42,603 nucleotides of DNA from a virus, in the IMG/VR virus record IMGVR_UViG_3300048574_000092, positions 1-42,603 of that record. One strand, given 5' to 3'. Within the stretch, counting starts at the first letter, position 1. Each line of letters begins with the position of its first letter. Below, one piece after another: positions 1 to 42,603 of the stretch. A program made the translations under genes and the position numbers. The notes below the pieces were generated by a model that was not told the origin of the DNA, did not search any database, and worked only from the letters and a program-made list of their open reading frames with translations.

Positions 1-39
1 GGCAATGGATGCTGGCTATCGAGCGTCGGCTTATCCGCC
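1..39. repeat. Terminal overlap, copy 1 (identical to 42565..42603)
   Basis: ggcaatggatgctggctatcgagcgtcggcttatccgcc is read at both ends of the window. Confidence 0.97.
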
Positions 40-224
40 TCGAGTGCCGGGTCCGGCAGCTTGGAGCCAAGACTACGGCCCCCAAAGACGACGGCCGGCG
101 GTGGAACCCGCGCGATCTCATGATGGCCTCGGCTGGGGTGGTGATGGTGCTGGCCGCGATCGCGGACAAGATCGGATGGACGACCCTCGCAGCTTCCCTG
201 GTCAAGCTCTATGGCAGCAGGTGA
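9..224 (+). CDS. Small protein with C-terminal hydrophobic helix; 3' part of an ORF that wraps the circular junction (probable start ATG 42534)
   Basis: Third codon positions are G/C-rich and the sequence is sensible (..RLIRLECRVRQL.. then MMASAGVVMVLAAIADKIGWTTLAASLV). The same frame is open back to ATG 42534, with a stop at 42528-42530. The alternative frame 5..298 is R/G/P-rich junk. Confidence 0.6.
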   Translation: MLAIERRLIRLECRVRQLGAKTTAPKDDGRRWNPRDLMMASAGVVMVLAAIADKIGWTTLAASLVKLYGSR

Positions 225-279
225 TGGCTGCGCTCTGTCCTGGGACGAGGGTGTTCTGCGTCTGCCTCGCCATAGCGAC

Positions 280-525
280 GTTCATTGTGGTGGTGTAACG
301 AGGTGCTCCCAAGTCCGCTGGACCGAAACAGCGTGAACGAAACCAAAACAAAGCCACCAAATCGCAACTCACCACCAAGAAAAACCTGTTATATCCCAAT
401 GTTAGGACAACCGACGACTTCGTTTACACCGAGGATGTCGGGAGTTCGACCCTCTCACCGCCCACCATGTTATTCAATGGCTTATGCCAACAGCAACGAT
501 GTGCTCCCAGTTTATCGCAACTAAT
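280..525 (+). other. attP region: tRNA-like core flanked by repeated short motifs (candidate arm-type integrase sites)
   Basis: The core lies at 418..467. ATCGCAACT occurs on both sides (361..369 and 514..522). CACCACCA occurs at 371..378 and inverted at 287..294. The integrase gene is immediately adjacent. Confidence 0.6.
418..467 (+). other. 3' portion of a tRNA-Val(UAC)-like sequence (anticodon arm to CCA): attP core, not a functional tRNA
   Basis: The anticodon stem is CTTCG/CGAGG with loop TTTACAC (anticodon TAC) and variable loop ATGTC. The T-arm is GGGAG-TTCGACC-CTCTC, followed by acceptor 3' strand ACCGCCC, A and CCA (465..467). No matching 5' acceptor (GGGCGGT) or D-arm lies upstream. 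Confidence 0.65.
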
Positions 526-1582
526 TTGCTCGTTTTTTGCCTTGCAACCGCAGGTCAATAACCGTCGCCGCCGGACGCAGTGTCTCAACGCCGGGCTTCG
601 CATAGATCTTCCGCGTCGTGTTGATGTCACGGTGCCCGAGCATCTTCGAAATCCTCTCCATCGGGATGCCGTCTTCGTCTAGCCACGTCGCCACCGTGTG
701 GCGTAAGACGTGCGGTGTGACGTCCTCGAGCTGCGCGGCCGCTACGGCCGCCATGAAGCCTTTGCGCACCTTTTTGACGGGTGCTCCATCCCACTCGATG
801 ACGTAGTCGGTGATGGCCCCTTCTTTCGCCTCCGTGAGCGCCGCTCGCGCCTCCGCGGTCATGGCGACGACCGCGCGCCCCTTCTGAGTGCGTTTGGTTA
901 GTGGGTTGATCTTTTCGCTTGATCGGAGATCGATCGTGCCGGCTTCAAAATCAATGTTGGTCCAAAGAAGCTGGCAGATGGCGCCGGATCGCCCACCAGT
1001 CGTTATGGCGAGAATGACGAACAATCGGAGGTGAGGCATCCTGCAGGCCGCGAGAAGCGCGTGCACTTCGTCCGGCGACATAACGCGGGTCCGGCCTTCC
1101 GGCTTCGACGGAACCCATACGTAGGGCGCGGAATCTATGATGCGGCGCTTGTGGGCCCAATTCACGCAGGAACGCAAGCGCGTTAGTTCTGTCCAGATGG
1201 TTGATGCAGATTTGCCGGCGGCATCGCGCAATTTCGCGTAGTCTCGGCAAACGTCTGCGTTGATCGCGGTGACGTCCATCGAGCTGAACCGCGGCTTCAG
1301 GGATTTCCAGTCGTTTTCGAAATTGGCAATCAGCTTGCCGTCTTTCTCGCGATCAGATTTATAGGCGTCCCAAATCTCGCCAATGGTTTTTGCTTCCCGC
1401 TCGCGGAGCAGCGTCACTTTTCGCACCCACGAATCGAGTGCGGCGCGTCCGTCTATTTCAGTGAAGACGCCAAGTCTTCTGCGGTGCGGCCCCGTTTCGT
1501 CGCGCCAGCAGACGACCGCCTCTCCGTGGAGTTGACCAAGTCGGTATTTCCCGACTGCGTATTTCCGCCAGCGCTTTCCCAT
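521..1582 (-). CDS. int: Tyrosine recombinase / phage integrase
   Basis: The C-terminal catalytic region reads HVLRHTVATWL...LGHRDINTTRKIYAKP (H-x-x-R ... H ... Y), with an upstream GGRSGAICQLLW arginine box. The start was chosen at MGKRWRKY (ATG 1582), preceded by GGGGGAGGTGGAG. Confidence 0.9.
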   Translation of the reverse strand: MGKRWRKYAVGKYRLGQLHGEAVVCWRDETGPHRRRLGVFTEIDGRAALDSWVRKVTLLREREAKTIGEIWDAYKSDREKDGKLIANFENDWKSLKPRFSSMDVTAINADVCRDYAKLRDAAGKSASTIWTELTRLRSCVNWAHKRRIIDSAPYVWVPSKPEGRTRVMSPDEVHALLAACRMPHLRLFVILAITTGGRSGAICQLLWTNIDFEAGTIDLRSSEKINPLTKRTQKGRAVVAMTAEARAALTEAKEGAITDYVIEWDGAPVKKVRKGFMAAVAAAQLEDVTPHVLRHTVATWLDEDGIPMERISKMLGHRDINTTRKIYAKPGVETLRPAATVIDLRLQGKKRAN

Positions 1583-1731
1583 CGCTCCACCTCCCCCGCC
1601 GTAACGCGCAGCAATTTGCCGCCAACGCGGAACGCGCGCAACTTTCGTTCCCTGATAAGCGAATAGACGGCATCGCGGGAGCAGGCCCATCGGTCGGCGA
1701 CTTGCGCCACTGTGAACGGCTTCTCCGTCAT
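1453..1731 (-). CDS. xis: Excisionase-family / AlpA-like HTH DNA-binding protein
   Basis: FTVAQVADRWACSRDAVYSLIRERKLRAFRVGGKLLRVTAGEVERWE matches the excisionase-type winged-helix pattern. A strong SD (AAGGAG..GGGGAG) precedes ATG 1731. The tail overlaps int by 130 nt out of frame. Confidence 0.7.
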   Translation of the reverse strand: MTEKPFTVAQVADRWACSRDAVYSLIRERKLRAFRVGGKLLRVTAGEVERWESAGGNTQSGNTDLVNSTERRSSAGATKRGRTAEDLASSLK

Positions 1732-1826
1732 CTCCCCTTACTCCTTCTCCCTCTCAAGTCCCGGATGTGAGTGGTGTAGTGAATTTGTTTCAACCACTGT
1801 CCTTGTCCGAATGCTCGTAGGTGCGT

Positions 1827-2267
1827 TCACCCGACTAGGATCACACCGGATCGAGTTCCCAGCGTCACGTCCTGGATGTTGCTCATGTCGGGCCAGCCAT
1901 CATCTGGTTCTGGTCCCTCAGCCTCATCGTCTCCGGGAATGATCTCTCGGCCCCAGGCAAAGCGCCGAAGCTTGTTGCCTTCGAACACATACGCACGATC
2001 CGTCGTTCGGCTATCTTCCCACGGCCAGGGCCAACCGTGTTCAACCGGATCTGTTACGTCGTCCCTCGTTTCGAAGTAGAATTGAAGCGCTGCTGTGAAG
2101 TCGCTCTCTGTCTCGACGTTCTTCAGAGCCCAGCATGCACGACCGCGATCGTTACGCGTCGCCCAGGTCTCATCGGCCTCGTCAACGTCATAGCCATCCA
2201 GCGCAACGCTTCCGAGCCATTTCAATGCGCCATCTTTTCGGATGTAAAAATCCGCTCTCGTTCCCAT
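1827..2267 (-). CDS. Hypothetical protein (acidic, W-rich)
   Basis: ORF starting MGTRADFYI at ATG 2267, preceded by GGAGGG. Same strand as the early-left operon. Confidence 0.6.
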   Translation of the reverse strand: MGTRADFYIRKDGALKWLGSVALDGYDVDEADETWATRNDRGRACWALKNVETESDFTAALQFYFETRDDVTDPVEHGWPWPWEDSRTTDRAYVFEGNKLRRFAWGREIIPGDDEAEGPEPDDGWPDMSNIQDVTLGTRSGVILVG

Positions 2268-2307
2268 TATCAAAACCCTCCGCTGAAATGGTGATCGCAC
2301 TTGGGGC

Positions 2308-2520
2308 TCAAAGAGCCGTGCTCGATGTTGAATTCAATATCTTCTCGGATTCTACCTTTGCTTCACGAGCACGACGGAGATCGCCGACCAAAAAGAACCC
2401 GCGAAACGCACTGGTATCTTGTGCATTGATTGGATAGGCCGTCTCAGCAAACGGCTCTACCGCTTTCATCAGTAGGTCTATGACTTGCTGCTGGCGTTCT
2501 ACTATCGTCGCTTCTTGCAT
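2308..2520 (-). CDS. Hypothetical protein, 70 aa
   Basis: ORF packed tightly in the leftward operon. Confidence 0.5.
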   Translation of the reverse strand: MQEATIVERQQQVIDLLMKAVEPFAETAYPINAQDTSAFRGFFLVGDLRRAREAKVESEKILNSTSSTAL

Positions 2521-2525
2521 TGGGC

Positions 2526-2762
2526 TTAGTCCTTCACCGGCTCTGGCTCGTCATCGCTTTTCCAGAATGTCCTGCGAGCGTCCGCCAACAGATCCGTTAT
2601 TCTCTGCGAGAGACGCGTCACGAGATAACCGCCATCGCTATAGCTACTGTCCTTCTGCATCGCGTCGCGGAGATCGCACCACTCTCTGGCCGTCATCGTT
2701 ATCTTCATCGTGAAGATGATGTCGTCAGGGTTCTCTACTAAAAATCGAGCGTTGAATGCCAT
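2526..2762 (-). CDS. Hypothetical protein, 78 aa
   Basis: ORF packed tightly in the leftward operon. Confidence 0.55.
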   Translation of the reverse strand: MAFNARFLVENPDDIIFTMKITMTAREWCDLRDAMQKDSSYSDGGYLVTRLSQRITDLLADARRTFWKSDDEPEPVKD

Positions 2763-2765
2763 TCT

Positions 2766-2978
2766 CTACCCTTCCTTAGACTGGGTGTGATGACGTGATT
2801 GCGTCTTTGGGCGTCTGTCTCTAGCGAGCGCAACCGTGTCCCAAGGGATGGTGGTAATGAGCGTTGTGCGCAGCGTGCCGTCCGCGTCGCGCTCTTCCTG
2901 CACGACGGTCAGACCTTCGCGCTCGCCGTAGATCCAGCATCTGTCCGAAACTGGAACCGGCGCTATTTGGTCGGTCAT
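2766..2978 (-). CDS. Hypothetical protein, 70 aa
   Basis: Its start overlaps the upstream stop (2975..2978). Confidence 0.55.
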   Translation of the reverse strand: MTDQIAPVPVSDRCWIYGEREGLTVVQEERDADGTLRTTLITTIPWDTVALARDRRPKTQSRHHTQSKEG

Positions 2979-3163
2979 CCCGCTTTCTCCGTATGCTTTG
3001 CTTCTTCTTCGGACCGGATTTGAGCGAGGCCGGTTATCAAGTTCTGAAGTTTCTCATCGGCCGTCCATTTGCGACCGCGACGCAACGCTCGCTCTGCAAT
3101 GGTATTTTGCAGTTTGAAGTATCTCTGCTTCATCTCGGGAGACCATGACGCGTTAAACGACAT
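2975..3163 (-). CDS. Hypothetical protein, ~62 aa
   Basis: Start taken at MSFNASW (ATG 3163), preceded by AAGGAG. The longer ORF to 3217 would overlap the upstream gene. Confidence 0.5.
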   Translation of the reverse strand: MSFNASWSPEMKQRYFKLQNTIAERALRRGRKWTADEKLQNLITGLAQIRSEEEAKHTEKAG

Positions 3164-3566
3164 CGGCTTTCTCCTTTGCTTCTTCCTGGTCAATGGCCGC
3201 AGAGAAAATTGCGTCAAGAAATGTCAAACAGTCGTTGGCGAGGGGCTTTGCGATTGCGACAACTGCCCATACCTTAGCGGGCAACTCATCGAATATGATG
3301 ATTTCTCCGCGACGGTCCTTTGACCATTCGCACCCCGGAAGCACAGCCCTCTGCAGCGCCACACACGGACCAAGGCCGTCTGGATCGAGGGTGATCTTCG
3401 GCACTTCCATAGCATCCGGAGAGAATGCACCCCGAGCCGGGAACCCCTTCAAGGCTGGGTTGAATACGTCGAGATCTTGATAGATCGCCAAATCCAACTC
3501 GCGATCAGGTCCTGTCGCCTCTCTTATTCTCTTCTGTAGGGAGCGGAGGGATTCGAGGTTTGTCAT
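3153..3566 (-). CDS. Hypothetical protein, ~137 aa
   Basis: Start taken at MTNLESL (ATG 3566), which overlaps the upstream stop (ATGA). Confidence 0.6.
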   Translation of the reverse strand: MTNLESLRSLQKRIREATGPDRELDLAIYQDLDVFNPALKGFPARGAFSPDAMEVPKITLDPDGLGPCVALQRAVLPGCEWSKDRRGEIIIFDELPAKVWAVVAIAKPLANDCLTFLDAIFSAAIDQEEAKEKADVV

Positions 3567-4165
3567 TTCTGCAATCCCAAGGAACTGCGAAGCGCCCGGA
3601 GCCATTCATTGCGTTGCTTGGTGCGTTCAACTTCTTCGCCGTACGCCTTTGTGTGATACGCGAGGTCGTCACGCGCTTTCTGAAGTGCTTCCGCGAACCA
3701 CTGACCGGCAGCCTGTAGTGTCGGCCGTCCTCGATACGGCGGTCCGCCGTCAAACTTGATGCTTTCCTGAAGCTGGTTGACCATGAACGTCTTGAGGCCC
3801 GTGTGCTCTGGTGTTGGCGCTGTCCACGCCTGCACTTTCGCAAGCATCGCTTCATATCGTGCGGTCCATTCTGCCTTTCGTCTCTCGTAATCGTCCCATG
3901 ACGCAGCGGCTTCCTCGAATGCCTTCTGAGCCTCTGCCGTCGTTTCGTCTTCGGACAGGCGCTGCAGTCGATCGATCTCAGCTTGCGCCTCAGTCATGCG
4001 CTTGGCGTTGTAGTCACTCGGCTCAAACGCTTCCGGGATTGCTGCATTGGACGGCTCGTCACGCATGGTTACGCATGCACCGAACGCGCGTGCGCACAGC
4101 ATTGCGAAGTCGCTGAATTCGGTGATCTCGCCGTTTTGAACGGCTGCGGTATAGCCAGTCGGCAT
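3563..4165 (-). CDS. Hypothetical protein, 200 aa
   Basis: Long ORF with G/C-rich third positions in the leftward operon. Confidence 0.7.
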   Translation of the reverse strand: MPTGYTAAVQNGEITEFSDFAMLCARAFGACVTMRDEPSNAAIPEAFEPSDYNAKRMTEAQAEIDRLQRLSEDETTAEAQKAFEEAAASWDDYERRKAEWTARYEAMLAKVQAWTAPTPEHTGLKTFMVNQLQESIKFDGGPPYRGRPTLQAAGQWFAEALQKARDDLAYHTKAYGEEVERTKQRNEWLRALRSSLGLQK

Positions 4166-4167
4166 AA

Positions 4168-4575
4168 TTACTTTGTCCCCTGTTTAGGTGCTTCAAGAGT
4201 GGTGCGGGCGCGTCGAACGCCGTCTTTCAGCATTTCAGCGACGCCCTTATCGGCTATCTGGTTTGTCGTAACGGCACCCCACGCGTTGCGCATTGTTTGC
4301 TGCGCATCCTTCAGCGCCTTTTCAAGCTCGGCTATACGGGCGGTGAGGCGGGAGATTTCTTCCGTTGACGTCTCCCGGATGCTCTCAAATAGGTCGGCCG
4401 CGTCACCGAATTTTTCTGCAAGTTCCATGCATTCGCGACCAGATATTTCCGTCGTGCTTGGGGACCGTGTGTCCTCGTCGACGCTTGGCCTCGATATGTA
4501 GAAGGTCTGGAACCCTCGAAACTCCGCAGCCATTACAGCAATGGCGCTGTCGGTCGTATATTCTTCGCCGCTCAT
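4168..4575 (-). CDS. Hypothetical protein, 135 aa
   Basis: ORF whose start overlaps the upstream stop. Confidence 0.65.
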   Translation of the reverse strand: MSGEEYTTDSAIAVMAAEFRGFQTFYISRPSVDEDTRSPSTTEISGRECMELAEKFGDAADLFESIRETSTEEISRLTARIAELEKALKDAQQTMRNAWGAVTTNQIADKGVAEMLKDGVRRARTTLEAPKQGTK

Positions 4576-5135
4576 GTCTTGCTCTCCGAAAGAAGGGCGC
4601 GGATACGGTCAACAACTTCGTCCAGCGCCTCTGCCGCCGCGTCGCCACCGTGCCCGGAACGAACCAGTTCATCCGAACAGCTTCGGGCGAGAAGCGCGCA
4701 TTCCTCTATCGCTTTACACCTCGCCTCATCGGCCGCTTCGTTCGTGAATTTCTCGCTGTATTCATCCGCTTCAGCGATTACGGCGTGGGCGTAGTAGTTG
4801 CACTTAGACATCTTCCCGCCCGTTATATGCATGTAGACGTCCGGAACTTGCTGCATCACGAAGTGGTAGTCTGAAAGCTCCGCTTCGATTTTCTCGCGGT
4901 CCGTCTTGTCGGCAATGTCGTCGAAGACACCGGCCCAGAAGCCGCCCGCTTCTTTCTCAGCTTCCATCTTCGCGAGTTGAGCGCGAAGGGACGCGATCTC
5001 TTCGTCTATAAGTTCTTTGTTCTTGGTGATGATCTTCGGCCAAATCTCTTTTAGAGCGGCAACCTGCTCGGGGTCATCCTGCCAGCCATCAGGCAAAGGA
5101 TACATCAGGCGTTCTGCAAGGTGTTTCTCGCTCAC
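4572..5135 (-). CDS. Hypothetical protein, 187 aa (central coiled coil)
   Basis: ORF translationally coupled on both sides. Confidence 0.7.
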   Translation of the reverse strand: MSEKHLAERLMYPLPDGWQDDPEQVAALKEIWPKIITKNKELIDEEIASLRAQLAKMEAEKEAGGFWAGVFDDIADKTDREKIEAELSDYHFVMQQVPDVYMHITGGKMSKCNYYAHAVIAEADEYSEKFTNEAADEARCKAIEECALLARSCSDELVRSGHGGDAAAEALDEVVDRIRALLSESKT

Positions 5136-5329
5136 TTCACCGCTCCATTAGTAGACGCGACGAGATTAAGAGGCGCGGGCCGTCCTTCGTCGCAACGGGC
5201 TCTTGCCATTTCTCTCGCAATGCATGGGCACTCCCCGTTCTCAATATAGTGACGCGCCCATGCGTCCTCTTGGGCGTATCGTGCTCGCCAGTAGTCGAAA
5301 GACCAAAGCTCTGGAGTCCGTTTACTCAT
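5132..5329 (-). CDS. Hypothetical protein, ~65 aa
   Basis: Start at MSKRTPELW (ATG 5329), preceded by the repeated hairpin+SD cassette. Confidence 0.55.
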   Translation of the reverse strand: MSKRTPELWSFDYWRARYAQEDAWARHYIENGECPCIAREMARARCDEGRPAPLNLVASTNGAVK

Positions 5330-5628
5330 CCCCGCCCCTTTTCTGTAGAGGGGGCGCGCAATCGAGCCCTTCTGGTAGCGCACATGTGTGCGAGCTTGTG
5401 CTTCTCTGGGTGCTTGTGGACCCACATGCCGGTGTGAGGACTGAATTCAGTCCGAAAGAATTGGTCCAGAACGTCGTGACCGGTCGACAACTCCGGCCGA
5501 ATTAGCTTTGCCTCAGCATCGAAAATGCCGTCATCAACGAGAGGATCGTTTTCGACTTCGTAGGCGTATGCCCAAGCTGCCACATTGATGCGGCGAAGTC
5601 GTTCAATCTCGACATCAGATCGCCTCAT
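5326..5628 (-). CDS. Hypothetical protein, ~100 aa
   Basis: Start at MRRSDVEIERL (ATG 5628), preceded by the second copy of the hairpin+SD cassette. Confidence 0.55.
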   Translation of the reverse strand: MRRSDVEIERLRRINVAAWAYAYEVENDPLVDDGIFDAEAKLIRPELSTGHDVLDQFFRTEFSPHTGMWVHKHPEKHKLAHMCATRRARLRAPSTEKGRG

Positions 5629-5746
5629 CCCCGCACCTTTGCATCTGTAGAGGGGGCGCTTAGAGCAGCGCGGTTTTTGTGCTTGCAAAGACAGCATCGA
5701 CGCCCAGGCCGACACCAGCTTGTCCAGCATCTAAAGCGGCTCGACA

Positions 5747-6067
5747 TCACAGCACCTCATCAGTGCTGAGCTTCCCCGCCTCAACGGTGAAACAGAAGGT
5801 GCGCTCTGGCGTATCAGAGAGGACGAGATATTTGCCCGGAGTGCAGTAGCGCTTGCCTCGGATAAACTTCTCGATCTCCGGACGCGTTAGTTCTTCTGGA
5901 CCACCGAACCAATCGACGTTCGTAAACACGATCGACCGGCCGCCTCCGAAGCAATAGCCGCTGTTGAGCTTTGCGGGCAGGCGGTAGACGTGCATAATCA
6001 AAGCCTGCTCGCGCTTCATGCTTTCGTATGCGCGTCGCTTCATTTCCTCGTTTGAGATATCTTCCAT
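5747..6067 (-). CDS. Hypothetical protein, 106 aa
   Basis: ORF whose C-terminus, EAGKLSTD.., is shared with the upstream gene product. Confidence 0.65.
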   Translation of the reverse strand: MEDISNEEMKRRAYESMKREQALIMHVYRLPAKLNSGYCFGGGRSIVFTNVDWFGGPEELTRPEIEKFIRGKRYCTPGKYLVLSDTPERTFCFTVEAGKLSTDEVL

Positions 6068-6070
6068 CGC

Positions 6071-6937
6071 CTATGCCTCCCCGTTGGCGTCAGTGCTGAG
6101 CTTCCCCGCTTCGCTTGCAGGCGCGTCGGAAAGTACAGCGCCGACGTATTCAGGCTGGGGTCTCTGCGGCTCATTTTTCAGGATGCGGGCGGCTTCCTGT
6201 AGGTTGACGCAGTCTGGGTGCGTCCAGCCGAATTGCGTCTCGATCGAGCGCCGTGCTGCCATCGTCAGCAGTTTATCTGCAAGCCTGTGCGCTTCGAACA
6301 GATCGCCAGAGAATGGCGCAGGCACGCCTTTAAGAGCGGCACGGGCTTCCTGCCACGAAGCCATCAGCGCGTCGCCGCCGCAGCCGTCGCGCAAACATCC
6401 GACTTCAAACGTCAGTCGCTCCAGCGCCTCACGCAATCCCCCGACATCATCTGATGTCTGCCGGTCGGTGGAGTTGAGATCGTCACGGGCCTTCCGAACT
6501 AATAGCCAAGATCGTTTGATTACCTGCCGGTGCGATCCGCCAGAATATACGACACCTTCAACGGGATCGAGTTCGGCGTACCGGCACATCTGTTCGAGTG
6601 CATCTGATAGCAACCGACACATGCGCTCGTTATCACTTCCTGAATGATGCCGATCGTTTACATGGAGGGTGGAGAGAGCGGCGCGGGCTTCTTCCGCAAT
6701 CCTTTTGAAAACGCCGTGAAGCTCAGAACGACATTCCGCCCATGCTTCAATTTTTGCCATCGCCGTTATCATCGGATCATAAGCGCGATACACGGCGACG
6801 AGTGTGCGCAACTCATGCGGCGTGATCCTGCCCGATTGTCCGTTCGCTGCAATCGTCAGGATTGTTTCCAGATCGTCGAAATCGAGGTCCGCAGTCCTAT
6901 CTTCAGTCGGCATTTCTTCTTTATCGGGTGTGGTCAT
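6071..6937 (-). CDS. Hypothetical protein, 288 aa
   Basis: Long ORF in the operon, coupled to the upstream gene (6934..6937). Confidence 0.7.
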   Translation of the reverse strand: MTTPDKEEMPTEDRTADLDFDDLETILTIAANGQSGRITPHELRTLVAVYRAYDPMITAMAKIEAWAECRSELHGVFKRIAEEARAALSTLHVNDRHHSGSDNERMCRLLSDALEQMCRYAELDPVEGVVYSGGSHRQVIKRSWLLVRKARDDLNSTDRQTSDDVGGLREALERLTFEVGCLRDGCGGDALMASWQEARAALKGVPAPFSGDLFEAHRLADKLLTMAARRSIETQFGWTHPDCVNLQEAARILKNEPQRPQPEYVGAVLSDAPASEAGKLSTDANGEA

Positions 6938-7467
6938 GCGTATCTTCCTTCCGCATCACGCACACGCTCCCACATCGCATCTTTCTGGCGATTGGCTTCA
7001 TTTATCTGAGCAATGAGTGACTTCACCTGGTCTTCGAGATCGGCAATGCGCTCGTTCACGACAAGATCGCGGTGCGCTTCGAAGATCTTTCGCCTGAGCG
7101 CCACGTGTGAGTTTTCGTGCAGCAACCCGTGAATGATCGGATGCTGTCTCTCGATAGTATAATTTGGACCTGTATACCCGTCAGAGCGGCCATTATATCC
7201 GCGCCTGTCGCATTGCAGCCACCGGATCATCTCGCTTTCGTTGCCTGCCAGCAGAGCCTCGATTGCCCGGGTTGCCATCGATGCGGCATGGCTTGAAATG
7301 CTTTCGGCGAGATCGTTCTTTACCGACCAATCGATTTCATCGACGACGGATTGTGCGAGGTCCATCGCCTTTTTTTTCAGCGTCTTCATGGCGTCGTCGT
7401 CGAGAGCTTTGTCCAAAGCATCGCTCAACTCGTTTCTCTGATCGGTTATGATGATAGATGTGCTCAT
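6934..7467 (-). CDS. Hypothetical protein, 177 aa
   Basis: ORF in the operon with a C-terminal coiled coil. Confidence 0.65.
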   Translation of the reverse strand: MSTSIIITDQRNELSDALDKALDDDAMKTLKKKAMDLAQSVVDEIDWSVKNDLAESISSHAASMATRAIEALLAGNESEMIRWLQCDRRGYNGRSDGYTGPNYTIERQHPIIHGLLHENSHVALRRKIFEAHRDLVVNERIADLEDQVKSLIAQINEANRQKDAMWERVRDAEGRYA

Positions 7468-7500
7468 TTCTCGTCCCTCAGACTGTTCTTGTGTGCCGGT

Positions 7501-7839
7501 TCAACGAGGAACAACGGAACCGTCTAGCTTCTTTTTCCATTTCGACTTGCGGCCGCAGGGCATGGGATGCGCTGGTTTTCGTGCGCAGATGCGCCTCTCG
7601 AACCCCCGCCGCGTCTTGTCGATCTCAGGGCGGCGTTGGCGCGTCTTCGCAGCATGGCAACGCTTCCGCATGACGCGGCAATTCTCAAGCGTCGGTTCCC
7701 CGCCGATCGTGTCTTCGATGATATGATCGTACTCGGGGCCATCACCGGCAATGATCTTGACCCCGCAGCCGCACTCGCAGATGCCGCCGCTGCGCTGCCA
7801 GGCAGCGAGTTTCACCTTCTTCGGAAACTCCTTGCGCAT
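7501..7839 (-). CDS. HNH endonuclease
   Basis: A Cys cluster (CECGCG) is followed by EYDHIIEDTIGGEPTLENCRVMRKRCHAAKT (H-N-H pattern). ATG 7839 overlaps the upstream stop; GTG 7842 is an alternative start. Confidence 0.8.
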   Translation of the reverse strand: MRKEFPKKVKLAAWQRSGGICECGCGVKIIAGDGPEYDHIIEDTIGGEPTLENCRVMRKRCHAAKTRQRRPEIDKTRRGFERRICARKPAHPMPCGRKSKWKKKLDGSVVPR

Positions 7840-7994
7840 CACAGCCCTGCTTCCTCATTCACATTGACCGCAATCGTCTTCACGATCCTTGGTCTGATTT
7901 CAGAATCGTTCGGAGGCTCAACGGCTTTTGAAATCAGAACCGCAGCGACAACATAAATCAGGATCAGGAGCCAGAGGCCTACTGTGTCGGTCAT
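7839..7994 (-). CDS. 51-aa membrane peptide (below the ORF-track size cutoff)
   Basis: I translated MTDTVGLWLLILIYVVAAVLISKAVEPPNDSEIRPRIVKTIAVNVNEEAGL by hand. It shows ATGA overlap with the recT stop and TGATG overlap with the HNH start. Confidence 0.5.
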   Translation of the reverse strand: MTDTVGLWLLILIYVVAAVLISKAVEPPNDSEIRPRIVKTIAVNVNEEAGL

Positions 7995-8851
7995 TCGGCG
8001 GCCTCAAGATGGTCCATTGCTTCGAAGGCTTTCTTCAACTCAAGCGCGCCCGACTTGTCCTTTGCCCAATATTCCTGGAGTGCCGCCGTGTTCCGGTTAT
8101 GGAACATGCGCACAGTCATCGGGGCATCGCGGTTGTCTCGGATGAAGGCGAGCACCTTATCTCCGAACGTGCCGACCGGTTCGCGCGCGAGGGCTAGGCC
8201 GTCGCACCAGTCGACAGTCAGCGCATTCGCGCCGCCGATTGCTTCAAAGCGCTTGGCGGTTGCCGCCTCGTCAGCGAGTTCTGTTGCTGTTAGTTCGATC
8301 GTGCGGCGATCAACTTCTTCTTCAACTTCGACACCAGCGAAGTCATCCGGCCAAGCCTTGCGCAAAGCGTTCGCTTCGGCGCACTTCGCCAGCATGATCC
8401 GGGGCATCTTTACCCAGCCGGTTTTTTTGCTGTCGATCGCGCCGTCACGCAGGGGGACGTATTCATCCCACCAGGCTTCCCCGGTGACGGGAAACCATTC
8501 GCCGTGGCTGTATTTGTATACGGTCACTTCGCAGCGGGTGATGCCGAGCGGGTTAGTCTTGGCGTCTTTCTCGCCGTACTCGTAGCGGGGCGCGCGATCA
8601 TCGGGGCGGTAGGCGCCCGTCCGTTCGGAAATGGCACGGTAGCCGCCGATGGCTGTAACGACCGTCATCTGCCGCCACTGCGGTTTGTCCTTGTTGAACA
8701 CGAAGCAGTAAATCTGGCGGCGCAGCGGGTCGAGATTAACGCCCCGGCAAATGTGAACGAATTGCTCGAACTCTGCGTTATCGCAATCCTTTGCGACCGT
8801 CTTGCGGATCAGGTCGAGTTGGCGACCTTCAAAGAGCGTCATTGAGCCCAT
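7991..8851 (-). CDS. recT: RecT-family single-strand annealing protein
   Basis: LIRKTVAKDCDNAEFEQFVHICRGVNLDPLRRQIY...VVTAIGGYRAISERTG...MLAKCAEANALRKAWP matches the RecT/Bet pattern. The start was chosen at MGSMTLF so that it abuts the upstream stop. Confidence 0.8.
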   Translation of the reverse strand: MGSMTLFEGRQLDLIRKTVAKDCDNAEFEQFVHICRGVNLDPLRRQIYCFVFNKDKPQWRQMTVVTAIGGYRAISERTGAYRPDDRAPRYEYGEKDAKTNPLGITRCEVTVYKYSHGEWFPVTGEAWWDEYVPLRDGAIDSKKTGWVKMPRIMLAKCAEANALRKAWPDDFAGVEVEEEVDRRTIELTATELADEAATAKRFEAIGGANALTVDWCDGLALAREPVGTFGDKVLAFIRDNRDAPMTVRMFHNRNTAALQEYWAKDKSGALELKKAFEAMDHLEAAE

Positions 8852-8852
8852 G

Positions 8853-9362
8853 TCACTTGCTCCGGATTGAAATCGTTTCACCGCCGTTGCTCAGCGTTGC
8901 ACCTGGCACAGACTCTTCCGATTTCAGAGCTTCGAGAACGGCCTTGCGGTCGAGCTTCGGATCGGACGGCTTCCAGAACTTCGACGGGATCATGCTCTCG
9001 TCGATGATCTCCGCTTTCGGCGGCACGGCACGAACACCGAGAGTAGCTTGCGGGAGTTCAAGTTTGCGCAGCTCTGCCTGCCCCAAAGCGACATGGATCG
9101 CTGCTTTGATGCGATCAGACTGATGCGCGAAACGCTCTTTGCGTTCGTTCAGGGATTTGACCTGCGCCGCTATAGCCTCTTCGTGCGCATCAAGTTCAAG
9201 GATGCGGTCAACCGCTGCGGAGATGGCTTCCTTTAGGCTCGTCTCGCCCTCGATCGCCGTTTCAATCATCTCTGCGTCGTCTTCGACAACGTCTTTGATG
9301 TTAAGAAGAAGCGCCTTGGCGGCTTCGCCCTGGATGTGGAGTTCTCGTGATATGTTCGTCAT
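8853..9362 (-). CDS. Siphovirus Gp157-family protein
   Basis: An N-terminal coiled coil is followed by ..VRAVPPKAEIIDESMIPSKFWKPSDPKLDRKAVLEALKSEESVPGATL.., typical of this family, which often sits next to recT. Confidence 0.65.
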   Translation of the reverse strand: MTNISRELHIQGEAAKALLLNIKDVVEDDAEMIETAIEGETSLKEAISAAVDRILELDAHEEAIAAQVKSLNERKERFAHQSDRIKAAIHVALGQAELRKLELPQATLGVRAVPPKAEIIDESMIPSKFWKPSDPKLDRKAVLEALKSEESVPGATLSNGGETISIRSK

Positions 9363-9520
9363 CCCAAGTTCCTCCCTGCCGACGTTTGACGATTGATGTT
9401 CGTAAGCCGCTGAACGACGACGGTGGCTTCAGCGGACTTCAACTCCGTGAACATGCGCTCGATCTCACGGCGTAGTTCGAAGTTGGATTGAATGTTCTTG
9501 GCGTATTCAGTCAGTGCCAT
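9359..9520 (-). CDS. 53-aa hypothetical protein (below the ORF-track cutoff)
   Basis: Hand translation gives MALTEYAKNIQSNFELRREIERMFTELKSAEATVVVQRLTNINRQTSAGRNLG. Its stop overlaps the Gp157 ATG. Confidence 0.45.
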   Translation of the reverse strand: MALTEYAKNIQSNFELRREIERMFTELKSAEATVVVQRLTNINRQTSAGRNLG

Positions 9521-9767
9521 TGGAAGCTCCATTCTTGATAAGCGCGCAAAGTCGGGCGGCTGCGAAAGAATCGAAGGCGCGCCTAAGGCGCCGACGCTGA
9601 AAGAAATTGAACTTCAACTCGATCGGTTCGCTGATCTGTCTGCAGTCGAACACACGGATGTTGGTGAGACGATCGATTAGACTGTATGTCGTAACCCCAA
9701 ATGTTTCTGGCCGATCGTGCAAAGCCTTGATCAAAGCATCAACGATTTCGTCGGTGTTCTTAGCCAT
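9507..9767 (-). CDS. Hypothetical protein, 86 aa
   Basis: ORF in the operon. Confidence 0.55.
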   Translation of the reverse strand: MAKNTDEIVDALIKALHDRPETFGVTTYSLIDRLTNIRVFDCRQISEPIELKFNFFQRRRLRRAFDSFAAARLCALIKNGASNGTD

Positions 9768-10164
9768 TGGCGGCCTCTTTCAGGTCTTTGTTGCGAACGA
9801 GTTCGTCGAGGCTTTTCACTCCGTTGAACACGCCTAGATCGACTAGCTGACGGATTGTGCGATACTGCGCCACGCTCCGATCTTGTTCTGCCTTCGCCAG
9901 GGCAACTTCAGCCTTGGTAATCTCTGCTTCGAACTCGGTTTTGAGAGTTTCGAGGTAAGCTTCAGCTTCCGCCTTCGCATCTTGGTAAGCCTTCTTCAGG
10001 CGGTCACACTGGCATTCGAGATCAACGACAGTTGGCGTTGCATCGAGTGCGGCGCGCGCAAGGCTGTCGAGAGAATGCAGCGGACGGATATTGCTTGTCG
10101 GCTGCGTCTTGGATGCGCGTTCGAGCAGTTCTCGAAACGATGACTTTGCGAACGATTGCAGCAT
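9760..10164 (-). CDS. Hypothetical coiled-coil protein, 134 aa
   Basis: ORF in the operon. Confidence 0.6.
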   Translation of the reverse strand: MLQSFAKSSFRELLERASKTQPTSNIRPLHSLDSLARAALDATPTVVDLECQCDRLKKAYQDAKAEAEAYLETLKTEFEAEITKAEVALAKAEQDRSVAQYRTIRQLVDLGVFNGVKSLDELVRNKDLKEAANG

Positions 10165-10266
10165 CTAAAATCCCCCTGACACAAGAACGATAATCAGCGC
10201 TAGAAACCCAAATCCACTCGCGACGATTGCGAGGCCAAGAGCCTCAAGAAAGCGGCGGTCGATCAT
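10165..10266 (-). CDS. 33-aa hydrophobic peptide
   Basis: Hand translation gives MIDRRFLEALGLAIVASGFGFLALIIVLVSGGF. Its stop directly abuts the next ATG. Confidence 0.4.
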   Translation of the reverse strand: MIDRRFLEALGLAIVASGFGFLALIIVLVSGGF

Positions 10267-10267
10267 T

Positions 10268-10354
10268 TTATCCTGAGTAGTAGAGGGCCATTCCCATGAC
10301 ACCGATGGCCCAGAGCACGAGCAGTGTTATTCCGAGATCGAACTTTGAAAGCAT
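10268..10354 (-). CDS. 28-aa hydrophobic peptide
   Basis: Hand translation gives MLSKFDLGITLLVLWAIGVMGMALYYSG. Confidence 0.4.
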   Translation of the reverse strand: MLSKFDLGITLLVLWAIGVMGMALYYSG

Positions 10355-10373
10355 GACAGACTCCACATTGAAC

Positions 10374-10490
10374 TCAGCGACGGTTGATGAAGATCGCGAC
10401 AGCCCAACAGAACGCCATTGTGTGAGCGACCGTGGTGAGGATCGAGAAGCCAGGGTTCTGCCGGACGAATTCGAGGAAGTGTTCGAGCAT
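10374..10490 (-). CDS. 38-aa hydrophobic peptide
   Basis: Hand translation gives MLEHFLEFVRQNPGFSILTTVAHTMAFCWAVAIFINRR. It shows ATGA overlap with the upstream stop. Confidence 0.4.
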   Translation of the reverse strand: MLEHFLEFVRQNPGFSILTTVAHTMAFCWAVAIFINRR

Positions 10491-10900
10491 CACGCTCCCT
10501 GACAAATCAGACGGAGGTCTTCGCGGATTGCTTCAAAGCCATCGGCAATTGACGGAGAATTCTCGAACGATTGCTCAGCAATCGAAACGCTCCAGTCGTT
10601 CAGCTTGTCGGTGATCTCAGGCTCACAACCGGTTTCAATTGCCGTGGCAAGCTCCCGGGCGAGGTAGCTCTCGAAAACAAATGGGATGTGGTGACGAAGC
10701 GGAACTTTGAGATAGCGCGTGATCTTCTTTGGCATGCCGAGCGGCGCTGCCCGGTCTGTGACGTAAGCGTCGAGATAGAGCCCGACGACGGCACCGTCCT
10801 GATTGATGGACGCTGTGCCGGAGAACATTCCGACTTCGGCGCCGGCGATCTGAACGCCGACTTCCTCAAAGTCGAAATCGATAATTCCAGTGTCGCGCAT
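10490..10900 (-). CDS. Hypothetical protein, 136 aa; first gene of the leftward early operon
   Basis: ORF with good coding character, followed upstream by ~220 nt of non-coding leader. Confidence 0.65.
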   Translation of the reverse strand: MRDTGIIDFDFEEVGVQIAGAEVGMFSGTASINQDGAVVGLYLDAYVTDRAAPLGMPKKITRYLKVPLRHHIPFVFESYLARELATAIETGCEPEITDKLNDWSVSIAEQSFENSPSIADGFEAIREDLRLICQGA

Positions 10901-11127
10901 TTTGTAATCCCCCTAAGTGCCGGGCGAGACAGAGGACAGTGTCCCTCTCATCCACTGGCTCACCCGGCTTCGATGCTCATGCCGCCCCCGCTTGGATACG
11001 CACGGCACGAGATTGGAAATCTGCGGACCGCTGCCCCAGTGGCGGTTTGCTAAGACGGTGGGAACACCCCAGGGCAGCGGTATCGACGATGGAGACGGGA
11101 TGGTCTGTCGCTCGTTGATGACGATGA

Positions 11128-11156
11128 AGTTAATTCATGATCCATGAACTCGTCAA
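11128..11156 (-). promoter_or_regulatory. Candidate leftward early promoter (PL-like): TTGACG-N17-TTAACT
   Basis: Read on the minus strand, the -35 is at 11151..11156 and the -10 at 11128..11133. The whole spacer is occupied by operator OL1. Confidence 0.55.
11134..11148. promoter_or_regulatory. Operator OL1: TTCATGATCCATGAA
   Basis: 15-bp inverted repeat TTCATG-N3-CATGAA, one of three related copies. Confidence 0.6.
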
Positions 11157-11165
11157 TTGCAAAAA

Positions 11166-11180
11166 TTCACAGTCCATGAA
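11166..11180. promoter_or_regulatory. Operator OL2: TTCACAGTCCATGAA
   Basis: Matches OL1 at 12 of 15 positions. It sits 9 bp upstream of the PL -35 and at the centre of a longer inverted repeat (AAAAATTCA 11161..11169 / TGAATTTTT 11177..11185). Confidence 0.55.
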
Positions 11181-11248
11181 TTTTTTATGTGGACGATGTT
11201 GCAGAAAAGCTGTTCGTTCGCCGCGCGCACCGAGGGGGAGGGAACGTG

Positions 11249-11677
11249 ATGAAATATTGGCCGGCTCTTGCTATCGTTGCTTCATTACTGAGCAGCGGAT
11301 CTCACGCGGGCGAAGCCTCGCTAGAGCAAAAGATGAACCTTCAAGAGCGATGTTCGAAGCAGGCCAGGCTGGAGTTTTCGCAATCTGGCTATGACGAGCT
11401 TAAAAAGCTCGACAGCTATTCAAGCCACTACAATGCGAAAATGGAACGCTGTCTAATTAGGATCGATAGCCGAAACGGAGTGTCCATTGTCGCAATTGTA
11501 GAGGACGCCTTTGAGCGGAGAGTTTTCGCTAGCTATTTCTGGACAAATCCAACGGGCAAAAAATATTGGGAGGTCAAGCCGTCAACGTGCGAGTTCTACC
11601 CATTGGGTCAACCCAAGCAGGTATGCGATAGCATCGAAGAATTCGACGCCTTCTCGGAAACACTAATGAACAACTAG
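11249..11677 (+). CDS. Secreted protein (signal peptide, 4 Cys), moron
   Basis: MKYWPALAIVASLLSSGSHA is a signal-peptide-like N-terminus. GGAGGG precedes ATG 11249. The stretch is visibly AT-richer than its surroundings. Confidence 0.7.
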   Translation: MKYWPALAIVASLLSSGSHAGEASLEQKMNLQERCSKQARLEFSQSGYDELKKLDSYSSHYNAKMERCLIRIDSRNGVSIVAIVEDAFERRVFASYFWTNPTGKKYWEVKPSTCEFYPLGQPKQVCDSIEEFDAFSETLMNN

Positions 11678-11693
11678 TACGGTCGGGGTGGGG

Positions 11694-12041
11694 ATGAACA
11701 AGTATCACGTCGCAGCCATCGGACTGGCGCTGGTCTGGCGCACTTCTCCGGTTTTGTCCGTGGAGGGCCAAGTATGGGTTTCCGGCCCGCAACCGAGTAG
11801 TTGCGGGAGCTTCTTACAGGCAGGCGGAGAACACGATCAAGCTTGGAGGTTATGGATTCTTGGGTTTTGGAGCGGAATGAACTGGGAGGCTGCAAATCGC
11901 CAAAAGGGAACAACGGGTTCATCTACCGATAGGGACGGTATCGTCTTATCCGTGAAAAAACACTGCCAAGATGATCCAGCGCTCTCAGTTCCTTTTGTCA
12001 TTTCTAAGCTGCACGAGCAGTTTGAGCGGGACTCCCGATAA
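11694..12041 (+). CDS. Small secreted protein (2 Cys), moron
   Basis: MNKYHVAAIGLALVWRTSPVLS is a signal-like N-terminus, followed by ..CGSFLQ...WILGFWSGMNW...KKHCQDDP... GTG 11688 is an alternative start. Confidence 0.6.
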   Translation: MNKYHVAAIGLALVWRTSPVLSVEGQVWVSGPQPSSCGSFLQAGGEHDQAWRLWILGFWSGMNWEAANRQKGTTGSSTDRDGIVLSVKKHCQDDPALSVPFVISKLHEQFERDSR

Positions 12042-12064
12042 GACCCGCGAGCGAAAGTTATCTT

Positions 12065-12439
12065 CTAACGATGTGCTGATTTTTTTCTCACGTTGTGCGC
12101 AGCGATAAGTGCTTCGCGGTCGCTTTTGTCAAGGCCTGCCACGTCGCCTCTATAGATCCAATCCAGCGTGAGCGTGTGTGCGTCGCACAACGCATTTGCA
12201 GCATCCAGACTTATTTGGTTCGTCCCACTTTTCCATTGGCTATACGTATTGTCTTTGATGCCGGCCTTCGCGGCAAAATTCTTTTGTGTCCCGCCCTTAA
12301 CGGCACGAGTTAACTCTAGGCGGTAAGCAATTCCCGCTTCGCCTCTATTTGTGAACAAATCATCAGTCACAGGTCCGATAAATTCGTCGGACGCTGTTGC
12401 CGCTGCTCTCGCCGAAGTCTTCGCGTCGCCCTTTTTCAT
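12065..12439 (-). CDS. XRE/CI-type HTH repressor (no S24 peptidase domain)
   Basis: TQKNFAAKAGIKDNTYSQWKSGTNQISLDAANALCDAHTLTLDWIYRGD is an HTH_XRE pattern. The gene diverges from a Cro-like gene. The first ATG (MKKGD) was chosen because the longer GTG-started ORF would run into the operator. Confidence 0.8.
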   Translation of the reverse strand: MKKGDAKTSARAAATASDEFIGPVTDDLFTNRGEAGIAYRLELTRAVKGGTQKNFAAKAGIKDNTYSQWKSGTNQISLDAANALCDAHTLTLDWIYRGDVAGLDKSDREALIAAHNVRKKSAHR

Positions 12440-12500
12440 CCGATCGAAATAGCTGCTTCGGGGGCCATGGGGAACCTGTGAACGAAGCAGCAGTAGTGGA

Positions 12501-12530
12501 TTGACAAACTTCACGGGTCATGAAACTTAT
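12501..12530 (+). promoter_or_regulatory. Candidate rightward early promoter (PR-like): TTGACA-N18-ACTTAT
   Basis: The -35 is at 12501..12506 and the -10 at about 12525..12530. Operator OR1 fills the spacer. The -10 ends 8 nt before ATG 12538, so the mRNA may be leaderless. Confidence 0.5.
12510..12524. promoter_or_regulatory. Operator OR1: TTCACGGGTCATGAA
   Basis: Matches OL2 at 12 of 15 positions and has the same TTCA-N7-TGAA symmetry. Confidence 0.55.
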
Positions 12531-12537
12531 TCTTCCC

Positions 12538-12816
12538 ATGATTTCATGCAGCATCAAGACAGTGCGCGATCTTGTGGCCCGGTTTGGCGGCACGGGAAAA
12601 TTTGCGGAGTTTCTTAGTGTTGTTCCGAGCGCGGTGAGCAACATGCTTTCTCAGAACCGCATTCCACCGGGCTACCACCTCGAAATTTATTTGGAATGCG
12701 AACGCCGCGACTGGTCCATCGACCGCGTCACCCTGTTTGGTTTGGAGCAGGATCAGCGACCGCTCCGAAGAAAAAATCAGAAGCAACCTTCCAAGCGTGA
12801 AGCGAGGGTCGCATGA
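12538..12816 (+). CDS. Cro-like HTH regulator
   Basis: KTVRDLVARFGGTGKFAEFLSVVPSAVSNMLSQNRIP is a Cro/YdaS-like HTH. The gene diverges from the repressor. ATG 12520 lies inside the operator, so ATG 12538 is preferred. Confidence 0.7.
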   Translation: MISCSIKTVRDLVARFGGTGKFAEFLSVVPSAVSNMLSQNRIPPGYHLEIYLECERRDWSIDRVTLFGLEQDQRPLRRKNQKQPSKREARVA

Positions 12817-13208
12817 CGGACAAGTTCTACGAATGGGCCTCCGACACGCGCGCCAGGTTGGACCGAGCTTTGGCTGACATGCCGTCAGTTCACGGACTCC
12901 GAACCTTTCGCCACGGGGATGCGACTTATGTTGTCGTTGAGGACGCCTCTCACGACTTCAGCACATTTCCGGGAAAGCAGCAGTCGGCTGACGACGACGA
13001 GATTGGCTTCGCTATCAATCCCCGATTTGAAATCTCTTGGACGAGCGACCGCGAGCGTTATGCGGACAACGCCGCCCTCGATGTCAAAACCGACGACGGC
13101 ATCGGCGAAAATTTCTCGGACGTTGTTCGGGTCTTCAATCGTTACGCCCGCGGTCTTCTCATCAGATTTCGAAGTCATTTCAGGTCCCTCCTCCTGTTGA
13201 GGCCCTGA
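12813..13208 (+). CDS. Hypothetical acidic protein, 131 aa (one of two mutually antisense candidate genes)
   Basis: It shows ATGA coupling to the cro stop, is preceded by GAGGG, and lies on the operon strand. The C-terminus (RFRSHFRSLLLLRP) looks non-coding. It conflicts with 12885..13178 (-). Confidence 0.45.
   Translation: MTDKFYEWASDTRARLDRALADMPSVHGLRTFRHGDATYVVVEDASHDFSTFPGKQQSADDDEIGFAINPRFEISWTSDRERYADNAALDVKTDDGIGENFSDVVRVFNRYARGLLIRFRSHFRSLLLLRP
12885..13178 (-). CDS. DUF3467-like small protein, 97 aa (antisense to the ORF above)
   Basis: A strong SD (GGAGGAGGG) lies 8 nt upstream of ATG 13178. EIFADAVVGFDIEGGVVRITLAV...LVVVSRLLLSRKCAEVVRGVLNDNI resembles the DUF3467 pattern as I recall it. 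Codon-position composition does not discriminate between the two strands. Confidence 0.5.
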   Translation of the reverse strand: MTSKSDEKTAGVTIEDPNNVREIFADAVVGFDIEGGVVRITLAVARPRDFKSGIDSEANLVVVSRLLLSRKCAEVVRGVLNDNISRIPVAKGSESVN

Positions 13209-13529
13209 GCCTACCACGAGTTTCCAGTCAGTCGCGTTCTGTTGCGTACTCCGGCGCTGAACCGCCGGCGGCTTGCGTGTTTGCTACGGTGATCGGTTCC
13301 GAAAGGGCCGTAGGCGGTTACCCTTTACGCCTTGAGCACCTAACGCATCCCCCACGCGCGAGCCGCCCGCCGTTCTGCGTAGGTCCATCTCCTGTGGACG
13401 ATTCCGACGTTTGTTTTCGCGGTCTGAGAGCATGGCGCCATGGCTTGGCGCGTGCTTCGTACGGCTCTCAGGGTAACGGCACCGGGCCGCCGCGGAAACC
13501 TCGAACCAGCAAGCAGAAGGAAGAAACAG

Positions 13530-13829
13530 ATGCTCACCGTAAAACACATCGACGAGTCTTCGTTCGAAAATGTGTTCCTCGCAACGCAGGTCAGCACCCG
13601 CGGCAGGGAATACCCCGCGCAAATCGTAAAAGATCAGCCCATCCTCGATTACCCAAATTTCATCGTCGATTGCGTGCGCAATCAAACGGATGTCGTGACG
13701 TTCAGGGACGGCCAAATCTACGTGATGAACGAGAATGGTAAGACGGTCGCTAGCTACGATCTACGACCCTTTCGCGGTGTGAAAGCTGATACCGCATCGA
13801 TAGCGGCATTCCTCTCTGAAAAACAATAG
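13530..13829 (+). CDS. Hypothetical protein, 99 aa
   Basis: Start at MLTVKHIDESS, preceded by GAAGGAAG. The upstream part of the 13440 ORF is R-rich. Confidence 0.6.
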   Translation: MLTVKHIDESSFENVFLATQVSTRGREYPAQIVKDQPILDYPNFIVDCVRNQTDVVTFRDGQIYVMNENGKTVASYDLRPFRGVKADTASIAAFLSEKQ

Positions 13830-13859
13830 AGCTGGCTCCGGGGGATTGGAGCCAGCTCT
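13828..13859 (+). terminator. Perfect 12-bp stem hairpin (AGAGCTGGCTCC-gggggatt-GGAGCCAGCTCT) overlapping the stop codon
   Basis: The inverted repeat is read directly. The downstream T-run (gttttggggg) starts only 11 nt after the stem, so this is an atypical intrinsic terminator. Confidence 0.5.
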
Positions 13860-13888
13860 GACGCTAAAGTTTTGGGGGTACAAAACCG

Positions 13889-14851
13889 ATGACATCAACA
13901 GACGCAACACCGAACGCTGTCACCGAAGATAACGTCGGTGATTTGAATGGCGAAAACAAGACGCGGTGGTTCTCAACGTCCGTCGAAATCTTCGATCATC
14001 CGGTCTTGAATGTTGGCCCCTTCGACCGCCGCTCAGCTTGGCAATGGCTGATAGCCAATGCCGCTTGGAAGACAAAACGCGTCAATCACAAGGGCAAGAT
14101 GATCGATCTCGATCGCGGGCAGGTCATCATCGGCCGCGCATTCTTGGCCGAGACGTGGGGATGGTCGGAGCAAACCGTCAGAACCTTCATCAAAATTCTA
14201 GTCGCTGAGAACATGCTTGAACTCAACCAGAGTGGCGGTCACTTCGCGAACATCGCAACGATATGTAATTACGACAAATATCAATCGCGGCAACCAGAGC
14301 GTAACCAGTCAACCAACCAGAGCGTAACCAGTGTCCAACCAGTGTCCAACCAGACTCTTACAAGGAATACAAATACTACAACTACCCAAGTAGCTTCTTC
14401 CCTACCAGAACCCGCGCGCGATGACGCCACGCCACGCTGCGAGGATTTGAAAGTTTTTTACGATCGGCTTTACGACGCCGCCAGCGCCTGCCTCGACAAC
14501 CCTGCAAACTGCCAAGGCCTGATCAACACGATGATCCCGCAAACGTGGATCAACTCGGGCTGTGACCTCGAACTCGACATCCTGCCGGCGTTGCGCGCCA
14601 AGGCCGCGACGCACAAGGGGCGGCGGGTGTGGAGCTGGGATTATTTCACCAACGCCGTTGCTGACGCGCGTGTGAAGCGCCTAGCGGCATCCAAGCGCAT
14701 TGCGACGGCCACGGTTCCTTCCGGCGCCAAATCAGCCACCGGGCGAGCGCCAACAGCATCGCCTCGCCTGCTGCATCTCAACGACGAAAGCTGGAAAGAG
14801 CAGATCGCCAACGAGATGGTTGAACAGGGGCTCGCCAATGTCATCAACTAG
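13889..14851 (+). CDS. Replication initiator / replisome organiser (lambda O-like role, winged-helix N-terminal domain)
   Basis: ..AWQWLIANAAWKTKRVNHKGKMIDLDRGQVIIGRAFLAETWGWSEQTVRTFIKILVAENML.. is typical of phage replication-organiser winged-helix domains. The gene contains an iteron array followed by an AT-rich tract. Confidence 0.65.
   Translation: MTSTDATPNAVTEDNVGDLNGENKTRWFSTSVEIFDHPVLNVGPFDRRSAWQWLIANAAWKTKRVNHKGKMIDLDRGQVIIGRAFLAETWGWSEQTVRTFIKILVAENMLELNQSGGHFANIATICNYDKYQSRQPERNQSTNQSVTSVQPVSNQTLTRNTNTTTTQVASSLPEPARDDATPRCEDLKVFYDRLYDAASACLDNPANCQGLINTMIPQTWINSGCDLELDILPALRAKAATHKGRRVWSWDYFTNAVADARVKRLAASKRIATATVPSGAKSATGRAPTASPRLLHLNDESWKEQIANEMVEQGLANVIN
14292..14353. repeat. 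Iteron array (candidate ori): six AACCAG cores at 11-12 bp spacing
   Basis: AACCAG starts at 14292, 14303, 14315, 14326, 14337 and 14348. Larger units are AACCAGAGCGTAACCAGT x2 and GTCCAACCAG x2. The AT-rich cttacaaggaatacaaatactacaactac follows. Confidence 0.7.
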
Positions 14852-15287
14852 ATCGTTCTTCGATTGCCGCACAGCCGACGAAGCCCTTGAGTTCATGAAC
14901 ATCGCCGAGTACCGCGCGCGATGCTTCGTCAACGCCATGCGAAGAAACGAGCGGACGGGAAAGCTAGAGCCGGTGGGTTGGGAATTCTCCGATCGCTTCC
15001 TGCCGCATCCATGGGTACGCGAAGCGATTTCAGAAGGATGGGGCAAGGAACTTCGCAGCCATCTGATCCTGACAGTTAAGAACCGTATCTGCCACGGCAA
15101 GCCTTACGACAACATCGACGAACTGATGCCGCCCCGAGAATGGGTCGCGTACGCGAAGCAGCAGGCAGAGCGGTACCGGAAGGCTGCTGAGTGGCGGAAT
15201 GCGAACGTCCGAGCCGGCGATATGTCGGGATGGCTGGCGAAGCTCATGGAGAGCAACCGTCGTAGCAGCGAGGAGGAAGCAGCATGA
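14838..15287 (+). CDS. Hypothetical protein, 149 aa
   Basis: Start at MSSTRSFF (ATG 14838), overlapping the upstream gene by 14 nt. Confidence 0.6.
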   Translation: MSSTRSFFDCRTADEALEFMNIAEYRARCFVNAMRRNERTGKLEPVGWEFSDRFLPHPWVREAISEGWGKELRSHLILTVKNRICHGKPYDNIDELMPPREWVAYAKQQAERYRKAAEWRNANVRAGDMSGWLAKLMESNRRSSEEEAA

Positions 15288-15538
15288 CCCAGATCTCCGC
15301 CTACGCCCGCGAGCTTGCCGATCAGCTTCGTGAAATCGCGAAGGTTCAGGAAGCCGTCAAAGACCTCATCGCGTCCGCAAAAGACGCTGGAGTTAATCCA
15401 CGCGCTCTTCGCAAGGTCGCCCGCGAGATGGTCATGGAGAGCGACAAGCGCGCTTCGCTTTATGAGGACGAAGAGCAGCTTTCGTTATTCCGAACGGAAG
15501 TCGGACTGACATCGAGATACGCGGAGGCAGCAGAATGA
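15284..15538 (+). CDS. GapR-like DUF2312 (UPF0335) DNA-binding protein
   Basis: ..DQLREIAKVQEAVKDLIASAKDAGVNPRALRKVAREMVMESDKRASLYEDEEQLSLFRTEVGL matches the DUF2312 pattern (coiled coil, then ..AK..G.d.kalR.....r). Confidence 0.7.
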   Translation: MTQISAYARELADQLREIAKVQEAVKDLIASAKDAGVNPRALRKVAREMVMESDKRASLYEDEEQLSLFRTEVGLTSRYAEAAE

Positions 15539-15687
15539 ACTACCTCCAATACCGCCAGATGGTCACCTATTGGGACATGGTCTGGGACAGCTACGACATC
15601 GCGAAAGCTCTTGGACTCCGAGAGTCAGAAGTTGCGCACCGGATATCCACGCACCTTCACCACAAGAGAGCAAAGGTGGCAGCATGA
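15535..15687 (+). CDS. 50-aa protein with possible HTH (below the ORF-track cutoff)
   Basis: Hand translation gives MNYLQYRQMVTYWDMVWDSYDIAKALGLRESEVAHRISTHLHHKRAKVAA. It shows ATGA overlaps at both ends. Confidence 0.5.
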   Translation: MNYLQYRQMVTYWDMVWDSYDIAKALGLRESEVAHRISTHLHHKRAKVAA

Positions 15688-15899
15688 GCACAGCCACCAC
15701 GCGTGTCCTTGCTGAAGCTGCTGGAACTCCGCTGTGTGACTGCGTCGTGATCGGAGTGAAGCCAGACGGTTCTCTGCACATCGATTGGACTGGCTCAACT
15801 CTTGGAAGCCTCATCCTCTATCTCAGGCTTGCAGAACGAGAAGCGTTGAACGCGTGGGACGAAGGCGTGGATCTGCACAATAGGAGCAAGGCAGCGTGA
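15684..15899 (+). CDS. Hypothetical protein, 71 aa
   Basis: Start at MSTATTRVL, overlapping the upstream stop. Confidence 0.55.
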   Translation: MSTATTRVLAEAAGTPLCDCVVIGVKPDGSLHIDWTGSTLGSLILYLRLAEREALNAWDEGVDLHNRSKAA

Positions 15900-16576
15900 C
15901 TGCGTCCGCTCGCGGTTTATTCCGCGCCACAGGTAAGAAATCAAAGCCAGTCGCGGCGCGCATGCTCGACGGTTCGCTTGCGATTGTCGATGAACTTCAG
16001 CGGGAGCCGGATGAGTTCTATCCGACGCCGCCGGAGCCAATTCGAGCGCTTCTCTGCGCCGAGCTTGAGCGCTTGCGGGAATTCGAGAGCGTTTGGGACG
16101 CTAGCGCGGGCGACGGTGCGCTTGTTCGTGAAATCGAAGCCGTCGGACTCAAAGTTATCGGCTCCGACCTCGTTGATCGAGGGGCGGGTTTCCAGATCAA
16201 GAATTTCTATGATTTCAAAACGGCTCCGTCGAAATGCAGCGTGCAGAACCCGCCGTTCGCTGAATGCGGCTGGGGTAATGGTCGCGCCCGCTGGCTGAAG
16301 CATGCGCTCGAAACACTCGATCTCGACTACATGGCATTGCTGATGAATTGGGGATGGCCGGGCGCCGGCGGACTAGCGCCGTTCTGGGCCGCACACCCAC
16401 CAGCGCGTGTCTACCTCATGAGATGGAAAATCGATTTTACGGGGCAGGGAGCACCACCGATGCTCAACGCTTGGTTCGTCTGGGACAAATCTCACGAAGG
16501 CGAAACCGTTCTGCGCACACTCGATCGAAACAACGATGCGCGTCAGAGCAATCTATTTCATGAGGCTGCAGAATGA
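15896..16576 (+). CDS. Orphan DNA N6-adenine methyltransferase
   Basis: It has FYPTPP near the N-terminus, a SAM-binding-like VWDASAGDGAL, and the catalytic NPPF (..SVQNPPFAE..). No cognate nuclease is adjacent. The start is uncertain (GTG 15896 or ATG 15962). Confidence 0.75.
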   Translation: MTASARGLFRATGKKSKPVAARMLDGSLAIVDELQREPDEFYPTPPEPIRALLCAELERLREFESVWDASAGDGALVREIEAVGLKVIGSDLVDRGAGFQIKNFYDFKTAPSKCSVQNPPFAECGWGNGRARWLKHALETLDLDYMALLMNWGWPGAGGLAPFWAAHPPARVYLMRWKIDFTGQGAPPMLNAWFVWDKSHEGETVLRTLDRNNDARQSNLFHEAAE

Positions 16577-16710
16577 CCGGCAAAACCCTTCGCGGCTACC
16601 GCATAAAGAACGGCAAGGTTGAGAAGATATCCGGATACGGTCTCAACACATCTGCGAAGATCAAGCAGAAGAAGTCGAAGAAAACGAAACCGATAAAGAG
16701 GATGCCTTGA
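16573..16710 (+). CDS. 45-aa highly basic peptide (below the ORF-track cutoff)
   Basis: Hand translation gives MTGKTLRGYRIKNGKVEKISGYGLNTSAKIKQKKSKKTKPIKRMP. It shows ATGA overlap with the methyltransferase stop. Confidence 0.4.
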   Translation: MTGKTLRGYRIKNGKVEKISGYGLNTSAKIKQKKSKKTKPIKRMP

Positions 16711-17261
16711 CCTACTTCGCCATCCGCACTCATCCACAACGCGAGTTTCTGCTCGCCGGCCGGTATGACGAGCACGGGGAATGGCGTCCCGGCGTGCTCG
16801 AGAAAAAGGGCTACGACCAAGTATTCTGCCCCACGGAAACGAAGTTCCGGAAGACGATCAAGAAGGGACGCCGCGTCTCCATCCCCGTGCTCTATCCCAT
16901 GTTCACGGGCTATATCTTCGTAGGTGGCCGGTTCTCATGGCTTGAGCTGATGGCTGAGAACTACATCACCGCCGCTGTTGGTTTTCCAGATGAGTTTGGC
17001 AGGCGCAGGCCTGCACCGATCTCTGAATCTGAAATGGCGAAGCTCCGAGAGATGTCAGGAGGGCTTATCCCGCACCGACGGTCGGTGAACCCACATCGTG
17101 CGCTCCGCGTTGGTGAGATGGCAGAGATCAGCATCGGGCCTTTCGCAGGACAGATCGTCGAGATCAAAGGCATTCAGGGCCGCAAGGCAAAGATCTTTGT
17201 CAGCCTGTTCGGACACGCTACACTGACGGAGATACCGATTGGAGATTTGGAGGCCGCGTGA
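16707..17261 (+). CDS. NusG/RfaH-like transcription antitermination factor (NGN + KOW)
   Basis: YFAIRTHPQRE...PVLYPMFTGYIFV is NGN-like. VGEMAEISIGPFAGQIVEIKGIQGRKAKIFVSLFGHATLTEIPIGDLE is KOW-like. The ORF begins with TTG. Confidence 0.75.
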   Translation: MTYFAIRTHPQREFLLAGRYDEHGEWRPGVLEKKGYDQVFCPTETKFRKTIKKGRRVSIPVLYPMFTGYIFVGGRFSWLELMAENYITAAVGFPDEFGRRRPAPISESEMAKLREMSGGLIPHRRSVNPHRALRVGEMAEISIGPFAGQIVEIKGIQGRKAKIFVSLFGHATLTEIPIGDLEAA

Positions 17262-17578
17262 ATCCTGACAAGCCACCCGAGAAATACGCAGCACGTCTGG
17301 CGGCAGATCAGGAACGATTTCGAAAGCAGCAGAACGCCCGCTCAAAAGATCTCGGCGTCACGCTCAACTGGGTAGTGAGATGGGATAGGGCGGAGGGTGT
17401 TCGGCAGTGGACGTGGGATGACCGGAGAAACACAAAGACGCCAGTCTATGCGCTATGGGCCGCTGAGGTGAAAGACAACGGCGACATCGTCGTGACGCGA
17501 ACGGAATACGGGTATCTGCCGGCAGCAAATGAAAAGGGCGACCCCGAAGAGCCGCCCCCTGATTTGCCTAAGCCCTGA
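17258..17578 (+). CDS. Hypothetical protein, 106 aa (GTG start); last gene of the rightward early operon
   Basis: The ORF is coupled to the upstream stop and converges on the gene at 17568..18584 with an 11-nt overlap. Confidence 0.5.
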   Translation: MNPDKPPEKYAARLAADQERFRKQQNARSKDLGVTLNWVVRWDRAEGVRQWTWDDRRNTKTPVYALWAAEVKDNGDIVVTRTEYGYLPAANEKGDPEEPPPDLPKP

Positions 17579-18584
17579 GAGCTATTCTCAATTGCTTGCC
17601 GACTTTCGTCAGTTCCAGATGCTCGTCGATCTCTTGCCGCAACCGGCTTGCCGGGCCTGGATCGATGCCAAGCAGGTCCGCTAGTTCCTGATGACTTGAG
17701 ACGCTTCCACCGTTGCGTTCGATTGCCTTCCAAACGCGGTGCTCGTGCAGGTCGACAACACCCTTGCCGATCTCAGGCTTGCGACGCTTGCCTTTCGGAG
17801 GTTCGGGCGGTTCCGGCAACTGAAACTCAACAGGGAAAGACGTTTGCCGGTCGTCGGCAACTGAAGGGCAATCGTTTGCAGCAACTAAAACCGGACGCTT
17901 GCCCTGACGGAACGCGAAGCCGAGCGAGACGATCGAGCCGATTTCGAAGAACAGGCACTTAGCAAACGGTATCAGCAACAAAAGAGCGGCAACGATCTGA
18001 TCCTTGCTTGCCGGGATGCGGAACAGGACGCCGATGTCAGCCATTGCCGCAGCTTGCGCATTGACGGGCTTCTGCGGCCCGAGGGCGGCGATCTCGCCTT
18101 CAAGCTGCTTGATCACCACGCCGATGTCTTTCGCGTTCGTCTTCCAGTCCTTGCAGCGCTGGCCGCAACGCTGGCCGGTCATTTCCCGGTCAGCGGCACG
18201 GTCGGCATAGTCGCGCCGGGCTCGTGCCGCTTTCAGGTCTTCAGTCTTATCGGCAATCTTCGTGTTGTTGTCTTCGACCGAGAGAGTGGTGGTTCCTGCG
18301 GTTTCGACCTGCCGGCCAACGGAGGAATAAACGACGAGGCCGGTTCCCGACAGAAACAGCACGAGGAAGCCGAGAGTTGCGAACAGATGGCGGGCGCGCG
18401 CGGCGTCGACCATGAGGTGCCCGGCTGCGATCGTTCCGAAGACGGTCAGGATCGTGAGCCATTGCGAAGCTTGCCAGTCCTGGGGCGATGTAAGATCAGA
18501 CCCGAGGAGGATGGTGAGGCCGCCGGCTGCGAATGCGCAGCCAGCGACACCGGCCAGAAAACGGCCGCGAATGGAGAGCATCAT
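17568..18584 (-). CDS. Multi-TM coiled-coil protein with C-terminal HTH-like domain, 338 aa
   Basis: It has three N-terminal hydrophobic helices and a charged coiled coil containing CGQRC. A further hydrophobic region (IVAALLLLIPFAKCLFFEIGSIVSLGFAF) follows. The C-terminus reads ..SSHQELADLLGIDPGPASRLRQEI.. . Confidence 0.7.
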   Translation of the reverse strand: MMLSIRGRFLAGVAGCAFAAGGLTILLGSDLTSPQDWQASQWLTILTVFGTIAAGHLMVDAARARHLFATLGFLVLFLSGTGLVVYSSVGRQVETAGTTTLSVEDNNTKIADKTEDLKAARARRDYADRAADREMTGQRCGQRCKDWKTNAKDIGVVIKQLEGEIAALGPQKPVNAQAAAMADIGVLFRIPASKDQIVAALLLLIPFAKCLFFEIGSIVSLGFAFRQGKRPVLVAANDCPSVADDRQTSFPVEFQLPEPPEPPKGKRRKPEIGKGVVDLHEHRVWKAIERNGGSVSSHQELADLLGIDPGPASRLRQEIDEHLELTKVGKQLRIALRA

Positions 18585-18697
18585 TGTCCGATGCTTTCAC
18601 GGATCGAGGCTTCAACGCCTGAGATCAGGCAGAAGAGACCCAGGATAAGCACCGGAGCGGCGGTGACGAGTAACGGGATCAGAGGTAAGTAGGTCAT
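18581..18697 (-). CDS. 38-aa membrane peptide coupled to the 338-aa protein
   Basis: Hand translation gives MTYLPLIPLLVTAAPVLILGLFCLISGVEASIRESIGQ. Its stop overlaps the downstream ATG, and AAGGA lies upstream. Confidence 0.45.
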   Translation of the reverse strand: MTYLPLIPLLVTAAPVLILGLFCLISGVEASIRESIGQ

Positions 18698-18808
18698 GGG
18701 TTCAAGTCCTTGTTGCTAAGGAGTTGGATCAAGAGGGTCGTCGCGGGTGCAACCGCTTCGGCCCTCGATTGTGATGTAGCACGTCGTATCACAGTGTGCA
18801 ATATATAT

Positions 18809-18837
18809 TTGACGCACGATGTAAGACGGTGTATCAC
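18809..18837 (+). promoter_or_regulatory. Candidate promoter TTGACG-N17-TATCAC for the RHH operon
   Basis: The -10 ends 7 nt before ATG 18844, so the mRNA may be leaderless. The -10 overlaps a repeated GTATCAC motif. Confidence 0.45.
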
Positions 18838-18843
18838 CGCGGC

Positions 18844-18993
18844 ATGGCAGACACACCGATTACGCCCGTTCGAATCCCCCTCGATATCCGGGGGCAACTC
18901 GAGATCATCGCGAAGGCCGAGAATAGAAGCATCAGCAACGTGGTTGTGACTTTGCTGATGGAGGCCCTAGCAGCGCGGAGGAAGCGCAAATGA
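18844..18993 (+). CDS. Ribbon-helix-helix (Arc/CopG-like) DNA-binding protein, 49 aa
   Basis: MADTPITPVRIPLDIRGQLEIIAKAENRSISNVVVTLLMEALAARRKRK fits a beta-strand followed by two helices, the RHH pattern. Confidence 0.7.
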   Translation: MADTPITPVRIPLDIRGQLEIIAKAENRSISNVVVTLLMEALAARRKRK

Positions 18994-19364
18994 GCGACCT
19001 GAATGCCTGCCGCATATGCGGTTTCAAACCGAAGCGCTTAACGCCCAGTGCAGTAGGTGTATTCAAAGTGGTCTGCGAATGCGGAAACGAGGAAAGCTTT
19101 CTACAGGCGCCGAGTGCACTACATGGTCGGTCGCTTGCTGGTTTTGCAGACGGTGACAGGGAAGTCACGGAACGGTGGAACCGAAATAACCGGGTCTCTC
19201 TCGAACCCCAAACGGACATGGTCATTACTCTTGCAGACCCGAACGGGCGCGTCGCTGGTTCGACCGTAACGATAAACTATGGAGATCGGTCGCTAACGTT
19301 TAGGTGTCGGCGGCAGCAGAAGACAGACGGGAACTTCCATCACATCTGGGAAATCGAGCCGTAG
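18990..19364 (+). CDS. Protein with Lar-like (restriction alleviation family) zinc-ribbon N-terminal domain, 124 aa
   Basis: CRICGFKPKRL...FKVVCECGNEES...DREVTERWNRNN matches the Lar-family pattern (C-x2-C ... C-x-C ... WNxR). It shows ATGA coupling to the RHH gene. Confidence 0.55.
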   Translation: MSDLNACRICGFKPKRLTPSAVGVFKVVCECGNEESFLQAPSALHGRSLAGFADGDREVTERWNRNNRVSLEPQTDMVITLADPNGRVAGSTVTINYGDRSLTFRCRRQQKTDGNFHHIWEIEP

Positions 19365-19378
19365 GGGAGAAAGCGGAA

Positions 19379-19573
19379 ATGACCACGAGTGTCCCGACGA
19401 CAATTCCCGTTCCGGAGAACGTGATTCTAGACTTATGGCTGTATGGTAGCGCCATGGTAATCACTGGCTTGGACGGCCAGGAGCATATTCCTTGGAGCGA
19501 CTGGCATGCGCGCACGGATAAGCCGCCCATGCCGCTACCAGCTTGTTGCTGTAAAGACTCTCCCGGAAACTGA
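19379..19573 (+). CDS. Hypothetical protein, 64 aa
   Basis: Start at MTTSVPTT, preceded by GGGGAGAAAG. Confidence 0.45.
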   Translation: MTTSVPTTIPVPENVILDLWLYGSAMVITGLDGQEHIPWSDWHARTDKPPMPLPACCCKDSPGN

Positions 19574-19881
19574 CGGAAGCTAGAAGCAAGTTCCGGTATT
19601 GACGTCAGCGACCAAATCATCGAACTACAAATCAACCCATAGTGTGCGTCGGGCTTTTTAACGCCAAGTATTGCATAGGCCAGAGCCCGATCTGGTGTCG
19701 GCACGTGCCGGACCGCAAGCCGTTATTGTCCCCAAAATCCTGAAATTCCCGTCGCCGTGACTTGTCTCCTGACCCGGGATTGTCACGACACATGCTCTGG
19801 CACCCGATCCAACGCCATGGATGCGCGGCGGCGGGGATTCTGTTTTTGCAAATTCACCTCCTATCTCAGGAGCCCCCCGAA

Positions 19882-21042
19882 ATGAGCACCATTCCTGCGC
19901 CGGCCCGCCGGGGCCTGATCCCGGCTGTCTCCGGCCTCTTTTCCGCGGTCTCGCGCCCGGCCTCCCGGATCAATCTTGATCGCATCGCCATTGGCCTCGT
20001 CTTCTTCGCTGGCGTCGTCACGATCCTGAAGAAGAACGGCGTCGACGTTCCGAGCTTCATGGTGCTGTTCGGCTGCTCGCTCGGCATCGCCGGTCTGCTC
20101 TACGAGATGAGTGCGTCCCGCTCGATGATGCGTGCGTTCTGGGAAGCCAAGCCGTTCTCGATGTTCTGCAACCTCACCATCTGGGTTGCTGCCTTCTCGT
20201 TCTCGATCTTCAACTGGATCGGCGCCGCTGCTGAGGGGCAGGCGGAGAAGACGAACATTCAGAAGGCAGCCTTCGTGCACTCCGCGGATGCGCGCACGCG
20301 TCTCGACATGGCTCAGGATGCCTTGAAGAAAGCCCGCAACGCCGCCCAGGAAAAGCACAATGCCGCTTGGGAGACGATCCCCGTTGTCGACGGTCAGAAG
20401 ATCACCGACCGGGGTCAGGCGGAAGCCTTGATTGCGAAGATCAAATCGAACACTCGGTACTGGAACCTGACGAACGAGTGCCAGACGACCAAAGGCCCGC
20501 AGACCCGGAAATACTGCGCCGATTACAACGACGCGAAGGCCGCTCTTTCGTGGGCTGATACCCACCCCGCTCTGATCGAGGCGGCAAACGCCGCGGATCA
20601 GGACGTGAAGCGTCTCGAGCAGGAAGTCGTCAGCGCCCGCAGCGAAGCATCGAGCACGAAGGTTGTGACCTCGGAAGATCGCGCCGACCTGTTCATGCTG
20701 ACGGACTGGGGCGGCATGAGCGAGTCCCGCGCGCAGCAGCTGACGGGCCTGATCTCTGTTCTCGTCATTTCGGTGTTCATCTCGTTCGGATCGATGCGCG
20801 ATGAAGCGGCACGCCTGACGGCGGAAGGTCCGCGCCGGAAATGGTCGTTCCTGTCGCGCACCTATCGTTGGGCTTATCGCAAGGTCTGGGGCCAGGAACC
20901 CGACAACACGACCTACGTGACGAACTACCTTGATCCCCGCGGAGCGGAAGCTCTGGCGGCAGTGATGAAGGACCGAGAGCGCGTCGCGCAGGCAGCAAGA
21001 GCCGCCCAGAACCGCCTCTATCCGCAGGAAGCCCTCGCATGA
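19882..21042 (+). CDS. Multi-TM coiled-coil protein, 386 aa (same architecture as 17568..18584)
   Basis: Start at MSTIPAP, preceded by AGGAG. It has three hydrophobic helices, a long coiled coil with the Cys pair CQTTKGPQTRKYC, a further TM (LISVLVISVFISFGSM) and a basic tail. Confidence 0.7.
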   Translation: MSTIPAPARRGLIPAVSGLFSAVSRPASRINLDRIAIGLVFFAGVVTILKKNGVDVPSFMVLFGCSLGIAGLLYEMSASRSMMRAFWEAKPFSMFCNLTIWVAAFSFSIFNWIGAAAEGQAEKTNIQKAAFVHSADARTRLDMAQDALKKARNAAQEKHNAAWETIPVVDGQKITDRGQAEALIAKIKSNTRYWNLTNECQTTKGPQTRKYCADYNDAKAALSWADTHPALIEAANAADQDVKRLEQEVVSARSEASSTKVVTSEDRADLFMLTDWGGMSESRAQQLTGLISVLVISVFISFGSMRDEAARLTAEGPRRKWSFLSRTYRWAYRKVWGQEPDNTTYVTNYLDPRGAEALAAVMKDRERVAQAARAAQNRLYPQEALA

Positions 21043-21206
21043 ACATTCAGAACATGGACTTCATGCAGATCGTCCACTTGGCCGGGCGCGTCGTGTGCGC
21101 GCTCGGCTTGGCGATGTTCTTTTTCAACATCAATCTCGGCATTCAGGCGTTTGCTCATCCAGGGATTGAGGTCGCTGCAGCTGGCTGGATTATGAAAAGC
21201 CTCTGA
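21039..21206 (+). CDS. 55-aa membrane peptide (below the ORF-track cutoff)
   Basis: Hand translation gives MNIQNMDFMQIVHLAGRVVCALGLAMFFFNINLGIQAFAHPGIEVAAAGWIMKSL. It is coupled at both ends. Confidence 0.45.
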   Translation: MNIQNMDFMQIVHLAGRVVCALGLAMFFFNINLGIQAFAHPGIEVAAAGWIMKSL

Positions 21207-22402
21207 TGGCGATCTCGCTCAAGCATAAGTTCGAGAGCACAGTCCCAGACCAGCCCAAGCCGGGACTTGTTCGCCCTTCGGACTGGAATGACGAGCATGA
21301 TCTGACCCTGTCGTCGGGGTATCTGGTAGGACGAACGTCACCCGGTGACGGACCAGCGGAAAGCATACCGGTAAGCAGTTTCGCGACGGCGGATCAGGGA
21401 GCGAAAGCCGATAGCGCGCTCCAGTCGTTTGATGTTGCGGCTGCCGTCCACGCAGCGTCTTCGAAATCGACACCCGTTGATGCGGATGAGTTCGCGCTGA
21501 TCGACAGTGCGGCTTCGTTCGTCCTCAAAAAACTGACGTGGGCGAACTTTAAAGCAGCGGTTAAGACGTATTTTGACACGCTCTATCAGGCAAAATTCGC
21601 GTTTACGCCGCGCGAGGTTCTGACCGCAAACCGCACCTACTATATCCGATCCGACGGCAACGACGCCAACACGGGTCTGGCGAACAATTCAGGCGGAGCG
21701 TTCAAGACAACACAAAAGGCAATGGACGTTGTCGCGGCTCTAGATACCAGCATTTACAACGTAACTATTCAGTGTGGCGACACGGGACCTTTTACAGGCT
21801 GCGTTTTAAAGGCTCCGCTCGGATCCGGAACCGTCATCATCAACGGCGATACTGCCAATCCTTCCAACTACACCTTCACGAAAAACGGCGGATCGTCCTA
21901 TATCTTTGACGGGCAATCGGCCGTCGGGAAATTTCAGATTTCGGGCGTGCATCCGCATGACGCGACCGCCGCCTATCACATCATTTCGGGAGTGGCCGGA
22001 AACATCATAGTCGCGAACAACAACGACTATGGCGACTGCATCAATTACCTGATGGCGGCCAAATACGGCGGCCAATTGCAGATCAGCGGCGCGAACAACA
22101 AAATGAGTTGTTCGACGACGATTACCGCGCCGTTCCTTTGTGACACCAACTCGAATCTGATTGCAGTAAGCGCCAGCACCTTTACGTGGCTGCGCAATAT
22201 TGCCTATTCGTACTTCGTGCTCGCCCGTTGGGGCGGCGTTCTAAATCTCGCAAACCTCACCTGCGCATTGGCGGGATTTACGGCGACAGGGTCACGCTAC
22301 AACTCAGACTCAAACGCGGTCGTCATTGTTGGAGGCGGTGGCGCGAGTTTCTTCCCAGGTTCGACTTCTGGGAGCACGTCGAATGGCGGCTTGTATTCGT
22401 AA
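21206..22402 (+). CDS. Tail fibre / tailspike with probable right-handed beta-helix C-terminal domain
   Basis: The N-terminus (..LVRPSDWNDEHDL..GYLVGRTSPGDGPAESI) resembles conserved tail-fibre N-termini. The C-terminus is rich in G/N/T/S short repeats (..NVTIQCGDTG..TVIINGDTAN..), as in pectate-lyase-fold spikes. Confidence 0.6.
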   Translation: MAISLKHKFESTVPDQPKPGLVRPSDWNDEHDLTLSSGYLVGRTSPGDGPAESIPVSSFATADQGAKADSALQSFDVAAAVHAASSKSTPVDADEFALIDSAASFVLKKLTWANFKAAVKTYFDTLYQAKFAFTPREVLTANRTYYIRSDGNDANTGLANNSGGAFKTTQKAMDVVAALDTSIYNVTIQCGDTGPFTGCVLKAPLGSGTVIINGDTANPSNYTFTKNGGSSYIFDGQSAVGKFQISGVHPHDATAAYHIISGVAGNIIVANNNDYGDCINYLMAAKYGGQLQISGANNKMSCSTTITAPFLCDTNSNLIAVSASTFTWLRNIAYSYFVLARWGGVLNLANLTCALAGFTATGSRYNSDSNAVVIVGGGGASFFPGSTSGSTSNGGLYS

Positions 22403-22411
22403 GGGCAACGC

Positions 22412-22732
22412 ATGATCGAATACACCCCTCATGATTGGCATTGGATTGTCGGTGGTGATCCGAACCGAGCGTGGTCGAGCGCAGCCAGATCTTACGTCAC
22501 GGATTACCCAAGTGATCGCGTCTCGCGCATTGCGAATGAGGTCGAGCTTTACGACGTTCTGGCAAAGAGAGGGCTCGCATCACGTGCACCACAAGGACCA
22601 TTCACAGTCGGTGACGTTAGGGCAGCGTTCGCCAATATCGATGCCGTCGCTACTGGAGCCGCGAGCGATGCAGATGCGCTAGCGGTCATCGCCGAAGAGA
22701 TCGGCATGACGCTGCCGCCGCTCGCTGACTAG
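22412..22732 (+). CDS. Hypothetical protein, 106 aa (possible fibre accessory)
   Basis: ORF directly after the fibre gene. Confidence 0.5.
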   Translation: MIEYTPHDWHWIVGGDPNRAWSSAARSYVTDYPSDRVSRIANEVELYDVLAKRGLASRAPQGPFTVGDVRAAFANIDAVATGAASDADALAVIAEEIGMTLPPLAD

Positions 22733-22797
22733 GGCGTTCTCCAGATGTTGTAGTCTTCAACAGCCGACGACCCGCTTATCGTAATGCGAGTAGTGCA

Positions 22798-22828
22798 TTG
22801 ACCGTCGTAGCGACCGTGAGCGATATAT
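22798..22828 (+). promoter_or_regulatory. Candidate moron promoter TTGACC-N17-19-(CG)ATATAT
   Basis: Read directly, in an AT-richer gap upstream of the acyltransferase gene. Confidence 0.35.
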
Positions 22829-22882
22829 ATTCTTGCTACATACCCTAGCTGTAATTTGAAGTTTCGTTTGTCGGGGGTGGAA

Positions 22883-23530
22883 ATGACGGCTTTTGCGCTT
22901 GTAGGGGCAGGTGGATTTGCACGTGAGGTAATGGATTGGGGGGCGCCTTTTGTCCGCACCACACTAGGATCTTCGGTAGACATCTGCTTTGTGCAGGAAA
23001 CACCTTCCCCCGAAGAGCGGATCAACGGTGAAAACTTTTGTAGTCTTGATGGGTTTCTATCGCGCAATGATCGCAAGTATTTCGCAATAGCAATTGCAAA
23101 TGCCAATGTGCGCCGGCGCCTCGCTGAGAAGATAGAACAGCAAGCTGAACCGCTAACGCTGATCGCACCCAGTGCGATGGTTGGACAGCACAATAGCATC
23201 GCCCCTGGCGCGATCATCTGCCCGTTCGCGTGCATCACATCTAACGCTAAAATCGGGCGCCATTTTCACTGCAACATCTATTCCTATGTCGCGCACGACT
23301 GCGTAATTGGAGACTTCGTGACGTTTGCCCCACGAGTCGCCTGCAACGGAAACGTTAACATCGCCGACGAAGCCTATCTGGGGACCGGCGCAAGCATTCG
23401 TCAGGGCATTCCCGGAAAGCCAACGCAGATAGGCCGCGGCGCGGTGGTCGGAATGCAAGCCAATGTGCTTAAGACAGTTCCTGAGTTGCAGACCGTCATT
23501 GGCAATCCAGCAGTATCGCTGGATCGGTAA
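22883..23530 (+). CDS. NeuD/PglD-like sugar O-/N-acyltransferase (left-handed beta-helix hexapeptide repeats)
   Basis: The N-terminus has a Rossmann-like LVGAGGFAREV. The C-terminus has hexapeptide repeats (..IAPGAIICPFACITSNAKIGRHFHCNIYSYVAHDCVIGDFVTFAPRVACNGNVNIADEAYLGTGASI..). The stretch is visibly AT-richer. Confidence 0.75.
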   Translation: MTAFALVGAGGFAREVMDWGAPFVRTTLGSSVDICFVQETPSPEERINGENFCSLDGFLSRNDRKYFAIAIANANVRRRLAEKIEQQAEPLTLIAPSAMVGQHNSIAPGAIICPFACITSNAKIGRHFHCNIYSYVAHDCVIGDFVTFAPRVACNGNVNIADEAYLGTGASIRQGIPGKPTQIGRGAVVGMQANVLKTVPELQTVIGNPAVSLDR

Positions 23531-23544
23531 AAGCGCGACGACAG

Positions 23545-23745
23545 GTGGACACGCGATCACACGCCACAGCGTTCCAACCAGACGCATTCCAGGACGATGC
23601 GTTTCAGATATTCGATGACGATGCTTCTGGTCGCCCCGTAAAGGTCACGTCGGCAGGCGCCGCAATCGGAAAAGCGACGATGAATGCAAGCCCGGTTCTG
23701 GATATCCAATCCAGCGGCGCTCCTGGTCTCTGGAAGGTGAGATAG
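23545..23745 (+). CDS. Hypothetical protein, 66 aa (GTG start, AFQ-repeat N-terminus)
   Basis: The ORF contains AFQPDAFQDDAFQ. Support is weak. Confidence 0.35.
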   Translation: MDTRSHATAFQPDAFQDDAFQIFDDDASGRPVKVTSAGAAIGKATMNASPVLDIQSSGAPGLWKVR

Positions 23746-24084
23746 ATGCTCGCGCCATCGAAATACTTCGTAGGGGCCGCAGTGAGCCTATCCGCTTCGT
23801 TCACCGATTCCGATGTCACGCCGTCCGATCCGGATACAGTCACTCTCAAGCTCCGGTCTCCAAGCTGCCAGTCGTTCACCTACGTCTACGGCACTGATGC
23901 CAACGTCACGAGGCAATCGGCCGGCAACTATTCGGCAATCGTTACGCCCAATTGCGCAGGTCGATGGTTCACGCGTTGGGAAGGCACAGACCCCGACGGC
24001 AACGTGATTGCGAGAGAGGGCAACTTCAACGTCCAGGCATCTCGCTTTGTGGACCATGATTGTTGCTGCAGGGATTACAGATGA
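23746..24084 (+). CDS. Hypothetical protein, 112 aa (beta-rich, Ig-like impression)
   Basis: ORF whose stop overlaps the terS ATG. Confidence 0.5.
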   Translation: MLAPSKYFVGAAVSLSASFTDSDVTPSDPDTVTLKLRSPSCQSFTYVYGTDANVTRQSAGNYSAIVTPNCAGRWFTRWEGTDPDGNVIAREGNFNVQASRFVDHDCCCRDYR

Positions 24085-24524
24085 CACCGAAGCAGGAAGC
24101 CTTTGCCCGCGCCTATGTCGAAACAGGGAATGCGAGCGAGGCTTATCGCCGTTCCTACAATGCCGGGAAGATGAAACCCGAAGCAATAAAGGTGAACGCC
24201 TGTAAGCTTTTGAAAGACGCTAACGTCGCACTAACGGTGGAGCGTCTGCAACTCAAACACCAGAAGCGCCACGATGTAACGGTCGATTCCATAACGGAGA
24301 TGCTGAAGGCAGATCGAGAGCTGGCCCGGCGGAATGCTCAATCCGGAGCTGCAGTCACGGCAGCGATGGGCCTCGCAAAGCTTCACGGACTCATCGTCGA
24401 AAAGCGCGAAGTCACACACAAGCAGGGTGTCGAAGACCTGAGCGATGCTGAACTTGGAAATATCGCCCGCGGAAGCGGCAACGGAGCTGCTGAAGCGGCG
24501 CCACGCCCGCCGCGGGCTAATTGA
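24081..24524 (+). CDS. terS: Terminase small subunit
   Basis: MTPKQEAFARAYVETGNASEAYRRSYNAGKMKPEAIKVNACKLLKDANV matches the Terminase_2 N-terminal pattern. Confidence 0.85.
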   Translation: MTPKQEAFARAYVETGNASEAYRRSYNAGKMKPEAIKVNACKLLKDANVALTVERLQLKHQKRHDVTVDSITEMLKADRELARRNAQSGAAVTAAMGLAKLHGLIVEKREVTHKQGVEDLSDAELGNIARGSGNGAAEAAPRPPRAN

Positions 24525-25896
24525 ATTCAGCGAATACACGAACCGGGCCTATCGGCCTGCTGCGCACCATCGATTGATTGCTGAAAAGCTCGAGGCAATC
24601 GAAGACGGCAAGATTGATCGGCTGATGATCAACATGCCGCCGCGGCACGGCAAATCGGAACTCGGTTCAAGGCGCTTTCCCGCTTGGTTCCTGGGGCGCA
24701 ACCCCGAAGCAACCATCATGTCGGCCTCGTACAACCTGGACAAGGCAGAGGAATTCGGTGGCGAAGTCCGAGATATCGTCAAGAGCGCGGCCTATCGAAA
24801 TCTCTTTCCGAACGTCGAGTTGAAAGAAGACACGAGAGCCAAGGGCTTTTGGCGCACGTCTCAGGGTGGATTCTACATCTCGGCTGGTGTCGGCACGGCA
24901 CTGACGGGGCGTGGCACCGTTGGCCCGATCGTCCTGATCGATGATCCTCTGAAGGATAGAGAGGAAGCCGACAGCGAGCGCACCCGTGAAAAGGTGAAGC
25001 AATGGTATTCGTCAGTCGTTCTCTCGCGCTTTCCGCGCGCCGTGATCGTGGTGCAGACCCGATGGCACGAAGACGACCTGACAGGTTGGTTGCTGGAAGA
25101 GCAGGCGAGAGGCGGCGACACGTGGGATATTTTGGAACTGCCCGCGATCAGCCCGGACGGGCAGGCGCTCTGGCCGGAGTTCTATCCGCTCGATCAGTTG
25201 GAGCGCATCAAACGCTCAACGCTGCCACGAGACTGGTCGGCTCTCTATCAGCAGCGCCCAGCACCAGACGAAGGCGCGTATTTCAAGCGGGATTGGTTCC
25301 GCTGGTACGAGAACAGGCCGAAGCAACTAAGGATCTATGGAGCGTCTGACTATGCCGTCACGGAAGGCGACGGCGACTACACGGTTCATATCGTGGTCGG
25401 CATCGATCCGGACGACAATCTGTACGTCCTCGATCTATGGCGGGGGCAAACATCATCGGATGCATGGATTGGAGCGTGGCTCGATCTCGTCCGGATGCAC
25501 AAGCCTCTGATGTGGGTCGAAGAGCAGGGCCAGATCATCAAGTCGATTGGGCCGTTTCTCGAAAAGCGCATGCGAGAGGAACGCGTTTACTGCCGGCGCG
25601 AACAGGTGGCATCCGCTGCCGATAAGCCGACCCGGTCACGGTCGATCCAGGCGCGCACGTCGATGGGGCGCGTCTACCTGCCATCGAAAGCGCCTTGGCT
25701 CGCAGACTTCACGCAAGAGCTGCTCGTGTTTCCCGCGGGCAAGCATGACGACCAGGTTGACGCCTTCGGCCTCATTGGCCGGATGCTGGACGAACTGATC
25801 CCGGCTTCGAAGCCGAAAGAGCCGACAGCATCTCAAGCCAGCGGCTACAAGCGATTGAACGAGGATAGGAATAGCGACGGATGGAAGTCTCGATGA
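24445..25896 (+). CDS. terL: Terminase large subunit
   Basis: It has a Walker A-like MPPRHGKSE, then VLIDDPLKD and VVQTRWHEDDLTGWL (ATPase motifs), and a C-terminal nuclease region ..HDDQVDAFG.. . It overlaps terS by 80 nt. Confidence 0.9.
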   Translation: MLNLEISPAEAATELLKRRHARRGLIEFSEYTNRAYRPAAHHRLIAEKLEAIEDGKIDRLMINMPPRHGKSELGSRRFPAWFLGRNPEATIMSASYNLDKAEEFGGEVRDIVKSAAYRNLFPNVELKEDTRAKGFWRTSQGGFYISAGVGTALTGRGTVGPIVLIDDPLKDREEADSERTREKVKQWYSSVVLSRFPRAVIVVQTRWHEDDLTGWLLEEQARGGDTWDILELPAISPDGQALWPEFYPLDQLERIKRSTLPRDWSALYQQRPAPDEGAYFKRDWFRWYENRPKQLRIYGASDYAVTEGDGDYTVHIVVGIDPDDNLYVLDLWRGQTSSDAWIGAWLDLVRMHKPLMWVEEQGQIIKSIGPFLEKRMREERVYCRREQVASAADKPTRSRSIQARTSMGRVYLPSKAPWLADFTQELLVFPAGKHDDQVDAFGLIGRMLDELIPASKPKEPTASQASGYKRLNEDRNSDGWKSR

Positions 25897-27932
25897 CTCC
25901 AAGCACCGCCCTTGTTCCGGCAGAGGCGCAAGCGTTCACGCCCGACCTTGGCCGATACCGAAAATGGTTCACAGCCTACGAGACAAACAAGCAGTTTGAA
26001 ATCAACGAGCAGCTTGTCCATGAGGGCTATTACAACAGTACGGGGCACTGGACAGAGGAAGAAGCCCGGAAGCTGAGGAAGCGCGGTCAGGCGCCGATTT
26101 TCGATAATCGCATTGCGCGCAAGATTGATTTCCTCGTGGGTGTCGAGCAGCGCATGCGCCGTGACCCCAAAGGCTATCCGCGCACTCCGAATGACGAGCA
26201 GTCGGCAGACGTTGCGACGGCAGGTATGCGGTATGCCTGCGACATCAACCGTTGGGAGTTTGTAGGTTCGGCCGGCACGCATGACGGGCTGGTGCGAGGG
26301 ATTGGTGTCTGCTTCGTCGGCATCAAGCAGGGCATGACTGGGCCGGATCCAGAGATCAAATCCGTCCAGAGCGATCGCTTCTTCTATGACCCTCGCTCGA
26401 AACGTCCAGACTTCGAAGATGCGCGCTACATGGGCCTGCATCTTTGGATGGACATCGACGATGCCAAGGAGAAATGGCCGGACAAGGCGCAACAGCTCCA
26501 GCAGATCATCGACAGTGTCGCCGCCGGCGGCATCCTCTCCCGTGTCGATCAGAACCAGGAGACAGCGTGGGCTGAGTTCGAAAGCCGCCGCGTCCGCGTC
26601 GTCGAGTTCTGGGAGAAGACACCGCGCGGCTGGACGTACTGCTACTTCGTTGGCGAAGTGATGCTCGACGGCGGAGTTTCGCCGTATCTCGATGATGAAG
26701 GAAAGCCGGATTGCCCTTACGCGGCATGGTCGCCTTATGTGGACGAGAGAGGCAACCGTTACGGCCCGATTCGCAGCATGAAGCCGATGCAGGACGAGGC
26801 GAACCATCGCCGGTCCAAGGCTCTGCACCTGTTTACGACCAAGCAGCTTCACTTCCGCCGTGGCACGCTCGAAGACGTCGACAAGACGCGATCGGAACTC
26901 GCGAAGCCCGACGGCATGATCGAGCACGACGGAGATTGGGGTAAGGAGGTCGGCATTGTCGACCACTCGATGGACGTTGCCGGGCAGTTGCAATTGCTCG
27001 AGCAGGCGCAGGCCTCACTCGAAAACCTCGGGCCCAACCCTGGCCTGATCGGCAAGGGTGGCGGCGTCGCGGATCAGTCGGGCCGAGCGATCCTCGCTCA
27101 ACGTGACTCGGGCATGACTGAGTTGTCGCCCGTGTTCGAGCGCAACAGGGATTGGAAGCTCCGCGTCTATCGCAAGCTCTGGTCGCGTATCAAACAGTCC
27201 TGGACCGCAGAGAAGTGGATCAGGATCACGGACGAGAACGACGCGCCGCAGTTCATCGGGCTCAACCAGTATAACATCGACCCGCAGACGGGGCAGGCTG
27301 TGAGCCAGAACGTCGTCGCCATGATCGATGTCGACATCATCATGGAGGAAGGCCCAGACGTCATCACGATGAACGAGGAATTGCTGCAGACGCTTTCGCA
27401 GCTTGGTCCGAACGCCGTCCCGCCGAAAGTGCTGATCGAACTCTCGAACGCTCCGAACAAGGAACGCCTGTTCAAGATGATCGACGAGGCGACACAGCCA
27501 GACCCGGTTGTGCAGCAGATGCAGCAGCGCATGGCGCGGCTTGAACAGCTGGTTCAGGCATCGACGGTGGACAAGAACGTGGCGCAGAGCGAACTCTACC
27601 GGGCGCAAGCGGCCGCGGCGTTGCTGACGGCATCGACGCCACAGCAGCAGAAACCGATGATCGACAAAATGGGCAACGCAATCCCGCAAGCTCCTGCGCC
27701 AATGCCGAATCTCGGTATCGCGCAGCAAGCGTTGCAGATGTTCCCGTTCCACTACGCTCAGCCGACAATCGAGCAATACGCGGAGAACGCGTCACCTCCG
27801 CAGCCGCCGGATGATCCGGACGACCAGCAGCAACCAGGGCAACCGTTGCCGCAACAGAACGCAGCCTTACCGCCTCCGTCAGGAATGCCGGGCGGATTAC
27901 CCGTCAATCCACAACTCGCAGGGATGCAGTAA
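25893..27932 (+). CDS. Portal protein
   Basis: It is a ~680-aa ORF directly after terL, with a Q/P-rich C-terminal tail. ATG 25893 overlaps the terL stop (ATGA); ATG 25881 is an alternative start. Confidence 0.8.
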   Translation: MTPSTALVPAEAQAFTPDLGRYRKWFTAYETNKQFEINEQLVHEGYYNSTGHWTEEEARKLRKRGQAPIFDNRIARKIDFLVGVEQRMRRDPKGYPRTPNDEQSADVATAGMRYACDINRWEFVGSAGTHDGLVRGIGVCFVGIKQGMTGPDPEIKSVQSDRFFYDPRSKRPDFEDARYMGLHLWMDIDDAKEKWPDKAQQLQQIIDSVAAGGILSRVDQNQETAWAEFESRRVRVVEFWEKTPRGWTYCYFVGEVMLDGGVSPYLDDEGKPDCPYAAWSPYVDERGNRYGPIRSMKPMQDEANHRRSKALHLFTTKQLHFRRGTLEDVDKTRSELAKPDGMIEHDGDWGKEVGIVDHSMDVAGQLQLLEQAQASLENLGPNPGLIGKGGGVADQSGRAILAQRDSGMTELSPVFERNRDWKLRVYRKLWSRIKQSWTAEKWIRITDENDAPQFIGLNQYNIDPQTGQAVSQNVVAMIDVDIIMEEGPDVITMNEELLQTLSQLGPNAVPPKVLIELSNAPNKERLFKMIDEATQPDPVVQQMQQRMARLEQLVQASTVDKNVAQSELYRAQAAAALLTASTPQQQKPMIDKMGNAIPQAPAPMPNLGIAQQALQMFPFHYAQPTIEQYAENASPPQPPDDPDDQQQPGQPLPQQNAALPPPSGMPGGLPVNPQLAGMQ

Positions 27933-28096
27933 TGGACGATGAACTTCTGAAGCTCGAATGCCTCAAGATGGCGCGCGACACCGGCTATCACGGATCTGAG
28001 CTGACTGTTGAAGCTAAACGGTTGTTCGATTTCCTCAAGGGCCGCAACCAGAACAAGGACGGCGACCGTCCCTTCAAGGATTACAAGCCGGAGTAA
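27932..28096 (+). CDS. 54-aa hypothetical protein (below the ORF-track cutoff)
   Basis: Hand translation gives MDDELLKLECLKMARDTGYHGSELTVEAKRLFDFLKGRNQNKDGDRPFKDYKPE. It shows TAATG overlap with the portal stop. Confidence 0.45.
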   Translation: MDDELLKLECLKMARDTGYHGSELTVEAKRLFDFLKGRNQNKDGDRPFKDYKPE

Positions 28097-28283
28097 TTCG
28101 CTTGGTAGTTACGTCAATCCGGTCCGACTTAAAGTCGGTGATCACTAGGTCAAGACCACCAACTTCGTTGGGGGCCAAGTTGAAGCGCTTTACGGAGCCG
28201 TCAGAGTGCTCAACGTAATAGCCGAAATCATCATGTTTAATGATGCCGCCGGCCTCGACCGTGAATAGCTCTATTTTGTCCAT
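28074..28283 (-). CDS. Hypothetical protein, 69 aa, on the opposite strand inside the late operon
   Basis: It is the only ORF in an AT-richer ~320-bp gap between the portal and scaffold genes. No clear SD is present. Confidence 0.45.
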   Translation of the reverse strand: MDKIELFTVEAGGIIKHDDFGYYVEHSDGSVKRFNLAPNEVGGLDLVITDFKSDRIDVTTKRITPACNP

Positions 28284-28419
28284 CTAGCGTATTTACCGCG
28301 TAAGACTCGCCGCCTCAAGCGGCGTTTCGCGACCATCCGCGCGTAATCGGATGAACCTCGCACCAGCCGGGCGACATCGGCTGCTTTCGTGACCAGCAAC
28401 GATACTGCGGAGAGAGACA

Positions 28420-29292
28420 ATGACGACTGAACAGTCGGCAGACGATACCCTTTTGAATGACGTGTTTTCGAGTGGCCGCGAGAGGGGGGCAGATACCGCC
28501 GCTCCCGCCGAGCCGGAAGCAACGGCACCAGAACCGACAGCCGAACCGCAATCGAAAGAAGCGGCAGAGCCAGAGGCAAAGCCCGAAGCAACCGACGCGG
28601 AGCCCAAAGGATACCGCGATCCTTCTACGGGGAGATTTGTCCCTCTCAAAGAGCTGACCTCAGAACGTGAAAAACGCCAGTCGGCGGAAAAAGCACGGGA
28701 TGAAGAAGCTCGTCTGCGCAAGGATGCCGAAGACAACTGGCGCCGCACTCAGGCCCAGGTCGAAGAAATCCAGCGCAGAATTCAGGCGCAAGCCCAACCG
28801 CATCAACCGCCGCCCGATCCGAACCTCGATCCGGCCGGCGCCATGGCGTTCCAGCAGGAACAATTCCAACAGGCTCTTCTCAACCAGCGTTTGAACACCT
28901 CCGAGATGTTTGCCCGGAACAAGCACGGCGATCAGGTAGTCGATGCCGCGTTTCAGGCAGCGCAGCAGGCCGGTGTTCTCAAATCCTTCGTCGGCAGCAG
29001 AGATTGCTACGGCGAGTTGGTGAAATGGCACCGCCATCAGCAGGTCTTGGCCCGAGTGGGCGAAGACCCTGACGCCTACGAGAAGACGCTTGAGGACAAG
29101 ATCCGCGCCAAGGTGCTGGAAGAATTGAAGACCGGTAATCGGGCAGTGATGCCGGGACAGACGCCGCCCCCAGTACAGCAGTTCCCAGGCTCCCTCGCAG
29201 ACGCGACCGGAACGGGATCGAACGCTGCTGTGCCCGTTAGCGACGAAGCCATCATGGGCAACGTTTTCGGTTCAAACCGAAAGCGAAAGTAG
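28420..29292 (+). CDS. Scaffolding protein
   Basis: It lies between the portal and coat genes. It is highly charged and helical, with a low-complexity PEA-rich N-terminus. Confidence 0.65.
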   Translation: MTTEQSADDTLLNDVFSSGRERGADTAAPAEPEATAPEPTAEPQSKEAAEPEAKPEATDAEPKGYRDPSTGRFVPLKELTSEREKRQSAEKARDEEARLRKDAEDNWRRTQAQVEEIQRRIQAQAQPHQPPPDPNLDPAGAMAFQQEQFQQALLNQRLNTSEMFARNKHGDQVVDAAFQAAQQAGVLKSFVGSRDCYGELVKWHRHQQVLARVGEDPDAYEKTLEDKIRAKVLEELKTGNRAVMPGQTPPPVQQFPGSLADATGTGSNAAVPVSDEAIMGNVFGSNRKRK

Positions 29293-29348
29293 GCCGCATC
29301 AGACGCGCTTCGTGATCCCCAACCCCTGATCACGAAAGATCATCCAAC

Positions 29349-30461
29349 ATGGCAACCACTCCGACCCTTTCCGGGCTCGAGCTTACCAAATGGCGCTCGA
29401 AGTTCATCACGGAGTACATCCGTGACACCGGCTTTGACACCTACATGGGCGATGCCGACACCGACATCATCCACGTCGTGAACGACCTGCAGACGGACGG
29501 ATATACGATCCGCATCCCTCTGATGGGCAAGCTCGGCGGCTCTGGCGTCACTGGCAACACCTCGTTGACCGGTAACGAACAGCAGCTTGATCAGTATTAC
29601 CAGGACATATCCTGGGAGTTTCGGCGCCAAGCCGTGCTCGCGACGAAGAAGGACCGAGAAAAGTCCGCCGTCGATTTCATGGGGCAGGCACGCCCGCGCC
29701 TCAAAGAATGGTCAACCGAGAACGTCAAATACCGGCTGATCGAGTGCTTCCATAAAATGTCGGACGGTACGCCGTTCTCGGCAGCCGATGCGACCACGCG
29801 AAACGCGTTCTCTGCTAAGAACAAGGATCGCATCCTCTATGGCAGCACGCAGGCGAACTACTCGCCGACGCATGCGACCGGCCTGACCGCGATCGACAAC
29901 ACGGACGACAAGCTGTCGACCAAGGTTGGCTCGCTGGCGCGCTTCATGGCCCGTCAGGCGCGTCCGATGATCCGGCCCTACAAGACCGGAACGCAGGGCC
30001 GCGAGTTCTACGTGATGTTCTGCCATCCGCTCGGCTTCCGCGATCTCAAAGCGGACCCGGTCATGCAGCAGGCAAATCGTGACGCGCGCCCTCGTGACGT
30101 GGACTCGAACCCGCTATTCCAGGACGGCGACCTGATCTACGACGGCGTCATCTATCGTGAAATCCCTGAGTTCTATCAGGGCAAGGACACGGCGGACGCT
30201 CCGAACCCTGAGACGACGTTCTCGAATGGCACCATTCAGTGCGGTGTTTCGTTCCTGTGCGGCTCCCAGGCCATCGGCTTCGTCAACAAGCAGGCCGCGA
30301 TACCGACGACCCGTGCAGACGATGACTACGGCTTCCTGAAAGGCGTCGGCATCGAGTTTGCGGACGGCATCGACAAGCTGCGCTGGAACAACAACCCGCA
30401 GGGCATCAACAACGGCAAGGACGTTGGCATCGTCACCGTCTACCACGCGGCCGTGGCCTAA
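29349..30461 (+). CDS. Major capsid protein (resembles the N4 gp56 / BPP-1-type family)
   Basis: It is a 370-aa ORF after the scaffold gene. ..KWRSKFITEYIRDTGFDTYMG...IRIPLMGKLGGSGVTGNTSLTGNEQQL.. matches my recollection of that family. Confidence 0.75.
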   Translation: MATTPTLSGLELTKWRSKFITEYIRDTGFDTYMGDADTDIIHVVNDLQTDGYTIRIPLMGKLGGSGVTGNTSLTGNEQQLDQYYQDISWEFRRQAVLATKKDREKSAVDFMGQARPRLKEWSTENVKYRLIECFHKMSDGTPFSAADATTRNAFSAKNKDRILYGSTQANYSPTHATGLTAIDNTDDKLSTKVGSLARFMARQARPMIRPYKTGTQGREFYVMFCHPLGFRDLKADPVMQQANRDARPRDVDSNPLFQDGDLIYDGVIYREIPEFYQGKDTADAPNPETTFSNGTIQCGVSFLCGSQAIGFVNKQAAIPTTRADDDYGFLKGVGIEFADGIDKLRWNNNPQGINNGKDVGIVTVYHAAVA

Positions 30462-30475
30462 GGAGAACCCGAACA

Positions 30476-30931
30476 ATGGCTATTTACGCAACATCTCAGT
30501 CTCTTCCTGGCGGCAAGACCAAAGGCCCGGGAGCGTCTACTCAGGAAGTCGTCATCCCGTTTATCGTGGCTGTCTCGACGGCCATGATCGACAACGCCAA
30601 CGATGAAGTTGGATTGGCTTGGGTGCCGAAAGGCTTCATGCCGACCGGCATCGTCTTCAACACGACCGATATGGACTCATCCACGGGCCTGCTGTGGGAC
30701 GTTGGCGATGATGGTGACGAAGACCGCCTCATCGCAGCGTTTTCCGGTCAGGCCGCGGGCACGTCTCAGACGCTCAGAGATGTCGGGCTCCTCTACAAGT
30801 ATACGGCCCGCACGCTGATCAAAGCCTACGTCAACACCGCTGCGACCACCGGTGTCGCGGGGACGCTGAAAGGCGTGCTCAAGGGCATTGTCGACGAAGA
30901 CTACGACACGACCCCGCTGGTTGCGGCCTGA
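30476..30931 (+). CDS. Head decoration / cement-type protein
   Basis: It is a 151-aa beta-rich ORF directly after the coat gene and is followed by a terminator. Confidence 0.5.
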   Translation: MAIYATSQSLPGGKTKGPGASTQEVVIPFIVAVSTAMIDNANDEVGLAWVPKGFMPTGIVFNTTDMDSSTGLLWDVGDDGDEDRLIAAFSGQAAGTSQTLRDVGLLYKYTARTLIKAYVNTAATTGVAGTLKGVLKGIVDEDYDTTPLVAA

Positions 30932-30938
30932 TGAAACG

Positions 30939-30970
30939 AGAGCGGCGGGCAACTGCCGCTCTTTCTCTTT
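30939..30970 (+). terminator. Intrinsic terminator: AGAGCGGC-gggcaact-GCCGCTCT followed by TTCTCTTT
   Basis: A perfect 8-bp GC-rich stem plus a T-rich tail lies just after the capsid/decoration genes. Confidence 0.65.
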
Positions 30971-30981
30971 GAGGAGATCAG

Positions 30982-31197
30982 ATGAAATTCAAATTTATCG
31001 GTAGCGAGCCGTCCGAGTTCATGGGGTTCCAGTGGTATCCCGGAACCGAGCATGACGTGACGGACGATCACGCAATCCGGAAGCTTTCCAACAGCGTCCT
31101 GTTTGAGAAAGACGGAACGGAAGCGAATAAAGAGCCGAAGAAGCGCGGCGCCAAGCCCGCTCAACCCGTGAGCGACAATGGCGACGACGCGAACTGA
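30982..31197 (+). CDS. Hypothetical protein, 71 aa
   Basis: ORF preceded by GAGGAG. Confidence 0.55.
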   Translation: MKFKFIGSEPSEFMGFQWYPGTEHDVTDDHAIRKLSNSVLFEKDGTEANKEPKKRGAKPAQPVSDNGDDAN

Positions 31198-31549
31198 GCT
31201 AGAGCTGGCGACGAATGTCCTGCTGCATTTCAACATCATCGCAGCGGAGGAGTCGCCGTCGGCCAGCGACAGTACCTACGTCATCGGCCGCTATCGCGAC
31301 CTGTTCAACGAGATGACGTTGAACGACGAGACGTACTGGAACATCGGGCAGGTGCCGGCGGAAATCTTCGAGCCGCTCACCCAGATGGTCGCCCTGACGG
31401 TCGAGAAGGCGTTCGGGAAGGCGGCGGCCATGCCGCCTGCTGACTACGCCCGCAGCCTGGACGAAGGGCTGCGCATCTTGCGGCGGAGGCTGCGCCGAAC
31501 GGTCAACGTGCGCTCGGCCGAGATGCCAACCTATGCGGATGATTTCTGA
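31178..31549 (+). CDS. Head-completion / adaptor protein (P22 gp4-like by position)
   Basis: It is a 123-aa ORF immediately upstream of the gp10-like gene. The assignment rests on position only. Confidence 0.4.
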   Translation: MATTRTELELATNVLLHFNIIAAEESPSASDSTYVIGRYRDLFNEMTLNDETYWNIGQVPAEIFEPLTQMVALTVEKAFGKAAAMPPADYARSLDEGLRILRRRLRRTVNVRSAEMPTYADDF

Positions 31550-32970
31550 TGGGTATCGTTCCTCTGGCGCTTCCGTCCGGATCAAGCCAGGCCCGGTTCA
31601 ACCAGGGTGGCTCGGCGCAGCTCATCAACTGCTATCTCTCGCCCATTGGCGAAGAGGGGAAGGTCAAGAACGCAATCTATTCCTCGGATGGGTTGCAAGG
31701 TTTCGCGCTGCTTCAAGGCGTGGCGGCGGGGCAGGGATGCCGGGCCGGTATCGTGGTGGAAGGCGCCCTGTACGTCGTCGCGGGCGTGTCGCTCTATAAG
31801 GTGACAACGACCGGCGTTCAGACACTCATCGGTTCGATGAACATTTCCAAGACCGCTCCGGTATTCATGGAACGAAACCGCAGAGCGGTGCCCGACATCG
31901 CGATCGTGTGCGATGGCCTAATGTTCTACTGCCGGGGCGATGTGCTGGCGCAGGTAACGGACCCCGATCTGTTCGCGCCGATCACGCTCGCATTCTCGGA
32001 CGGGTATTTCGGGATCACAACGGCACAGAACAAATGGCAGATTGGCGCGATTGATGACGCCAGCGCTTGGGATGGACTGGACTTTGCCACGGCCGATGGC
32101 GATCCCGATGCTCTGATCCGCATCGCGGCGCTGCAGGCGCAGTTCTATCTCTTTGGCGAGAAGACAATCGAGGTTTGGCAGGACAGCGGTGGCGCGGACT
32201 TCCCATACGCCCGGTCATTCGTCATTCCCATCGGGTTGCTCGCGTCAAATTCAGTTGCAACGGTTGCCGAAACGTTTGCCTGGGTTGCTCATGATCGCAC
32301 GGTCCGATTGCTCGGATCAGGTGACAGCGCGCAGGTAATCTCGACACCCAAGGTCGAAAGCGACATTCAGGAAGTCGAAGACCCGTCAACGATCCGGGCC
32401 GCGTCCTGGTCGTCGCGAGGTCATACGTTCTATGCTCTGACCTGCCCTCAGTGGACGCACGTCTACGACACGAGAATGCAGCGTTGGCATGAGCGTCAGA
32501 CCTACAGCCGGGGGAATTGGCGTATTGCCTTCGTTGTTCCGTTCGGCACGAAACTCATCGCAGGAGATGCCGACACCGGCGCGCTCTTTGAGATGGGCCC
32601 GCAGTTCAAGGACGATGCAGGCGATCCGCTCGTGTCGTCCGTCATTCCGCCGACGGTTCACGCCTTCCCTCAGAGAGTGACGCATAACGCGCTCTATCTC
32701 GATGTGCAGAGGGGCGTTGGAACGGGCCAAGGCGATCCGCAGGACGTTGATCCGGAGATCATGCTGGAATGGTCGCATGACGGCGGGCAGACGTTCAGCA
32801 CGCAACGGATGATCAAGCTCGGACAGCAGGGTAGGAACCTGACGCGCGTCCGTACGCATCGGTTGGGACAGGCCCCTGAGAACGGCCGGGTGTACCGGTT
32901 CTCGTGGTCGGCAAAAGTCGACCGAGCGCTCTATGCCGCTTCTGCCGATCTTGAAATGGATGCGGCATGA
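31549..32970 (+). CDS. P22 gp10-like packaged-DNA stabilisation / tail hub protein
   Basis: It is 473 aa long. Segments such as ..FGEKTIEVWQDSG.., ..HTFYALT...HVYD...W.. and ..LEWSHDGGQTFSTQRMI.. parallel P22 gp10 as I recall it. Confidence 0.6.
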   Translation: MGIVPLALPSGSSQARFNQGGSAQLINCYLSPIGEEGKVKNAIYSSDGLQGFALLQGVAAGQGCRAGIVVEGALYVVAGVSLYKVTTTGVQTLIGSMNISKTAPVFMERNRRAVPDIAIVCDGLMFYCRGDVLAQVTDPDLFAPITLAFSDGYFGITTAQNKWQIGAIDDASAWDGLDFATADGDPDALIRIAALQAQFYLFGEKTIEVWQDSGGADFPYARSFVIPIGLLASNSVATVAETFAWVAHDRTVRLLGSGDSAQVISTPKVESDIQEVEDPSTIRAASWSSRGHTFYALTCPQWTHVYDTRMQRWHERQTYSRGNWRIAFVVPFGTKLIAGDADTGALFEMGPQFKDDAGDPLVSSVIPPTVHAFPQRVTHNALYLDVQRGVGTGQGDPQDVDPEIMLEWSHDGGQTFSTQRMIKLGQQGRNLTRVRTHRLGQAPENGRVYRFSWSAKVDRALYAASADLEMDAA

Positions 32971-33419
32971 CGAATACGCCGCTCGCGCCGCCGCCACCAC
33001 GGGCCTTGCTCGATCCGAACGGAAACGTCAGTGACCGGTTCTATCAGTGGCTTGGGAGTCTGCAGAAGGGGATTTCTGGGGCGTTCTCGGGCATTGGAGA
33101 AATCAACGCGCAGCAGGAAGCCATCGACTTCACCATCGAGAGCCCTGACAACCAGGACTATCTGTTCGAGATCGATTGCCCGTTCGGATACAAGATCACT
33201 CAGGTCGACAGCCAATGCCGGTCTGGAACCTGCATCGCAACGACGAAGATCGGCGTGACGGCATTAGGAGGCGGTGCGAACTCGGTTTCCACCTCGCTTC
33301 AGACGAAGACGCACACTTCGGCCAACGTCATTGCAGCGGCAGGAACATCGGTCGTTACGATCTCATCCAATAGCAGTTGTGCTGGGCTTCGCTTGACGTT
33401 CTGGATTACCCGCACGTGA
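32967..33419 (+). CDS. Tail-associated hypothetical protein, 150 aa
   Basis: ORF coupled within the late operon. Confidence 0.5.
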   Translation: MTNTPLAPPPPRALLDPNGNVSDRFYQWLGSLQKGISGAFSGIGEINAQQEAIDFTIESPDNQDYLFEIDCPFGYKITQVDSQCRSGTCIATTKIGVTALGGGANSVSTSLQTKTHTSANVIAAAGTSVVTISSNSSCAGLRLTFWITRT

Positions 33420-34066
33420 GGCGGCGCTCGATCAACTATAGCGGCAGCCCGCCGCTCATTCTGACCTACGTCGACAACCAGCAGAATACGGTCGGGTCCG
33501 GCGCCACGCATCCCGGCATGAACTTCGGGCCCGCGAACCCGAAACGCTATCTGATCGCTGCAATCGGAATCGTCAGTTCAAGTTCAGCCATAACATCCGT
33601 CACCATTGGCGGCGTCACGGCAACACAGCTTGTCGCTGTCGTCAGCAGCTTCGGCAGTGTGCGCACGGCGTTCTTTATCGCCGCCGTTCCGACGGGGACA
33701 AGCGGGGATGTAACGGTCAATGCAGGGAGTGGCGGCGTTTCGTCTGTTGCGCTTTACAGCGTCGTCAACCTGCAGAGCGCCACGCCAGTCGCAACGGCCT
33801 CGAACTTCGGATCATCACCGCTCAGCATGAGTCTGAACGGAACCAACGGCGGCTTCATTCTGGCGTCTGCGTACATGTCGGGGTCGCCGGGCGTATCGGC
33901 AGCTTGGACGGGTCTGACGACGGTCGATCTCAACAAGCAGTTCGGCGGGGGTGCTCAGCAGCATTCAGCCGGCCAGCTTATCGTGACGTCAAGCGGGAGC
34001 AAGAGCCTATCGGTCACGCTCTCTGGAACAAACGCGTTTTCGTGTGCTGCGATTTCTCTCCGCTAG
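33416..34066 (+). CDS. Tail-associated hypothetical protein, ~216 aa (GTG start overlapping upstream TGA)
   Basis: S/G/T/V-rich beta-type sequence. ATG 33377 is an alternative start. Confidence 0.5.
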   Translation: MRRRSINYSGSPPLILTYVDNQQNTVGSGATHPGMNFGPANPKRYLIAAIGIVSSSSAITSVTIGGVTATQLVAVVSSFGSVRTAFFIAAVPTGTSGDVTVNAGSGGVSSVALYSVVNLQSATPVATASNFGSSPLSMSLNGTNGGFILASAYMSGSPGVSAAWTGLTTVDLNKQFGGGAQQHSAGQLIVTSSGSKSLSVTLSGTNAFSCAAISLR

Positions 34067-34097
34067 CCGTCTCCCTCTGACTGAATAAGGAAATCCC

Positions 34098-34706
34098 ATG
34101 GGGTTCTTTTCGGACTTCACGGGCGCGTCCGCGCGCTCCGATATCAACAAGGCCAATAAGAACGCCAACGCGGCTCTCGATCAGGGCTACAACACCTCGC
34201 AGGGGTACTACGATAAGGCGGCAAGCTCTTTTGATCCGTATGTGTCGTCAGGAACCGCCGGTCAGAAAATGTACGGCGATCTTCTCGGGCTCAACGGCAC
34301 CGACGCGAGGTCATCGGCTCAGGGCATCATCACATCCGACCCGCTCTGGTCGGGAAAGCTTGGTGAAGACACCAACGCCGTTCTGAAAAACCTCAATGCG
34401 CGAGGTATGGGCGCCTCCGGCACCGCGGCGCTCGCCGGTCAACGTGTTCTGCTTCAGAACTACAACGATGTGCTCGACCGATATCAGGGCATGGGCCAGA
34501 CGGGCCTCTCGGCCACGGGACAGCAGGCCGGTGTTCGAACGGCACAAGGCGATAACGCGTATGGCTTCGGAGCGACGAAAGCGAACCAAGCGCTCCAGTA
34601 CGGAAACGCGATGGCCGGAACACGAAACACTGGCCTGAATAACGTCCTCGCTGTGCTCGGAACCGGTGCCAAGGCTTACGGCGCCTACAACGGGATGAAG
34701 ACCTGA
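34098..34706 (+). CDS. Internal virion / ejection protein (P22 gp7-like by position)
   Basis: It is 202 aa long and G/A/Q/N-rich. It is the first of three consecutive genes whose sizes parallel P22 gp7, gp20 and gp16. Confidence 0.45.
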   Translation: MGFFSDFTGASARSDINKANKNANAALDQGYNTSQGYYDKAASSFDPYVSSGTAGQKMYGDLLGLNGTDARSSAQGIITSDPLWSGKLGEDTNAVLKNLNARGMGASGTAALAGQRVLLQNYNDVLDRYQGMGQTGLSATGQQAGVRTAQGDNAYGFGATKANQALQYGNAMAGTRNTGLNNVLAVLGTGAKAYGAYNGMKT

Positions 34707-36028
34707 TGGCAAACTATTACGTACCGCTGGCGCAGCAGACTCCCGGTCAAGGGATCAACCTAGAGCCGGTCAACGCTGCACTCGACAGCATCATGCAGCA
34801 GAACAATCAGAACCGAGCCTATGCGTTTCAGCAGAAGCAGTTTGACGCGAACCAACAGCAGCGGCAGTTCGAGAACGCGCGCGCGACGAAGCAGGACGCG
34901 GCGCAGCAGGTGAAGATGTTCGGGGACCAAGCCACAGCAGTTGATCAGATGACCGACCCGAACCAGCGTGCGGCCGCATGGAAGAGCATTCTTGCCCGGC
35001 ACGGCACCAATGGACTTTCCCCGGAAGAGCTTGATCCCGTGTCAGGCCCAAAGCTTATGGCAGCACAAGCGGGGCAGTTCCTCGATCCGCGAGACATCCA
35101 AGCGAAGGATCTAGCGCTTCAGGAAACGCGGGCCAAGATCAACAAGCTCAACGTCGAAGCGCAGAACGGCGGCGAAGCCTACGGCAAGACAGGAGCGATC
35201 TTCCTCAATCCCGAGACGGGCCGCTATGAGGCGGTGCAGTTCGGCGGCCGCGGACAGGTCAAGCGCACAGAGCTTGGAGGACTCACACCATCGAAGGGCG
35301 TTGAAACCGTCGGTGATCAGCTGATCGACAAGGCTACCGGCCAGCCTGTTCGGAATGTCGGGGCGAATATAGCCGAAGGTGAACGCCAGAAAGTCGTCGG
35401 GCGCGAGACGGGCGAAGGGCAGATGAATTTGCCCAAGAACGCAATGGCCGTGCAGCAAAGCAAGGTTCAAAACGACGTCGTTATCGAAAACATCGACAAG
35501 GCGCTAAATGCCGCCGACGGCTATACCACAGGCTTCTCTGGGGCCATCACCAGCAACATTCCAGGCACAAAGGCTTACGATCTCAGCCAGACGCTGGCTA
35601 CGGTCAAAGCCAATCTTGGCTTCGACAAACTGCAGGCCATGCGTGACGCATCACCGACCGGTGGTGCGCTCGGCCAGGTATCCGAGATGGAAAACCGACT
35701 TCTGCAATCGGTGTGGGGCTCGGTCGAACAATCACAGTCGCCCACCCAACTGAAAAAGAACCTGCAGGATATCAAGAACCTTCGTCAACGGTTCCAGCGG
35801 ATGAAGGAGCAAGCGTACGAAACGGACGTGAAACGTTTCGGCAAAGCAAACGTACCGAGCCTGGACACAGGGAAATTGCCGAATGCCCCGCAGGCCCCTC
35901 CAGAGGCCGCCGCATCGCGCGACCCGTCCAACGCGCCGGTGCGCGTGAACACTCCTGACGAAGCGCTATCGCTGCCATCAGGGACGGTATTCATGACGCC
36001 TGACGGGCGTACGAAAGTGAGACCATAG
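34706..36028 (+). CDS. Internal virion / ejection protein (gp20-like by position)
   Basis: 440 aa, with a Q-rich N-terminus. Confidence 0.45.
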   Translation: MANYYVPLAQQTPGQGINLEPVNAALDSIMQQNNQNRAYAFQQKQFDANQQQRQFENARATKQDAAQQVKMFGDQATAVDQMTDPNQRAAAWKSILARHGTNGLSPEELDPVSGPKLMAAQAGQFLDPRDIQAKDLALQETRAKINKLNVEAQNGGEAYGKTGAIFLNPETGRYEAVQFGGRGQVKRTELGGLTPSKGVETVGDQLIDKATGQPVRNVGANIAEGERQKVVGRETGEGQMNLPKNAMAVQQSKVQNDVVIENIDKALNAADGYTTGFSGAITSNIPGTKAYDLSQTLATVKANLGFDKLQAMRDASPTGGALGQVSEMENRLLQSVWGSVEQSQSPTQLKKNLQDIKNLRQRFQRMKEQAYETDVKRFGKANVPSLDTGKLPNAPQAPPEAAASRDPSNAPVRVNTPDEALSLPSGTVFMTPDGRTKVRP

Positions 36029-36030
36029 CA

Positions 36031-37647
36031 ATGGTAGACGCTTGGGACCAATTTCCGGATCCGCCAAAACCTCAGAATGAGAGCGATCCGTGGTCGCAAT
36101 TTCCCGATCATTCGCTGTCATGGGCAGACGTTCCGGGACAGGCGATTAACAACCTTCCAGCGAGCGCGCTCGGCGTTGCGGAAGGCATCGCCAACACCGT
36201 CATGCACCCGATCGATACGGCGCAAGGTCTGTACAATATCGGCAAGGGGGCTGTCTCGAAAGCCGCCGGCGTTCTCGGCGTTGAACAAGAGCCCGAAACA
36301 AAGGCGCAGAACGAAGCCGCGATAAACGCCGTGGGTCAATTCTTCGCCGATCGCTACGGCGGGATGGAGAACTTCAAGAGGACAATTGCGGAAGACCCGG
36401 CCGGTTTTGCTCTCGACTTGTCGACAATTCTGAGTGGTGGACAGGCGGCGCTGGCGCGTGTTCCTGGCGCGGCGCGCGCCGCAACCACTGTCGGGAAGGT
36501 GGCTGAAGCGATAAACCCCGTCAATCTAGCCGGGCGGGCTGTCACGGGAATTCCGATTCCGAAAACTGGCCTGAAGGCCGGGGCGGAGCCTGTCGTTTCA
36601 AATGTGCTCGGCATGACGACCGGCACGGGTGAAGGACCGGTGAGACAAGCTGCGCGCGCTGGCTTTCAGCGCAACAAGGCGTTTGCCGACAATATGCGTG
36701 GCAACGTCCCGATGACGGATGTTATCGATCAGGCCCAGTTTGCGGTCGGACGAATGCGACAGGATCGAAGCGCCGAGTATCAGGCGGGCATGACGCAAGC
36801 CAACCAAGCGGCCGGGCACGTCGGATATCAGCCAATCCATCAAGCTTTGGTCGATGCCGACAAAATGGTGAACTTTCAAGGCCTCGCTAAAAGCGCTGAA
36901 GCAGCCAAGACGTTAGAGCAAATTAAAGACCTCGTTTCGCAGTGGCGCGGCTTAAGCACGCCGCATACGGTCGAAGCAGCAGACGCGCTGAAGCAGGCTA
37001 TCGGGGAAATCCGCCAGAAGACGCAACCGGGAACGCTCGAACGTCGCGTTGCGGACAGTGTCTATAATGCTGCCAAGTCTTCGATTGTTCAGCAGGCGCC
37101 AGAATACGCCAAGGCGATGAAGGGATATGCCGATGCTTCCGATAAAATCAACGAATTAGAACGCACGTTCTCTTTGGGAGAAAAGGCGAGCCAGGATACT
37201 GCCCTCAGGAAGTTGCAGTCTACGCAGCGCAACAACGTGCAGACCAACTACGGGCAGCGCAATGCCCTTCTCGACGAACTCGCCCGGTATGAGCCGGACT
37301 TGCCATTTGCTTTGGCAGGCCAATCCATGAACGCGGCGCTTCCGCGAGGACTTGCCGGAAAGGTCGGCGCTATCAGCGTAGGAAGCAACGGTGGAATGGC
37401 AATGCACGGACTTCCGGCGATTATGAACCCAGCCACTCTTGCTATGCTACCGACATTCTCACCACGCGTGGTAGGGGAAGCCGCCTACGCCGGTGGTCGC
37501 GTGGCAAATGCTCTAATGCCCATCGCGCAATACATTCCGGAAGCGGTTAAAGCGGGCTACGTCGTCAATGCGCTCGCGCAGCCAAGCCTTCGCGGCGGTA
37601 TTGGCCCTCGATATGACGAGAACGGTAATCCGATTTCGGTTCCGTAG
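36031..37647 (+). CDS. Internal virion / ejection protein (gp16-like by position)
   Basis: 538 aa, A/G-rich. Confidence 0.45.
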   Translation: MVDAWDQFPDPPKPQNESDPWSQFPDHSLSWADVPGQAINNLPASALGVAEGIANTVMHPIDTAQGLYNIGKGAVSKAAGVLGVEQEPETKAQNEAAINAVGQFFADRYGGMENFKRTIAEDPAGFALDLSTILSGGQAALARVPGAARAATTVGKVAEAINPVNLAGRAVTGIPIPKTGLKAGAEPVVSNVLGMTTGTGEGPVRQAARAGFQRNKAFADNMRGNVPMTDVIDQAQFAVGRMRQDRSAEYQAGMTQANQAAGHVGYQPIHQALVDADKMVNFQGLAKSAEAAKTLEQIKDLVSQWRGLSTPHTVEAADALKQAIGEIRQKTQPGTLERRVADSVYNAAKSSIVQQAPEYAKAMKGYADASDKINELERTFSLGEKASQDTALRKLQSTQRNNVQTNYGQRNALLDELARYEPDLPFALAGQSMNAALPRGLAGKVGAISVGSNGGMAMHGLPAIMNPATLAMLPTFSPRVVGEAAYAGGRVANALMPIAQYIPEAVKAGYVVNALAQPSLRGGIGPRYDENGNPISVP

Positions 37648-37737
37648 TCAGAAGTATTCTTTCACCAAAGCGACAAGCACAACGATCGCATAGCACACCG
37701 CTGCTGTGCCGATGGTCCATTGGAAAAACTCTAGCAT
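37648..37737 (-). CDS. 29-aa hydrophobic peptide on the opposite strand
   Basis: Hand translation gives MLEFFQWTIGTAAVCYAIVVLVALVKEYF, with GGGGGA 8 nt upstream. It fills the only gap between the ejection and fibre genes. Confidence 0.3.
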   Translation of the reverse strand: MLEFFQWTIGTAAVCYAIVVLVALVKEYF

Positions 37738-37751
37738 TCGGAATCCCCCGC

Positions 37752-39101
37752 ATGACTGACTCAACCTATGTGTTCCCCCCTGGGGAACGCATCACAGATG
37801 ATTCAACCGGTGCTCCGATCTCTGGAGCGACGATCTATTTCTATGACGCTCAGACCACGAACCCTAAAACGGTCTATGCCGATGCCGATCTGACCGCAAG
37901 TCTCGGGACTTCGGTTGTCACGGATTCCCAAGGCTATCCGACATCCAACGGCATCACCCGAACCCTGATCTATGTCGGGACGGCATCGTATAAGCTGGTG
38001 ATCAAGGACAGCAGCAGCAACATCATCGCGACGCACGATAATATCCCCGGCGCCGTGGTTTCTGCATCGTCCAGCGATGTTGCGGTCACCGCATCGTTTC
38101 CCGTCGTCACGAAATCCCTGAATTACACGGTCGTCAAAGACGATCAGAACAGCCTGTTCAAAATCAATTGCTCATCAGGCGACGTGACGCTCACCCTGCC
38201 GTCTGCGGTGGCAATGGGGAACGGCTGGTGCATTAGGGTCCAACACGCCGGATCGGCAAATCAGGCAATCCTTGCAACTGTATCCTCGCAGCTCATTTCC
38301 GAAGGCTCGAAATCGTTTTCGACCGGATATGCGCTGGCGCTCAACGGCGAAGACATCGAACTCAGGTCGGATGGTGGAAACTGGAACGTCGTTTCTCACA
38401 CTTCGCCTTTCGTCAAGCTCGCCCAGGGCATCATCCCGATCACGGATAGGCTTTCAGCTCCGCCGGTCTCTCCGCAGCATGGGGCGCTCTATCTGCTCAC
38501 CGCATCTCCGTCCGGCGCATGGTCGACATTCTCCCAGCACGACATCGTGCAGTACCACGGTGGATCGACGGCTTGGGTGAACTTCACCCCGTACACGGAT
38601 TGCGGATGGGTTGCGTACGTCGCGGACGAGAACATCACCTATCAATTCATAGACAGTGCGTGGGTCGCGAGCACAGCGACGAATTCATTTGCCGGACGAT
38701 TGAAGACGGCAACGCAAGCGGTCCAGGAAACGGCGACGGCAACCGATACCGCCGTCACACCGGCAACGCAGCAGTCCCACCCAAGCTCCCCGAAATGGTG
38801 GCTGGAAGCCACGGTATCGGGCGGCACTCCGAGCGTTGCAGACTCGTACAACAACACGTCAATAACCGATACGAACCTGGGCGTTTTGACAGCAACGATC
38901 GCGACTGACTTTTCCAGTGCGAACTGGGTCTGTCACATAACCTGCCGGGGGCCGGACTCCACCCAAGGGCGTGCTGGATGGGTATACGACTCGTCTCAGT
39001 CCGCAGGAGCAATTACCGGTCTCTGCTACACACTTGGTAGTTCATCGCCCTCGAATACAGATCCGTCGGCTTGGTATCTCTCAGGGCTTGGCGATCAATG
39101 A
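37752..39101 (+). CDS. Tail fibre protein
   Basis: ..ISGATIYFYDAQTTNPKTVYADADLTASLGTSVVTDSQGYPTSNG..LIYVGTASYKLVIKDSSSN.. is a widely conserved tail-fibre N-terminal pattern. Confidence 0.7.
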   Translation: MTDSTYVFPPGERITDDSTGAPISGATIYFYDAQTTNPKTVYADADLTASLGTSVVTDSQGYPTSNGITRTLIYVGTASYKLVIKDSSSNIIATHDNIPGAVVSASSSDVAVTASFPVVTKSLNYTVVKDDQNSLFKINCSSGDVTLTLPSAVAMGNGWCIRVQHAGSANQAILATVSSQLISEGSKSFSTGYALALNGEDIELRSDGGNWNVVSHTSPFVKLAQGIIPITDRLSAPPVSPQHGALYLLTASPSGAWSTFSQHDIVQYHGGSTAWVNFTPYTDCGWVAYVADENITYQFIDSAWVASTATNSFAGRLKTATQAVQETATATDTAVTPATQQSHPSSPKWWLEATVSGGTPSVADSYNNTSITDTNLGVLTATIATDFSSANWVCHITCRGPDSTQGRAGWVYDSSQSAGAITGLCYTLGSSSPSNTDPSAWYLSGLGDQ

Positions 39102-39640
39102 CGCGGGAGAGAATTCTCGACACCAGATCGGGAGGGACGGTTGCCGTCACCTGCCCGGCAGAGAGCGGCATCAGCTATTTGATGCGCGGGGCCTCCGATC
39201 CGTTTCACCCTTGGTATGGACGGGGATGGTGGTTCTGGATTGTCCAGTTCAACCGGATGCTGGCGCGCGGCGTGAAGCCAGGAGCCGCATATCGATACGC
39301 CCGGATGATGATGACCGGCGGATGCAGCCGGCGGCAGGCAATCGAGATCATCGCGGAACGGGACTGCGGACATTTGGGGACGGCCATCGAGATTGTCGAC
39401 ATCGACGACCTTCCTGCGGACCGAACCTACCGGATGGCCTGGCGCCGATCGGAAAACGGTGGGCCTGTCTGGGTTGACGAGGACCGCGCCCAGCAAATCG
39501 ATGAAGAGCGCATGTGGAGAGACTTCGATGCGAGAGCCGGAAAATATGAGTTGGTATGCAGTGACGGTAGCGGACGGAACGGAGCGGGCGATGCATGCGG
39601 TTATGTCTTGCGCTCCGGAACACGCGCGACCAATCAGTGA
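39098..39640 (+). CDS. Hypothetical protein, 180 aa
   Basis: It shows ATGA overlap with the fibre stop. The last ~35 aa look non-coding. Confidence 0.5.
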   Translation: MTRERILDTRSGGTVAVTCPAESGISYLMRGASDPFHPWYGRGWWFWIVQFNRMLARGVKPGAAYRYARMMMTGGCSRRQAIEIIAERDCGHLGTAIEIVDIDDLPADRTYRMAWRRSENGGPVWVDEDRAQQIDEERMWRDFDARAGKYELVCSDGSGRNGAGDACGYVLRSGTRATNQ

Positions 39641-39812
39641 ACAGGAAGCGCGGGCGATCTCGGCCGCGCTTCGGCTCGAGCGCGGGGACGCTCCGGCGGC
39701 CGCTGTCGACCTTTCCAGCATTCACGCGCGCCTCGAAGCCATCACCAGTCAGGTTGAACGCGTTGAAGGCGCTGTCAACGACATGACGGTGGGCCTCACG
39801 GGGGAGAAGTAA
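39528..39812 (+). CDS. Hypothetical protein, ~94 aa
   Basis: Start at MREPENMSWYAV, preceded by GGAGAG. It overlaps the previous ORF by 113 nt in another frame. Confidence 0.45.
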   Translation: MREPENMSWYAVTVADGTERAMHAVMSCAPEHARPISEQEARAISAALRLERGDAPAAAVDLSSIHARLEAITSQVERVEGAVNDMTVGLTGEK

Positions 39813-39814
39813 GG

Positions 39815-40771
39815 ATGAAGGCTCCGACCTTTGCGCAGATCAAGGACGAGTACACGAGGCTCTGGGCGACGGCTGTCACAAGATCATCGTTCAAGGCACC
39901 AATAGAAGCCTCGGCGAACAAAATCATCGCCAACAGAGCCAAATACGAAGCCGTTGGCGCGATGACTAAGGTGCCATGGTTCGTTGTCGGTCTCATTCAT
40001 CAGATGGAGGCCGGGTGCCGGTTCACCTGCCATCTGCACAACGGTGATCCGCTTTCCGCCAAGACGGTGAACGTTCCGAAAGGCCGCCCGCTCAAGGGGA
40101 CGCCCGTATTTCCTTGGGAGGATTCCGCCTGCGACGCTCTTTTGATGAAGGGCATGAACACGGTCGCCGATTGGACGGTTGAGCGCATCTGCTACGAGCT
40201 CGAGCGATACAATGGTTTCGGTTACCGACTTTATCACCCGACGACGCTGACGCCGTATCTGTGGAGTGGAACGACGCTTTACGCCCGCGGCAAGTACATC
40301 AAAGACGGGAAGTGGTCATCGGAGGCCGTGTCTACCCAAAGCGGCGCCATGGCGATCCTGAGAAAGCTGATGGAGTTGGACCCGACCATTCTTGCGGCTC
40401 CCGTCGTAGCGGAGCCGGCGGCTTACAGCCTTCCAGCGCCACCGCTACCAGAAGAAACGTCGGGAGACAGCTTTTCAAAGGCTAATGAAAAGCAGATGTC
40501 CATCGGAAGGAAGATCATGCTCTGGCTCGGCATCGGTGGTGCCGTTGGGCAGACGGCCCAGCAGCTCATGCCGGAAGATCCAATCGGAACAGCCGAGCAT
40601 GTTCTCGACACAGGTCAGCGCATTCGAGGGGTCGGCCAACGCGGCCACGAGCTCGGATCATGGGCGTTCTCATTCGCTGGCTGGCCGTACGCCCTCGCAG
40701 CCGCGCTCGCAGGCGGCGGGCTCTACTGGCTGCTCTGCCACTATCTCCCGAGCAAGCAGGAGACGCCGTGA
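39815..40771 (+). CDS. COG5526-type lysozyme-family protein with two C-terminal TM helices (probable endolysin)
   Basis: ..VPWFVVGLIHQMEAGCRFTCHLHNGDPLSAKTVNVPKGRP...ELERYNGFGYR...YLWSGTTLYARGKYIKDGKW.. matches that family. The C-terminus has IMLWLGIGGAVG.. and WAFSFAGWPYALAAALAGGGLYWLL. Confidence 0.65.
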   Translation: MKAPTFAQIKDEYTRLWATAVTRSSFKAPIEASANKIIANRAKYEAVGAMTKVPWFVVGLIHQMEAGCRFTCHLHNGDPLSAKTVNVPKGRPLKGTPVFPWEDSACDALLMKGMNTVADWTVERICYELERYNGFGYRLYHPTTLTPYLWSGTTLYARGKYIKDGKWSSEAVSTQSGAMAILRKLMELDPTILAAPVVAEPAAYSLPAPPLPEETSGDSFSKANEKQMSIGRKIMLWLGIGGAVGQTAQQLMPEDPIGTAEHVLDTGQRIRGVGQRGHELGSWAFSFAGWPYALAAALAGGGLYWLLCHYLPSKQETP

Positions 40772-41025
40772 TGATTCCAGAAGCGCTCGTGGCATGGCTT
40801 GGAACAACGTTCGGCCGCATCTGCGCCGGCGCCGCCATCGCCGTTCTCACCTCCGGCGTGATCTGGGGTGCTCTCAAAATTCACGACAGCAAAGTGATCG
40901 CGTCCCATGAAGCCAAAATAGACAAGGCGACCACCAATGCGACTCAAACCATTCGCGCTTCTGGCGCTCGTTCCACTGATCCACGGGTGCGCGGGGTCAT
41001 CGACCCTTCCACTAAAGACGACTGA
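40771..41025 (+). CDS. i-spanin-like protein (N-terminal TM)
   Basis: MIPEALVAWLGTTFGRICAGAAIAVLTSGVIWGAL is followed by a polar domain. It shows TGATG coupling to the lysozyme gene. Confidence 0.5.
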   Translation: MIPEALVAWLGTTFGRICAGAAIAVLTSGVIWGALKIHDSKVIASHEAKIDKATTNATQTIRASGARSTDPRVRGVIDPSTKDD

Positions 41026-41209
41026 GATGCTGGAGTCGATTCCAAGGGTCGATAACAGCCGCAAATCGCCCTGCTGGCAGCAACGTCAGATCGCAGCCCA
41101 GAACACAGCCTTGGACACCGCTCTCAAGAAGACGAAGCAGGTCTACAAGGCCCCATGTGACGTGGATGCGCCGGCGAAGTCTCGTGAACCGAAAACCCCG
41201 GTGAGCTGA
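40937..41209 (+). CDS. o-spanin-like lipoprotein, overlapping the i-spanin 3' end in another frame
   Basis: MRLKPFALLALVPLIHGC is a signal plus lipobox-like Cys. The overlapped architecture is typical of Rz/Rz1 pairs. Confidence 0.5.
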   Translation: MRLKPFALLALVPLIHGCAGSSTLPLKTTEMLESIPRVDNSRKSPCWQQRQIAAQNTALDTALKKTKQVYKAPCDVDAPAKSREPKTPVS

Positions 41210-41210
41210 C

Positions 41211-42494
41211 ATGGCAGAGCCTACTTACCGCATGAGCATGTTGCCGTTCGGGACCTACGCAAACCCGGACGGAACGGAATCTCTCGGGCTTGCTGTGCCT
41301 GGAATGATCCAAGAGCCGATCAACGCGCTTATGCGCTTGGCTGAGAACAGCAGGCTTCCAGACGGACGGTTAGGCATCCCCAATCCTGACAACGCTCAAA
41401 ATCGGGAGGACGTTCTGACAGGGCTTCTGTCGATGTACGGCGGAAACGCGATGAACCCGGGACGGCTGATGAAAGGGGCAGCCGCGAAGGCAGCTCCTGA
41501 AGCCGCTCGCGAAGCGCCGTATGCCATGTACCGCGGCGCACCGAACGCCGAAGGTCTGTTTCCGACTGATCGTCCACTCTTCATGTCGTCATCTCCAGAG
41601 GTCGCAGGAACCTACGCCGGAATGGTTCCCGACGGTCCGGGTGCCGGGTCGGTTGCTCCTGCGCAAGCCAGCTTCGTCAATCCCATGGTCGTCGATGCAC
41701 AGGGCCGTGCCTGGAATGACATCCCTTTCAACGGGAACTGGATCGATTCAAACGCTCTAACCTATTGGGCGCGGGATGCCGGTCACGACGGCCTCGTTAT
41801 CAAGAACGTCACCGACCATCTCGGAGCGCCTGGCTCTGTTGCGCCAGCCGATACCGTCGTTGCTTTGAAACGAGGGACAGTCTCATCACCTTTGACGGGT
41901 GAAACCCTCTACTCCGACACCGGAAAGCCCTCCCTTTTTGGAAGCGCCGTGGCAGGTGCGGAAGCGAACAAGCCGATGCGCGCTTACCGGGGATATGGTG
42001 GACGATCAGAGGACGAAGCGTTTCTGTATCCAGAACGAGACATGCTATTTGCCTCATCGGACCCTCACACCGCTGCCACCTACGCCAATTCAGCTCCGAA
42101 TGGCGATCCCGTTCTGTCGCGCTACGGGATATCGACCCAAGGTGCTGTGGCTCCGCTCGAAATGAACTTCGAAAACCCGCTCCGCGTAGATGCGCAGGGG
42201 AGCGTTTGGGATCAGATCCCGTTCGATGGCAAGACCTGGTCGACAACGGATGAAATCGCCAGCCTTGCGCGCGAGCGCGGTCACGATGGGCTGATCCTGG
42301 ACAATATTCGCGATGGGATCGGAACAGCGGGAAATTACCTGCCTCCAGCCAGCACGTATGTCGCTCTAAAGCGTGGCACCGTCACCTCTCCGCTGACAGG
42401 TGAAACGCTCTTCTCCGACAACCTTCCCTCGATCTGGGGCAACGCTCTTGCTCCCTATCAAGACGAACCCCGTAACGCTCTCCTGAACTACTAG
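41211..42494 (+). CDS. 427-aa protein made of two tandem copies of an unrecognised ~150-aa domain
   Basis: The internal repeat is read directly: YRG..LF.SS..YA..NP..VDAQG..W..IPF.G...GHDGL(I/V)..N..D...ALKRGTV.SPLTGETL(Y/F)SD occurs twice. Confidence 0.75.
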   Translation: MAEPTYRMSMLPFGTYANPDGTESLGLAVPGMIQEPINALMRLAENSRLPDGRLGIPNPDNAQNREDVLTGLLSMYGGNAMNPGRLMKGAAAKAAPEAAREAPYAMYRGAPNAEGLFPTDRPLFMSSSPEVAGTYAGMVPDGPGAGSVAPAQASFVNPMVVDAQGRAWNDIPFNGNWIDSNALTYWARDAGHDGLVIKNVTDHLGAPGSVAPADTVVALKRGTVSSPLTGETLYSDTGKPSLFGSAVAGAEANKPMRAYRGYGGRSEDEAFLYPERDMLFASSDPHTAATYANSAPNGDPVLSRYGISTQGAVAPLEMNFENPLRVDAQGSVWDQIPFDGKTWSTTDEIASLARERGHDGLILDNIRDGIGTAGNYLPPASTYVALKRGTVTSPLTGETLFSDNLPSIWGNALAPYQDEPRNALLNY

Positions 42495-42533
42495 TGCCCG
42501 CGTTCCAACAACCGGAACGAAAGCAAATGACAG

Positions 42534-42603
42534 ATGCACAACTCTCCAGAGTTGCCGCCGAACTGGCAATGGATGCTGGCTATCGAGCGTCGGCTTATCC
42601 GCC
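42534..42603 (+). CDS. 5' part of the junction-spanning small ORF (continues at 40..224)
   Basis: ATG 42534 is in frame with ATG 9 (= 42573), and a stop lies just upstream at 42528. Confidence 0.5.
   Translation, partial: MHNSPELPPNWQWMLAIERRLIR
42565..42603. repeat. Terminal overlap, copy 2 (identical to 1..39)
   Basis: Direct comparison of the two ends. Confidence 0.97.

Follow-up and report, generated by a model that had tools for sequence, protein, structure and literature searches.

A previously unannotated inner-membrane module in two proteins of a temperate phage of Hyphomicrobium-type bacteria, with a putative role in regulation or lysis at the cell envelope

A block of divergent genes in the genome of a temperate phage of Hyphomicrobium-type bacteria raises the question of whether the two large membrane proteins encoded there, here named A and B, belong to one system, and of what they do. 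The window, the whole stretch of DNA analysed, comprises 42,603 nucleotides of IMG/VR record IMGVR_UViG_3300048574_000092, and the features of the block are collected in Table 1. A reading of the sequence alone had described A and B as two proteins of the same architecture, each with a coupled membrane peptide (a and b), and every ORF, overlap and gap was found exactly where it had been placed, including the 308 bp non-coding gap between the 64-aa ORF and B. Both peptides are present, but their placement differs, a being encoded upstream of A and b downstream of B, where b overlaps a 398-aa fibre-like gene in TGATG. The same reading saw no counterpart of the block in the standard P22/lambda plan, which did not hold, as the slot is the site of the lysis cassette in both lambda and P22.

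Table 1. Positions of the features in and around the divergent block (numbering of the window).
Feature	Position	Strand	Remarks
NusG-paralog	16707-17261	(+)	putative late antiterminator; upstream of the block in all relatives
A	17568-18584	(-)	338 aa
a	18581-18697	(-)	38 aa; ATGA overlap with A
Divergent control region	18698-18843		146 bp
5′ UTR of the a-A mRNA	18708-18766	(-)	two hairpins, conserved in 10 relatives
RHH gene	18844-18993	(+)	49 aa
124-aa ORF	18990-19364	(+)	
64-aa ORF	19379-19573	(+)	
Structured late leader	19733-19853	(+)	three-way junction closed by CCCGUCGCCG/CGGCGGCGGG, then U-tract
B	19882-21042	(+)	386 aa
b	21039-21206	(+)	55 aa; ATGA overlap with B

The AF2 models of A and B agree in their architecture, as had been proposed, and show three TM helices and then a helical hairpin of roughly 7 nm, tipped by a conserved Cys pair, before a fourth TM helix. 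In the model of B (pLDDT 91.7) TM3 extends as a single helix to residue 163; next come the tip (164-205), to which the pair C200-x11-C212 is assigned, the return helix (206-258) and TM4, and the protein ends in a cytoplasmic tail that is basic and poorly conserved. The B family comprises 176 clusters at 50% identity, and 130 of the 132 B-superfamily sequences have exactly two ectodomain cysteines, spaced C-x11-C in 78 and C-x3-C in 45. In A the hairpin carries the invariant C140-x3-C144, a spacing found in 49/49 A-family sequences, each with exactly two ectodomain cysteines. Lysine and arginine concentrate in three places, the N-terminus, loop 2 and the stretch following TM4, and topology rules would thus place the hairpin in the periplasm and both termini in the cytoplasm, with the Cys pair probably forming a disulfide. 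The best-conserved parts of the module are the TM helices with their invariant polar residues, a hint that the membrane core may have a function of its own, outside the model proposed below, and the ectodomain is not hypervariable.

Neither protein matched Pfam, PHROGs, PADLOC, PDB folds or 50,697 GenBank phages, and none of the more than 300 homologs of A matched Pfam, so the expectation that the large proteins are not known virion, lysis or defence components was borne out, and A and B are built on a previously unannotated inner-membrane module. The only library family with recurrent weak matches was the uncharacterised DUF4407 (PF14362), at E 0.055 for A (13.2 bits, cut-off 31.3) and at E<0.01 for 4 of the 132 B-superfamily members (best 1.4e-4), all below the gathering score. 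BLASTP of A against B found nothing. The pairwise profile comparison suggested with the initial reading gave 63.6% (E 6.7e-5, score 42) with narrow alignments, slightly above the block-shuffled controls at scores of 25-36, and 97.6% (E 4e-12, score 89) with broad alignments, in 213 collinear columns reaching from TM1 as far as TM4, against 4-43% and at most 79 columns for controls with reversed or block-shuffled columns (hhalign). The B-superfamily HMM detected A-family ORFs at 1e-5 to 1e-7 and no unrelated matches among 6885 ORFs. Both Cys spacings occur inside the B superfamily, and the divergent A/B arrangement is conserved in relatives. By profile comparison the A and B families are thus distantly homologous, as the suggested paralogy of the two proteins had it; the motif C-[KA]-D-[WY]..A-K, which had hinted at this, occurs in A and B of the window, but its conservation does not extend to the B family as a whole.

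The C-terminal part of A, in which an HTH-like tail had been seen, is modelled as a disordered linker (227-277) followed by a winged-helix fold (283-336) of three helices and a beta wing. It matched the GntR-type PDB entry 4ham at E 0.006, Pfam HTH_24 at 0.038 and, locally in Foldseek, ArsR/MarR-type domains at an rmsd of about 2.5 Å, and other C-terminal types of the family matched MarR_2 (1.5e-4) and GntR (1.4e-3); all these family matches are below curated thresholds and the A model is of moderate confidence only (pLDDT 68). The C-terminus of A-family proteins is always a winged helix, of at least three non-homologous, exchangeable types on the same membrane module. In two relatives (L005 and L006) a soluble 133-aa winged-helix protein of type 3 occupies A's locus, still preceded by an a peptide, which suggests that the locus needs the winged-helix function. 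The predicted extracytoplasmic hairpin and cytoplasmic winged-helix tail fit the earlier idea of a membrane-tethered sensor or regulator.

In peptide a, a single-pass membrane peptide translationally coupled to A, a conserved Glu ends the TM helix and the C-terminus carries IGQ/K. Of the two hairpins in the 5′ UTR of its mRNA, the 5′ one spans 18733-18766 and the second (18708-18721) pairs CCTT with AAGG within the ribosome-binding site. Of 7 predicted pairs, 6 are kept in at least one sequence after change on both sides. The control region holds two 20-bp repeats (18773-18792 and 18818-18837), the only two such sites in the window where 0.15 are expected by chance. Two sigma-70-like promoters were assigned here by eye, back to back, and each repeat overlaps the -10-like hexamer of one of them. 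The repeats co-vary with the first rightward regulator and not with A's winged helix, nor does the late leader co-vary with the winged-helix subtype, and no DNA target of A was found at either place. In relatives the first rightward gene always encodes a small RHH or HTH protein with a short basic K/R tail, in most of them G-R/K-KRK. The 49-aa protein of the window, Arc/Mnt-like and ending in RRKRK, matches the Arc-like phrog_3431 at 2.6e-8 and scores 23.5 bits against Pfam RHH_5 (cut-off 26). For the following 124-aa ORF the label 'Lar-like' had to be dropped, being without Pfam support even at E<=10; its protein has an N-terminal zinc-ribbon-like motif (CxxC...CxC) and no family match. The gene is absent from relatives with other genes at this place, marking a variable 'moron' slot, which also holds the 64-aa ORF, called as a gene in three contigs and likewise without a family match.

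The first of the two questions is answered by how these parts are distributed. The A-B 'pair' had been proposed as a single system, but recombination reassorts A, a, the central RHH cassette and B-b independently of one another. Contig 3300048574_000110 is 98% identical to the window in NusG, 100% in B and 97% in TerL, but only 59% in A and 51% in a, and shows no DNA similarity across 18458-19733. Mantel tests gave r~0.1 for co-evolution of A and B, and likewise no co-evolution among a, the membrane module and the winged helix (r~0.1, p~0.2). B-b occurs without A in one relative (L043) and beside the soluble winged-helix protein in L005. The block is two independent units, not one system.

The late operon opens with the cistron pair B-b, behind the late leader and downstream of the NusG-paralog, an order found in at least three lineages (P22-like, Terminase_3-type and SU10-like phages). 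The NusG-paralog matches Pfam NusG at 1.2e-7 and phrog_6386 at 3.7e-14, and NCBIfam UpxY (1e-10) and LoaP (4e-5) below cut-off. The leader has a fold energy of -47.5 kcal/mol (z -3.1) and appears terminator-like because its three-way junction is followed by a U-tract. It is 87-98% conserved in L008, L009, L010, L011, L013 and L023, where the DNA upstream is unrelated, and leader and B move as one unit. Peptide b always adjoins B, on either side and in some relatives upstream, with the conserved motif ..RP..L.G..LI..GL.KFFG.N.P..G.GLE.A.AGWL.K.I, and its exact sequence is that of WP_013214196.1 of Hyphomicrobium denitrificans. A lysozyme-family gene (so called from the JGI name only, and without match in Pfam, NCBIfam, PHROG or PDB) is found together with an overlapping spanin-like pair at 39815-41209, where no TM protein adjoins them, and the only other unassigned TM proteins of the operon are B and b.

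A and B probably have a part in regulation or lysis at the cell envelope. The best explanation overall, though a tentative one, is that a and A form a tethered regulator and B and b a late envelope unit, perhaps for lysis timing. A, transcribed leftward with a from their own promoter, would be a transmembrane regulator of the one-component kind, working like ToxR/ToxS, TcpP/TcpH or CadC: the periplasmic hairpin, through its oligomerisation, the redox state of its Cys pair or its contact with an envelope partner, would set the activity of a DNA-binding domain hanging under the membrane on a flexible linker of about 50 aa, with the co-translated a as membrane partner. The setting is regulatory: operator repeats separate A from a divergent RHH/HTH gene, and the late leader lies close by. 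ToxR-like regulators, including PsaE/PsaF, have a tethered winged helix, a functionally important periplasmic Cys pair and a co-transcribed membrane partner (PMC7496328, PMC7017273, PMC5430869, PMC8407435), and A shares the inner-membrane-tethered winged helix on a flexible linker, the Cys pair and the small membrane protein in the same operon. It differs from them in its winged helix, which lies at the C-terminus and is MarR/GntR/ArsR-like where theirs is N-terminal and OmpR-like, in having four TM helices instead of one and a helical hairpin instead of an alpha/beta domain in the periplasm, in the partner being a 38-aa peptide encoded upstream, and in being phage-borne.

B and b would be expressed only once the NusG-paralog lets RNA polymerase through the leader, and would act in the envelope during late infection. 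Lysis timing in a holin/antiholin-like manner appears the most likely of their possible roles because the slot is that of the lysis cassette in lambda and P22 and the late operon offers no further candidate for a holin. Holin T of T4 has 218 aa, one TM helix and a disulfide-bonded periplasmic domain, compared with the 386 aa and four TM helices of B, and the two share no similarity of sequence or fold. Multigene lysis requires a holin with at least one TMD (PMC12894885), and T4 T shows that the periplasmic domain of a holin may be large; the antiholin RI binds it there (PMC11413866, PMC8385771). In T/RI, a class III holin system, lysis timing is linked to periplasmic events (PMC11413866, PMC8385771, PMC12894885), and B+b would resemble it as a late inner-membrane protein with a large periplasmic domain and a small partner. 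Against a lysis role, B much exceeds every known holin in size and does not adjoin the lysozyme gene, and b is without the charged C-terminus typical of holins.

Superinfection exclusion, the first hypothesis of the earlier reading, is a less likely alternative. A would serve in the lysogen and B in the lytic phase, both sitting in the inner membrane and intercepting with their hairpins the conduit that the ejection proteins of incoming P22-like phages form, as SieA of P22 putatively acts, and A's winged helix would autoregulate its gene or bind incoming DNA. Both are predicted inner-membrane proteins reaching about 7 nm into the periplasm, no other known function was matched, and A is strongly diverged between otherwise near-identical phages, the pattern of a specificity determinant. 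The block also recalls the P22 immI region in its small RHH regulators on back-to-back promoters, with an inner-membrane gene nearby and a tail-fibre gene downstream. This parallel to sieA-mnt-arc-ant-gene 9 stands as a likeness of position only: terminase genes directly follow B-b in relatives, where adjacency to the fibre gene is not conserved, and the block lies at the start of the late operon, the immI region at its end. SieA has 162-164 aa, three TM helices and the motif FxRYPxEAxxFNK (PMC10883804), and neither A nor B resembles it in size or TM number, nor is the motif found in the block; no PADLOC model was matched either. Exclusion also fits less well with B being a core late gene behind an antiterminated leader, B-b being a syntenic unit in three phage lineages and not a sporadic moron. 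Moreover, the soluble protein at A's place in L005 cannot act at the envelope, conservation is highest in the TM helices and not in the ectodomain, and the phage would still be left without a holin.

Still less probable is that A serves the replication, packaging or segregation of phage DNA by tethering it non-specifically to the inner membrane. Its layout, in which a long linker joins a predicted DNA-binding domain to the TM helices and coiled coil, together with the lack of a co-varying operator, is compatible with this, and p16.7 of phi29, a membrane DNA anchor, is a phage protein with a comparable combination of TM helix, coiled coil and DNA-binding domain. That protein has a single N-terminal TM helix and a Gram-positive host, is not known to have a periplasmic hairpin or Cys pair, and has no sequence relationship to A. 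An anchor would not need a disulfide-stapled periplasmic hairpin, A is absent or soluble in some otherwise complete relatives, and it lies apart from the replication genes, divergently transcribed under RHH-type control. That the similarity of A and B is compositional only and the block a collection of unrelated morons, as the blank BLASTP and the narrow alignments might suggest, is very improbable and already largely refuted by the broad alignments with their controls, the specific HMM matches, the two-Cys tip common to both families and the conserved divergent arrangement.

Two membrane proteins lie on either side of the central cassette in the block at 17568-21206: A, of 338 aa, preceded by the 38-aa transmembrane (TM) peptide a, and B, of 386 aa, adjoined by the 55-aa peptide b. 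The ORFs, overlaps and gaps reported for this block in the sequence-only reading were each found where it had placed them, and both A and B are conserved as genes and neither is a chance ORF. A word-indexed search gave more than 300 homologs of A and 31 of B, and an exhaustive profile search gave 176 B-type clusters at 50% identity, all of about 330-400 aa. A further homolog search with the A alignment returned the same close relatives and added nothing, and the search for related loci in genome contigs gave one locus only. For B, AlphaFold with an alignment of 132 diverse relatives gave a confident model (pLDDT 91.7). It begins with three TM helices, the third of which runs unbroken as a single helix to residue 163, and a small tip (164-205) to which C200 and C212 are assigned; the chain returns as a helix over 206-258 and ends with a short helix, TM4 and a variable basic tail. 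Exactly two ectodomain cysteines are present in 130 of 132 B-type sequences, spaced C-x11-C in 78 and C-x3-C in 45, and family-wide the N-terminus, loop 2 and the segment following TM4 are enriched in K/R residues; these counts support the predicted N-in/C-in topology with a periplasmic hairpin. Simple hydropathy scans give the same plan throughout the superfamily. The A model is weaker than that of B (pLDDT 68) and has the same plan, with four TM helices by both hydropathy and model and the hairpin between TM3 and TM4. Conservation is strongest in the TM helices, which hold invariant polar residues, and a C-x3-C pair in the predicted periplasmic tip is invariant in 49/49 A-family sequences. 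After TM4 the A model continues into a disordered linker (227-277) followed by a three-helix domain and a beta-hairpin wing.

Table. Coordinates of features in and around the block
Feature	Position	Strand	Remark
Integrase	521-1690	-	
DnaD-like replication gene	13889-14851		
Methyltransferase gene	15896-16576		
NusG-paralog	16707-17261	+	end of early-right operon
A, 338-aa membrane protein	17568-18584	-	
a, 38-aa TM peptide	18581-18697	-	upstream of A
a-A mRNA 5′ UTR	18708-18766	-	conserved; 5′ hairpin with compensatory changes
RHH gene	18844-18993	+	central cassette
124-aa ORF	18990-19364	+	central cassette
64-aa ORF	19379-19573	+	central cassette
Late leader, structured RNA	19733-19853	+	before B
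B, 386-aa membrane protein	19882-21042	+	
b, 55-aa peptide	21039-21206	+	
Small and large terminase genes	24060-25896		
683-aa ORF in portal position	25881-27932		followed by head and tail genes
Putative lysis cassette	39815-41209	+	far right end
i-Spanin-like gene	40660-41025	+	overlaps lipoprotein gene
Lipoprotein gene	40937-41209	+	lipobox LIHGC

BLASTP of A against B gave no match, and hhalign of two narrow alignments reached only 63.6%. When the A family was extended with divergent members from viral contigs and compared with the B alignment of 132 sequences, the hhalign result rose to 97.6% (E 4e-12); the 213 matched columns are collinear, span TM1 to TM4 and bring the Cys regions into register. 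Reversing or block-shuffling the columns as a control yielded 4-43%, scores of 25-36 versus 89 and at most 79 columns. The B-superfamily HMM also recovered A-family ORFs at E 1e-5 to 1e-7 with no unrelated match among 6885 six-frame ORFs. From the broad alignments, their controls and the HMM cross-matches, the membrane modules of A and B are regarded as homologous on sequence grounds, and the distant paralogy suspected earlier is borne out. The C-[KA]-D-[WY] motif after the second Cys, which had hinted at it, occurs in both window proteins but is not conserved throughout the B family. The idea that A and B form a pair did not hold. In contig 3300048574_000110, a relative of the window with NusG 98%, B 100% and TerL 97% identical at the protein level, A is only 59% and a 51% identical and the DNA corresponding to 18458-19733 is unrelated, and B at 97% identity is also found with terminases that are only 37% identical. 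Phages with SU10-type virion modules carry B and b without A, and no co-evolution was found between A and B or between a and A. A third variant of the membrane module, with C-x6-C in the tip and a different HTH-like C-terminal tail (...RTTCWRRLKAA), is encoded downstream of a B-type gene at 12991-14046(-) of locus L007 in a proteobacterial MAG.

All recovered A-type proteins combine the membrane module with a winged-helix-like C-terminal domain, of which at least three unrelated types occur on the one module. Their Pfam matches are all sub-threshold (MarR_2, GntR and HTH_24), the winged helix of A has a PDB sequence match to a GntR-type protein, and in a Foldseek search of the A model against PDB the winged helix alone was matched, locally, to ArsR/MarR-type domains (rmsd ~2.5 Å). 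Two relatives, L005 and L006, have at the A locus a soluble protein of 133 aa that is a homolog of the type-3 domain and is still preceded by a homolog of a; peptide, membrane module and winged helix are shuffled independently among close relatives. In the window a is translationally coupled to A, and in a second hairpin of their 5′ UTR CCTT is paired with AAGG of the ribosome-binding site, a sequence feature that suggests translational control of a-A. The best-supported reading of A and a, drawn by analogy, is a membrane-tethered winged-helix protein that would work like the ToxR/ToxS-type one-component regulators, in which a flexible linker is likewise combined with a periplasmic Cys pair and a small partner in the membrane (PMC7496328, PMC7017273, PMC5430869). 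With its C-x3-C pair in the predicted periplasmic tip and the coupled a, A shares with ToxR-like regulators a periplasmic Cys pair and a co-transcribed membrane partner. These regulators have an N-terminal OmpR-type winged helix (Trans_reg_C) and a single TM segment between DNA-binding domain and periplasmic sensor, whereas A has four TM helices, no Trans_reg_C match and a C-terminal winged helix with weak MarR/GntR/HTH_24 and ArsR-like matches instead.

The membrane-tethered sensor/regulator proposed in the sequence-only reading is in part retained, as A in its model joins the predicted periplasmic hairpin to a C-terminal winged helix, but no operator co-varying with it was found. The 146-bp control region contains a 20-bp repeat twice, with no further copies in the window, and by eye two promoters lie back to back in it, the -10 of each being overlapped by one copy. 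The first rightward gene in every relative encodes a small RHH or HTH protein that ends in a short basic run of K/R residues (G-R/K-KRK in most relatives). The operators co-vary with this regulator and not with the type of winged helix on A; regulation of the divergent promoter pair by A is therefore improbable, and that candidate role was dropped as unsupported. Nor was co-variation found between the winged helix of A and the late leader as a target. In the window the first rightward gene is a 49-aa candidate RHH gene, matching Arc-like phrog_3431 at 2.6e-8 and, in Pfam, RHH_5 at 23.5 bits (cut-off 26) and Arc at 17.5 (cut-off 20.4). The label 'Lar-like' for the 124-aa gene was abandoned, with no Pfam Lar match for the whole protein at E<=0.1, nor for the first 74 residues even at E<=10; by eye, only a zinc-ribbon-like CxxC...CxC motif and the motif WNRNN could be made out in it. 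The remaining cassette varies between HNH/AP2-like genes, a 274-aa gene and, in the window, the 124-aa and 64-aa ORFs. The stretch from the RHH/HTH gene to the late leader acts like an insertion site for morons; unrelated cargo fills it in relatives (L008 6943-7662, L002 7074-7517 and L011 7141-7965, with HNH/AP2-like and 274-aa genes).

The NusG-paralog matches Pfam NusG and the antiterminator family phrog_6386, with UpxY and LoaP below threshold, and probably serves this phage clade as its late-gene antiterminator in place of lambda Q. DNA similarity to relatives restarts about 150 bp upstream of the B ATG, and the late leader folds into a three-way junction with a 10-bp G+C closing stem followed by a U-tract (-47.5 kcal/mol, z -3.1). 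The leader is conserved and mobile as a unit. A ~0.9-kb insertion with the 274-aa gene splits it from B in L011, and in L005 a different, equally strong hairpin-plus-U-tract takes its position. It could be a terminator and/or a loading site for the NusG-paralog; Rfam detected no known RNA family within the window. With B as the first gene behind this terminator-like leader and downstream of the NusG-paralog, the layout is that of an antiterminated late operon, and we infer that B is expressed late. The order NusG-paralog, leader, B and b (either order) and terminase is found again alongside virion modules of the P22, Terminase_3 and SU10 types. Members of the b family are conserved, 53-55 aa long, and always adjoin B on either side. 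B and b are best read as a late envelope unit, possibly acting as a lysis timer by analogy with known lysis control.

In lambda and P22, the slot corresponding to B-b is occupied by the lysis cassette. The putative lysis cassette of the window lies elsewhere (Table) and includes a 318-aa protein with TM segments towards its C-terminus, called 'lysozyme family protein' by JGI only and without any library match. No holin gene was found beside the lysozyme and spanin-like genes, and the only unassigned TM protein of the late operon besides B and b is a 229-aa two-TM ORF (33377-34066) situated among tail and ejection genes. Holins were also sought next to relatives of the lysozyme gene, of which only two close ones were found, both truncated. 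The 427-aa protein at 41211-42494(+) has no family match and consists of two tandem repeats of ~145 aa, 49% identical, each ending ALKRGTV(S/T)SPLTGETL. Holins, with classes I-III as defined in PMC12894885, are expressed late and have at least one TMD and a charged cytoplasmic C-terminus; B, at the head of the late operon, has four TMDs and a basic, variable tail, and b has one clear TMD but no charged tail. Holins are also small, roughly 60-220 aa in one of three known topologies, whereas B is 386 aa long and N-in/C-in with four TMDs. The nearest functional analogy for B with b is the T4 holin T and antiholin RI (PMC11413866, PMC8385771). By the defining features compared, neither A nor B is a member of the ToxR/ToxS or T/RI families.

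Superinfection exclusion by A and B is a possible alternative to the regulator and late-envelope readings, but it fits less well with the core status of B, with the soluble variant of A and with the absence of similarity to SieA. P22 SieA-type proteins, of ~160-200 aa with 3-4 TM segments, carry a cytoplasmic motif FxRYPxEAxxFNK that A and B lack; A and B also differ from them in size and plan (PMC10883804). In PADLOC-DB 2.0 A matched only JetA, at 0.012 and in the coiled coil, B had no match, and the 132 relatives gave two isolated matches at ~8e-4, to ZacA and ZorA3. Against a Pfam gathering threshold of 31.3 bits for DUF4407, A scored 13.2 bits and B gave no match; 4/132 relatives matched at E<0.01. 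Foldseek of the B model gave only generic coiled-coil matches in PDB (TM-score at most 0.3) and only uncharacterised phage proteins in BFVD, and B as a Wzz/PCP-like or MotA/ExbB/ZorA-like protein was rejected, structural and profile support being absent. B was likewise rejected as a spanin, its topology being wrong and a spanin-like pair present elsewhere (40660-41209): i-spanins have a single N-terminal TM segment, a free periplasmic coiled-coil end and a partner lipoprotein, whereas the hairpins of A and B re-enter the membrane and a and b have no lipobox.

A bolder combination, which we consider improbable, would make A an envelope sensor acting through its DNA-binding domain on the lysogeny or late-gene decision and B-b the founder of a novel class, either of large holins or of lysis-inhibition sensors, with both in one unknown superfamily. 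The disulfide-stapled periplasmic hairpin of A would then detect the ejection conduit of a superinfecting phage, a redox change or loss of membrane potential and signal directly to the DNA-binding domain; with B-b built on the same module, the superfamily would couple the state of the periplasm to both transcription and lysis timing. Should A prove to be a regulator, it would provide, from a phage, a case of a transmembrane transcription factor that is polytopic and C-terminally tethered, and through it a prophage could directly sense the condition of the cell envelope. Should B-b control lysis, the known range of holin/antiholin architectures would widen, and lysis by these phages in spite of their having no recognisable holin would be accounted for. 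The superfamily itself is unannotated: the B type comprises at least 176 clusters at 50% identity, and the first search for A gave more than 300 homologs. Pfam, PHROGs, NCBIfam and PADLOC gave nothing above threshold for the block proteins and the 132 B relatives. No counterpart of the membrane module exists in Pfam, PHROG, PADLOC or PDB, nor does it occur in 50,697 deposited phage genomes: among these GenBank records tblastn of A and B gave no match, and the 5.5 kb around the block (17000-22500) had no near-identical DNA.

The window is a complete-looking temperate phage genome, and P22-type portal and coat families are matched by the corresponding genes of relatives. Peptide b is identical to WP_013214196.1 of Hyphomicrobium denitrificans and a prophage of H. 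methylovorum contains close relatives of A, from which the host is concluded to be a Hyphomicrobium-like alphaproteobacterium. The position of the module is conserved in a clade of temperate phages of such bacteria, and the H. denitrificans prophage with the exact match to b offers a tractable host in which both ideas, regulation by A and lysis control by B-b, are directly testable. Between the fibre-like genes and the terminase, at 22856-23530(+), lies a PglD-like hexapeptide-repeat acetyltransferase gene, possibly a lysogenic conversion gene for surface-polysaccharide modification. Beside the presumed immunity region, at 10165-10505(-) and 7839-7994(-), are several ORFs of only 32-51 aa, each with a single strong TM helix, which could be small membrane peptides or chance ORFs.
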